From: Macrostomum lignano
Taxonomy: Eukaryota
DNA length: 64,000 nt
NCBI GenBank assembly: GCA_002269645.1
Contig: NIVC01001122.1
Location: 62,001 to 126,000, forward strand
Direction of reading: 5' to 3'
Shown: piece by piece, positions 1 through 64,000 of the stretch
Position numbering within the stretch: the first letter of the stretch is position 1
Layout: each line of letters begins with the position of its first letter
The notes under the pieces: generated by a model
Database searches by the model: none
Told to the model about the DNA's origin: nothing
Seen by the model: only the letters and a program-made list of their open reading frames with translations
Translations under genes and position numbers: made by a program

Positions 1-13
1 TCTGTTTGGGGCT

Positions 14-311
14 CATACATGCGCAACAGTTGGCCGAGTCGGCCGATCCGGCCGACCGATTTGGCGGCCAACCAAGGAAGTCGCAAATATGCCCACCCGA
101 AAAAACACCGAAGTAGTAGTACTAAGTAGCTGACGAGGCATTTTGGCTCAATAAGACAGTCATAGTTACTCCTGCCGTTTACCCGAAGTTGCGTTAATTT
201 TGCTTTAGGGTTTCTTTCCATGTAAGTCGCATTTTTGGCCAAAAACTACGTCGCATTTTTGTTAAAACTAAGTCGCACGGCCGACCGAATTTTGGAGGTT
301 GCGCATGTATG
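14..311. mobile_element. 298-bp MITE (hAT- or P-like) inserted in a 71-bp repeat unit
   Basis: 14-bp TIR CATACATGCGCAAC / GTTGCGCATGTATG; 8-bp TSD TTGGGGCT at 6-13 and 312-319. Confidence 0.9.
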
Positions 312-530
312 TTGGGGCTTTGAATCTTGGAAGGTGGTCCACCTAACCTACAGACACAACTGAAGCAGCTTTCTCAGTCTGTTTGGGGCTTTGACTTTTA
401 TAAGGTGGTCCACCTAACCTACAGACACAACTGAAGCAGCTCTCTCAGTCTGTTTGGGGCTTTGAATCTTGGAAGGTGGTCCACCTAACCTACAGACACA
501 ACTGAAGCAGCTTTCTCAGTCTGTTTGGGG

Positions 531-710
531 CCTTGGCTCTCAGAGCTGTCTTGAAAGTTTAGTGCGGGAATGTTTCCGTTTCTTGGAATGCAATCAGAAC
601 AGATTCTTAGAAAGCGAGCTGGTCCACCATGAGATCAGAATGTCTGCACTGTGTAAATGAATGGTCTCTAGGCATTCCGACTCAGATTATCGCCTAGTAG
701 TGCTGTAGAG
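531..710 (+). repeat. Array module A (about 180 bp), copy 1; further copies at 3844-4023, 7171-7348 and a diverged one at 8255-8432
   Basis: Near-identical sequence in four places. The first three end in GCTGTAGAGAAG, and each carries an internal CTGGTCCACC resembling the repeat core. Confidence 0.92.
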
Positions 711-1252
711 AAGGTGGTCCACCTAACCTACAAACACAACTGGAGCAGCTCTCTCAGTCTGTTTGAGGGTCACACGTAGGGATGTCGACCCCGGGGAGTG
801 CTCCCGGGCCCCGGGGAGCTTGTCGGGGAATATTCCCCGGGGAATTGAACCGGGGACCCCGGGGAGAAAAATGCATTTTTAACCTAATTTTTGCCATTAA
901 AATAAGAAAATAATTTACAGAGAGCTGATTGAAACTCTGTCTATGCTTTTCTTACCGCATAACTGCTTATCTCAATGTAAAATTTCAAACGCAACACACG
1001 TTTGAATGTTTTTTCACTACGAGTCCTTCAATCAAGCAAATTTCACCTAAAAACCCGTCAGGAAAAAGAAGCTTTACTGACTACTGTGTTGGTCTGCGTT
1101 GACGGCTTGACGGAATTTGACGCAGGCACAGCGCTGCGTCCTGCGGACGCATGGGGGTGTCATACAATAACAAAATGCTCCCTATTAGACAAGGACAATG
1201 TCTGCTAGAAATAAAAATTTTGATTATAAAAACGGTCTCATTCATTAATTAT

Positions 1253-1365
1253 CCTCCCACGAGCGTAGCTGCTGAGCATGCATTTTCCGCCTCCACACCA
1301 CAGTCTGGACTCCTTCTGACAAAGGTGCACGCACGATTTGATGATGCCACGTTGTCAAATACAGT
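1253..1365 (+). pseudogene. Remnant of a hAT transposase C-terminal dimerisation domain
   Basis: Translation PPTSVAAEHAFSAS...TKVHARFDDATL matches the hAT PxTSxxxERxFS...RxxLxxxxL pattern. Confidence 0.7.
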
Positions 1366-1591
1366 TTTAAATAAACACAAGCTCCCCGGGGTCGACATCC
1401 CTACTACAACCAAGGGATATAGGCATTTCTTAGGAGCCATTTAAATTTTAAAGTGATCTTATGCGAATTTTAATGTTAAAAGCTTCATGCTGTAACTAAC
1501 TAATTTAGTAGGATTGCATTGTAATCAGTTATTCATTAATTTTTCGCTATTTTTACAAACCATCCCACGTTGTCTTGACTCTTGATTTGCC

Positions 1592-2392
1592 ATCTACTGT
1601 TATAACTGAGCCTGAAGACTTGTCTATACAGAGGACAGTGTTTTGAATCTCTGGCTAAACTGTCTCTCCTCTCTGCGCCTCTCCACTCGCGGGTACAGAG
1701 AAGGCTATTAAAAAGTTATTCCAAAACACTGTACATTCGCTATGTACATTAAGCCCAATCGCCTGACCCTTCGTCTGGGGGTCTGGGCTGGTGGAATGAG
1801 TGAGCGGCACAAACAACAGAAAAAGCAGACAAACTTCACATGCTTACAGTTTCTGTCCTGATTGAGATACAGAGTTGAGACTTTACATTTAGATAGAGAA
1901 TGAGTCAATAAAGAATTGCGTCAAATTTGAAGTCAATCGCTTCACGTGGAGCAAGCTTATGACAGCCGAAAGTTAGTCATTTTAAACCTATTTACACTCC
2001 TTTGCCCAGATCGGGAAAGAGAGGCAGGCGGGCGGAGGTTGGGGTGGTTGCCTCGCTGAAAAAACAGTTAATTTTAAAAGTGCACAGCGCCTTTCAGGAT
2101 TAACTTTGAGACTTGAAATTTTACACGGTTGAAAGGATCGGTAGAAGTGGAGCGGCGCTATGGAGGATTTAGTAAAAAATCGCGCATTTTGAGCAGTTTT
2201 TGCACTTTTAGGTAGGAAGACTTGAGTTTAGGAAATTTTAAGGTAGCCTAAGACATTCTCCGTAGTAAATTTAGGGCGGGTGCAAAAGTTATCGTAATTT
2301 GGTTGAGCGGTTTGGGACTTGGGAGTCCATAGCAAAGTAATTTGTACACAGACACACACGCAGACAGAGTTTTCATTTTTATAGGTAGAGAT
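1592..2392. mobile_element. Possible nested interspersed repeat (Helentron/HINE-like ends) inside the hAT element
   Basis: Begins ATCTACTGTTATAA and ends with a CA/GACA microsatellite-like stretch then TTTTTATAGGTAGAGAT. Resemblance only. Confidence 0.25.
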
Positions 2393-2662
2393 TGTTTAGT
2401 TTTTACCCTTGCGCCTTGAACATGTAGTCTAAAGCTAAAATCAAAGTTTAAAATGCCATTTAAGATCTAAGCCAAAGTTATTCGCCGTTTTTAACTTATT
2501 TTTAATTTTCCCCGGGTCCCCGGGGAATGACAGTAAATTCCCCGGGTCCCCGATAAGAATATTCCCCGGGGAATCGACATCCCTAGTCACACGGATACAC
2601 GGCAGCGGTTTTGAATTTAAGCTTCCGACGTTGACTTGTCTTTTTATTCTCTAACATCCTAG

Positions 2663-2878
2663 GAGCCTGAGTTCGAATTTCATTCTCCTGAGCTCGACCA
2701 GTCTGACGCTTCGAAAAAGTCGAAATCGCGCTCTGCGTCTGCATCACGCCTTGATGAAGGCTCTCAGTTGCACAACGCTACCGCGGATGCAGGCGCTACT
2801 CCAGCCTCGAAGAAGGCCGCATCGCCTGGTGAAAATCGTCGGTCTACTCGCAAATACGTCGACACCGAGTCCAGAAAA
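2663..2878 (+). CDS. Repeated phase 0-0 exon B, copy 1 (72 codons, EPEFEFHSPELDQ...RKYVDTESRK)
   Basis: Preceded by TTTTTATTCTCTAACATCCTAG (branch point + acceptor), followed by GTGAGT; open frame, 216 nt. Confidence 0.7.
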
Positions 2879-3504
2879 GTGAGTTTCGCTTGATGATCTC
2901 AAAGTAGCTAGCTGCAACTCAATTGCTGTAGAGAAGCTCTTAAAAGGTGGTCCACCTAACCTACAGACACAACTGAAGCAGCTCTCTCAGTCTGTTTGGG
3001 GCTTTGACTCTTATAAGGTGGTCCACCTAACCTACAGACACAACTGAAGCAGCTTTCTCAGTCTGTTTGGGGCTTTGACTCTTGGAAGGTGGTCCACCTA
3101 ACCTACAGACACAACTGAAGCAGCTTTCTCAGTCTGTTTGGGGCTTTGACTTTTATACGGTGGTCCACCTAACCTACAGACACAACTGAAGCAGCTCTCT
3201 CAGTCTGTTTGGGGCTTTGACTCTTAAAAGGTGGTCCACCTAACCTACAGACACAACTAAAGCAGCTCTCTCAGTCTGTTTGGGGCTTTGACTCTTGGAA
3301 GGTGGTCCACCTAACCTACAGACACAACTGAAGCAGCTCTCTCAGTCTGTTTGGGGCTTTGACTCTTGGAAGGTGGTCCACCTAACCTACAGACACAACT
3401 GAAGCAGCTCTCTCAGTCTGTTTGAGGGTCACACGGATACACGGCAGCGGTTTTGAATTTAAGCTTCCGACGTTGACTTGTCTTTTTATTCTCTAACTTC
3501 CTAG

Positions 3505-3720
3505 GAGCCCGAGGTCGAATTTCGTTCTCCTGAGCTCGACCAGTCTGAGGCTTCGAAAAAGTTGAAATCGCGCTCTGCGTCTGCATCACGCCTTGATGAA
3601 GGCTCTCAGTTGCACAACGCTACCGCGGATGCAGGCGCTACTCCAGCCTCGAAGAAGGCCGCATCGCCTGGTGAAAATCGTCGGTCTACTCGCAAATACG
3701 TCGACACCGAGTCCAGAAAA
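3505..3720 (+). CDS. Repeated exon B, copy 2 (216 nt)
   Basis: Same splice signals, open frame. Confidence 0.7.
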
Positions 3721-4158
3721 GTGAGTTTCGCTTGATGATCTCAAAGTAGCTAGCTGCAACTCAATTGCTGTAGAGAAGCTCTTAAAAGGTGGTCCACCTA
3801 ACCTACAGACACAACTGAAGCAGCTCTCTCAGTCTGTTTGGGGCCTTGGCTGTCAGAGCTGTCTTGAAAGTTTAGTGCGGGAATGTTTCCGTTTCTTGGA
3901 ATGCAATCAGAACAGATTCTTAGAAAGCGAGCTGGTCCATCATGAGATCAGAATGTCTGCACTGTGTAAATGAATGGTCTCTAGGCATTCCGACTCAGAT
4001 TATCGCCTAGTAGTGCTGTAGAGAAGGTGGTCCACCTAACCTACAGACACAACTGAAGCAGCTCTCTCAGTCTGTTTGAGGGTCACACGGATACACTGCA
4101 GCGGTTTTGAATTTAAGCTTCCGACGTTGACTTGTCTTTTTATTCTCTAACTTCCTAG

Positions 4159-4374
4159 GAGCCCGAGGTCGAATTTCGTTCTCCTGAGCTCGACCAGTCT
4201 GAGGCTTCGAAAAAGTTGAAATCGCGCTCTGCGTCTGCATCACGCCTTGATGAAGGCGCTCAGTCGCACAACGCTACCGCGGATGCAGGCGCTACTCCAG
4301 CCTCGAAGAAGGCCGCATCGCCTGGTGAAAATCGTCGGTCTACTGGCAAATCCGTCGACACCGAGTCCAGAAAA
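4159..4374 (+). CDS. Repeated exon B, copy 3 (216 nt)
   Basis: Same splice signals, open frame. Confidence 0.7.
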
Positions 4375-4882
4375 GTGAGTTTCGCTTGATGATCTCAAAG
4401 TAGCTAGCTGCAACTCAATTGCTGTAGAGAAGCTGGTCCACCTAACCTACAGACACAACTGAAGCAGCTCTCTCAGTCTGTTTGGGGCTTTGAATCTTGG
4501 AAGGTGGTCCACCTAACCTACAGACACATCTGAAGCAGCTTTCTCAGTCTGTTTGGGGCTTTGACTCTTGGAAGGTGGTCCACCTAACCTACAGATACAA
4601 CTGAAGCAGCTCTCTCAGTCTGTTTGGGGCTTTGACTCTTATAAGGTGTCCACCTAACCTGCAGACACAACTGAAGCAGCTCTCTCAGTCTGTTTGGGGC
4701 TTTGACTCTTATAAGGTGTCCACCTAACCTACAGACACAACTGAAGCAGCTCTCTCAGTCTGTTTGGGGCTTTGACTCTTAGAAGGTGGTCCACCTAACC
4801 TACAGTCAAAACTTATGTACTGTTTAGGCGTTTCCGTAATGGAGTAATATGTGAGAAATTTTTTTTATTTTAGTTTCTACAG

Positions 4883-5911
4883 GGCTGTTTGGTCGAGCAG
4901 TTTACATTGGATTCTCTTCGAGGGAAGCGAGTTTTTTTTCTGTACGGCGAAAGTCAAAAGCGACAAAAGAAGCTGGAATCTGCCGTCGTCTATTATGGCG
5001 GAAGCGTTGCTTCGTTTTTTTCAAATGAGGTGTGTAGTTTTTGCAATGCATTCGTTGTTTTTGTTTGTTGCTTGTTAATAGGGCAGATTAGAGACGTTGA
5101 TAGATTTTTTGTAGCTATGGGCTCGTATTTTTTGCTTTTCCAGGTTGATTTAATCATCGCTGACGATTCCGCTGTCTCCATTGAAGCTAAACAATCTTTT
5201 TCGGAGTTTTCTAGGGGTTTCACCATGCAGCAGAGAGCCGTTACGCAAACTTCGAGTTCGCAATGCAGAATTGTCAAAACATTCGAAGATATTTTGACGA
5301 AAGCTCGCTTGCTGCAAATACCTGTCTACACTCCGGCAATATTTCGAGATCGAATTCGCGATCAAGTTTCTCAACACGAGCTGTGCCAGAAAACTATTTC
5401 TTCAGGGAGGTTTGCCGAAGAAGATCGGAATTTGACCCCACCGGCCGTTGTTGTTACGGATGCCCAGCATTTGCTGAGACCAATCTTCAAAGATAACATT
5501 GATGTCGTCGACATTTTTGCAAACCCAAGGGCTAATAATAACGATGAAAAAAATCGTCAAAAGCCTGACGGCAAAGAAAAACGGAAAGGTCGGTGTGAAA
5601 ACTGTCGCGAAGCCTACGACGACTTTAATCAGCACATAACATTAAGCCAAAAGCACCAAGATTTCGTTTCGAATAAAAAAAATTTTACTGAAATCGACCA
5701 AATCATTTCAACTCTTCCGACGCTAGACAGCGCCCTAAATGAAGCGACTCAAAAGGCTACCGCTCCTATGACACATCATGACACGAAAAAACCGGATTCG
5801 AAAGCACTACCTAACATATTTCAGCAAAATGACGGTGATAGACGCCAAGCCGCATCGCTTGGCGAAAATCGTCAGTCTGCTCGCAAATACGTCGACACCG
5901 AGTCCAAAAAA
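4883..5911 (+). CDS. DBF4: Dbf4/ASK/chiffon-like module (Cdc7 kinase activator); exons 4883-5029 and 5144-5911
   Basis: After removing the GT-AG intron 5030-5143: motif N/BRCT-like LRGKRVFFL...YYGGSVASFFSNEVDLII, motif M PPAVVVTDAQHLLRPIFK, motif C zinc finger KGRCENCREAYDDFNQHITLSQKHQDF...IDQII. All junctions are phase 0. Confidence 0.85.
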
Positions 5912-6257
5912 GTGAGTTTCGTTTAATGATCTCAAAATAGCTAGCTGCATGCAACTCAATTGCTGTAGAGAAGTTCTTAAAAGGTGGTCCACCTAAACTA
6001 CAGACACAACTGAAGCAGCTCTCTCAGTCTGTTTGGGGCTTTGACTTTTATAAGGTGGTCCACCTAACCTACAGAAACAACTGAAGCAGCTTTCTCAGTC
6101 TGTTTGGGGCTTTGACTCTTAAAAGGTGGTCCACCTAACCTACAGACACAACTGAAGCAGCTCTCTCAGTCTGTTTGAGGGTCACACGGATACACGGCAG
6201 CGGTTTTGAATTTAAGCTTCCGACTTTGACTTGTCTTTTTATTCTCTAATTTCCTAG

Positions 6258-6482
6258 GAGCCTGAGGTCGAATTTCGTTCCCGCCAAATCGAACGCACTG
6301 GTGCCTCAAAAAGAGGGCGGAAATCGCGAAGCCGTTCGCGCTCTGCATCACGCCTTGATGAAGGCGCTCAGTCGCACAACGCTACCGCGGATGCAGGCGC
6401 TACTCCAGCCTCGAAGAAGGCCGCATCGCCTGGTGAAAATCGTCGGTCTACTCGCAAATACGTCGACACCGAGTCCAGAAAA
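6258..6482 (+). CDS. Repeated exon B variant, copy 4 (225 nt, 75 codons)
   Basis: Same splice signals; net 9-nt in-frame insertion relative to copies 1-3. Confidence 0.7.
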
Positions 6483-7766
6483 GTGAGTTTCGCTTGATGA
6501 TCTCAAAGTAGCTAGCTGCAACTCAATTGCTGTAGAGAAGCTGGTCCACCTAACCTACAGAACAGACGCAACTGAAGCAGCTCTCTCAGTCTGTTTGGGG
6601 CTTTGACTCTTGGAAGGTGGTCCACCTAACCTACAGACACAACTGAAGCAGCTCTCTCAGTCTGTTTGGGGCTTTAACTCTTAAAAGGTGGTCAACCTAA
6701 CCTACAGACACAACTGAAGCAGCTTTCTCAGTCTGTTTGGGGCTTTGACTTTTATAAGGTGGTCCACCTAACCTACAGACACAACTGAAGCAGCTCTCTC
6801 AGTCTGTTTGGGGCTTTGACTTTTATAAGGTGGTCCACCTAACCTACAGACACAACTGAAGCAGCTCTCTCAGTCTGTTTGGGGCTTTGACTTTTATAAG
6901 GTGGTCCACCTAACCTACAGACACAACTGAAGCAGCTCTCTCAGTCTGTTTGGGGCTTTGACTTTTATAAGGTGGTCCACCTAACCTACAGACACAACTG
7001 AAGCAGCTCTCTCAGTCTGTTTGGGGCTTTGACTCTTAAAAGGTGGTCCACCTAACCTACAGACACAACTGAAGCAGCTCTCTCAGTCTGTTTGGGGCTT
7101 TGACTTTTATAAGGTGGTCCACCTAACCTACAGACACAACTGAAGCAGCTCTCTCAGTCTGTTTGGGGCTTTGGCTCTCAGAGCTGTCTTGAAAGTTTAG
7201 TGCGGGAATGTTTCCGTTTCTTGGAATGCAATCAGAACAGATTCTTAGAAAGCGAGCTGGTCCACCATGAGATCAGAACGTCTGCACTGTGTAAATGAAT
7301 GGTCTCAAGGCATTCCGACTCAGATTATCGCCTAGTAGTGCTGTAGAGAAGGTGGTCCACCTAACCTACAGACACAACTGAAGCAGCTCTCTCAGTCTGT
7401 TTGGGGCTTTGACTCTTAAAAGGTGGTCCACCTAACCTACAGACATCAACTGAAGCAGCTCTCTCAGTCTGTTTGGGGCTTTGACTCTTAAAAGGTGGTC
7501 CACCTAACCTACAGACACAACTGAAGCAGCTCTCTCAGTCTGTTTGGGCTTTGACTCTTGAAGGTGGTCCACCTAACCTACAGACACAACTGAAGCAGCT
7601 CTCTCAGTCTGTTTGGGGCTTTGACTTTTATAAGGTGGTCCACCTAACCTACAGACACAACTGAAGCAGCTCTCTCAGTCTGTTTGAGGGTCACACGGAT
7701 ACACTGCAGCGGTTTTGAATTTAAGCTTCCGACTTTGACTTGTCTTTTTATTCTCTAACTTCCTAG

Positions 7767-7992
7767 GAGCCTGAGGTCGAATTTCGTTCCCGCCAAATCG
7801 AACGCACCTGGTGCCTCAAAAAGAGGGCGGAAATCGCGAAGCCGTTCGCGCTCTGCATCACGCCTTGATGAAGGCGCTCAGTCGCACAAACGCTACGCGG
7901 ATGCAGGCGCTACTCCAGCCTCGAAGAAGGCCGCATCGCCTGGTGAAAATCGTCGGTCTACTCGCAAATACGTCGACACCGAGTCCAGAAAA
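7767..7992 (+). CDS. Repeated exon B variant, copy 5 (226 nt; three 1-nt indels, net +1, either error or decay)
   Basis: Same splice signals; CACCTG, CACAAA and CTACGCGG differ from copy 4 by single bases. Confidence 0.5.
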
Positions 7993-8509
7993 GTGAGTTT
8001 CGCTTGATGATCTCAAAGTAGCTAGCTGCAACTCAATTGCTGTAGAGAAGCTGGTCCACCTAACCTACAGAACAGACACAACTGAAGCAGCTCTCTCAGT
8101 CTGTTTGGGGCTTTGACTCTTAAAAGGTGGTCCACCTAACCTACAGACACAACTGAAGCAGCTCTCTCAGTCTGTTTGGGGCTTTGACTCTTGGAAGGTG
8201 GTCCACCTAACCTACAGACACAACTAAAGCAGCTCTCTCAGTCTGTTTGGGGCTTTGGCTCTCAGAGCTGTCTTGAAAGTTTAGTGCGGGAATGTTTCCG
8301 TTTCTTGGAATGCAATCAGAACAGATTCTTAGAAAGCGAGCTGGTCCACCATGAGATCAGAACGTCTGCACTGTCTAAATGAAGGGTGTCTAAACGTTTT
8401 GACTTAGATTATCGCGTTGTAGTGCTTCAGAGAATTGACTTATTGACTTTTCAGGAAAAATGAGCTAATGAGTATATCTAAGCTATGTAACTTGCTGTTT
8501 ATTTTTCAG

Positions 8510-11452
8510 GTTTGCGATAGAGACGGCGATGCTACCAAAGCAAGGATAGACGTTGCTTTTGATTTAGTAGATGATGATTCGTTTGTGGACAAAAATCTTA
8601 CGGTAGTAGACGATATTCTTGGTGGAAGGTTGCACTCAGCTTTAAGGGACATTGCAAATACGAGTATACTACCTGAGGACGCTGAACTCGAGGAAGAAGA
8701 TGGTGATGAAGATTATTATTTGGAGGAAGTCTGGTCTGATGATTTAGTTCCGTCCCAAGCGAAACTTAAGCATGAGAAGAAGAGGCATTGCTGCCTCTTT
8801 TGCGGAGAAATGTTTTCGAAGATCAGAAGGCATCTTATTCGGGCACACTCGAAGGAAATGTGTGTACAGCGCGCCCTCGCATTTAATCCTAAGTCTGATA
8901 GTAAGTTTTTGAAATAAGTTTTTTATGTAGGTCCTCATAGTAGTATTTAGTTTGTCTGAAAATAATTATCTGTTCATATTTTTTTCAGAATATGACCAGG
9001 AATTTGATCGCTTGCGCTTTCGAGGAGATTACGAACATAACATAAAAGTTATGACCCAGGAGAAGGAGGGAGGAATCATTGTGTGTCGCGAAAGAAGTTC
9101 TTCGGACATGAAAGATAATGAAGTTTCGTATTTGCCGTGCATTCACTGTTTTGGATTTTTTCGTAAAACTGAGTTAAGCAGGCATGTTCAGCGCTGCCGC
9201 TTTGTCGTAAATGTCAGCGATTTGAACAGGCGCACAGAAGCTGTCAGTGCAGGACGCTGCCTTCTCCTTGCATCATGCTTTCCGGCGAAATATCCGTCCA
9301 AATTTATTGAACTTATTAATAAAATGAAGGTAGACTCATGTAGCAAAGTAGCTCAATCAGACAAGCTTATAATGGAACTTGGCTACTACGCCTATGAAGG
9401 TTTTACATCCGGAAAGACAGGAAAGAAAATTGTAACTGCGAAAATGCGTGAAATGTCGAGATTACTTATGTCAGCTCGTGAAATTATGGGCGATCCCAGC
9501 GCTTGTCTTGACGATTTGCTGAAGCCATCATCATTTGATTTAGTTGTTGAGGCGACTCGAAATGTAGCGAAATTTACGGCCCAAGAAGATGCTCAGATTT
9601 GCGATTCTTTTTCTATTCCTTCGATGGCACTTAAGTGCGGGTTTTCTCTGAAGCTGGCTGCTGAACTGTCGTTAGTACGTGCCCTGAAATGCGAAATGCC
9701 CGAAGTAGCTCAGGAGCGACGCAACTTCATCACTCTGTATGAAACATCATGGAGCCGTAAAATATCTTCGATTGCACTTTTGTCCTTGAAAGAAAGAAAA
9801 ATTGACAAGGGTCAGACATTGCCGTTAACTAGCGACATTCAGTTAATCACGAAGCACATTAACGAATATTTAAGCCACATCGACACGGAAAAGCTAAAAA
9901 GCAGCCCTTCTTACTGGAAAGAGGTGGCCGAATATGTTGCGATTCGTTTGTCTATTTTCAACAAGCGCCGGGCGTCTGAGCCCTTCAAGCTGCGAGTTTC
10001 GGCGTGGCAGAAAGCAAGATCATGCAAAGATGTTGATGATACAACATTATCTGCGCTAAGTGAATTAGAAAAGCAAATGCTTTACCGGTTGACTATCGTT
10101 AATGTTCGAGGTAAGAGAGCACAGCGACCGGTTCCTCTGCTAGTTTCGAATGAGATTGCTGAAATTATCGATGAGCTCATTCGCACAAGACACCACGCTT
10201 CAAGTCCTTACGTATTCTGCAGTAGTGGAAGTTTGGGATATATATCCCCATTCGTTGCGCGCACAAATGTTGTCTCCAGTTGTCAAGGGCTCCAGTTCCC
10301 TGCTCGTCTATCTTCGACCAACCTTCGAAAATACATTGCCACTGTCTCTCAGATCCTTGAAATGAGAGAAAATGAGCTCGGATGGCTCTCCAACCATCTT
10401 GGACATAGCCTTAATGTTCACCATAATTTCTATCGATTGCATGAAAACACTATTGAGCTTGCTAAAGTAGGCAAGCTACTTCTGGCTATCGAGGCCGGTA
10501 GATTCGACCAGCTTAAAGGCAAAACTATCGAAGAGATTGATGTTAACGACATCGAAATTGACTATGACATTGACGATAAGTCAGATGCAAAAAAAGATGA
10601 TTTGAACGAATCCGGTGATGTGGAAGCCTCAATAGGCTCACAGGCTCGAGAATTAAAACGTGGTGACCAAAAGAGTCAAGCACCTCCTGAGAATAATGGA
10701 GCTCGTATCCAAGCTAAGGAATTTGAGGACGAGTCAATTTATCACGAAGGTTCTGTCGACTTTCGCGGAGCCCCCCTGTCCATCAAGCAAGTCGAAAAAA
10801 AGAAGAATCGATTAGCTGTGCTCGACTCAGATGAATATGAAAGCGAAGTAGACAAAGACGATTCAGACTACCAACCGACGAAAAAAACCAGAAAAGTGCA
10901 GAAAGCTAGAGCAAACGAAAGGCGGATTCGAAGGACGACTAAGCCAAAGGGTGCGACAGCAACAACGACTAATAACAAAAGCGAGCCAGGACATGGACAA
11001 GAGGACCCACAGAAGGACAAAAGCGAGCCAGGACCCGGACAAGAGGACCCACAGAAGGACAAAAGCGAGCCAGGACCCGGACAAGAGGACCCACAGAAGG
11101 ACAAAAGCGAGCCAGGACCCGGACAAGAGGACCCACAGAAGGACAAAAGCGCTCCTAGTTCGGAAGGTAAGGACAAAATGGGAACTGGGGGAAGAAAAAA
11201 ACCAAAGTTGATTTCAGTTACTTCAATCCATTTCAGAAGTCAAGAAAAAAACTAATTCAGGAGCACATTGCGTGGAACAAAGACGAAAATGAGGCAATTA
11301 ACCGCGCGATAGAAAAGATCGAAGACGGCAAAGTACCTGGTTTTGCAGCCCTTGGAGAGCTAAAAGCACGCGAACCTGCACTCCAGTCACGATCGATCCA
11401 TAAAATAAAAACGAAGTTTTTCAATGAAATGAAAAAACGCGGCATTTTGTGA
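8510..11452 (+). CDS. Tyrosine recombinase with two N-terminal zinc-finger-like motifs and a C-terminal SANT/Myb-like domain; exons 8510-8900, 8989-11166 and 11237-11452
   Basis: Motifs FNKRRASE (R), VRGKR (K), STNLRK (R), NHLGH...NFY (H, Y); CLFC...H...H and CIHC...H...C fingers; last exon HIAWNKDENEA...GKVPG...PALQSRS..IK. Both introns are GT-AG phase 1. One extra A in the A7 run near 11245 must be removed to keep frame. Confidence 0.88.
10980..11150 (+). repeat. Coding 42-bp tandem repeat x4 (SEPGPGQEDPQKDK) in the YR tail
   Basis: Read directly. Confidence 0.95.
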
Positions 11453-11649
11453 CTAAACGCTTTATGATTGCTAACACTAAGATTAAAAAGCATCTATTAG
11501 TTTAGCTGACAAGAAATACCTGTTCACTATCGATAGCATAGCGATGGCTTTTGGGGGCGGTCCAAGTTTGGGACGCCAAACTGAGTATGAGGGGCGCCAA
11601 TTTTTAAGCTGGGGGTGCAAAAAACGTGTAGGGGGGGGGGGAATGCGAG

Positions 11650-12060
11650 TCGCCGTTTTAAAAATGCTTCAATTTCTTGTATCTGTTTGATACAATTTCC
11701 ATTTTAATAACTGTCGCCGTTTTAAAAATGCTTCAATTTCTTGTATCTGTTTTATACAATTTCCATTTTAATAACTGTTGCCCTTTTAAAAATGCTTCAA
11801 CTTCTTGTACTCCCTATGACTTTTTTAACTAATGCAATCCTAAGTTTGTTAAACGTGTAGTTTAAGAATGTACTTCCGGACTTAAATTAGTTTCAATGAC
11901 TTTGCAGTTAGTTTAATTAGGTTTAAATCTTTTGCGTTAAGGCAAGCGAAATGATTCGGTATTTATTTTCAAAATGCTTCAATTTCTTATATCTGTTTGA
12001 TACAATTTCCATTTTAATAACTGTTGCCGTTTTAAAAATGCTTCAACTTCTTGTATCCCT
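11650..12060. repeat. About 64-bp AT-rich subterminal direct repeats (GCCGTTTTAAAAATGCTTCAATTTCTTGTATCTGTTTGATACAATTTCCATTTTAATAACT)
   Basis: Copies near 11650, 11713, 11777 and 11970-12055. Confidence 0.85.
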
Positions 12061-12490
12061 GAGTGTGCGTTGTTTTTCTTTCGTAACTAATGCAGTTTAA
12101 CCCATAGTTTAGTAAAGCTAAATAAATTCGTTTGAACCAGGGTTTTTTTAATAAAATGGAATCGTAAACCTTTTTTATCTTCTGTTTCTTGAGAATTTCT
12201 GTTTTAATTAGCCCAAAATAACAGTTTGAAACTCATAAATTTTCTACAAAGAAAGAGGTCTAACTAAACCAACTGTTTTTTTGCGGTCCACCTAACCCGG
12301 TCCCCAAAACGTAGTTAGTGAACCGCCACAGTTTCCACGAACTGGCTATTCCGTCAAGTTAACAAAAAGATAACCCTAGCTAGCCTTTCGCGTTGTCAAA
12401 ACAGACTCTATTTTTTAACCGGAATTGCGTGGTCCACGTAACGCATTAACATAACTCAGGTCCCGCTAAACACACAGACAGTCGTAAGAG

Positions 12491-12538
<48 letters not shown>
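12491..12538. repeat. (TGTC)12 microsatellite, probable insertion target of the YR element
   Basis: Directly abuts the element end. Confidence 0.9.
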
Positions 12539-12539
<1 letters not shown>

Positions 12540-12564
12540 TGCCAACCCGTCTTCCCAGACTCAC

Positions 12565-15500
12565 CTGCGCCGGCAGTCAGGAAAGGACTCCTCAGTGAGC
12601 AGGCTGCCGTAGGCGGTCTGCGGCCCCAGCGCGGGCGGGAAGGCGCCCACCTGTGACATGATTAGCGACAGCAGGCACTCGGCCGCCTGGGCCAGCCGTG
12701 CGGAATGCGGGCTCTTCTGTTTGCGCCACTTCGGCTCGAACCTGGTGGCCTCGCCTCGGTGCTCGACGCGCGACTTGGAGCCCGACAAGCCCAGCTCGAT
12801 GATCTCCAGCAGGCAGATGAGGGTGTCCTCATCTAGCAGTAGCTGGGGATAGTTTAGCGCCCACTGGGCCAAGCAGTCGTACGTGGCCACGATTTGCGAG
12901 TGCAGGTAGCGCGAGTGCTCCTGCCTGGGCCGGGCGCACTGGCTGCTAATGAAGTCGCACAGCCAGCGGACGCAGCTTTTCAACAGGTTCTGCGTGTTGT
13001 GCGGCCCGCCGAATGAGCTCTGCGTTTGGGCGCGGGGGATGTACTTTAGTGGCCTCGCGAGAACTCTAGCGAGGAATTACAGAAGGACAGGAATTTCAGT
13101 TGCCAATGCTTAATGACAGAATCTATATTTACACTACTTTACTGGTGCACCCAGCTGGCTGTAAAATGGGTGCTGGGGTAATTGAGGGTGCGTGTGGCGA
13201 CCCCCAGTCCTTGTACTGAACAGCCGTACGCAGCCTTCAGATGCGCCGCGCAATAGCTGCGGCTGAGCTGTCGGTTGCACATCAATTATTATTATTATAT
13301 ACTGGACCAGCAACCGGCTGCGCCAGCCCCAGCTACAGCAGCTGGCACTGGACTATGCCAGCAACCGGCTGCGCCAGCCCCAGCTACAGCAGCTGGCACT
13401 GGACTATGCCAGCAACCGGCTGCGCCAGCCCCAGCTACAGCAGCTGGCACTGGACCATGCCAGCAACCAGCTGCGCCAGCCCCAGCTACAGCAGCTGGCA
13501 CTGAACTATGCCAGCAACCGGCTGCGCCAGCCCCAGCTACAGCAGCTGGCACTGGACCATGCCAGCAACCATAAATATTTTCCCAACGTTAGCCGATTAA
13601 ATTGGTGAAGGAGGCCGCTCACCTGTCCGATTGGCAGTCTGGCCAGGTGGCTCAACACGTCCAATGCAGTCAGGGTGGTGTCGTAGTCCATCTTCAGGGC
13701 GGAGTCGTGCTCAAGGTTGAGCCGCTTGCAGATTGCCGCAACTGCCTGGGTGAACAGCTTCTGCACCGAGTCTGCTAGGGGTGGGGTTGGGATTTTGGTG
13801 GGGCTGGGCGAGGCCGCGTTTTAGATTGCAGGGGTTGGGGATGAACTCGGCTTCAAAAAGATATAGGATTAGAGGCGAAGAATGGTGATTGGGTTGGTTT
13901 AAATTAATCTAATTGATTTGATGAACTGATTTATAATTATTTCATCATACATATTCTAAACTTCAACTGCTGAATTAGTGGAAAGAATGCCTGAGAAGGG
14001 GAATATGCGATCAAACAGATCATGAGGAAGTTATGACATTGAAAAGGGGATAAAAAATCATGGGATTAAATAAGGAAACTCTTGGGATAGAATAGGGGAA
14101 TTATTGGATCAAATAGGGGAATTATTTGATCGAATAGGGAATTACGGCATCGAATAGGGAATTATGGCATTGAATAGATTAAGGAATCGAATAAGGGATT
14201 TAAGGATCGAATAAGAGATTTAAGGGATCGAATAGGGGATTTAAAGGATCGAATAGGGGATTTAAGGGATCGAATAGAGGATTTAAGGGATCGAATAGGG
14301 GATTTAAGGGATCGAATAGGGGAATTATTTTATCGAATAGGGGATTTAAGGGATCGAATAGGGGATTTAAGGGATCGAATAGGGGATTTAAGGGATCGAA
14401 TAGGGGAATTATTTTATCGAATAGGGGATTTAAGGGATCGAATAGGGGATTAAAAGGATCGAATAAGAGATTTAAGGGATCGAATAGGGGATTTAAAGGA
14501 TCGAATAGGGGATTTAAGGGATCGAATAGAGGATATAAGGGATCGAATAGGGGATTTAAGGGATCGAATAGGGGATTTAAGGGATCGAATAGGGGATTTA
14601 AGGGATCGAGTAGGAAGGAGAACCATTGGGATGATTGAGATAAATGAACTTAAAAAATACCTGGCGCTTTGGGCACGGCGCGAACGCCTGCATCCGTGCA
14701 GGACTCGTCGCTGTGCACCAAATTCTCGTAGCTGGCCAAGTCTTCAGCTATGCAAAGCAGAGCGCACAGCAGCATCTGCACGCAGTGGGAGTCCCTCAAC
14801 AACAGCAGAGTGTCCAGCACCAGCACCACAATGTCCTGACGAAGCGACAGGAATGTACGCGGCGCCGACCGACTGTCCAACGGGTGGAGAATCTCCGATT
14901 GGCCGAAATGATTGGGCAGGGCGATCATGGAAAGCAGGAGGCGAACCGCGGACCGTTGCAGGTCGACAGGTGTTGGCACGCCGCTGGGCAAGTTGCTGAT
15001 GGAGTCCTGCTGCATAGGGATTGAAAGCCACATTCCACTTAGAATATTATATATTATTCCAATATTAGATTTGGAATATTAGCATTGGGATTTGGAAAAT
15101 TAGCATAGGGATTTGGAATGTTAGCATTGGGATTTGGAAAATTAGCATAGGGATTTGGAATGTTAGCATTGGGATTTGGAAAATTAGCATAGGGATTTGG
15201 AATGTTAGCATTGGGATTTGGAAAATTAGCATAGGGATTTGGAATGTTAGCATAGGGATTCGGAATGTTAGCATAGGGATTCGGAATGTTAGCATAGGGA
15301 TTTGGAATGTTAGCATAGGGATGTGGAATATTACCATCGGGATTTTGAATATTAGCCTTGGGATTTGGAATATTAGCATAGGGATTTGGAATATTAGCAC
15401 AGGGATTTGGAATATTAGCACAGGGATTTGGAATATTAGCCTTGGGATTTGGAATATTAGCCTTGGGATTTGGAATATTAGCCTTGGGATTTGGAATATT

Positions 15501-18500
15501 AGCATTGGGATTTGGAATATTAGCATTGGGATTTGGAATATTAGCATTAAGATTTGGAATATTAGCATTGGGATTTGGAATATTAGCATTGGGATTTGGA
15601 ATATTAGCATTGAGATTTGGAATATTAGCATAGGGATTTGGAATGTTAGCATAGGGATTTGGAATATTAGCCTTGGGATTTGGAATATTAGCATAGGGAT
15701 TTGGAATATTAGCCTTGGGATTTGGAATATTAGCATAGGGATTTGGAATATTAGCATTGGGATTTGGAATATTAGCATTGGGATTTGGAATATTAGCATT
15801 GGGATTTGGAATATTAGCATTGGGATTTGGAATATTAGCATTGAGATTTGGAATATTAGCATAGGGATTCGGAATGTTAGCATAGGGATTTGGAATATTA
15901 GCCTTGGGATTTAGAATATTAGCATAGGGATTTGGAATATTAGCCTTGGGATTTGGAATATTAGCCTTGGGATTGGGAATATTAGCATAGGGATCGGAAT
16001 GTTAGCATAGGGATTTGGAATATTAGCCTTGGGATTTGGAATATTAGCATAGGGATTTGGAATATTAGCATAGGGATTCGGAATGTTAGCATAGGGATTT
16101 GGAATATTAGCATTGGGATTTAATATTAGCATAGGGATTTGGAATATTAGCCTTGGGATTTGGAATGTTAGCATTGGGATTAGGAAAATTAGCATAGGGA
16201 TTTGGAATATTAGCCTTGGGATTGGGAATATTAGCATAGGGATACGGAATGTTAGCATAGGGATTTGGAATATTAGCCTTGGGATTTGGAATATTAGCAT
16301 AGGGATTTGGAATATTAGCCTTGGGATTTGGAATATTAGCCTTGGGATTGGGAATATTAGCATAGGGATTTGGAATATTAGCATAGGGATTTGGAATATT
16401 AGCCTTGGGATTTGGAATATTAGCCTTGGGATTGGGAATATCATGCTTTAGGAATAGCAACCAGCCTTGAAATTCGTGTTGTTGCAGTTAAACTTTGATC
16501 CCTAAAGAAATTTGAACAACTCAGCTGATACCAACCTTCAGTATATAATGCACAGCTTTAAAATAGCTTGGCAGTAGAACGTGCACGCCTTTAAGTCCGG
16601 CTGACAGCAGGCCCTGTGAGTGGTACACAACTGTATTCAACAGCAGCGGCTGCAGCGGCGGCTCCAGTGCGTTGAACATGGCGGCGTAGAACCTGAACAA
16701 AATTCAATTTAAATGCAGTGCTTTAATATGGCTGACAGTAGTGCACTGCGAAAATGCTAGTGAACAAAACTATTGTTGGAATAGCAAACAATTCGCATAC
16801 ATAAGCTTACAGAACATCCATTTTAGCATTAAAAAGCGACTCATGTATTTGCTAACCAGAAGTGTCACTGACAAACGGTGTCACTGACTAAAAATGTCAC
16901 TGACTAAAAATGCCACTGACTAAAAATGTCACTGACTAAAAATGTCACTGAATAAACTGTCACTGACTAAAAATGCCACTGACTAACGGTGTCACTGACT
17001 AAAAATGTCACTGACTAAAAATGCCTCTGACTAAAAATGCCACTGACCAACAGTGTCACTAACGGTGTCTCTCTGACTAAAAATGCCACTGACCAACAGT
17101 GTCACTAACGGTGTCTCTCTGACTAAAAATGCCACTGACTAAAAATGCCACTGACTAAAAATGTCACTGACTAAAAATGTCTCTGACTAAAAATGCCACT
17201 GACTAAAAATGTCTCTGACTAAAAATGTCACTGACTAAAAGTGTCTCTGACTAAAATTGTCACTGACTAAAATGTCACTGACTAAAAATGTCACTGACTA
17301 AAAATGTCACTGACTAAAAATGTCACTGACTAAAAATGTCTCTGACTAAAAATGCCACTGACTAAAAATGTCACTGACTAACTGTGTCACTGACTAACTG
17401 TGTCACTGACTAAAAATGTAACTAAACATAATCTAGAAAATCACTAAAAATCACTGATCAAGTGTCACTGACTAAAAATATCACTGATAGAGTGTCACTA
17501 AATAAAATGTCACTGAATAAAATTTCACTAATCAAGCGTCACTGACTAAAATATCACTGATCAAGTGTCACTGACTAAAATTTCACTAATCAAGCGTCAC
17601 TGACTAAAATATCACTGATCAAGTGTCACTGACTAAAATTTCACTAATCAAGTGTCACTGACTAAAATATCACTGATCAAGTGTCACTAAATAAAATGTC
17701 ACTGAATAAAATTTCACTAATCAAGCGTCACTGACTAAAATATCACTGATCAAGTGTCACTAAATAAAATGTCACTGAATAAAATTTCACTAATCAAGCG
17801 TCACTGACTAAAATATCACTGATCAAGTGTCACTGACTAAAATTTCACTAATCAAGTGTCACTGACTAAAATATCACTGATCAAGTGTCACTAAATAAAA
17901 TGTCACTGAATAAAATTTCACTAATCAAGCGTCACTGACTAAAATATCACTGATCAAGTGTCACTAAATAAAATGTCACTGAATAAAATTTCACTAATCA
18001 AGCGTCACTGACTAAAATATCACTGATCAAGTGTCACTGACTAAAATATCACTGATCAAGTGTCACTAAATAAAATGTCACTGAATAAAATTCCACTAAT
18101 CAAGTGTCACTGACTAAAATATCACTGATCAAGTGTTACTGACTAAAAATATCACTGATTAAGCGTCACTGAATAAAATGTCACTGAAGAAAATGTCACT
18201 GATCAAAATGTCACTGACTAAAAATATCACTGATCAAGTGTCACTGGCTAAAATATCACCGATTAAGTGTGTCACTGACTAAGATGTCACTGATTAAGTG
18301 TCACTGACTAAGCCAAAAGCCACTGCAGTGAGCAGCCCAATAGTCACCTGGCCAAGTAGACGGGCAGAAAATCGGGCCGGCAGTTGGCAAAAAGCCTGCA
18401 GAGGCAGCCGCAGGCCTCGGCCCGGCCCAGCTGATAGGCCGGGTCCGACACCCCGGCGCAGTCGAACAGCCAGGAGCCAATCAGGTGAAGCAGAGAATTG

Positions 18501-21500
18501 CCGTGCTGCTTCTGCTGCCGCCTGGCCCCCAGCAGCTGGCTAGCAACGTCGGACAGGACGCAAACCAGCTGGTTAAAAATGGCTGGCAACTGACGCGATC
18601 GAGCCGCCGAATCTTCAACCGGATGTCGTCGACTAAGAATATCGGCCGACGATGACGACACCGCTGACGACTGGATGACAGGCGAGCAGAGGTCGGCCGG
18701 ACTGGGCATGAGGTGCAGCACCCGGAACCAGGCCTGCCGCACGGTCTCCTGGCCAAGCTCGCTACACACCAGCTGGTGAGGCGAGCGCTTCGCCCCGCCT
18801 AGAAGAGACTCGGTGAGCTCCCGAACAGCGTCGCCCCACTTAGCCGCCACCTCCTCGTGATGCCGCCAGCCGGCCAGCAGTTCGCGGAACGTTTTCCACA
18901 GCGGCGGCCTCGGGAAATGATTGCGGCAGGCTAGTAGCCAGGTGCGCATCAGTACGTCTATGACGCGTTTGCACTGCTCTGCCCAGTGATCTGCGGTATG
19001 TTTTTTTAGGTTTTGTTCGTGATATTTACATAGCGGTGGTTCTCATAAGTGCTTTATGAATGTAACTACACCTAAACAAGTTGTATAGTCATTAAACGCT
19101 CCTAAATTCGCAACATTTCTGTCTACCTGGGTCACTCTTTGTTCCTAAATCTTCCTCTGCCACTCTTTGTTCCTAGATCTTCATCTGTCACTCTTTGTTC
19201 CTAAATCTTCATCTGTCACTCTTTGTTCCTAGATCTTTATCTGTCACTCTTTGTTCCTAGATCTTTATCTGTCACTCTTTGTTCCTAGATCTTCGTCTGT
19301 CACTCTTTGTTCCTAGATATTCATCTGTCACTCTTTGTTACTAGATCTTTATCTGTCACTCTTTGTTCCTAGATCTTCATCTGTCACTCTTTGTTCCTAA
19401 ATCTTTATCTGTCATTCTTTGTTCCTAGATCTTCGTCTGTCACTCTTTGTTCCTAGATATTCATCTGTCACTCTTTGTTACTAGATCTTTATCTGTCATT
19501 CTTTGTTCCTAGATCTTCGTCTGTCACTCTTTGTTCCTAGATATTCATCTGTCACTCTTTGTTACTAGATCTTTATCTGTCACTCTTTGTTCCTAATTTC
19601 TTCATCTGTCACTCTTTGTTCCTAGATCTTTGTCTGTCACTCTGTTTCTAAATCTTCATTTGTCACTTTTTGTTTCAAGATCTTTGTCTGTCACTCTTTG
19701 TTCATAGATCAATCTCAGTGACTTTTCTAATATCTAACAAGTACTAGTACTATCTACATCCAATTGGCACTCTGTGATCCCATGTTTCAACTCTCAAATT
19801 CCAACATCTCTCAGTCAGTCTTCAGCTTCTACGAGTACTTTTCTATTGTTTAAAGTCAAAATTGACAAACATTGCTTTTTTACTTTGTGCATCAGACAAC
19901 AGTAGCCACTCTTGCAATAAATTAACAAAGAATTAGTAGACGACAGCTATTGCTAATAAAATTAAGTACTTGAAATCATCAGCTACGGAAGGCTAAAACA
20001 GAATGTGCATCATTCTCTGTTACAAGAAAGATTTTCAAAACAGTTAAAAAAGAACTAATGTAGATAGTCAGATTCTAAGGTATGAAAATACACCTGCTAC
20101 TATACTTTCCTAAGTTTTTATGTTTTTTTTTGTTTTAATATCGAGTCTACATATACAACAGATTTTTTCAGCTTAGGCTGATATTTTATTTTATTTAGGG
20201 CAGCTCAGTTTTAATCAACTTTGAAATAACTTACGCTCGTTTCTAAGTCTGGTTGCTGATTAAAAAACGATTAAAAGGTCCGGCTGCTTCTTATAGTAAA
20301 CTAAGCATTGTAGGTAAGTATTGGAAAAAATGAAAATTTGTATGGGTTAAATAGTGGCATATTGACATATTAAAATTAAAAACAACACAAGGTTTGTTTT
20401 TTTGAAGCATTGGTTCAGAAGCTATAATACTGGCGGTGCATGCAAACACACATGGGGCACTGGGAACTCCATCTCCGGCTAAAAACTGCAGATTGATGCC
20501 AAAATAGTGCGACTTTTGAGGGAAGCGTAGCGTAGCCTGATTAAGAGGCAGATTCAGTGAGGGAAGGCAGCGGAGAGGCAGATTCAGTGAGGGAAGGCAG
20601 CGGAGAGGCAGATTCAGTGAGGGAAGGCAGCGGAGAGGCAGATTCAGTGAGGGAAGGCAGCGGAGAGGCAGATTCAGTGAGGGAAGGCAGCGGAGAGGCA
20701 GATTCAGTGAGGGAAGGCAGCGGAGAGGCAGATTCAGTGAGGGAAGGCAGCGGAGAGGCAGATTCAGTGAGGGAAGGCAGCGGAGAGGCAGATTCAGTGA
20801 GGGAAGGCAGCGGAGAGGCAGATTCAGTGAGGGAAGGCAGCGGAGAGGCAGATTCAGTGAGGGAAGGGAGCGGAGAGGCAGAGTGACTTTCTAGAAAGTC
20901 CATCACTCCAAAGTCAAAGGCAACACAGGCATAAAACCGAACATAAAGCACCGGGCCCAAAATACAAATAACTGATGCCAGAAGCTGGCCACTGCACCTT
21001 CCGCCAGCGCCTCTTTAAAGGTGTTCACGGAGCTCTTGGACCGTTTGGAGTCTTCCAACGAGTGCTGGCGCAGGGCCAGGGCTGTAAAGCAATTTAATAA
21101 AAATATGGAACAGGCATCCAGATAGATATAAAACAGCATTAAACACAGCTTGTGCATCAATCATATATAAGCAGGCTTTACGATCGCAAAATTAGCTATA
21201 AACTTTATATACTCAGGATTTAAAAAATGGATTTTAACAGTGCCACTGGAAACATTCGCTGCATAATATTAAATTCATTCATGCAAATAGCTTGTAGAAG
21301 ATGCTTTTAATCTAGACAAAAAGCCAATCCAACTGACTCACACTGCTCCTTGGAGTCGCGCGGCTCAGTAAGAATGACGTCATTAACGATGAGCAGAAAT
21401 TCGAGAATAGTCTCCCAGGTCTCCGGCGTGATTATGCGAGACTTCTCAGTGATCTCAACGCATTTCAATAGTACATTCTTGCACACGGTAAGCTGATAGC

Positions 21501-22119
21501 GAAGCCCATCGTCGGCTACTGCTCCGCCGCCGCCGCTGCCAAGAATGTTCCCTGCGCTGCTGCCTCCGCCCACGCTGCCGCCGCCGCCGCTGCCTCCTCG
21601 ATCAACAAGCGCCGACGTCAGAGACGGTTGAGACGCGCCAAACTGAGCAGCAGAACGGCCGCCGCCAGTCAGGTCTCTGCGCGGCACAAACACATTGAAC
21701 AGGTGGGCGAGCATGCGCCTACAGTATAGGTTGGGATCCTCTTTCAGCATCCGGGGAATAGTGACTTCATCGCGCAGCTCGGCCTCGGGTAGCAGCATGA
21801 TGCCTAGCCAGTGGCAGTAGATCCTGCTGGCTCTGCTGACTGTCTCGTCCGTGTCTGCGGGACTCGCTCGGCTAAATGGTAGGGTGAGGCCGTAGCAGAT
21901 GGCTTCCATTGTCCAGGCCACTTCCTGCTGTGTGTCTAGGCACACCGAATTGTTTCTATTGATGACACTGTCGTATAGGCTTTTTACAGTGCAGGCAGCG
22001 ACTTGGCGGCCAACATCTGGCGGGTAGGCATGCAGCACCGAGCGCTGCCAGCAGCGGTCAGCAGTGTTGCGAAAGCGGTCATAAATGCGCTTGCGCAGGC
22101 TCTCCCAGGACTCATACAT
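12565..22119 (-). CDS. RALGAPB: Ral GTPase-activating protein subunit beta, 5' part. Exons 22119-21342, (optional 21081-20998), 18990-18348, 16692-16536, about 15009-14661, about 13774-13623 and 13019-12565; presumably continues left of the window
   Basis: MYESWESL...SVLHAYPPDVGRQVA...EVAWTMEAICYGLTLP, WLLAC...PPLWKT...WRHH, GRAEACG.LCRLF and QC.RP...HSR.LHS.IVA...LEIIELGLSGSKS match RALGAPB as recalled. All junctions are GT-AG and phase-compatible. Confidence 0.93.
13308..13571. repeat. 51-bp intronic minisatellite x5
   Basis: CAGCAACCGGCTGCGCCAGCCCCAGCTACAGCAGCTGGCACTGGACTATGC. Confidence 0.95.
14120..14610. repeat. 21-bp intronic minisatellite (AAGGGATCGAATAGGGGATTT)n
   Basis: Read directly. 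Confidence 0.93.
15065..16440. repeat. 21-bp intronic minisatellite (GGGATTTGGAATATTAGCATA)n, about 65 copies
   Basis: Read directly; source of the spurious IPMLIFQ ORFs. Confidence 0.96.
16860..18310. repeat. GTCACTGA-based intronic minisatellite (about 16-bp unit, grading into composite units)
   Basis: Read directly. Confidence 0.93.
19135..19710. repeat. 28-bp intronic minisatellite (TCTGTCACTCTTTGTTCCTAGATCTTCA)n
   Basis: Read directly. Confidence 0.93.
20545..20884. repeat. 30-bp intronic minisatellite (GAGGCAGATTCAGTGAGGGAAGGCAGCGGA)n, about 11 copies
   Basis: Read directly; nearly invariant. Confidence 0.96.
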
Positions 22120-23104
22120 GCCGCCATGCAATACAGTGTGGGATAGAGCAGATACAAAATTGGTTAATTCCTAACATTTAGCCCAATTTGGCACCTGGAT
22201 TCAAGGTAAACACAACCATTTACTATAACAATCGATCAGAATTGTTAAGCATATAGTGTTTTCATTGGAAACCTATGAAGAAAAATAAGGTCAACATTAG
22301 GCTTTAAAAGGATATAAAATATGTTGCAAGAAAAAATTCTAAAATTGGAATTTAGTAGCTAAAGCTAATAGAATATATACAAGCTATTTATATATACAAA
22401 ATCATGCTATGGCTTATGTACATACACAAGTTACAAGTTGTACATACACATACATACACCTGTTATGTACAGGCTGTGTGGCTTACTTTTTTAACCAAAA
22501 ATGCGACTTACGTATGAAAAAAACCTAAGAAAATAAACATAATTTTGGGTAAACAGGGAGTAACTATGACTGTATTATTGAGGCCAAATACTTGGCCATC
22601 TAATAATTACTACATGCAGATTTTTGGGTGGGCATTTTTGTGACTTACCTTGGCTGGGCCCTCTGGCTTGGCCGGGTGTTGCGCATGCATGCTATGTATA
22701 GTGGAAACTTAGTTATTTCTATTGCTATTGGCAGGGACTTTTGCAATAAATTAACACAGAAGGGATAGAAAGCTTGACTATAGTGATTAGCAGTAGGAAT
22801 ACCAATTTTTCCGCCTATCACACTACCAAGGGGGGGATCCCTTCCCAACAATTTTTCGCTACACCAGAATGGAGCAACGCAGACACATGAACTTCAAGAA
22901 CTGTGGCTAACTTTTTTGTTGCACACCTTCTCAAACAAGAATCAAGTCGCCAGCCCTCCGAATTATCGAGATATTCAACTATTGTGCTAGAAGATAGGAT
23001 TTTTCCCATAAGCACTAATGTATTAAATACAGCGCAAATCAGCAATGCACCTCAGTGCAGCCTTGCCAAGGCTCCAAATTTCATCAGAACATTGATTGGT
23101 TGCA

Positions 23105-23361
23105 AATATGTCAGATATGTCTTATCAAGCTTCAATGATATGTCAGATATTTCTTATCAAGCTTCAATGATATGTCAGATATTTCTTATCAAGCTTCAAT
23201 GATATGTCAGATATTCCTTATCAAGCTTCAATGATATGTCAGATATTTCTTATCAAGCTTCAATGATATGTCAGATATTTCTTATCAAGCTTCAATGATA
23301 TGTCAGATATTTCTTATCAAGCTTCAATGATATGTCAGATATTTCTTATCAAGCTTCAATA
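23105..23361. repeat. 32-bp minisatellite (ATATGTCAGATATTTCTTATCAAGCTTCAATG)n, about 8 copies
   Basis: Read directly. Confidence 0.93.
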
Positions 23362-24257
23362 ATGGGGGCAAACCTCAACTGCTGGACATCCTCAGCTAGT
23401 CTTTCAAACATTCCACCATCTTGATCAGTGAAACTCAATAAATTTTCAGTTTAGCATGTCTATAGTCACTTAGTGCCACCTGTTGAAAGTCCAAAAGCTC
23501 CATCTAGATGAAGGCCAGGAAGTCAGAGCTGATGCAGACATTTTTGGTTGATGTACTAATGAAATCTAGATGCTTGGCAAGGCTGCACTGAGGCGCAGTG
23601 CTGATTGGCACTGGCGCTTATGGAAAAATACAACCTTCTGGCAGATTGCAAAATAGTCAAATATCTGGATAGTCTAGAAGACTAGCAACTTGATTATTGT
23701 TGAGGTGTATAACAAAGTTAGCCTATGTTCTTGAATTTTGTGCCTGCATTGCTTCATTTCAGTGTAGCAAAAAAATCTGGGAAGAGGGAAATTAGGAATC
23801 CCTTTGGTAATTCTACTGTCAAATAGTTTTGGCATCATTTCATTGCATTCATTCAATGTCTAGTGTTTCCTAGTAAGCATCTAAGTCTCATAGGATTGTT
23901 GAAATTCTTTGGCTTATAAAGAGAATTTTTGATATTCCAAGGGTCAATTGAAAGTTTTTGATAGGCCAAGTATCAAAGTGAGAATAAGAAAGGGTTAAGC
24001 CATGGTTAAATGGAGACTTTGATACCAAAGCTTAAAGGATATTGACATCTTAGGCTTAATAGAGCCTAGGACCTAGCTTTTAAAGCAGATATTTTTCTAA
24101 TAATATTTTCCTTAAGAAGTAAGATATAATCACTATATAAAGCAATAAGCTTTATAGTTTATTGAAAAATTCAATCTTTTTTTTGTTGTCTACCTAATAA
24201 AGGCAAAGATAATTAATCACTTGGGTTGCCACAAAGGTTAGGTTGAGTTTATTCATA

Positions 24258-24545
24258 AAGGGTTGTAGCCTAATGGTTAAAGTATTAGACTCATACTTGA
24301 AAGGTCAATAGTTTAATTTTTTACTCATTTGGAACAATTTGGATTCTTGAATAAATCATTTAACTTTGTATTGCTTCAGTTCACTTAGCTATAAAATGAG
24401 TTCTATCATTAGCTACAAGGTAATGTGGTATGTGTAACAACCCCCTAGTTAGATGTGTAATTAAAATACACAGGCACAACATTTAGATGGAAACTTCGAC
24501 CTCAATTAACATACTAATAATTCAAGTTAATTGACAGTCTGCCAT
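24258..24545 (+). mobile_element. Decayed tRNA-derived SINE; its 3' part recurs at about 32013-32107
   Basis: A-box-like GTAGCCTAATGGTTAAAG head, core-like CAGTTCACTTAGCTATAAAATGAGT, and about 95 bp shared almost perfectly with 32013-32107. Confidence 0.5.
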
Positions 24546-25192
24546 TGAGTTCTATCATTAGCTACAAGGTAATTGAGGGTATGTGTAGCAACCCCCTAGT
24601 TTTTAGATTAAATAGCCATATTCAACCTTCAAATGTATTGTACAATAACTAGAGCTCAGTTATTGGTTGTATATCTGGCTATTAAGGCTAGTATAATCCA
24701 TTATTATTATTATTAATTATCTAAGTTAGGTTTTTAACACATTGTCATCTCTACATATAAATCAAAACTTATATTATATATAATGGTTTTGATAGGCCTA
24801 ATCATTAGGATTAGTCTAATAGTAATACTAGTAATAGTATAATTATTTTAGAACACATCAAATTTAATTTTGATATCCTGACTTTGAACATGAGAACCAA
24901 ATTGGCATACTAATTGTAATGCATAGTGGCATAAACTCAGTCATGGCATTGTATAAAGAGCCATGGCACAATATGGCACAATAGTACTCTAAGCAAAAAC
25001 AAAGAGAGATAAGGCTAGGGCTTAGCATGCCAAATGATGTCATCCCTTTGTGGCACATTTAGTGTAGGCATCTGGCACACTTAAACCATGCACTGCAATA
25101 GGAATTGGCATCTTATTTTTGAAGCTAGAATCAAGATGCAACTTAATTAAGTTTCATATATTTTTATAATTGATTAATCTAGGCCTATTTAC

Positions 25193-28100
25193 CCATGGTG
25201 CAGAAGGATTTCTGTGTACGACGGAAGGCAAATTTCAGTTTTAGCCTGCTGTACGACAGTACGACACAAGTGAACTAAGTAATTTTTTTTTGTACGACAA
25301 ACTACAATGCAGAAACCCACATACTCCCGACCCAGACAAAGAGTAATAATAAGTTGTAAGTGGTAATAACAAGTTTACAAGTAATTGAAGTAATATTAAT
25401 TATGAATGATTCAATTAAATGAATTTATCAATTGGCATTATTGTCGCCGTCTTTGGGCTTCTGCTTCCGACGGCCGATGAATGGCACACGGGAAACAGCT
25501 GCTGCGCGCCTCTGCAGCACCTTGCCGATGGCGTCCTTAGTTTTGGCAGCAAAAAACGGACTCCAATGTGGACGAATCCCACGGCTTTTGTCGCCTTTAA
25601 AAAAAAGTTTCGCAGAGTCGTCGAGAAATTCTTCGCATGCATCGCCGCCCATGGGTGGTAGCAACCAAGCTAACTTAGCGCGAAGCTGAAGGGTGTCGTT
25701 GGTTTGGCCTCCCTGTTGCTGTTGCGACCGCATAGTCGAGTAGAAGCTCTCGACAATCGCTTCTGGAAGAAAAAGGCGGAAAAATATGTAGATGAAATTC
25801 TGATCAAATCTGACTGACTTGCCCAAGGTGACATTAGTTAATTTGTAGATAGCAACTGGAATTTGCAACTCACCAGTGCCACCTCGGTGTAGTGCAAAAT
25901 CAAGTAGTGCACATGTTGCAGGGCCGGCTCGCTGGAAAACGTCTGGGTCGGCATAGAAAGACGCATAAACTGCTGCTTCGTCCACCACAACAGATGAAAA
26001 TTCACCACCTGCTGTCGAACCCGATAGATGCAGCAATAACTGACGTGCCAAAGTGGGTGCTGCTACTTTTAAATCCGTCAGTGGCCCGTTGATGGAAGGC
26101 ACCAGCCAGCTACTGCGGCCTTCACCCGTGAAAATGACGTGGCGTATAGTGTCCACAAAGTTCGCAGCATACCTAAGTTTAGTGGACAAAAAATAAAATT
26201 AAATACAATTCGATTTCGTTACATTTTTCTGTAGCAAAGTGGTCTTGAAATATGTGATTTCCAGCCTCACACTAGTTATAGTACCAGTGCATTTATAGTT
26301 TTGATTGTGAAGGAGCTCACCTTCGGGCCATGGGAACTTTCAGATGAGCCAGGTGCTTATGCTTGACTGCCTCGGTCACAAGCCGCTTAAAGGCGGGAGC
26401 GCACTGGTCTGCAAACTCTTCTGCTGCAACTTCAGGGTCCCTGCATGCAATGGCACGGATGATGGCAGCTGCATCGAAGGAGGCACAATCAGAGGTGCTC
26501 GGGTCGCAGCAGCGTTGAATGCGAGCAACGAAGCTGCGGTGAAGTGCCCCGGCAAGCTTCTGTGTATCACGTGCAATGTCCTGAGGAAGGAGGAAGAAGG
26601 ATGGAGCTGAATAATGAAGCACAAAGGAGAATATGGTAACTTTGGCAGAGTACATAATATAATGATTGCACAAGCTTACCTCCATGTCTCGAGCGCGCCA
26701 CTGATCCTGGTCAGAGGCAGAGCCAGCAACCGGCTTTTTTACTTTGAGCCAGCCGTCCAGCAGAGTCACGCCATCAAATGTGCCACCAACGTGCAGATTG
26801 TCGATGTGCTCATGCAGCGTGGGGTAGTCCTCACTACGAAACTGCTCTGCATGGACATGGAGGAACTCAGCTACCAATGGCCATAAGGTAGACACTTTCC
26901 AGTGGGGCAGCTGAAGATTCTGCGCAATCTCCATAAGAGCTCTGTGCAAGTGTTATGTGTTTGGAGTAAGTAGGTAATCAAAAAGTTGATCCCATAGTAA
27001 TTTTACTACCCACAAGGCATATAAATCAACTTACTTGATTGGCGCAAAGAGATCCAGGTAGCCCAACAAGTCGCACACAAAATCAAATCCGAACATTATG
27101 TACGGCTGTGGGTCGTTATCTCTGACTCGTGGTTTCTCGGCTCGAAATGCGGCATGCAGATCGCCGTAGCAGCGAAAGATGGTCTGCCATTGGTTCATGG
27201 CTGAACTGGTAAAGCGCTGCGAGGCAAATGATGAAATTGCTCCGGCATGGTCCTCGGAAGCAATCTGTTTTTTTACAAACAAAGAATTTGGAGTAGTTTT
27301 ATAGCAAACGTATATCTAAAACCCTCGGTAAACTATTCAGTTAGACATTCAGGTTGCATACTTACTTCCAAAGCCGAACGGCCACGCCCGTGGCCAAAAA
27401 GATGCGGAAACAGGTTTGCCCTGTCAATAAAATCCTGCAACGCCTCTCCGTCGTCACTATCGCGCACGTTAGTCACGGCCAGGTTTATAAAGTGGGCCGG
27501 GTCCCAGTTAATTGGGATCTCATAGTCGGCTCCGGCCTCCTTCAGCTTCTCAAATATTGCCGTTTTAAAAGGCGCAGTTTGATATTGCCCGTCGGCAATG
27601 ACGCCCACAAGACGATCAATGGGCAAATCAAAGTTCGCCAGACCTTGAAAAAGCCGCTGCACCAGAACGGGGCCGCTGCCGTCCATCTCTTTGGAATAAA
27701 CGGCCGGGGCGCCACCTGGGATAGCAACGGCGTCACCAGTCTCGCACCTGTTAGGGGTTATCCGTTTTAAGGAGGTAGTAAAAGTAATATTTAAGTGGCG
27801 GATACTCCTAATGTACATTACTTTTCCTTCTTCCTCCCTACTTACCTGGCCAACACCATAACAGCTTGGTTAGTGATGCGACCTGGTGTGCTTTTGTCGC
27901 AAGCAATGGCGTAGCAGGGAGGACATCCGGTGGACGGCAGTGGGGTCTGCAGGAACTCAGCCGTATACTTGTCAGCGGTGACCTCAAACAACGACCACAA
28001 CTCCTTGTTAAACTCCCTAGTTGGATGCATAGTGGGTGGTAAATTAACAAATAGCGTACAAAATAACCATAGCTTAGCTAATGGCATACAGATACAAACC

Positions 28101-31100
28101 ACATAATATGGTACATACCGGCCGTGGCCCCGCTGGCCAACTTCAGCGTCCGACCGATAAAGCATGCTCACGAACGTCTCATAGTGCTTACTAGCTGACG
28201 CTGATTCGATATTGGCAACAGAGCAACGCAAAAGGCGCCGAACAGTTCCTGAGACGCGCTTCTCTTCAATCTTGCGGTCCGCATACTTCTTCATAGCTTT
28301 CACATGGCCGACAGCCTCGATACCAGAGAGATGTTTCACTATCCTATAACGAAGCCGGGAGAATGCCTCGCCACACGCAAGGATCTCAGTCATTTCCAGC
28401 TTTGTAATGAGCTGCCCTCGTGCAAGCGTGCCCATCGACTTGGGGTTTCTATAAGAAGTTAGAGAAATGAAAGTTTATAATAAATAAATGGAAAAGGCCA
28501 ACTGGATTGTCTTATTGCCTGTTAGATAAAAGTACATACAATGGACTTACAAAGTGCTGTGCCTCTCCGCAACAGTCAACTTTGGCGAGAAGGCCGTGCC
28601 TTCCATTAAAACGTTGTAGCACGGGACACAGTATAAAATTGTGTCCTCACCGCAAGGTGCTGTGGCGAGCATCTCGTTCTCCAGGAGCTCGGCCATGTTG
28701 CTAGCCACAATTGGCGGCACTTTTGGTAAGTTTTGTCCCCGAGAGTTTGAGCTGGAGGTAGCCTGTGACAGCGCCAAGTCCCGAACAACATTTAGTATAA
28801 TCGGAAGTAGGGCAAGTTGTCGGGCTGCCTCCGCCATTTTAATTTCCAGCCCAGTGACAATTGCCAAAAGATCCCGACCTGACGTGCTTGATGATGCTGT
28901 AGATGCAGCCTCAGCAGGACTGGGAAGGATAGGTGAAGCATCAGCAAGCTGCCTAACAAATGAGCTGGATCTTTGGTCAACGGCGGATGATTCCAGTACT
29001 TCAATGTTTACTACCAGATTTGTCTTTGGTCCCTCAGACTGCTGCTGCTCTGCCTCAGGCTCAGTGGTCATTGGAACTTCAGGACGTTCAGGTGACTCTT
29101 CATCACTGGCACTTTCAACCTCCAGCACCTCATGGCTGACCATGGCCTTTGTGATGCGTTTTTTTACCTGCTTCTCATTCTCATTGGCAGGCCTGGCAGC
29201 AATTAGGTCGCGAACATCAGCATGGTCAGGTCTGCAATATGTTAAAATCTTATTGGCTGGGTCTTCTTTGTGCCAGCGACTCCGATGAGTTTTTCTGCTA
29301 CTACCATTGTTTCGATAAATGCGGCAGTTGGACAGTGGAAGCCCTCGCTGAAGGCAATCCACACAGTAATGTGGGTCACACACAGTTCCGCGAGGCTTCT
29401 TAGTTGGTGGCTCTTCAGTTTGTGCAGATGAAGACGCTGCATGAGACAAACTCAGTGGACGCTTTGATTTTGCTTGTACTTGCACATTAGCCTGTTGCTG
29501 TTGGCGTTGCCGCTGTGCCTGTTGCATGATTGGCATATGGGCCCAAGCACACTCAGCAGCCTTCGCCTTCTCTACTACTGCCTCTGGCTCTGCCTGGTCA
29601 GCCTGGTCCTGGATACTAGCTTGCAAAGCTGCAGCTAGTGGTGTCTCTGTCTCAGACTGATTTTCTTCAGAGCCAGAACTTGATGTGCTACTGCTACGAG
29701 ACATTATAGAGATTAATTTTGGCACAATAAATCAAAAAGCAAATGCTGAATAGCTGAATTTAGCTGAAAGACAAGTTAATTTTTTTGGCAATCAGCATTT
29801 AATTTAGTATTATTAGTTATGACCAAATCTAATCAATAAGTAAGCATAAACCAAACTAGTTATCAGTTGAATAAAAATATGGTTTTGTTTACAAAAATTA
29901 AATAAATAATTATAATTATACTTATAGAAATTTAGGAAATAAAGATTAGACATTTAGTAATAGGATATAATTAATGCACATTTCAATATATTTTGTTTTT
30001 TTTATAAAATAATTTCATATACTATACTGTACCATTCTACAATCTAGCTCTACCAAATGTTCTACTCAACTCTACCAAATATAATCAATTGCATAATTTT
30101 ATACAACTCAATTACTCAATCTAGTCAACTTACAATACAATACAATAGCAAAATTTGCTATGAATTTAGAATTACTAAAAGACTAAAAGTAAAGGTAATA
30201 AGATAAATTTATACACTTGTCAATGTCAAGTCAACTTGGAAGTTGTATTTGCTAAAGTTGCTGCCAAGCACCTGAAGTTTTGTCTCAAATTAGTTGCAGA
30301 CTTGCAGTAGGCCCTAATTTATATATATTCACTTCTTTTCTTTCATGAAACGAAGCAAAACTTGGTGTCTCTTGGCTAGATGGCTATTAGCTACTTCTAC
30401 TTGTTATTTCGTAAGAAATATTTGTTGGTTTCAAGCCAAGCAATAAGCCATAGCTGTCAACTTAATTACTATGTCTTTACTCAATACTCAAGTACTCAAC
30501 TGTCAACTTCAACTTGTCAAGTAAAGTCAAATTTGACAAATAAAAAATGCATTTAATTAATTAATTACTAATTATTAAAAGAAAGTGATAAGATAATTTT
30601 ATAAACTTGTCTAATGTCAACTCAATTACTGAAATTGTGAAATTACACAACTGACAACTTGAACTTTTAAAATAAAAACTTGCAACTAAGATTAAGAACA
30701 AGAAGTTAAGTTAAGAACTAGAATTAGAACAGAACACTAGAAGTTCTAGAACTAATTTATGAAGGTAAAAGTGATAAAATGTTTAAAAAATAAACTTGAA
30801 AGAATCACCAGATGTCCAGACAGACACAGACACGAGACACGAGTCAGTCAGTCAGACAGACCAGTCAGTCAGTCACTAGTCACTTTCACTAACTCAAAGT
30901 CTCAAACAACAAACTGTCACAAGTGTCACTTGACAGTTGACCTTGTCATTTGTCAACAGTCAAAGTCAATGAGTCAACTGCAACAATGCAACATGCAACT
31001 CAACTCAACAGTCTCAACTTAATTAATTACTCAACTTGTTACTCGTACTAACTACTAATAAATTTACTTGTCAAAGTTGAAAAATTACAAATTGCTAGTT

Positions 31101-31761
31101 TAAGTTTTGCAACAAATTAAGAAAACTTAAAAGTTACTTTTAGTTGTAGCTTGTAGTATAGTATATAGTGCTAGTGCAGTGCAGAGTGCATAGCCATAGA
31201 TTATAGAAAAGTAAAAGTTATAAGGGATAAGACAAAAGACATTAGTCAGATCAGATCTTATCTTAGATCACATCACGATCACGAGAGACGAGACTGACCG
31301 GAGGACGAGAATTACAAGATCAGATGATTATGAATTAATTCACATTCACAATTCAATTCCCAGTAACACGATACAACGATACGCATTTCAAAAAAGAAAT
31401 AAACAAGGTTAAGATTAAAACAACGGATGCACATTTGTGTGGCCTTGAATATAAAAATGTGAAATTTGGTGCCACATAATAAAAAATTATTATTAAGTAT
31501 GCCAAGATTATATTTTATTTGTGCCTCGTAAAAAGAACTTTGAATAAATTTAATTTAATTATGAAAACGAAATTGTATTTTTAAATGCCTATGCATATAG
31601 CTTTCTAGTCAGAGATGTACGACAGTGACAGTGTGGCCAACGACGGTACGACATGTACGACAAAGAGCCCTTGCAAAAATGAACGATGTACGACATGTAC
31701 GACAACCAACCTCAATGTACGACGGAAATTTCCGTCGTACACCCGTCCTTCTGCACTATGG
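25193..31761 (-). mobile_element. Autonomous-type hAT DNA transposon, 6569 bp
   Basis: TIR CCATGGTGCAGAAGGA / TCCTTCTGCACTATGG (1 mismatch); 8-bp TSD CTATTTAC at 25185-25192 and 31762-31769; subterminal TGTACGAC motifs at both ends. Confidence 0.92.
25428..29704 (-). CDS. hAT transposase, about 1140 aa, 9 exons (29704-28551, 28448-28119, 28016-27846, 27747-27366, 27264-27035, 26941-26680, 26580-26321, 26172-25874, 25762-25428)
   Basis: All junctions GT-AG and phase-compatible, 3423 nt in total. Motifs ACDKST, VIADGQY, WDPAH and EAIVESFYS, plus N-terminal CxxC motifs. Confidence 0.85.
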
Positions 31762-34051
31762 CTATTTACATCTAGAATCTAAATTATATTTATACATATT
31801 TTAAGCTAGTGCACCTGTCTTATCTTTTTTATTTAGTTGCTGAAATGCTAAAATGATTAAGGAAAGGACGTTAATGTCAATAGTGGGACTAGGTCGGATA
31901 GGATAGTACAGTATAGCATATGAGCGTCTAAAAAGTAAATGTATCAATGGCTAAATGAGTAGAGTATAAAAACGAAAGGGAATTGACTTTCTGTGTGGTA
32001 AAATAGCAAACGTTAGATGTGTAATTAAAATACACAGGCACAACATTTAGACGGAAACTTCGACCTCAATTAACATACTAATAATTCAAGTTAATTGACG
32101 GTCTGCCGCCTAGTCGAGTGTGTGTGATTATGCGACAGAGAAAAAAGATTCTATGAAACTTTTTGATATCATATTCAAGATGGAGCTGGCTAGGAAACAA
32201 GTTTACGGCTATTGCTCAAATTGCTCAGACTGTATATAAACTAAGTATAAACATTGTAATTACTTTACCAAGGCTAATCAGTTGGAGTTGCTTGTTATAA
32301 TATCTTTATTTAAAAGTCGTACATTTTGAATTTTCGTGTTGCGTTTGCTTCATAAACCCAATTACAGAAATAAGCTGACTAGTCTTGAATCAGTTCTAAT
32401 AGAAAAAGTCGAAAATATTGTATTAAGCTCCTGGTTACAAGCTATGTTTTTGTTTTTAATTCTCTGTTTACTACCATATTCAACTACATGTATTCATAAA
32501 CCAAAACACAAATAATTACTCTGACAATAAAGAAACAACGCATTGTTTACTTTTCGTAGCAGCCTACTGAGTGAAGAAAATTAAGTAGTATGGGATTGAT
32601 TTTGAATACGTCCAAACACAGAGAATTCTATGTAAGCTATAATGTCTACCTTTTGGGTTAATTTAAATTTATTCTGCGGATGTAGTACAAATTATATATC
32701 TGAGGCAGCCTACATACTATTACAGTACATGTATAAGCAATGTCAAATGTAAGCATTAGCTAAATAAAATTGGTAATGGATTATGCACGCAAAAAGCCAC
32801 TAACAATGGTGAACTTAGGAGAGATCGATAGGAAGCGATCTCGAACATGCGCTGATATGAACTGGGCCACCCCCATAATCTTGATAACAGCTAGAGAGAG
32901 GGAGTTGGACACACGGTATGCTGAGTATTTCAATTTAGTTTGCTCAATCTGCTGAATGAATATTAGCCGGAGATTTTTTATCGTGACACAGACTTTCTCG
33001 GTGCCTACATACTAATATAAAGCACAGGAAGCCAAAACTCCTGATTGATAGGAAGTCCAGACCAAGTGGCTTGCTTTTTCATGTCGCCTGAGATTCACTT
33101 GTCATTCTAGCCCGTTGACGCTAAAAAAGTTTAGTAAGGAAGTGCTATATACTCGTATGATGGGACTCATTGAGAAAGTCAGCTAGTAGGGTTGGATCAT
33201 TTGTCACAAAAAATCAGTCACACCATTCAAACTCATATTTTATATAGCTAATATACATATATATAATAAATTTATAAAATCACAAACCTACGGTATATAT
33301 GCAGACCTATACGAGTACAGTATACCATCAGCTATACCAAAGTAGAAATTTTTTGACTCAAAAACATTATACGAGTACTTTAACGTCTAATAATATCTGT
33401 CACGTGATGGGGATGAAACATAGTGCTATATAGCTACGAGCTGAGCGTGCGTGCTAATTTACAAAATCCCCAATTACACACACATTGAAGTATATTCTGT
33501 CACATTCTGTCCCTGAGCGTGGTACAGGCATTTCAGCATTATAGATTGCATCAAAGCCATGCACACCTTGGCTTGGCTTTTCAATTCTTTGCACTTGAGT
33601 AGCCCCTGATTGTTGGGATTGACATTCTGGCATCCACTGTTGATAGACTTGATTGATAGCTCTGTGGCAGGTTAAATAGGCTAAATTCTTAGTGTCTGTG
33701 AAATAATTTTTTATAACTTGGATAAGAACAGCGAGCATACGTTCTTAAATCAGCTTGAAAGGCATGCAATAAATTGACTCGTGGCCCTTAAGTGTTTCAG
33801 CTCTCAATGTCTGTCAAACGCGACTTTACCTCTTCAATCGCAATGGTTGGCACATCAAGACATACAGGTTTTACTCCACGCCTTTAATCATATAATTATC
33901 TCGCCTTAGTCTTAGCACTCGTAACTTAGGAACAAAACTAAACTAAAATGCTCTCTTAACGCTTTCATCTCAAAGGTCCTTCAGGCTGACGATGTAAGCA
34001 AAATGCCTACAAAGGCATATTTTTAAACCACATAGATGAATAATAATGCAT

Positions 34052-34424
<373 letters not shown>

Positions 34425-35195
34425 GCGTCTCTTCCTCATCTGCACGCATGTCGCGCCGGCTCCTCCATCACCCAAGCGGCAGTGTTATATCTCAGCAGCA
34501 AAGCAAACTTTTTCGAGAGCTATAGTAGAATTTCTGAGCATACTTTCTTACTCCTTGATCGAATCAGTTCGCAACAGGCATGAGAGATCGACTACGGTAG
34601 AGAAGAGGAAAGCTCTGATTAGCTCCAGTTGCGGTGCCTTTCCAATTCTGCCAGTCTTTTGACAATTATCTCGCCCAGTTGCTCTCGCGAGTGCTGGAAG
34701 GGCATTCGCTCCATCGTCTGCTCATGGGCACAGAGTCCGGAATCTTCGAGCTCCGAAGCGGAGGCTGGGTGGGGAGATGAGAAATTGTGAGACTATGTTC
34801 TTTTCCTTCTTGCTAGTTTGCTGCTTTTTGCTTCTTTCGCCGTGGATCTGGAATAAGCATTGGCTCCAAATACTTCAGCGACCTCGCTAATGCGGACACC
34901 CACCAGCTATTGGCATAGAAAAGTGCGCCACGCCCACTCTTTATTAGACGAGAGGTGCCGTCAAATTGCGGCACGGCCGACTTCGAGCTGACCAGCAAAT
35001 AAAACACGAGAGCCAGCAGCAGTCGCCGCTTCCCACGGATACAAAAAAGACGGCCTTCATATTGACTGAGAAGAGTTGGGCGGAGCTCTACGCTGGCCTG
35101 CTTGGAAACTAGACAAACTCGGTTTCTGGAGTCCGTCTCGGGTTTCAAACTTCTACCTCCGGCACTTGTTGCCTGTGACTGAGGCATGGACAGCT

Positions 35196-38100
35196 ATTAG
35201 CAATGCATTCTACTCCCTCACCTGTCAGATAGATTAGCAATGCATTCTACTCCCTCACCTGTCAGATAGATTAGCAATGCATTCTACTCCCTCACCTGTC
35301 AGATAGATTAGCAATGCATTCTACTCCCTCACCTGTCAGATAGAATAGCAATGCATTCTATTCCCTCACCTGTCAGATAGATAAGCAATGCATTCTACTC
35401 CCTCACCTGTCAGATAGAATAGCAATGCATTCTATTCCCTCACCTGTCAGATAGATTAGCAATGCATTCTATTCCCTCACCTGTCAGATAGATTAGCAAT
35501 GCATTCTACTCCTTCACCTGTCAGATAGATTAGCAATGCATTCTATTCCCTCACCTGTCAGATAGATTAGCAATGCATTCTACTCCTTCACCTGTCAGAT
35601 AGAATAGCAATGCATTCTATTCCCTCACCTGTCAGATAGATTAGCAATGCATTCTACTCCTTCACCTGTCAGATAGATTAGCAATGCATTCTATTCCCTC
35701 ACCTGTCAGATAGATTAGCAATGCATTCTACTCGTACTCCCATCACCTGTCAGATAGATTAGCAATGCATTCTACTCGTACTCCCATCACCTGTCAGATA
35801 GATTAGCAATGCATTCTATTCCCTCACCTGTCAGATAGATTAGCAATGCATTCTACTCCCTCACCTGTCAGATAGATTAGCAATGCATTCTATTCCCTCA
35901 CCTGTCAGATAGATTAGCAATGCATTCTACTCCCTCACCTGTCAGATAGAATAGCAATGCATTATATTCCCTCACCTGTCAGATAGATAAGCAATGCATT
36001 CTACTCCCTCACCTGTCAGATAGAATAGCAATGCATTCTATTCCCTCACCTGTCAGATAGATTAGCAATGCATTCTATTCCCTCACCTGTCAGATAGATT
36101 AGCAATGCATTCTACTCCTTCACCTGTCAGATAGATTAGCAATGCATTCTATTCCCTCACCTGTCAGATAGATTAGCAATGCATTCTACTCCTTCACCTG
36201 TCAGATAGAATAGCAATGCATTCTATTCCCTCACCTGTCAGATAGATTAGCAATGCATTCTACTCCTTCACCTGTCAGATAGATTAGCAATGCATTCTAT
36301 TCCCTCACCTGTCAGATAGATTAGCAATGCATTCTACTCGTACTCCCATCACCTGTCAGATAGATTAGCAATGCATTCTATTCCCTCACCTGTCAGATAG
36401 ATTAGCAATGCATTCTACTCCCTCACCTGTCAGATAGATTAGCAATGCATTCTACTCCCTCACCTGTCAGATAGAATAGCAATGCATTCTACTCCCTCAC
36501 CTGTCAGATAGATTAGCAATGCATTCTACTCCCTCACCTGTCAGATAGATTAGCAATGCATTCTACTCCCTCACCTGTCAGATAGAATAGCAATGCATTC
36601 TATTCCCTCACCTGTCAGATAGATTAGCAATGCATTCTACTCCCTCACCTGTCAGATAGAATAGCAATGCATTCTATTCCCTCACCTGTCAGATAGATTA
36701 GCAATGCATTCTACTCCCTCACCTGTCAGATAGATTAGCAATGCATTCTACTCCCTCACCTGTCAGATAGATTAGCAATGCATTCTACTCCCTCACCTGT
36801 CAGATAGATAGCAATGCATTCTATTCCCTCACCTGTCAGATAGATTAGCAATGCATTCTACTCCCTCACCTGTCAGATAGATTAGCAATGCATTCTACTC
36901 CTTCACCTGTCAGATAGATTAGCAATGCATTCTATTCCCTCACCTGTCAGATAGATTAGCAATGCATTCTACTCCTTCACCTGTCAGATAGATAGCAATG
37001 CATTCTATTCCCTCACCTGTCAGATAGATTAGCAATGCATTCTACTCCTTCACCTGTCAGATAGATTAGCAATGCATTCTACTCCCTCACCTGTCAGATA
37101 GATTAGCAATGCATTCTACTCGTACTCCCCTCACCTGTCAGATAGATTAGCAATGCATTCTACTCGTACTCCCCTCACCTGTCAGATAGATTAGCAATGC
37201 ATTCTATTCCCTCACCTGTCAGATAGATTAGCAATGCATTCTACTCCCTCACCTGTCAGATAGATTAGCAATGCATTCTACTCCCTCACCTGTCAGATAG
37301 ATTAGCAATGCATTCTACTCCCTCACCTGTCAGATAGATTAGCAATGCATTCTACTCCCTCACCTGTCAGATAGATAGCAATGCATTCTATTCCCTCACC
37401 TGTCAGATAGATTAGCAATGCATTCTACTCCCTCACCTGTCAGATAGAATAGCAATGCATTCTATTCCCTCACCTGTCAGATAGATTAGCAATGCATTCT
37501 ACTCCCTCACCTGTCAGATAGATTAGCAATGCATTCTACTCCCTCACCTGTCAGATAGATTAGCAATGCATTCTATTCCCTCACCTGTCAGATAGATTAG
37601 CAATGCATTCTACTCGTACTCCCATCACCTGTCAGATAGATTAGCAATGCATTCTATTCCCTCACCTGTCAGATAGATTAGCAATGCATTCTACTCCCTC
37701 ACCTGTCAGATAGAATAGCAATGCATTCTATTCCCTCACCTGTCAGATAGATTAGCAATGCATTCTATTCCCTCACCTGTCAGATAGATTAGCAATGCAT
37801 TCTACTCCCTCACCTGTCAGATAGATTAGCAATGCATTCTATTCCCTCACCTGTCAGATAGATTAGCAATGCATTCTACTCCCTCACCTGTCAGATAGAT
37901 AGCAATGCATTCTATTCCCTCACCTGTCAGATAGATTAGCAATGCATTCTATTCCCTCACCTGTCAGATAGATTAGCAATGCATTCTACTCCCTCACCTG
38001 TCAGATAGATTAGCAATGCATTCTACTCCCTCACCTGTCAGATAGATTAGCAATGCATTCTACTCCCTCACCTGTCAGATAGATTAGCAATGCATTCTAC

Positions 38101-41100
38101 TCCCTCACCTGTCAGATAGATTAGCAATGCATTCTACTCCCTCACCTGTCAGATAGATTAGCAATGCATTCTACTCCCTCACCTGTCAGATAGATTAGCA
38201 ATGCATTCTACTCCCTCACCTGTCAGATAGATTAGCAATGCATTCTATTCCCTCACCTGTCAGATAGATTAGCAATGCATTCTATTCCCTCACCTGTCAG
38301 ATAGATTAGCAATGCATTCTACTCCCTCACCTGTCAGATAGATTAGCAATGCATTCTATTCCCTCACCTGTCAGATAGATTAGCAATGCATTCTACTCCC
38401 TCACCTGTCAGATAGATTAGCAATGCATTCTATTCCCTCACCTGTCAGATAGATTAGCAATGCATTCTACTCCCTCACCTGTCAGATAGATTAGCAATGC
38501 ATTCTACTCCCTCACCTGTCAGATAGATTAGCAATGCATTCTATTCCCTCACCTGTCAGATAGATTAGCAATGCATTCTACTCCCTCACCTGTCAGATAG
38601 ATTAGCAATGCATTCTACTCCCTCACCTGTCAGATAGATTAGCAATGCATTCTACTACTCCCTCACCTGTCAGATAGATTAGCAATGCATTCTACTCGTA
38701 CTCCCCTCACCTGTCAGATAGATTAGCAATGCATTCTATTCCCTCACCTGTCAGATAGATTAGCAATGCATTCTATTCCTCACCTGTCAGATAGATTAGC
38801 AATGCATTCTATTCCCTCACCTGTCAGATAGATTAGCAATGCATTCTACTCCCTCACCTGTCAGATAGATTAGCAATGCATTCTATTCCCTCACCTGTCA
38901 GATAGATTAGCAATGCATTCTACTCCCTCACCTGTCAGATAGATTAGCAATGCATTCTATTCCCTCACCTGTCAGATAGATTAGCAATGCATTCTACTCC
39001 CTCACCTGTCAGATAGATTAGCAATGCATTCTATTCCCTCACCTGTCAGATAGATTAGCAATGCATTCTACTCCCTCACCTGTCAGATAGATTAGCAATG
39101 CATTCTACTCCCTCACCTGTCAGATAGATTAGCAATGCATTCTATCCCTCACCTGTCAGATAGATTAGCAATGCATTCTACTCCCTCACCTGTCAGATAG
39201 ATTAGCAATGCATTCTACTCCCTCACCTGTCAGATAGATTAGCAATGCATTCTACTCCCTCACCTGTCAGATAGATTAGCAATGCATTCTACTCCCTCAC
39301 CTGTCAGATAGATTAGCAATGCATTCTACTCCCTCACCTGTCAGATAGATTAGCAATGCATTCTACTCCCTCACCTGTCAGATAGATTAGCAATGCATTC
39401 TACTCCCTCACCTGTCAGATAGATTAGCAATGCATTCTATTCCCTCACCTGTCAGATAGATTAGCAATGCATTCTATTCCCTCACCTGTCAGATAGATTA
39501 GCAATGCATTCTACTCCTCACCTGTCAGATAGATTAGCAATGCATTCTATTCCCTCACCTGTCAGATAGATTAGCAATGCATTCTACTCCTCACCTGTCA
39601 GATAGATTAGCAATGCATTCTATTCCCTCACCTGTCAGATAGATTAGCAATGCATTCTACTCCTCACCTGTCAGATAGATTAGCAATGCATTCTATTCCC
39701 TCACCTGTCAGATAGATTAGCAATGCATTCTACTCCCTCACCTGTCAGATAGATTAGCAATGCATTCTACTCCCTCACCTGTCAGATAGATTAGCAATGC
39801 ATTCTACTCCCTCACCTGTCAGATAGATTAGCAATGCATTCTACTCCCTCACCTGTCAGATAGATTAGCAATGCATTCTACTCCCTCACCTGTCAGATAG
39901 ATTAGCAATGCATTCTACTCCCTCACCTGTCAGATAGATTAGCAATGCATTCTACTCCCTCACCTGTCAGATAGATTAGCAATGCATTCTACTCCCTCAC
40001 CTGTCAGATAGATTAGCAATGCATTCTACTCCTCACCTGTCAGATAGATTAGCAATGCATTCTATCCCTCACCTGTCAGATAGATTAGCAATGCATTCTA
40101 TTCCCTCACCTGTCAGATAGATTAGCAATGCATTCTACTCCTCACCTGTCAGATAGATTAGCAATGCATTCTATTCCCTCACCTGTCAGATAGATTAGCA
40201 ATGCATTCTACTCCTCACCTGTCAGATAGATTAGCAATGCATTCTATTCCCTCACCTGTCAGATAGATTAGCAATGCATTCTACTCCCTCACCTGTCAGA
40301 TAGATTAGCAATGCATTCTATTCCCTCACCTGTCAGATAGATTAGCAATGCATTCTACTCCCTCACCTGTCAGATAGATTAGCAATGCATTCTACTCCCT
40401 CACCTGTCAGATAGATTAGCAATGCATTCTACTCCCTCACCTGTCAGATAGATTAGCAATGCATTCTACTCCCTCACCTGTCAGATAGATTAGCAATGCA
40501 TTCTACTCCCTCACCTGTCAGATAGATTAGCAATGCATTCTACTCCCTCACCTGTCAGATAGATTAGCAATGCATTCTACTCCCTCACCTGTCAGATAGA
40601 TTAGCAATGCATTCTACTCCCTCACCTGTCAGATAGATTAGCAATGCATTCTACTCCCTCACCTGTCAGATAGATTAGCAATGCATTCTACTCCCTCACC
40701 TGTCAGATAGATTAGCAATGCATTCTACTCCCTCACCTGTCAGATAGATTAGCAATGCATTCTATTCCCTCACCTGTCAGATAGATTAGCAATGCATTCT
40801 ACTCCCTCACCTGTCAGATAGATTAGCAATGCATTCTACTCCCTCACCTGTCAGATAGATTAGCAATGCATTCTATTCCCTCACCTGTCAGATAGATTAG
40901 CAATGCATTCTATTCCCTCACCTGTCAGATAGATTAGCAATGCATTCTATTCCCTCACCTGTCAGATAGATTAGCAATGCATTCTACTCCCTCACCTGTC
41001 AGATAGATTAGCAATGCATTCTATTCCCTCACCTGTCAGATAGATTAGCAATGCATTCTATTCCCTCACCTGTCAGATAGATTAGCAATGCATTCTACTC

Positions 41101-44100
41101 CCTCACCTGTCAGATAGATTAGCAATGCATTCTATTCCCTCACCTGTCAGATAGATTAGCAATGCATTCTACTCCCTCACCTGTCAGATAGATTAGCAAT
41201 GCATTCTACTCCCTCACCTGTCAGATAGATTAGCAATGCATTCTACTCCCTCACCTGTCAGATAGATTAGCAATGCATTCTACTCCCTCACCTGTCAGAT
41301 AGATTAGCAATGCATTCTACTCCCTCACCTGTCAGATAGATTAGCAATGCATTCTACTCCCTCACCTGTCAGATAGATTAGCAATGCATTCTACTCCCTC
41401 ACCTGTCAGATAGATTAGCAATGCATTCTACTCCCTCACCTGTCAGATAGATTAGCAATGCATTCTACTCCCTCACCTGTCAGATAGATTAGCAATGCAT
41501 TCTACTCCCTCACCTGTCAGATAGATTAGCAATGCATTCTATTCCCTCACCTGTCAGATAGATTAGCAATGCATTCTATCCCTCACCTGTCAGATAGATT
41601 AGCAATGCATTCTACTCCCTCACCTGTCAGATAGATTAGCAATGCATTCTACTCCCTCACCTGTCAGATAGATTAGCAATGCATTCTACTCCCTCACCTG
41701 TCAGATAGATTAGCAATGCATTCTATTCCCTCACCTGTCAGATAGATTAGCAATGCATTCTACTCCCTCACCTGTCAGATAGATTAGCAATGCATTCTAC
41801 TCCCTCACCTGTCAGATAGATTAGCAATGCATTCTACTTCCCTCACCTGTCAGATAGATTAGCAATGCATTCTACTCCTCACCTGTCAGATAGATTAGCA
41901 ATGCATTCTACTCCCTCACCTGTCAGATAGATTAGCAATGCATTCTATTCCCTCACCTGTCAGATAGATTAGCAATGCATTCTATTCCCTCACCTGTCAG
42001 ATAGATTAGCAATGCATTCTATTCCCTCACCTGTCAGATAGATTAGCAATGCATTCTATTCCCTCACCTGTCAGATAGATTAGCAATGCATTCTATCCCT
42101 CACCTGTCAGATAGATTAGCAATGCATTCTACTCCCTCACCTGTCAGATAGATTAGCAATGCATTCTACTCCCTCACCTGTCAGATAGATTAGCAATGCA
42201 TTCTACTCCCTCACCTGTCAGATAGATTAGCAATGCATTCTACTCCCTCACCTGTCAGATAGATTAGCAATGCATTCTACTCCCTCACCTGTCAGATAGA
42301 TTAGCAATGCATTCTATTCCCTCACCTGTCAGATAGATTAGCAATGCATTCTACTCCCTCACCTGTCAGATAGATTAGCAATGCATTCTACTCCCTCACC
42401 TGTCAGATAGATTAGCAATGCATTCTACTCCCTCACCTGTCAGATAGATTAGCAATGCATTCTACTCCCTCACCTGTCAGATAGATTAGCAATGCATTCT
42501 ACTCCCTCACCTGTCAGATAGATTAGCAATGCATTCTACTCCCTCACCTGTCAGATAGATTAGCAATGCATTCTACTCCCTCACCTGTCAGATAGATTAG
42601 CAATGCATTCTACTCCCTCACCTGTCAGATAGATTAGCAATGCATTCTACTCCCTCACCTGTCAGATAGATTAGCAATGCATTCTACTCCCTCACCTGTC
42701 AGATAGATTAGCAATGCATTCTACTCCCTCACCTGTCAGATAGATTAGCAATGCATTCTACTCCCTCACCTGTCAGATAGATTAGCAATGCATTCTACTC
42801 CCTCACCTGTCAGATAGATTAGCAATGCATTCTACTCCCTCACCTGTCAGATAGATTAGCAATGCATTCTACTCCCTCACCTGTCAGATAGATTAGCAAT
42901 GCATTCTACTCCCTCACCTGTCAGATAGATTAGCAATGCATTCTACTCCCTCACCTGTCAGATAGATTAGCAATGCATTCTACTCCCTCACCTGTCAGAT
43001 AGATTAGCAATGCATTCTACTCCCTCACCTGTCAGATAGATTAGCAATGCATTCTACTCCCTCACCTGTCAGATAGATTAGCAATGCATTCTACTCCCTC
43101 ACCTGTCAGATAGATTAGCAATGCATTCTACTCCCTCACCTGTCAGATAGATTAGCAATGCATTCTACTCCCTCACCTGTCAGATAGATTAGCAATGCAT
43201 TCTATTCCCTCACCTGTCAGATAGATTAGCAATGCATTCTACTCCCTCACCTGTCAGATAGATTAGCAATGCATTCTACTCCCTCACCTGTCAGATAGAT
43301 TAGCAATGCATTCTACTCCCTCACCTGTCAGATAGATTAGCAATGCATTCTACTCCCTCACCTGTCAGATAGATTAGCAATGCATTCTACTCCCTCACCT
43401 GTCAGATAGATTAGCAATGCATTCTACTCCCTCACCTGTCAGATAGATTAGCAATGCATTCTACTCCCTCACCTGTCAGATAGATTAGCAATGCATTCTA
43501 CTCCCTCACCTGTCAGATAGATTAGCAATGCATTCTACTCCCTCACCTGTCAGATAGATTAGCAATGCATTCTACTCCCTCACCTGTCAGATAGATTAGC
43601 AATGCATTCTACTCCCTCACCTGTCAGATAGATTAGCAATGCATTCTACTCCCTCACCTGTCAGATAGATTAGCAATGCATTCTACTCCCTCACCTGTCA
43701 GATAGATTAGCAATGCATTCTACTCCCTCACCTGTCAGATAGATTAGCAATGCATTCTACTCCCTCACCTGTCAGATAGATTAGCAATGCATTCTACTCC
43801 CTCACCTGTCAGATAGATTAGCAATGCATTCTACTCCCTCACCTGTCAGATAGATTAGCAATGCATTCTACTCCCTCACCTGTCAGATAGATTAGCAATG
43901 CATTCTACTCCCTCACCTGTCAGATAGATTAGCAATGCATTCTACTCCCTCACCTGTCAGATAGATTAGCAATGCATTCTACTCCCTCACCTGTCAGATA
44001 GATTAGCAATGCATTCTACTCCCTCACCTGTCAGATAGATTAGCAATGCATTCTACTCCCTCACCTGTCAGATAGATTAGCAATGCATTCTACTCCCTCA

Positions 44101-45504
44101 CCTGTCAGATAGATTAGCAATGCATTCTACTCCCTCACCTGTCAGATAGATTAGCAATGCATTCTACTCCCTCACCTGTCAGATAGATTAGCAATGCATT
44201 CTACTCCCTCACCTGTCAGATAGATTAGCAATGCATTCTACTCCCTCACCTGTCAGATAGATTAGCAATGCATTCTACTCCCTCACCTGTCAGATAGATT
44301 AGCAATGCATTCTACTCCCTCACCTGTCAGATAGATTAGCAATGCATTCTACTCCCTCACCTGTCAGATAGATTAGCAATGCATTCTACTCCCTCACCTG
44401 TCAGATAGATTAGCAATGCATTCTACTCCCTCACCTGTCAGATAGATTAGCAATGCATTCTACTCCCTCACCTGTCAGATAGATTAGCAATGCATTCTAC
44501 TCCCTCACCTGTCAGATAGATTAGCAATGCATTCTACTCCCTCACCTGTCAGATAGATTAGCAATGCATTCTACTCCCTCACCTGTCAGATAGATTAGCA
44601 ATGCATTCTACTCCCTCACCTGTCAGATAGATTAGCAATGCATTCTACTCCCTCACCTGTCAGATAGATTAGCAATGCATTCTACTCCCTCACCTGTCAG
44701 ATAGATAGCAATGCATTCTACTCCCTCACCTGTCAGATAGATTAGCAATGCATTCTACTCCCTCACCTGTCAGATAGATTAGCAATGCATTCTACTCCCT
44801 CACCTGTCAGATAGATTAGCAATGCATTCTATTCCCTCACCTGTCAGATAGATTAGCAATGCATTCTATTCCCTCACCTGTCAGATAGATTAGCAATGCA
44901 TTCTATTCCCTCACCTGTCAGATAGATTAGCAATGCATTCTATTCCCTCACCTGTCAGATAGATTAGCAATGCATTCTACTCCCTCACCTGTCAGATAGA
45001 TTAGCAATGCATTCTACTCCCTCACCTGTCAGATAGATTAGCAATGCATTCTACTCCCTCACCTGTCAGATAGATTAGCAATGCATTCTACTCCCTCACC
45101 TGTCAGATAGATTAGCAATGCATTCTACTCCCTCACCTGTCAGATAGATTAGCAATGCATTCTACTCCCTCACCTGTCAGATAGATTAGCAATGCATTCT
45201 ACTCCCTCACCTGTCAGATAGATTAGCAATGCATTCTACTCCCTCACCTGTCAGATAGATTAGCAATGCATTCTACTCCCTCACCTGTCAGATAGATTAG
45301 CAATGCATTCTACTCCCTCACCTGTCAGATAGATTAGCAATGCATTCTATTCCCTCACCTGTCAGATAGATTAGCAATGCATTCTATTCCCTCACCTGTC
45401 AGATAGATTAGCAATGCATTCTACTCCCTCACCTGTCAGATAGATTAGCAATGCATTCTACTCCCTCACCCTGTCAGATAGATTAGCAATGCATTCTACT
45501 CCCT
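35196..45504. repeat. 37-bp satellite (ATTAGCAATGCATTCTACTCCCTCACCTGTCAGATAG)n, about 10.3 kb, about 278 copies
   Basis: Read directly. Confidence 0.99.
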
Positions 45505-45991
45505 CTCTTGTTGGACAGATTAGTAGAAAAACGCAGCTCCCTGCTCTCACACCCTAAAAAGTTTTAATAAAAAAGATGAAGTTCCGCTTTCCATCAGCTG
45601 TTTTTAAAGCCATAAGCCCATCAGTCAACGCAAAAAAGATAATCCCATGCAAGGTTTTAAGTAGCCTCCTGTAAGCTTTTTTTACGAAATGAAAAAAATA
45701 TCACTTGTCGCAGGCTTTGCATGGCAACAGAAAATTATTTAGAGCGACGGCAATCTAATGGGAATTCGCCGCAATGAGGTGGAGGAGTGGAAGATTCGCC
45801 CGCCCACCCAGCCTTCCCGGCAACTACTGTAGAAATGAGCTTATTCACGATAAGATTTCCCCGATTTCCCCCTGTCACAGCCGTCGAAAATCTCTTTCAG
45901 TGGATGGCTGCTGATCGCCCACCTATGCGTCTCGCCCTCTCCCTTGCTCTTCCCCTCACCTCATTCACACGCGGTTGGTCAAGGAGAAAGC

Positions 45992-46029
<38 letters not shown>

Positions 46030-46721
46030 CGGGAGGCTGAGGCCCTAGCAGGACTATAGGACTCTGCTTTTTAAAGCAGCAATCCCGTGGGAAATACCCG
46101 CCCGCTGGCTGGGTCTTTGCTCTTCTCCATCCTCTCGGTCTTGCCGCTGAGCCGCTAGAACTTGTTGGCGATCTGCTTCCGAGGCCTGCGTGTTGCTTTC
46201 TATCTGCCGCTCTCGCCCCGGCGTCTCCGTGAACTGCCCCAACCCACACGCATCCAATAGTCCCCGTCTCGATCCCCGATTCTCGAATTCCTGCGCCTCT
46301 GACCCCTCATCCACCTTCTCCAGCTCTGGCTAATTCTCGTTTGCCCCCCACTGCGCCCCCCCCCCAACACACAGCAGAGTTCGCTACTCCGTGCCGCCTC
46401 ACCCAGCCCGGCCTCTGTCCTGCCTGCCCGCTCAGCCGGCTTGAATAACAGGAATTGATAAAGAGGCGGCCCCATCGTTCCTGGGGCACCTTGTGCGCAG
46501 AGTCGCCGCCGCCAAACCGCCTTCTGCTTCCTCTGCTCCACCCAAATTATCGACTTTTATAGGCGTCAGCGGCGCCCTAGTCTTGCCGCTCGAATTAAGG
46601 ACCGCGTGGAGAAGCCTGAGAAGCGAATTAGAGCGGCAGCGCCGAAATACACATGCCATCCAGGGTCCTTGATGCCGGCTCTGCCTGAGAAGCTGCGACT
46701 GCTAAGTCTGGTGCGAGCGAC

Positions 46722-53999
<7,278 letters not shown>

Positions 54000-54001
54000 G
54001 T

Positions 54002-54271
54002 GAGTAGAATGCAGAGTAGAATGCAGAGTAGAATGCAGAGTAGAATGTAGAGTAGAATGCAGAGTAGAATGCAGAGTAGAATACAGAGTAGAATGCAGAG
54101 TAGAATGCAGAGTAGAATACAGAGTAGAATGCAGAGTAGAATGCAGAGTAGAATGCAGAGTAGAATGCAGAGTAGAATGCAGAGTAGAATGCGGAGTAGA
54201 ATGCAGAGTAGAATGCAGAGTAGAATGCAGAGTAGAATGCAGAGTAGAATGCAGAGTAGAATGCAGAGTAG
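54002..54271. repeat. 12-bp repeat (GAGTAGAATGCA)n
   Basis: Read directly; starts inside a GTGAGT donor. Confidence 0.96.
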
Positions 54272-54770
54272 AATTATAGCTCGTAGAAAAAAAGTGGAAG
54301 TCAAAGTAGAACGCTCATAAGTATGCAGAACAGAACTCGTGTGGAAAGTGCATGCTTTTTGCGCGTTTAATATTAATCATAATAGTGCAGCAAAGAAACA
54401 AAACATGACCGTAATATAATTATTGCAAATTGAATACAATTTAGCTCAGCTTTATTATGTGATTAGATTGAGGATTAATAGTAAAGTGGGAAGTCGTGTT
54501 CACTATGCTTTAGAATATGCTGATTTACATACGGCTCGTAGTAATCTCGTTAATTTTTCTATTGCAGATTTACACTGGATTCTGCCAGGACGTAAGTCAT
54601 CTGAAGTTGACCGTTTTAGAGCGATATAGAGATTCTATCGAAATTTTTGAGCTTTTCATTTCATTGCATAGGCTTGGGTGGGGCTGTGCACGGTAATGTT
54701 GACTACAAGTATGTTGACAGGAACTTGGTCCTGATTGAGGCCCCGTGACTGCGGCAACAAATGAGGGGTG

Positions 54771-57235
54771 AGTGAGAGAGAAGAGAGAAGAGAGATAGGA
54801 GAAAGGAGAGACGACGGAATAAAGGAGAAGAGAGGAGACGAGAGGAGAGGAGAGATGAAAGAAATAGGAGAGAGGAGAGAGGGAGAGGAGAGGAGAGAAG
54901 GGAGACGAGAGGAGACGAGAGGAGAGGAGAGATGAAAGAAATAGGAGAGAGGAGAGAGGGAGAGGAGAGGAGAGAAGGGAGACGAGAGGAGTCGAGAGGA
55001 GAGGAGAGATGAAATAGGAGAGAGGAGAGAGGGGAGAGAAGAGGAGAAAAGGGAGACGAGAGGAGTCGAGAGGAGAGGAGAGATGAAATAGGAGAGAGGA
55101 GAGAGGGGAGAGGAGAGGAGAGATGAAATAGGAAAGAGAGGAGACGAGAGGAGAGGAGAGAAGGGAGACGAGAGGAGTCGAGAGGAGAGGAGAGATGAAA
55201 TAGGAGAGAGGAGAGAGGGGAGAGGAGAGGAGAGAAGGGAGACGAGAGGAGACGAGAGGAGAGGAGAGATGAAATAGGAGAGAGGAGAGAGGGGAGATGA
55301 GAGGAGAGATGAAATAGGAGAGAGAGGAGACGAGAGGAGAGGAGAGATGAAATAGGAGAGAGGAGAGAGGGGAGAGGAGAGGAGAGAAGGGAGACGAGAG
55401 GAGTCGAGAGGAGAGGAGAGATGAAATAGGAGAGAGGAGAGAGGGGAGAGGAGAGGAGAGAAGGGAGACGAGAGGAGACGAGAGGAGAGGAGAGATGAAA
55501 TAGGAGAGAGGAGAGAAGGGAGACGAGAGGAGACGAGAGGAGAGGAGAGATGAAATAGGAGAGAGGAGAGAGGGGAGAGAAGAGGAGAGAAGGGAGACGA
55601 GAGGAGACGAGAGGAGAGGAGAGATGAAATAGGAGAGAGGAGAGAGGGGAGAGGAGAGGAGAGAAGGGAGACGAGAGGAGTCGAGAGGAGAGGAGAGATG
55701 AAATAGGAGAGAGGAGAGAGGGGAGAGGAGAGGAGAGAAGGGAGACGAGAGGAGTCGAGAGGAGAGGAGAGATGAAATAGGAGAGAGGAGAGAGGGGAGA
55801 GGAGAGGAGAGAAGGGAGACGAGAGGAGACGAGAGGAGAGGAGAGATGAAATAGGAGAGAGGAGAGAGGGGAGATGAGAGGAGAGATGAAATAGGAGAGA
55901 GAGGAGACGAGAGGAGAGGAGAGATGAAATAGGAGAGAGGAGAGAGGGAGAGGAGAGGAGAAAAGGGAGACGAGAGGAGACGAGAGGAGAGGAGAGATGA
56001 AATAGGAGAGAGGAGAGAGGGAGAGGAGAGGAGAGAAGGGAGACGAGAGGAGACGAGAGGAGAGGAGAGATGAAATAGGAGAGAGGAGAGAGGGGAGAGG
56101 AGAGGAGAGAAGGGAGACGAGAGGAGACGAGAGGAGAGGAGAGATGAAATAGGAGAGAGGAGAGAGGGGAGAGGAGATGAGAGATGAAATAGGAGAGAGA
56201 GGAGACGAGAGGAGACGAGAGATGAAATAGGAGAGAGGAGAGAGGGGAGAGGAGAGGAGAGAAGGGAGACGAGAGGAGACGAGAGGAGAGGAGAGATGAA
56301 ATAGGAGAGAGGAGAGAGGGGAGAGGAGAGGAGAGAAGGGAGACGAGAGGAGTCGAGAGGAGAGGAGAGATGAAATAGGAGAGAGGAGAGAGGGGAGAGG
56401 AGAGGAGAGAAGGGAGACGAGAGGAGTCGAGAGGAGAGGAGAGATGAAATAGGAGAGAGGAGAGAGGGGAGAGGAGAGGAGAGAAGGGAGACGAGAGGAG
56501 ACGAGAGGAGAGGAGAGATGAAATAGGAGAGAGGAGAGAGGGGAGATGAGAGGAGAGATGAAATAGGAGAGAGAGGAGACGAGAGGAGAGGAGAGATAAA
56601 ATAGGAGAGAGGAGAGAGGGAGAGGAGAGGAGAAAAGGGAGACGAGAGGAGACGAGAGGAGAGGAGAGATGAAATAGGAGAGAGGAGAGAGGGAGAGGAG
56701 AGGAGAGAAGGGAGACGAGAGGAGACGAGAGGAGAGGAGAGATGAAATAGGAGAGAGGAGAGAGGGGAGAGGAGATGAGAGATGAAATAGGAGAGAGAGG
56801 AGACGAGAGGAGACGAGAGATGAAATAGGAGAGAGGAGAGAGGGGAGAGGAGAGGAGAGAAGGGAGACGAGAGGAGACGAGAGGAGAGGAGAGATGAAAT
56901 AGGAGAGAGGAGAGAGGGGAGAGGAGAGGAGAGAAGGGAGACGAGAGGAGACGAGAGGAGAGGAGAGATGAAATAGGAGAGAGGAGAGAGGGGAGAGGAG
57001 ATGAGAGATGAAATAGGAGAGAGAGGAGACGAGAGGAGACGAGAGATGAAATAGGAGAGAGGAGAGAGGGGAGAGGAGAGGAGAGAAGGGAGACGAGAGG
57101 AGACGAGAGGAGAGGAGAGATGAAATAGGAGAGAGGAGAGAGGGGAGAGGAGAGGAGAGAAGGGAGACGAGAGGAGACGAGAGGAGAGGAGAGATGAAAT
57201 AGGAGAGAGGAGAGAGGGGAGAGGAGAGGAGAGCG
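54771..57235. repeat. GA-rich composite minisatellite (units of about 50-75 bp built from GAGAG, GAGAC and GAGATGAAATAG)
   Basis: Read directly; almost purine-only plus strand. Confidence 0.96.
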
Positions 57236-57777
57236 TGAGCGTGCCGCATTGCTATTGTGATCTTTCAAAGGATCCGAGGGCCAGATAGAGAGGCTTTGCG
57301 GTCCGGAGTTAGCCGATCCCTGCACTGTAAACCGCAGGGGTCCGAAAAAAGGTCCAGCAGGGGTCCGTATGTTAGGGTCCGCAGCGTCGCTATATACGGA
57401 CCCTACAGGTCCGAATGCAAGAAGGGTGCGTTTCGAGTGGTTCGTTTAAAAGGTTGTACCAGCTTTATGCTGATTTTATCGGCACGCTTAGAAGTTAGAT
57501 CAAATAATGCAAATCCTTTTTAATAAAAGTACTTACTGTACGCAATCAAGAACACCCAGCAGTTTTTGTATGAAAAAATCACTGACAGAAAATTAATCGA
57601 TATGCAAGTCTTGAATTTGTAACCATAAATTACAACACTAATGTCTGTCTGCCATACAAATGCTTCCTATCGTATAATAATTATCACAGTGTATTTTGAC
57701 ATGCACGTTCACTACCTGGTGTTTTATAACTTTTTGCAACGTGAAATACTAATACAACGTACATACACACGAATGAA

Positions 57778-60017
<2,240 letters not shown>

Positions 60018-60397
60018 ACAGTCTGACCTGCACGATAAAAATTATTTTCAAAGTCGGCTGCAAAACAAACTCGTGTTGCTAGATATTTTGTAAGAGATCG
60101 CCTCGAGGCAAGCAGCTGCAGGCTCAGCTAGTTAGTATGCCAGCACTCAGCCGCTGTGCTTGGTCATTGTCTGAACAATAGCAGCGCCTGAGGCGCCTCT
60201 GGATAAAAGCCCTCTAAGCCAGCCACTTCTCGAATGCAGCCAGTTTTGGCAGAACTGCATGCCTCAGGGGGTCGGTGAGCAAACCGGTTAGAAAACTGAT
60301 GCAGCTGTGTCACGAATGCTGCAGAACACGAGCTGCGGTGAGCACGTTCTGCAACACGTGCGGCCCGTCTCCGACGCCCCGGGCCAGCTCTCCCATC

Positions 60398-60403
60398 TAT
60401 AAA
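60398..60403 (+). promoter_or_regulatory. TATA box of the secreted-protein gene
   Basis: TATAAA 111 bp upstream of the ATG, with an Inr-like CAGTC about 30 bp downstream. Confidence 0.6.
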
Positions 60404-60508
60404 TAGAAGCAGCTCAAGCGGGCCCGCAGTCAAGCCGCAGTCCATCAGGGCAGCCGTTCTTCCAAGCTCTCAGAGAATCAAAAAGCCCCAGAAATCAATC
60501 AGTCAGTC

Positions 60509-60991
60509 ATGCGCTTCGCCCTGCTGGCCCTCGCCCTCGCCTTCGCTCTACTGGCGGCGACGGTGCGCGCTGACTATGCCAACTTCGAAAACGCCGATGA
60601 CGATTCCATTGAAGACCAGGCCGAGTCCTTCGACGATGTCGATGAGGCCGATGAGGCCGACTATGCTGACGAAGCGGACGAGGATGTTGAAGATGAGGAG
60701 AAGGAAGAGTGCTCGCCGGAGCCGAAGACCGAGACCAAGACCCTGGGAGGCAAGGAGATCCGCCAGGAGACCGAGAACATCTTCGTCCGAGGCCGCTGCG
60801 TCCGCGTGCTGAAGGGCGGCAGCCCGGAGGCCTACACCACCGCTGGCAGCTGCATGCGCTGCAAATCCAGCGGCGGAAGGTGGAGCTGCGTCGGTTCGCC
60901 GTTGGCCAGAAGCACGAAGTGCGCCATGGTGACGGGCCCCGACTGCAATCTGCACTCCGTTGACAGGTCCGACCACACCAAGGCGTGTTGA
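60509..60991 (+). CDS. Single-exon secreted protein, 160 aa: signal peptide, Asp/Glu-rich tract and an 8-Cys domain resembling beta-microseminoprotein (PSP94)
   Basis: Hydrophobic N-terminus ending VRA; Cys spacing with YTT..C..C, DC and V...D..K.C; GC3-rich codon usage; TATA box and AATAAA present. Confidence 0.8.
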   Translation: MRFALLALALAFALLAATVRADYANFENADDDSIEDQAESFDDVDEADEADYADEADEDVEDEEKEECSPEPKTETKTLGGKEIRQETENIFVRGRCVRVLKGGSPEAYTTAGSCMRCKSSGGRWSCVGSPLARSTKCAMVTGPDCNLHSVDRSDHTKAC

Positions 60992-61124
60992 AGAACTTTT
61001 AAACAGTCATTAGAAGTTCTGAAATGAAATGCTAGCTGAGATTGACTATCACTCGAATCTGAATACTCATTTTTACCTAGCAATTGCTTTTTGAATTAGT
61101 AAAACTAGATTTGATCGAAAGCTA

Positions 61125-61130
61125 AATAAA
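61125..61130 (+). terminator. Polyadenylation signal AATAAA
   Basis: 134 bp after the stop codon of 60509-60991. Confidence 0.55.
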
Positions 61131-61324
61131 CGAGCATTGTTCAACACCTTCGCATCGAAGCAGCGTTCAGTTTAATTATTTTAAATTTGCTGCTCAAATC
61201 AATATCAAATTTAGGTCATTCAATAGGAATAGAAGTGAGAGTCACCCAGGATCTGCCCCTAGAGTCACCCACTGATTTCTTATTTACAATATACCCTGAC
61301 GAAGACCGGGTTTGGGTAAAAAAA

Positions 61325-62153
<829 letters not shown>

Positions 62154-62579
62154 GGCCACAGTTGTTCCTTGTGGCAGTTAATCGCATACAGACCGCCCAT
62201 CAAATATAATAGGATTTGACAGACGGAGCTCATCTGGATACGAGCGTACTATGTCCAGTCTAGTCGAGCCATCAGGTTAATCTCTCGATGCGATATCTAC
62301 CCTCGTGGCATTGGGCTTAGCTGTAAAACTGCGTGGATTAAATGGGAGCACTCTTCGATATGAAGCGATTGGAGCTATAGGATTGGCCTCCATCAAATTT
62401 TACTCAGTTTAATATCCGCAGGACTTCAGACTGTGCCGGCATTTTGAGGCTAATATTTTGATGGAATGACTTTGTTTGAGCACGAGATGTTGATTATATT
62501 GAACACGATTCTGGACGTGTCTGATAGTATGTTTACTTCATCAATGATGTTTATCTACAGACTGCATGGTTACCATAGA

Positions 62580-63449
62580 GATGTGTATTGACATGGACAA
62601 GTTGCCATCAAAAGTGTGTAACTATATACAGACTGGTTACCATACCGATGTGTATTGACATGGACAAGTTGCCATCAAAAGTGTGTAACTATATACAGAC
62701 TGGTTACCATACCGATGTGTATTGACATGGACAAGTTGCCATCAAGAGTGTGTAACTATATACAGACTGGTTACCATACCGATGTGTATTGACATGGACA
62801 GGTTGCCATCAAGAGTGTGTAACTATATACAGACTGGTTACCATACCGATGTGTATTGACATGGACAAGTTGCCATCAAGAGTGTGTAACTATATACAGA
62901 CTGGTTACCATACCGATGTGTATTGACATGGACAAGTTGCCATCAAGAGTGTGTAACTATATACAGACTGGTTACCATACCGATGTGTATTGACATGGAC
63001 AGGGTGCCATCAAAAGTGTGTAACTATATACAGACTGGTTACCATACCGATGTGTATTGACATGGACAGGTTGCCATCAAAAGTGTGTAACTATATACTG
63101 ACTGGTTACCATACCGATGTGTATTGACATGGACAAGTTGCCATCAAGAGTGTGTAACTATATACTGACTGGTTACCATACCGATGTGTATTGACATGGA
63201 CAAGTTGCCATCAAGAGTGTGTAACTATATACAGACTGGTTACCATACCGATGTGTATTGACATGGACAGGGTGCCATCAAGAGTGTGTAACTATATACA
63301 GACTGGTTACCATACCGATGTGTATTGACATGGACAGGGTGCCATCAAAAGTGTGTAACTATATACAGACTGGTTACCATACCGATGTGTATTGACATGG
63401 ACAAGTTGCCATCAAAAGTGTGTAACTATATACTGACTGGTTACCATAC
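62580..63449. repeat. 67-bp minisatellite, about 13 copies
   Basis: GATGTGTATTGACATGGACAAGTTGCCATCAAAAGTGTGTAACTATATACAGACTGGTTACCATACC. Confidence 0.96.

Positions 63450-64000
<551 letters not shown>

What the first reader, a model, noticed from the sequence alone, without database searches (positions are those of the whole stretch)
331..8432. Repeat array carrying in-frame exon cassettes next to a recombinase (integron-like architecture in an animal)
Seen: blocks of 71-bp repeats separate discrete modules (order A, B, B, A, B, Dbf4, B', A, B', A', YR). Each B module carries its own acceptor, a symmetric phase 0-0 exon and a donor. B and B' differ by an in-frame 9 nt, suggesting selection on frame. 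Inference: recombination between any two repeats would add, delete or excise whole exons without a frameshift, so the array could work as a cassette system that varies linker length and Dbf4 presence. The adjacent YR is the obvious candidate catalyst; ordinary unequal crossover is the null model.
Basis: partly seen in the sequence, partly recalled or inferred. Interest (0 to 1): 0.85.

Follow-up and report, generated by a model that had tools for sequence, protein, structure and literature searches.

The report
Exon-and-repeat array inside a recombinase transposon
The repeat-and-exon array is real, but it is the front half of the recombinase gene of a flatworm jumping gene that lands in (TGTC)n microsatellites; its exon number differs widely between copies, and ordinary homologous exchange explains this without recombinase-driven cassette swapping.

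Summary
In window 331-8432, arrays of a 71-bp repeat separate modules in the order A, B, B, A, B, Dbf4, B', A, B', A'. They are followed by a gene whose product has a tyrosine-recombinase (YR) fold and catalytic residues. The organism is Macrostomum lignano.

Three points were missed:
- The B, B' and Dbf4 exons are 5' coding exons of the YR gene itself. Exon 1 lies upstream of the window.
- The unit is a transposon. Two Dbf4-type and three sister chromo-type copies lie in unrelated flanks. Each has imperfect 24-bp inverted ends and (TGTC)n outside every end available.
- Every 71-bp unit carries one copy of the motif GGTCCACSTAAMC, which is conserved at both element ends. The sister element (YR 50% identical) has the same layout with unrelated 84-bp units and an unrelated exon.

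Exon counts vary between >99% identical copies: B 3-4, B' 2-5, sister exon 3, 10 or 25. The traceable exchange points lie inside exons or unique DNA. The units carry single, same-orientation half-sites and do not fold like attC.

Homology-driven unequal exchange is the best explanation. YR-driven cassette shuffling is unproven but not excluded. I rate this a new variant of Crypton-like YR transposons.

The parts
1..13 (+). 3' end of a further 71-bp unit, showing that the array runs off the left edge of the window
   Evidence: Direct reading. The matching upstream part (exon 1 and more modules) is seen in L001.
14..312 (.). MITE inserted into a 71-bp unit. It has 14-bp inverted ends (CATACATGCGCAAC) and an 8-bp target duplication (TTGGGGCT). 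It is absent from the L001 copy.
   Evidence: the query 'mite0' has no hit in L001.
313..540 (+). 71-bp repeat array, 3.2 units, each with one GGTCCACCTAACC motif
530..715 (+). Module A, copy 1. It is intronic, has stops in all frames and is not used in the gene models.
711..768 (+). Single truncated 71-bp unit leading into B1
777..2585 (.). hAT-like non-autonomous insertion in the intron upstream of B1. It has TAGGGATGTCGA... inverted ends and an 8-bp target duplication GTCACACG (769-776 and 2586-2593). The L001 copy carries the same insertion.
   Evidence: 99.5% identical, same position in L001
2663..2878 (+). Exon B1, 216 nt, phase 0-0
2937..3427 (+). 71-bp repeat array, 7 units
3505..3720 (+). 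Exon B2, 216 nt, phase 0-0
3786..3851 (+). Single 71-bp unit
3843..4028 (+). Module A, copy 2
   Evidence: 98.9% identical to copy 1
4024..4081 (+). Single truncated 71-bp unit
4159..4374 (+). Exon B3, 216 nt, phase 0-0. It carries the 'STGKS' 3' variant that reappears on B' exons in L001.
4428..4813 (+). 71-bp repeat array, 5.4 units. The last unit is cut after about position 18-31 by the Dbf4 segment.
4883..5029 (+). Dbf4 module, exon a. Phase 0-0. An alternative acceptor lies at 4874.
   Evidence: Model P0029 starts at this acceptor.
5144..5911 (+). Dbf4 module, exon b, containing a DBF4-type zinc finger. Its last ~65 nt and the following intron start are the same sequence as the 3' end of a B exon.
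   Evidence: Pfam zf-DBF E=5.4e-16
5975..6180 (+). 71-bp repeat array, 3 units
6258..6482 (+). Exon B'1, 225 nt, phase 0-0
6538..7178 (+). 71-bp repeat array, 9 units. The first is a 76-bp variant.
7168..7353 (+). Module A, copy 3
7349..7689 (+). 71-bp repeat array, 5 units, with homopolymer indels
7767..7992 (+). Exon B'2, 226 nt, frameshifted with stops. It differs from intact B' by three homopolymer-length indels.
8048..8262 (+). 71-bp repeat array, 3 units
8252..8434 (+). Module A', 92% identical to A. It is the last intronic module before the conserved part of the gene.
8510..8900 (+). YR gene exon with the acidic stretch and the first C2H2-like zinc finger (KKRHCCLFC...RRHLIRAH)
8989..11166 (+). 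Main YR exon. It holds the second zinc finger, the core-binding-like helices and the catalytic domain. Catalytic residues: R 9966-9971, K 10113-10115, R 10326-10328, H 10395-10397, Y 10431-10433. The tail has a 42-nt x4.2 coding repeat.
   Evidence: Invariant residues; AlphaFold2 pLDDT 84.5; Foldseek top 11 hits are all YRs
11237..11452 (+). Last exon. As assembled it stops at 11290-11292 because an A7 run (11245-11251) shifts the conserved C-terminal Myb-like domain out of frame. With A6 it would read through to 11450-11452.
12257..12482 (+). Right subterminal region with four motif copies (12257, 12285, 12431, 12459). It ends in the right inverted end GGTCCCGCTAAACACACAGACAGT (12459-12482).
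12491..12539 (+). (TGTC)12 microsatellite at the right boundary. Homology with the L001 copy ends here.

Best explanation
Window <1-12490 is most of one copy of a roughly 16-kb DNA transposon of Macrostomum lignano. The transposon encodes a single, intron-containing tyrosine-recombinase gene and no reverse transcriptase.

Shown:
- The element has imperfect 24-bp inverted ends.
- The motif GGTCCACSTAAMC is clustered at both ends, with its spacing conserved between two diverged sister elements.
- (TGTC)n lies directly outside all nine ends available. The window copy's left end lies outside the window.
- Copies lie in unrelated flanks.
- The flagged region is the 5' half of the YR gene. Exon 1 (outside the window), 3-4 B exons, a two-exon Dbf4-type zinc-finger segment and 2-5 B' exons are all phase 0-0. 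They are separated by introns filled with tandem 71-bp units that each carry one copy of the end motif.

Inferred:
- The motif is the binding site of the element's own protein (the YR or its zinc fingers), and the intronic arrays are accessory binding-site arrays kept by selection.
- Because the arrays and exons form long head-to-tail homologies, unequal sister-chromatid or ectopic homologous exchange, gene conversion and replication slippage change unit and exon number quickly.
- The phase-0/0 exons let any number be spliced in. The visible result is a recombinase with an N-terminal disordered, basic and serine-rich linker of variable length, plus captured chromatin or replication-targeting domains (Dbf4 here, chromo or PRMT_C in relatives).
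- Insertion probably follows the Crypton model: a YR-made circle recombines with a short TGTC match in the target.
For: Species and gene:
- P0002 is 100% and P0001 99% identical to the window ORF.
- Models P0001, P0029 and P0031 splice the B, Dbf4 and B' exons onto the YR exons in the predicted frame.
- Exon 1, with its ATG, is at L001:3358-3516 and ends in the same ~65 nt as B.

YR identity:
- R, K, R, H and Y are invariant in 23 homologues.
- The AlphaFold2 model has pLDDT 84.5.
- The Foldseek top 11 PDB hits are all YRs: XerA E=5e-4, XerH, IntI, lambda Int, HP1 Int.

Mobility:
- Window and L001 are 99.4-100% identical up to window 12504 / L001 18222 and unrelated beyond.
- The sister element lies at three loci with unrelated flanks.
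- The junction sequences next to (TGTC)n are constant within each element type at all nine ends available; the window copy's left end is outside the window.
- The two ends co-vary within each element: ACACAGACAGT in one type, ACACATACACT in the other.

Motif:
- 66 matches in L001 against 2.8 expected, 43 against 1.7 in the window, 29 against 0.8 in L002.
- In the end alignments the motifs are conserved islands in otherwise diverged DNA, with the same spacing.
- The motif is the only part shared by the 71-bp and 84-bp units.

Homology-driven exchange:
- Four-gamete mosaics occur inside the B/B' exon, and three B'(STGKS) chimeras are followed by B-type repeats.
- L010 shows regular higher-order periods of 1232 bp, plus or minus one unit.
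- The junction of L010's 6-kb duplication lies in unique DNA with a short duplication.
Against: - No experiment or read-level data were available. Repeat counts come from assemblies and could be partly collapsed.
- Window and L001 could in principle be one locus with a misjoin at the microsatellite. The MITE present only in the window argues against this.
- Binding of the protein to the motif is inferred, not shown.
- The same array architecture recurs in two families with unrelated exons and unrelated unit sequence. Passive minisatellite behaviour alone does not explain this, which leaves room for a motif-linked, possibly YR-linked, process.
- As assembled, both Dbf4-type copies have a frameshifted C-terminal domain, so current activity of this subfamily is uncertain.
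Confidence: 0.7

Rival explanations
1. First reader's model. The element's YR binds the motif in the 71-bp units and itself catalyses, or triggers by nicking, recombination between units. Exon-plus-repeat segments are then excised as circles, deleted, duplicated or reinserted. This would be an intron-embedded cassette system that diversifies the recombinase's N-terminus.
For: - Each unit carries the element's conserved end motif in the orientation of the right end.
- The architecture is conserved in a sister element that shares only the motif.
- Exon number changes are extreme between >99% identical copies: 3, 10 or 25.
- All exons are phase 0-0.
- The protein has an intact YR catalytic set.
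Against: - Exchange points lie inside exons and in unique DNA.
- Module junctions fall at different positions of the unit.
- Units hold one half-site each, never an inverted pair around a 6-8-bp spacer. Such a pair exists only near the left end (L001 2128-2161, L002 9090-9123).
- There is no attC-like fold (z = +0.5 to -0.2).
- The regular 1232-bp higher-order units fit long-homology exchange.
- No circles or read-level data are available.
Confidence: 0.15
2. Assembly artefact. The order and number of modules, or the array as a whole, result from misassembly of repetitive long reads.
For: - Five homopolymer indels cluster in 7497-7900.
- A7 versus A6 in the last exon.
- Three assemblies or models give three different arrangements.
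Against: - The same module types, junctions and nested hAT insertion occur in an independent assembly.
- Independent gene models contain the exons.
- The sister element shows the same design at three loci.
- Units carry consistent diagnostic variants.
Confidence: 0.05
3. A domesticated, immobile host gene that happens to have an intronic minisatellite. The copies would be products of the recent genome duplication of M. lignano rather than of transposition.
For: - Copy number is low.
- The gene contains introns and has fused host-like domains.
- M. lignano is known to carry recent large-scale duplications (general knowledge).
Against: - Flanks are unrelated on every side available, immediately outside constant junctions in (TGTC)n.
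- The inverted ends co-vary within each element.
- Subterminal motif clusters have conserved spacing.
- The element lies antisense inside an intron of a RalGAPB-like gene.
Confidence: 0.05

Closest known systems
Crypton DNA transposons (Goodwin et al. 2003; Kojima & Jurka 2011, PMC3212892; active CryptonF in Chlamydomonas, PMC9977147)
   Same: - A eukaryotic DNA element whose only enzyme is a YR, with no reverse transcriptase.
- The gene may contain introns.
- A short sequence (here TGTC) repeats directly at both boundaries and matches the target, as in the circle-plus-microhomology insertion model.
- N-terminal DNA-binding additions occur.
   Different: - Cryptons are described as lacking terminal inverted repeats. 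This element has 24-bp imperfect inverted ends plus subterminal motif clusters.
- The target is a microsatellite.
- The motif arrays and duplicated exons lie inside the gene.
- There is no Pfam DUF3504 or Phage_integrase hit for the window protein.
- The box strings of this family are absent from the published CryptonA/I alignment.
- The HxxR histidine is replaced (STNLRKY).
Integrons (IntI, attI, attC cassettes)
   Same: A YR gene lies next to an ordered array in which repeated sites alternate with coding modules. Recombination between sites would gain or lose whole modules.
   Different: - The modules are exons of the YR gene, not promoterless genes.
- The sites are 71-bp tandem units with one half-site each and do not form attC-like hairpins.
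- There is no attI.
- The YR gene is co-oriented with the array and downstream of it.
- No evidence shows the YR acting on the units.
- The host is eukaryotic, and the IntI structure is only one of several equally distant YR fold matches.
Subterminal-repeat transposons (En/Spm-CACTA, Ac, Foldback) - general knowledge
   Same: Many copies of a short transposase-binding motif are clustered near both ends, in defined orientations. In Foldback they are expanded into tandem arrays.
   Different: Those elements use DDE-type or other non-YR transposases. Their motif arrays are terminal and non-coding, not spread through the introns of the transposase gene between duplicated exons.
Simple-repeat-specific YR integration of endogenous nimaviruses (PMC10871703)
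   Same: A YR with a C2H2 zinc-binding domain is associated with insertion into a simple repeat, (TAACC)n there and (TGTC)n here.
   Different: Those are giant viral genomes and their YR family was reported as distinct from Cryptons. No relatedness to this family was tested here.
In-frame exon arrays that vary by unequal homologous exchange, such as the human LPA kringle IV-2 repeat (general knowledge)
   Same: These are head-to-tail higher-order units containing symmetric exons. Copy number varies widely between alleles while the frame is kept, and the units are homogenised by gene conversion.
   Different: Here the array sits in a mobile element's recombinase gene, and the intronic filler is an array of that element's own end motif.

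Membership tests
Tyrosine recombinase superfamily | Catalytic residues R-K-H-R-H/W-Y in the conserved order | tested here: met
   R124/R125, K173, R244, H267 and Y279 are invariant in the 23-sequence alignment A2 (window codons confirmed). The histidine of HxxR is T/S/N in this family, so 5 of 6 positions are met.
Tyrosine recombinase superfamily | Catalytic-domain fold | tested here: met
   AlphaFold2 model pLDDT 84.5, pTM 0.70. The Foldseek PDB top 11 hits are all YRs (XerA 5hxy E=5.4e-4, probability 1.0; XerH; IntI 2a3v; lambda Int; HP1), followed by topoisomerase IB.
Tyrosine recombinase superfamily | Sequence-profile match (Pfam Phage_integrase or a PDB HMM) | tested here: not met
   The window protein has no Pfam hit. 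One homologue reaches E=0.021, and another has a precomputed PF00589 hit. There is no PDB profile hit to a YR.
Crypton (YR DNA transposon) | Encodes a YR and no reverse transcriptase or other transposase | tested here: met
   ORF lists of the window 1-16000 and of L001 1-3900 show only the YR gene plus a nested hAT remnant. Only 3 ORFs were scanned with Pfam.
Crypton (YR DNA transposon) | Several copies in different genomic places | tested here: met
   There are two Dbf4-type and three chromo-type copies with unrelated flanks.
Crypton (YR DNA transposon) | [quoted passage not shown] | tested here: met
   TGTC repeats lie directly outside all nine ends available; the window copy's left end lies outside the window.
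Crypton (YR DNA transposon) | No terminal inverted repeats | tested here: not met
   20/24 (Dbf4-type) and 21/25 (chromo-type) matching inverted ends that co-vary within each element.
Crypton (YR DNA transposon) | YR groups with CryptonA/I/F/S in a phylogeny | tested here: inconclusive
   No tree could be built. The family's box strings (NKRR, LRKY, HLGH) are absent from the published animal alignment, which is noisy PDF text. Box I resembles it only loosely: RRGRE versus KRRxGE.
Integron | attC-type recombination sites (imperfect palindromes that fold as single strands) flanking each cassette | tested here: not met
   ssDNA folding of the 71-mer in two registers and of the 84-mer gives z = +0.52, -0.18 and -0.11 against shuffles. 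All units are direct repeats.
Integron | Cassettes are promoterless genes inserted at an attI next to a divergently oriented intI | tested here: not met
   The modules are spliced exons of the co-oriented YR gene.
Integron | Integrase-dependent excision and insertion of cassettes | not testable with these tools
   This needs circle detection or a recombination assay.
Dbf4/Drf1 (DDK regulatory subunit) | C-terminal DBF4-type zinc finger (motif C) | tested here: met
   Pfam zf-DBF E=5.4e-16, 58.8 bits against a cut-off of 24.8.
Dbf4/Drf1 (DDK regulatory subunit) | Motifs N (BRCT-like) and M | tested here: inconclusive
   There are no Pfam hits for these motifs at E<=0.1. The resemblance was seen by eye only.

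The most novel reading that the evidence does not exclude
The intronic arrays are working recombinase sites. The element's YR binds the end motif in every 71-bp or 84-bp unit and cuts or exchanges strands there. Transposon copies would then continually gain, lose and reshuffle in-frame exons of their own recombinase gene, including captured host domains such as Dbf4. This would be a eukaryotic, spliceosome-compatible counterpart of integron cassette dynamics, and possibly a route by which these elements capture host exons.
Probability: 0.15. Interest if true: 0.9.

Novelty: new variant of a known kind. Interest (0 to 1): 0.62.

Why it matters
- Eukaryotic YR DNA transposons (Cryptons) are poorly understood because their ends and binding sites are usually undefinable. 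This family offers defined inverted ends, a conserved 13-bp motif with fixed spacing, a candidate lox-like core site and a simple-repeat target. It sits in a laboratory flatworm with transgenic tools, so the insertion mechanism becomes directly testable.
- It shows that a transposon's own recombinase gene can carry a hypervariable in-frame exon array (3 to 25 copies among >99% identical copies).
- It shows repeated N-terminal capture of chromatin or replication modules (Dbf4 zinc finger, chromodomain, PRMT_C), which suggests target or timing control.
- For genome annotation, these loci produce inflated, unstable gene models (902 to 1855 aa for one gene) and should be treated as transposon genes.

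Tried and rejected
- attC-like or other single-strand structure of the units: no better than shuffles.
- Known RNA families in 1-13000: none.
- Pfam on the YR ORF and on 23 homologues: no usable YR hit and no DUF3504.
- PDB profile search: only zinc-finger noise.
- Fold search with the full 577-aa model: weak (XerA E about 6e-3). The catalytic-region model was needed.
- Homology between exon B and the sister element's exon X: none (E=0.49). The cassettes are therefore not an inherited exon.
- Source of the Dbf4 segment: the search returned only models of this same locus, probably because low-complexity words filled the candidate list.
- Distant homologues from metagenomes, a firefly and bivalves (L003-L008): single ORFs without comparable 5' arrays, and ends not definable. 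One pair ends in a SINE-like repeat. The architecture is therefore shown only in Macrostomum.
- Literature: no paper describes YR elements of Macrostomum.
- Rejected: 'A' as an exon, because it has stops in all frames and is unused in the models.
- Rejected: the 9-nt B/B' difference as evidence of selection on frame, because it results from a block replacement and chance would preserve the frame roughly one time in eight.

Full report
**1. What is in the window**

TRF and BLAST with consensus units find 39 full or partial copies of a 71-bp unit between 331 and 8262, and none elsewhere in the 64 kb. The units form seven arrays and three single units.

The arrays separate four copies of a 186-bp non-coding module (A, A'), five copies of a ~360-bp module (B x3, B' x2) and one 1.16-kb module with a DBF4-type zinc finger (Pfam zf-DBF E=5.4e-16).

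Each B or B' has a polypyrimidine/AG acceptor, an open exon and a GTGAGT donor. The exon lengths are 216, 216, 216, 225 and 226 nt.
- The 226-nt exon (7767-7992) is frameshifted. All five indels in 7497-7900 are homopolymer length changes, so I read them as probable consensus errors.
- B and B' differ by a net 9 nt, but through replacement of a ~60-nt block.
- The Dbf4 segment is two phase-0 exons (4883-5029, 5144-5911). Its last ~65 nt and the following intron start are the same sequence as the 3' end of B.
- Two unrelated small transposons are nested in the array: a MITE at 14-312 and a hAT-like element at 777-2585.

**2. The array belongs to the recombinase gene**

The ORF at 8952-11255 matches Macrostomum lignano proteins at 99-100%. 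Three independent gene models (P0001, P0029, P0031) splice B, Dbf4 and B' exons to each other and to the exon starting at 8510, in the frame deduced here.

The same element in the Mlig_3_7 assembly (L001) shows the missing 5' end. Exon 1 has an ATG at L001:3358 and ends in the same ~65 nt as B, followed by the same intron start. The flagged region is therefore the intron-rich 5' half of the recombinase gene, not a separate array beside it.

**3. The protein is a tyrosine recombinase of an uncharacterised family**
- Sequence profiles fail.
- In an alignment of 23 homologues, R, K, R, H and Y are invariant in the expected order.
- The AlphaFold2 model of the catalytic region is confident (pLDDT 84.5).
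- Its 11 best PDB fold matches are all tyrosine recombinases, followed by topoisomerase IB.
- Upstream lie two C2H2-like zinc fingers. Downstream lies a conserved Myb-like domain, which is out of frame in the window and in L001 because of an A7 run.
- Relatives occur in cnidarians, bivalves and beetles. Some carry other N-terminal additions: a chromodomain in P0003 and PRMT_C in P0015.

**4. The whole unit is a transposon**

Window and L001 are 99.4-100% identical through the YR gene and 1.25 kb downstream. Homology stops inside a (TGTC)n run (window 12504, L001 18222), and the DNA beyond is unrelated.

L001 also has (TGTC)n at its left boundary. A sister element whose YR is 50% identical (P0003) lies at three loci (L002, L009, L010) with unrelated flanks. 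Within each element type the junctions next to (TGTC)n are constant at every end available.

The ends are imperfect inverted repeats and co-vary within each element:
- Dbf4-type, both ends: ...TAAACACACAGACAGT
- chromo-type, both ends: ...AA(A/C)CACACATACACT

In the window the element lies antisense in an intron of a RalGAPB-like gene. The direct TGTC repeats at both boundaries fit the Crypton model of YR-mediated insertion through a short match with the target. The inverted ends do not fit the published description of Cryptons.

**5. What the 71-bp repeats are**

The motif GGTCCACSTAAMC occurs once in every 71-bp unit, always on the + strand. It also clusters at both ends of the element. Counts are 66 matches in L001 against 2.8 expected, 43 against 1.7 in the window and 29 against 0.8 in L002.

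Alignment of the ends of the two sister elements shows the motif copies as conserved islands in otherwise diverged DNA, with the same spacing: offsets 0, 33, 51, 64, ~208, 230 and 254 at the left end. One inverted pair with an 8-bp spacer, a lox/FRT-like layout, lies about 210 bp inside the left end of both elements. It is outside the window.

The sister element also has intronic arrays, of 83-85-bp units that share only this motif with the 71-bp unit. These arrays separate tandem copies of an unrelated 387-nt phase-0/0 exon.

The design of motif arrays in the 5' introns with duplicated symmetric exons between them is therefore a family trait. The motif is very probably a protein-binding site of the element. 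That last step is an inference.

**6. How the array varies, and by what process**

Arrangements of the Dbf4-type element:
- Window: ...A, B, B, A, B, Dbf4, B', A, B', A'
- L001: exon 1, A, B, A, B, A, B, A, B, Dbf4, B', B', A, B', B', A, A', with different unit counts
- P0031, a third assembly: exon 1, B, B, B, Dbf4, about five B'

The sister element has 3, 10 and 25 copies of its exon at >99% identity.

The traceable exchanges are homology-type:
- The B/B' alignment shows all four combinations of the B or B' core with the STRKY or STGKS 3' variant. The three B'(STGKS) exons of L001 are followed by the repeat variants that normally follow B. That crossover lay inside the exon.
- L010 is built of regular 1232-bp higher-order units (7 units plus the exon) that vary by plus or minus one unit.
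- L010 also contains a 6-kb duplication whose junction lies in unique DNA with a short local duplication.

Other points against site-specific exchange at the units:
- Module-to-repeat junctions fall at different positions of the unit.
- The units carry single half-sites in one orientation.
- They do not fold better than shuffled sequence.

Nothing here requires the YR. Nothing excludes that YR binding or nicking at the arrays raises the exchange rate.

**7. Verdict**

The integron analogy is apt as a picture but not as membership or as a demonstrated mechanism.

The best-supported reading has two parts. The locus is a (TGTC)n-targeting, Crypton-like YR transposon. Its recombinase gene has intronic arrays of the element's end motif, and these make its N-terminal exons hypervariable by unequal homologous exchange.

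Not found in the literature searched:
- the inverted ends with fixed-spacing motif clusters
- the microsatellite target
- the exon arrays
- the Dbf4 fusion

I therefore rate it a new variant of a known kind.

Limits:
- All counts come from assemblies.
- The left end of the window copy is outside the window.
- Binding, splicing and activity are inferred.

Noticed in passing
window 14-312: MITE with 14-bp inverted ends (CATACATGCGCAAC...GTTGCGCATGTATG) and an 8-bp target duplication TTGGGGCT, inserted into a 71-bp unit. It is absent from the L001 copy, so it arrived after the two copies separated.
   Followed up: partly
window 777-2585: hAT-like non-autonomous element with TAGGGATGTCGA... ends and an 8-bp duplication GTCACACG. 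An extra internal end lies near 1380-1404, and a 97-aa ORF at 1151-1444 has no Pfam hit. The L001 copy has it at the identical position, so it moved or duplicated together with the YR element.
   Followed up: partly
window 11245-11251 (also in L001): An A7 run puts the family's conserved C-terminal Myb-like domain out of frame, giving a stop at 11290-11292. Gene models from another assembly (P0002, P0031) read it in frame. This is either a real inactivating change shared by both copies or a homopolymer consensus error.
   Followed up: partly
window 10975-11151: A 42-nt unit repeated 4.2 times inside the YR tail encodes KSEPGPGQEDPQKD repeats. This is another in-frame tandem repeat in the same gene.
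   Followed up: no
window 11649-11809 and 11966-12057: 64-bp repeats in the 3' untranslated part of the element, between the stop codon and the right subterminal motifs.
   Followed up: no
L001 2128-2161 and L002 9090-9123: An inverted pair of the end motif separated by exactly 8 bp, with a third motif 10-11 bp further on. It sits at the same distance from the left end in both sister elements. The layout is lox/FRT-like and is a candidate core recombination site.
   Followed up: partly
L010 10001-46224; L009 2901-16594: Copies of the chromo-type sister element carry 25 and 10 tandem copies of a 387-nt exon. This gives a 36-kb 'gene' in L010, which also contains a 6-kb internal duplication restarting within the left-end region.
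   Followed up: yes
window 12561-22131, minus strand: Exons of a RalGAPB-like host gene (Pfam RALGAPB_N at 18344-18949 and 21307-22131). The YR element lies antisense in one of its introns, and the (TGTC)12 run starts 26 nt from the donor of the exon at 12561-12983. The introns hold many other tandem repeats, with periods of 16, 21, 28, 30 and 51 bp.
   Followed up: partly
window 35196-45523: A 10.3-kb satellite of a 37-bp unit (278 copies, 97% matches) with strong negative GC skew.
   Followed up: no
window 47868-51587, minus strand: An intact 1239-aa Ty3/Gypsy-type polyprotein ORF with protease, RT, RNase H and integrase Pfam hits. Long simple repeats flank it: (AGT)n, (ATCT)n up to 2.2 kb, and a purine-rich 74/226-bp array at 54823-57233.
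   Followed up: partly
window 25428-29725, minus strand: A run of ORFs of 161-392 aa with no Pfam hits. One has Cys/His-rich stretches. They may belong to another unclassified element or gene.
   Followed up: no
L003 14750-14790: A distant homologue's locus (metagenome contig) has CAGACAGACAAACACACACACAGT about 2.3 kb downstream of its YR ORF. This resembles the Macrostomum end sequence TAAACACACAGACAGT, but it may be chance in low-complexity DNA.
   Followed up: no

What the first reader, a model, noticed from the sequence alone, without database searches (positions are those of the whole stretch)
2663..11452. Predicted Dbf4-tyrosine recombinase fusion gene in a Crypton-like element
Seen: a module with all three Dbf4 motifs ends at a phase-0 GTGAGT donor (5912). 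The recombinase module begins at a phase-0 acceptor (8509), and the intervening B exons are phase 0-0, so one spliced frame of about 1600 aa or more (start exon outside the window) links them. Known: Dbf4 targets Cdc7 kinase to replication origins, stalled forks and meiotic break sites, and tyrosine recombinases drive Crypton excision and integration. Inference: the element captured Dbf4 and may couple its recombination to S phase or meiosis, or recruit host DDK. I know of no described Dbf4-YR fusion. Alternative: a host DBF4 gene invaded by, or merely adjacent to, a YR element.
Basis: partly seen in the sequence, partly recalled or inferred. Interest (0 to 1): 0.92.

Follow-up and report, generated by a model that had tools for sequence, protein, structure and literature searches.

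The report
Flatworm Dbf4–tyrosine recombinase fusion gene
In the flatworm Macrostomum lignano, one spliced gene joins a Dbf4-like module (the partner of the replication kinase Cdc7) to an apparently intact transposon-type tyrosine recombinase; I found no published description of this combination, and its function is untested.

Summary
The window is Macrostomum lignano DNA. Exons at 4883-5029 and 5144-5911 encode a Dbf4-like module: zf-DBF at 59 bits, a near-threshold BRCT, and a motif-M-like stretch. Exons at 8510-8900, 8989-11166 and 11237-11452 encode a tyrosine recombinase (YR) with two zinc fingers and invariant R-K-R-H-Y residues. Its model is confident (pLDDT 87) and its best structural matches are XerA and IntI. 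All junctions are phase-compatible, and 1470 codons stay open if exon B2 is skipped.

A public gene model built only from RNA data (PAA93368.1, from a collinear copy) joins the end of the Dbf4 exon, four B exons and the YR. It starts inside the Dbf4 exon only because that assembly lacks one A in a homopolymer.

"Crypton-like element" is only loosely right:
- The YR belongs to a large animal family (5964 clusters) that never matches DUF3504.
- M. lignano shows only two loci of it, and no element ends were found.
- Its paralog carries a chromodomain; fish and echinoderm relatives carry SET or BRCT modules.

So Dbf4 looks like one more swapped N-terminal chromatin module.

Still open: whether a second DBF4 exists, whether spliced-leader trans-splicing also makes a separate YR, and whether the frame-breaking indels are real.

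The parts
2663..2878 (+). Repeat exon A1. 216 nt, phase 0-0, Ser/Lys/Arg-rich; ends ...SPGENRRSTRKYVDTESRK|gtgagt.
   Evidence: It is present in the ab initio model P0172.
3505..3720 (+). Repeat exon A2 (216 nt, phase 0-0).
4159..4374 (+). Repeat exon A3 (216 nt, phase 0-0).
4883..5029 (+). Dbf4 exon D1. Holds the first half of the BRCT-like motif N. An alternative in-frame acceptor lies at 4873/4874.
   Evidence: The database models P0003 and P0172 use the acceptor at 4882/4883.
5144..5911 (+). Dbf4 exon D2. Holds the rest of motif N, motif M (5432-5491), the zf-DBF motif C (5573-5716), and a 3' cassette shared with exon 1 and the A/B exons. Phase-0 GTGAGT donor at 5912.
   Evidence: Pfam PF07535 at 59 bits. 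PDB DBF4 matches. Cassette alignment. The A-run at about 5667-5675 is one base shorter in L001.
6258..6482 (+). Repeat exon B1 (225 nt, phase 0-0, RS-rich).
   Evidence: It is part of the transcript-based CDS P0002.
7767..7992 (+). Repeat exon B2. 226 nt with three small indels relative to B1. Including it gives a stop 33 codons in, so it is a pseudo-exon or an assembly error.
8510..8900 (+). YR exon Y1. Acidic N-terminal region plus the first C2H2-type zinc finger (C 8792, C 8801, H 8831, H 8846). Starts at a strong 3' splice site (tttatttttcag|G) and has no initiator Met.
8989..11166 (+). YR exon Y2. Second zinc finger (CCHC, 9138-9197), core-binding and catalytic domains, then an acidic/basic tail with a 42-bp coding tandem repeat. 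Catalytic residues: R 9969, K 10113, T 10317, R 10326, H 10404, Y 10431.
   Evidence: Invariant columns. Residue coordinates. AF2 model, pLDDT 87. Foldseek top matches XerA and IntI. Tandem repeat.
11237..11452 (+). YR exon Y3. Conserved C-terminal tail (GKVPG..AL..LK..EPAL..RS..KFFNEM). In this copy a 7-A run (about 11246-11252) shifts the frame and gives a stop after EVKKKTNSGAHCVEQRRK.
   Evidence: The tail is conserved in the paralog P0005 and across the family.
2937..8262 (.). Arrays of a 71-bp minisatellite inside the introns that follow each cassette exon: 2937-3424, 4428-4813, 5975-6177, 6538-7173, 7349-7686, 8072-8262, and also 312-535. They are the likely substrate for the unequal exchange that varies A/B exon number.
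   Evidence: Exon numbers differ between the window (3 A + 2 B) and L001 (4 A + 4 B).

Best explanation
This is one multi-exon gene of Macrostomum lignano. Its cis-spliced mRNA encodes a protein of about 1,500-1,900 aa, built in this order:
- a short basic start exon (just outside the window);
- copy-number-variable Ser/Arg-rich cassette exons (A);
- a Dbf4 module with motifs N, M and C;
- further cassette exons (B);
- a complete tyrosine recombinase with two zinc fingers, a core-binding domain, a catalytic domain with an intact R-K-R-H-Y set, and a conserved C-terminal tail.

The recombinase comes from a very large animal family of YR genes that lack reverse transcriptase and behave like transposons. 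In different lineages that family carries different N-terminal chromatin modules: SET, tandem BRCT, chromodomain. In M. lignano the family is low-copy and built into spliced genes, one with a chromodomain and this one with Dbf4.

Shown: the anatomy, the in-frame junctions, a transcript-derived CDS joining the Dbf4 exon to the YR, the YR fold and residues, and the family-wide swapping of N-terminal modules.

Inferred: motifs M and C would bind Cdc7. That would either tether the recombinase to DDK substrates (MCM at licensed origins or forks, meiotic break sites), or let DDK phosphorylate the S/T-rich linker so that recombinase activity is gated to S phase. The direction of capture is not settled: either the YR lineage took up a Dbf4 copy, or the host DBF4 gene took up a YR.
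For: - Splice phases and the 1470-codon open frame.
- zf-DBF at 59 bits and BRCT at E 8e-4.
- DBF4 PDB matches, with sub-threshold motif N and motif M alignments in the right order.
- NCBI PAA93368.1 joins D2, four B exons and the YR. That annotation is purely transcript-based (PMC5730564).
- Its start at MTHHD is explained by a 1-nt homopolymer deletion in L001 relative to the window.
- A start exon with an ATG lies in frame upstream in L001.
- Y1 starts at a 3' splice site and has no Met for 112 codons.
- The YR family has 5964 clusters.
- Invariant R369, K417, R488, H514 and Y523, plus two zinc fingers.
- AF2 pLDDT 87, with top Foldseek matches XerA and IntI.
- PF00589 is hit by 2 of the 35 sequences of alignment A1 (the window core plus 34 relatives).
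- The paralog is chromo plus repeat exons plus YR, also transcript-based, on three scaffolds. It shares an intron with this gene at the same position and phase.
- SET and BRCT N-termini occur in relatives from teleosts and a brittle star.
- GC3 is 0.42 for both the Dbf4 and the YR exons, against 0.64-0.87 for the neighbouring host gene.
Against: - No RNA reads were inspected directly.
- The transcript model covers only the last 48 codons of the Dbf4 exon. All cassette exons share the same 3' end, so short reads cannot say which cassette exon is spliced to Y1. An isoform that skips Dbf4 is possible.
- Each available copy has a frame-breaking indel somewhere: B2 and the tail in the window, D2 and the tail in L001.
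- The Y1 acceptor fits the spliced-leader acceptor motif, and the leader ends in ATG, in frame. A stand-alone YR is therefore possible.
- No Cdc7 interaction or recombinase activity has been tested.
- No ortholog from another Macrostomum species was available to test conservation.
Confidence: 0.6

Rival explanations
1. Two genes in one transcription unit. A host DBF4 gene is followed by a YR gene, and the mature YR mRNA is made by spliced-leader trans-splicing at 8510. The leader's terminal ATG supplies the start codon. The fused model would then be a precursor or a minor read-through isoform, and Dbf4 and the YR would act as separate proteins.
For: - The M. lignano spliced leader ends in ...TTGCATG, and the trans-splice acceptor motif is [T/C]TNCAG. 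The Y1 acceptor is TTTCAG|G in phase 0, so the leader ATG would be in frame.
- About 7% of assembled M. lignano transcripts are polycistronic precursors.
- Many family members in other animals are stand-alone proteins that begin just before the first zinc finger.
- If B2 is included, the window copy would make a Dbf4-only product.
Against: - The annotation pipeline cuts transcription units at mapped spliced-leader sites, yet the deposited CDS runs across the B-to-Y1 junction by cis-splicing.
- I saw no AATAAA in the stretch read between B2 and Y1.
- In the paralog, the last repeat unit and the YR N-terminus lie in one exon, so an N-terminal extension is built in there.
Confidence: 0.2
2. An autonomous, currently mobile Crypton-type DNA transposon that carries a captured Dbf4 gene as cargo or as part of its transposase.
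For: - The YR keeps all its catalytic residues.
- The family is multi-copy in other animals: for example, at least 6 loci share 90% or more identity in Hemibagrus.
- The window and L001 share nothing downstream of a (TGTC)n tract about 1 kb past the stop codon. That could be an element boundary.
- GC3 of both modules is unlike that of the neighbouring host gene.
Against: - Only two family loci (plus their polyploid copies) turned up in M. lignano protein sets.
- The window and L001 are collinear for about 12 kb, like homeologs.
- No terminal repeats were found.
- No empty site or second insertion context is shown.
- The gene has at least 9 introns carrying minisatellites and nested MITEs, which is unlike a compact transposon.
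- No DUF3504 similarity.
Confidence: 0.12
3. A decaying or misassembled locus. The apparent fusion would be a transcribed pseudogene or an assembly and annotation artefact of a repeat-rich, polyploid region, and no functional fusion protein is made.
For: - Frame-breaking indels occur in every assembled copy, at different places: B2 and the tail in the window, D2 and the tail in L001.
- The ML2 ab initio models are plainly messy: P0004 and P0172 use wrong frames and a foreign 3' end.
- RNA-seq was mapped with up to 1000 multi-mapped positions allowed.
Against: - The D2 and tail indels sit in A-homopolymers (A8/A9, A6/A7), as long-read errors typically do, and the three small B2 indels are one-base changes in short C/A runs. 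Other assemblies show the intact state (P0003 and P0173 for D2, P0001 for the tail).
- About 1470 codons remain open.
- Catalytic residues and zinc ligands are intact.
- The C-terminal tail is strongly conserved with the paralog, which is 56% identical.
Confidence: 0.08

Closest known systems
Crypton-derived recombinase fusions in host genes (KCTD1 isoform b, the YR in an ATF7IP intron in birds, ZMYM2-4/QRICH1/WOC; Kojima & Jurka 2011, PMC3212892)
   Same: A transposon-type tyrosine recombinase domain is exonized and joined by splicing to unrelated host modules, often chromatin-related ones. It is low-copy in the host.
   Different: Those domains are DUF3504, and all but the bird ATF7IP-intron YR (which that paper says may still be catalytic) have lost the catalytic tyrosine and second arginine. 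Here there is no DUF3504 match and all of R-K-R-H-Y is kept. The partner, Dbf4, has not been reported.
Crypton DNA transposons (CryptonA/I/F/S)
   Same: The gene encodes a YR without reverse transcriptase. Animal Cryptons have no terminal repeats, and none is found here. The wider family is multi-copy in many animals.
   Different: This is a different YR clade by Pfam. It adds two N-terminal zinc fingers and a conserved C-terminal tail. The T-x-x-R motif replaces H-x-x-R across the family. Mobility and element ends are not shown in M. lignano.
Dbf4/ASK, regulatory subunit of Cdc7 kinase (DDK)
   Same: The order is motif N (BRCT-like), then M, then C (zf-DBF CCHH). The best sequence matches are yeast and human DBF4.
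   Different: It is flanked by repeated cassette exons and continues in frame into a recombinase. It is very divergent: no non-Macrostomum match passed in the word-indexed search.
Mobile-element proteins fused to chromatin modules (chromovirus integrase chromodomains; SETMAR, which is SET plus a mariner transposase). Recalled from general knowledge, not tested here.
   Same: A DNA-rearranging enzyme carries a chromatin reader or writer module at one end. Relatives of this YR carry chromo, SET and BRCT modules.
   Different: Those enzymes are DDE-type, not tyrosine recombinases. None carries a kinase-regulatory subunit such as Dbf4.

Membership tests
Dbf4 (DDK regulatory subunit) | Motif C: DBF-type CCHH zinc finger | tested here: met
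   PF07535 at 59 bits against a cut-off of 24.8. phmmer matches to yeast Dbf4 (7pt6, E 2e-6) and human DBF4 (4f99, E 4e-4).
Dbf4 (DDK regulatory subunit) | Motif N: BRCT-like domain N-terminal to motifs M and C | tested here: inconclusive
   PF00533 BRCT at 20.1 bits against a cut-off of 21.3, E 8e-4. A sub-threshold alignment falls on yeast Dbf4 residues 144-183. Single-sequence AF2 failed (pLDDT 34).
Dbf4 (DDK regulatory subunit) | Motif M (Cdc7-binding, proline-rich) between N and C | tested here: inconclusive
   LTPPAVVVTDAQHLLRPIFK aligns to human LKKPFVKVEDMSQLYRPFYL. The alignment is below threshold on its own, but the position is correct.
Dbf4 (DDK regulatory subunit) | Binds and activates Cdc7 | not testable with these tools
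   Needs co-IP or a kinase assay.
Tyrosine recombinase superfamily | Catalytic residues R, K, H, R, H/W and the Y nucleophile | tested here: met
   R369, K417, R488, H514 and Y523 are invariant in 35 sequences and present in the window. The first His (H-x-x-R) is Thr in the whole family.
Tyrosine recombinase superfamily | Two-domain integrase fold | tested here: met
   AF2 with a 35-sequence alignment gave pLDDT 87.2. The top five Foldseek PDB matches are XerA (5hxy) and the integron integrase (2a3v), probability 1.00, E 0.007-0.02, TM 0.44-0.48 per target.
Tyrosine recombinase superfamily | Match to Pfam Phage_integrase PF00589 | tested here: inconclusive
   The window protein gives no hit. 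Two of the 35 aligned sequences hit at E down to 5e-6. Other hits are weak, E about 0.02.
Crypton transposons (CryptonA / DUF3504 clade) | The YR is similar to DUF3504 | tested here: not met
   0 of the 35 aligned sequences (window core plus 34 relatives) at E<=0.01 and 0 of 9 proteins at E<=10.
Crypton transposons (CryptonA / DUF3504 clade) | YR-only element, no reverse transcriptase | tested here: met
   There is no RT domain in the gene or between it and the neighbouring genes. The only RT in the window is an unrelated Ty3/Gypsy element at 47868-51587.
Crypton transposons (CryptonA / DUF3504 clade) | Multiple dispersed copies and definable ends (short terminal direct repeats) | tested here: inconclusive
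   Only two loci of the family were found in M. lignano. No flanking repeats. The 3' flank differs between the window and L001 from a (TGTC)n tract onward. A whole-genome search was not possible.
Domesticated (inactive) YR-derived genes | Loss of catalytic residues | tested here: not met
   All catalytic residues are retained.

The most novel reading that the evidence does not exclude
A catalytically competent site-specific recombinase is made as one polypeptide with the Cdc7-activating subunit Dbf4. Recombination (or transposition) would then be physically coupled to the replication or meiotic kinase DDK.

This would be one instance of a broader pattern I found no description of: a huge animal YR-element family that swaps N-terminal chromatin modules (SET, BRCT, chromodomain, Dbf4) to choose where or when it acts.
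Probability: 0.35. Interest if true: 0.85.

Novelty: new variant of a known kind. Interest (0 to 1): 0.68.

Why it matters
If the fusion protein is real and active, it links two systems not known to be joined: the kinase switch that fires replication origins and licenses meiotic breaks, and a DNA-cutting and rejoining enzyme of transposon origin.

That would give a testable model for how a recombinase or mobile element is timed to S phase or aimed at replication origins. M. lignano has routine transgenesis (PMC5730564) and, from general knowledge not checked here, RNAi.

The family-level result also matters for two reasons. The same recombinase carries SET, BRCT, chromo or Dbf4 modules in different animals, which suggests modular chromatin targeting in a large family that none of the sources consulted here names. 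And public annotation calls thousands of these genes 'uncharacterized protein' or merges them with host genes.

Tried and rejected
- The word-indexed homology search with the YR found only the locus's own models. The exhaustive HMMER search was needed to reveal the family.
- The word-indexed search with the Dbf4 module found only this locus's models. It cannot show whether a second, divergent DBF4 exists.
- I spent the third homology search on the neighbouring RALGAPB-like exon, hoping to place the window on a scaffold. It returned nothing.
- phmmer of the YR against PDB sequences gave nothing useful. The profile search gave only zinc-finger hits and a weak XerA hit.
- AF2 on the Dbf4 module alone failed (pLDDT 34), so there is no structural test of motif N.
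- I looked for a Dbf4 module in the other proteins held, including the top 150 relatives. None has one.
- I looked for terminal repeats between the upstream and downstream flanks of L001. Only microsatellite matches came up.
- Literature searches returned no papers for Macrostomum + Crypton, Macrostomum + DBF4, Mlig000236, Dbf4 + tyrosine recombinase, and YR + SET + chromodomain.
- The supplements of two M. lignano papers hold no entry for Mlig000236, Mlig016835 or DBF4.
- I rejected the ATG at 8468 (the start of the UniRef model P0001) as a real start. Its 14 codons are the polypyrimidine tract and CAG of the 3' splice site.
- I rejected an unspliced reading of 11167-11255. The intron 11167-11236 (phase 1) restores the family-conserved tail once the 7-A run is read as 6.
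- I rejected the 3' extension of P0172. It is absent from the window.

Full report
**Source and setting.** The window is Macrostomum lignano, a free-living flatworm. The recombinase exons are 100% identical to UniRef A0A1I8J1L2 and to NCBI PAA93368.1 (BOX15_Mlig000236g2). The locus of the NCBI protein is L001 (Mlig_3_7 scaffold NIVC01000029.1:548919-575932). It is collinear with window ~330-12504 at 99.2-99.8% identity, but it carries different numbers of the repeated units. This species is a hidden polyploid with much duplicated sequence. The window is therefore another copy, or another assembly, of the same locus.

**Anatomy.** All features are on the + strand.
- Cassette exons A1-A3: 2663-2878, 3505-3720 and 4159-4374. 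Each is 216 nt, phase 0-0.
- Dbf4 exons D1 and D2: 4883-5029 and 5144-5911.
- Cassette exon B1: 6258-6482, 225 nt.
- Cassette exon B2: 7767-7992, 226 nt. It is frameshifted and runs into a stop.
- Recombinase exons Y1, Y2 and Y3: 8510-8900, 8989-11166 and 11237-11452.

Every acceptor and donor is canonical. Splicing A1-A3, D1, D2, B1, Y1 and Y2 gives 1470 open codons.

The start exon lies about 0.7 kb upstream of the window. In L001 it is at 3358-3516 (ATG...TESRK|gtgagt, phase 0), and it is followed there by one more A exon.

The last ~63 nt of exon 1, of D2 and of every A and B exon are homologous, as are the first ~60 nt of the intron that follows each of them. Those introns carry arrays of a 71-bp minisatellite. 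The cassette number differs between copies: 3 A + 2 B in the window, 4 A + 4 B in L001. Unequal exchange is the likely cause. Because the cassettes are phase 0-0, any number of them keeps the frame.

**The Dbf4 module.**
- Pfam zf-DBF scores 59 bits. BRCT scores 20.1 bits (E 8e-4), just under its threshold.
- Against PDB sequences the only matches are yeast and human DBF4. They match through the zinc finger.
- Sub-threshold alignments fall on the yeast BRCT-like region and on human motif M, in N-M-C order.
- A structural test of motif N failed because there was no alignment depth.

I accept it as a Dbf4-type module. Motif C is firm. Motifs N and M are probable.

**The recombinase module.** Pfam gives no hit for the window protein. 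An exhaustive HMMER search finds 5964 representative clusters at E<=1e-3, of which 932 reach 1e-30.

Named members come from several groups and are all annotated "uncharacterized protein":
- teleosts;
- a brittle star (Amphiura);
- an acorn worm (Ptychodera);
- M. lignano itself.

In Hemibagrus at least six loci share 90% or more identity, so the family behaves as a multi-copy element there.

An alignment of 35 sequences (the window core plus 34 relatives) has these invariant columns, all present in the window:
- two zinc fingers (C2H2 and CCHC);
- R369 (NKRRxSE), K417 (GKR), T485-x-x-R488, H514 (LGH) and Y523.

AlphaFold2 with this alignment gives pLDDT 87. Its five best PDB matches are XerA and an integron integrase. 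Two of the 35 aligned sequences match PF00589.

None matches DUF3504, the family that covers CryptonA recombinases and their domesticated derivatives (PMC3212892). So it is a tyrosine recombinase with an apparently intact active site. It belongs to a clade distinct from DUF3504 Cryptons. "Crypton-like" holds only in the loose sense of a YR gene without reverse transcriptase.

**Is the fusion real?**

Evidence for it:
- The GenBank annotation of Mlig_3_7 derives only from RNA-seq and transcript assemblies (StringTie, TACO, a de novo assembly). Boundaries are cut at mapped spliced-leader and poly(A) sites, and ORFs are called by TransDecoder (PMC5730564).
- Its CDS PAA93368.1 reads MTHHDTKK...KYVDTESKK|EPEVEF... 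(four B exons) ...ESRK|VCDRDGD....
- It starts inside D2 only because L001 has one A fewer in the homopolymer at window ~5667-5675. That deletion closes the upstream frame in that assembly. In the window the frame is open back through D1 and the A exons.
- Y1 starts exactly at a polypyrimidine/CAG acceptor and has no Met for 112 codons. It cannot be a first exon of its own.

Caveats:
- I saw no reads myself.
- All cassette exons share the same 3' end, so short reads cannot tell which one is joined to Y1.
- The spliced leader ends in ATG, and the Y1 acceptor fits the trans-splice motif in phase 0 (PMC8629364). A stand-alone YR mRNA is therefore a live alternative or a co-product.

**Family context.** This is the most informative new result.

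The closest relative of the window's YR (56% identity) is a second M. lignano gene, BOX15_Mlig016835g2/g3/g4.
- It is also transcript-based.
- It encodes a chromodomain, then its own tandemly repeated exons, then the YR.
- It lies inside an intron of an ankyrin/armadillo gene.
- The two paralogs share an intron at the same codon and phase.

Among the top 150 relatives, many have long N-terminal extensions. Of ten tested, four carry a SET domain (teleosts and Amphiura) and one carries tandem BRCT domains (Hemibagrus). These extensions are often followed by tandem repeats. None carries Dbf4.

Attaching a chromatin-related module to the N-terminus of this recombinase through a repetitive linker is thus a recurrent property of the family. 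Dbf4 is the module in this lineage.

The Dbf4 and YR exons also share GC3: 0.419 and 0.423, with the paralog at 0.446. The RALGAPB-like gene 1 kb away has 0.64-0.87. This fits the two modules having evolved as one unit, but it is weak evidence.

**Mobile element or resident gene?** In M. lignano I found only these two family loci and their near-identical polyploid copies. I found no terminal repeats. The gene is long and intron-rich, and MITEs are nested in its introns.

One observation is unexplained. The window and L001 stop matching at a (TGTC)n tract about 1 kb past the stop codon. The window continues into a RALGAPB-like gene. L001 continues into more than 8.8 kb of satellite-like sequence. 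The cause could be a structural variant, an assembly join, or a second genomic context.

I favour a resident, exonized but catalytically intact recombinase gene over an active transposon.

**Integrity.** Each copy has frame-breaking indels:
- B2 (three small indels) and the 7-A run in Y3 in the window;
- the D2 A-run and the same 7-A run in L001.

ML2-based models show the intact states for D2 and for the tail. The tail is well conserved with the paralog. The D2 and Y3 indels lie in A-homopolymers. They may be long-read errors, but this is not settled.

**Mechanism.** This part is inferred. Motifs M and C of Dbf4 bind Cdc7, which is established knowledge for the family. A Dbf4-YR polypeptide would therefore either bring the recombinase to DDK targets or put the recombinase and its S/T-rich linker under DDK control. 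Nothing here tests that.

**Novelty.** YR exonization into host genes is known: KCTD1, ZMYM, and the YR in an ATF7IP intron in birds. Mobile-element enzymes fused to chromatin modules are also known. A Dbf4 partner, and the SET/BRCT/chromo/Dbf4 series on this YR clade, were not found in the searchable literature. Public databases already hold partial or messy models of the fusion (P0002, P0172), but they carry no functional annotation. My verdict is a new variant of a known kind, of fairly high interest.

Noticed in passing
window 312-535, 2937-3424, 4428-4813, 5975-6177, 6538-7173, 7349-7686, 8072-8262: Arrays of a 71-bp minisatellite (core GGTGGTCCACCTAACCTACAGACACAACTGAAGCAGCTCTCTCAGTCTGTTTGGGGCTTTGA) sit in every intron that follows a cassette exon. 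The number of A/B cassette exons differs between the window (3+2) and L001 (4+4).
   Followed up: partly
window 12-311: A 300-bp insertion with perfect 14-bp terminal inverted repeats (CATACATGCGCAAC / GTTGCGCATGTATG) lies inside a minisatellite unit. It is absent from the collinear locus L001, so it is a MITE presence/absence difference between copies.
   Followed up: partly
window 776-1404 (and 2510-2586): An element with perfect 23-bp terminal inverted repeats (GTAGGGATGTCGACCCCGGGGAG). By eye, its internal ORF end looks like a hAT transposase C-terminus (not tested). A further copy of the terminal motif at 2575-2586 suggests a larger or nested element inside the first intron seen in the window.
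   Followed up: partly
window 12491-12539; L001 18205-18222: Similarity between the window and the Mlig_3_7 locus ends abruptly at a (TGTC)n microsatellite about 1 kb downstream of the stop codon. The flanks beyond it are unrelated.
   Followed up: partly
window 12561-22131, minus strand: Exons of a RALGAPB-like gene (Pfam RALGAPB_N in ORFs 18344-18949 and 21307-22131). Its GC3 is very high (0.64-0.87), and it converges on the 3' end of the Dbf4-YR gene.
   Followed up: partly
window 25428-29725, minus strand: A run of five long ORFs (161-392 aa) with no Pfam match and TE-like GC3 (0.45-0.55). It may be an uncharacterised element or gene.
   Followed up: no
window 47868-51587, minus strand: An intact-looking 1239-aa Ty3/Gypsy-type gag-pol ORF with protease, RT, RNase H, and integrase H2C2 and rve domains.
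   Followed up: partly
window 35196-45523: A 10.3-kb satellite of a 37-bp unit (278 copies, 97% matches) with strong GC skew. There are also long (ATCT)n tracts at 46792-47060, 57778-60017 and 61325-62153, and a 74/226-bp purine-rich array at 54823-57233.
   Followed up: no
window 10975-11151: A 42-bp in-frame tandem repeat (4.2 copies, KSEPGPGQEDPQKD) lies in the C-terminal linker of the recombinase.
   Followed up: no
L002 10001-16587 (NIVC01000850.1): The paralogous chromodomain-YR gene has its own tandemly repeated exons (10959-11348, 12271-12660 and 13335 onward). It lies within the span of an ankyrin/armadillo-repeat gene on the same strand.
   Followed up: partly
relatives P0105, P0135, P0048, P0078, P0049 (SET) and P0072 (BRCT): YR relatives in teleosts and a brittle star carry N-terminal SET domains. 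A multi-copy catfish (Hemibagrus) lineage carries tandem BRCT domains. One SET form also has a weak LEDGF-like match.
   Followed up: partly
window 6258-6482 and the other cassette exons: The cassette exons are open in two reading frames. The ML2 models P0004 and P0172 read them in the alternative frame (SLRSNFVPAKSNALVPQKEGG...), most likely because of assembly frameshifts.
   Followed up: no
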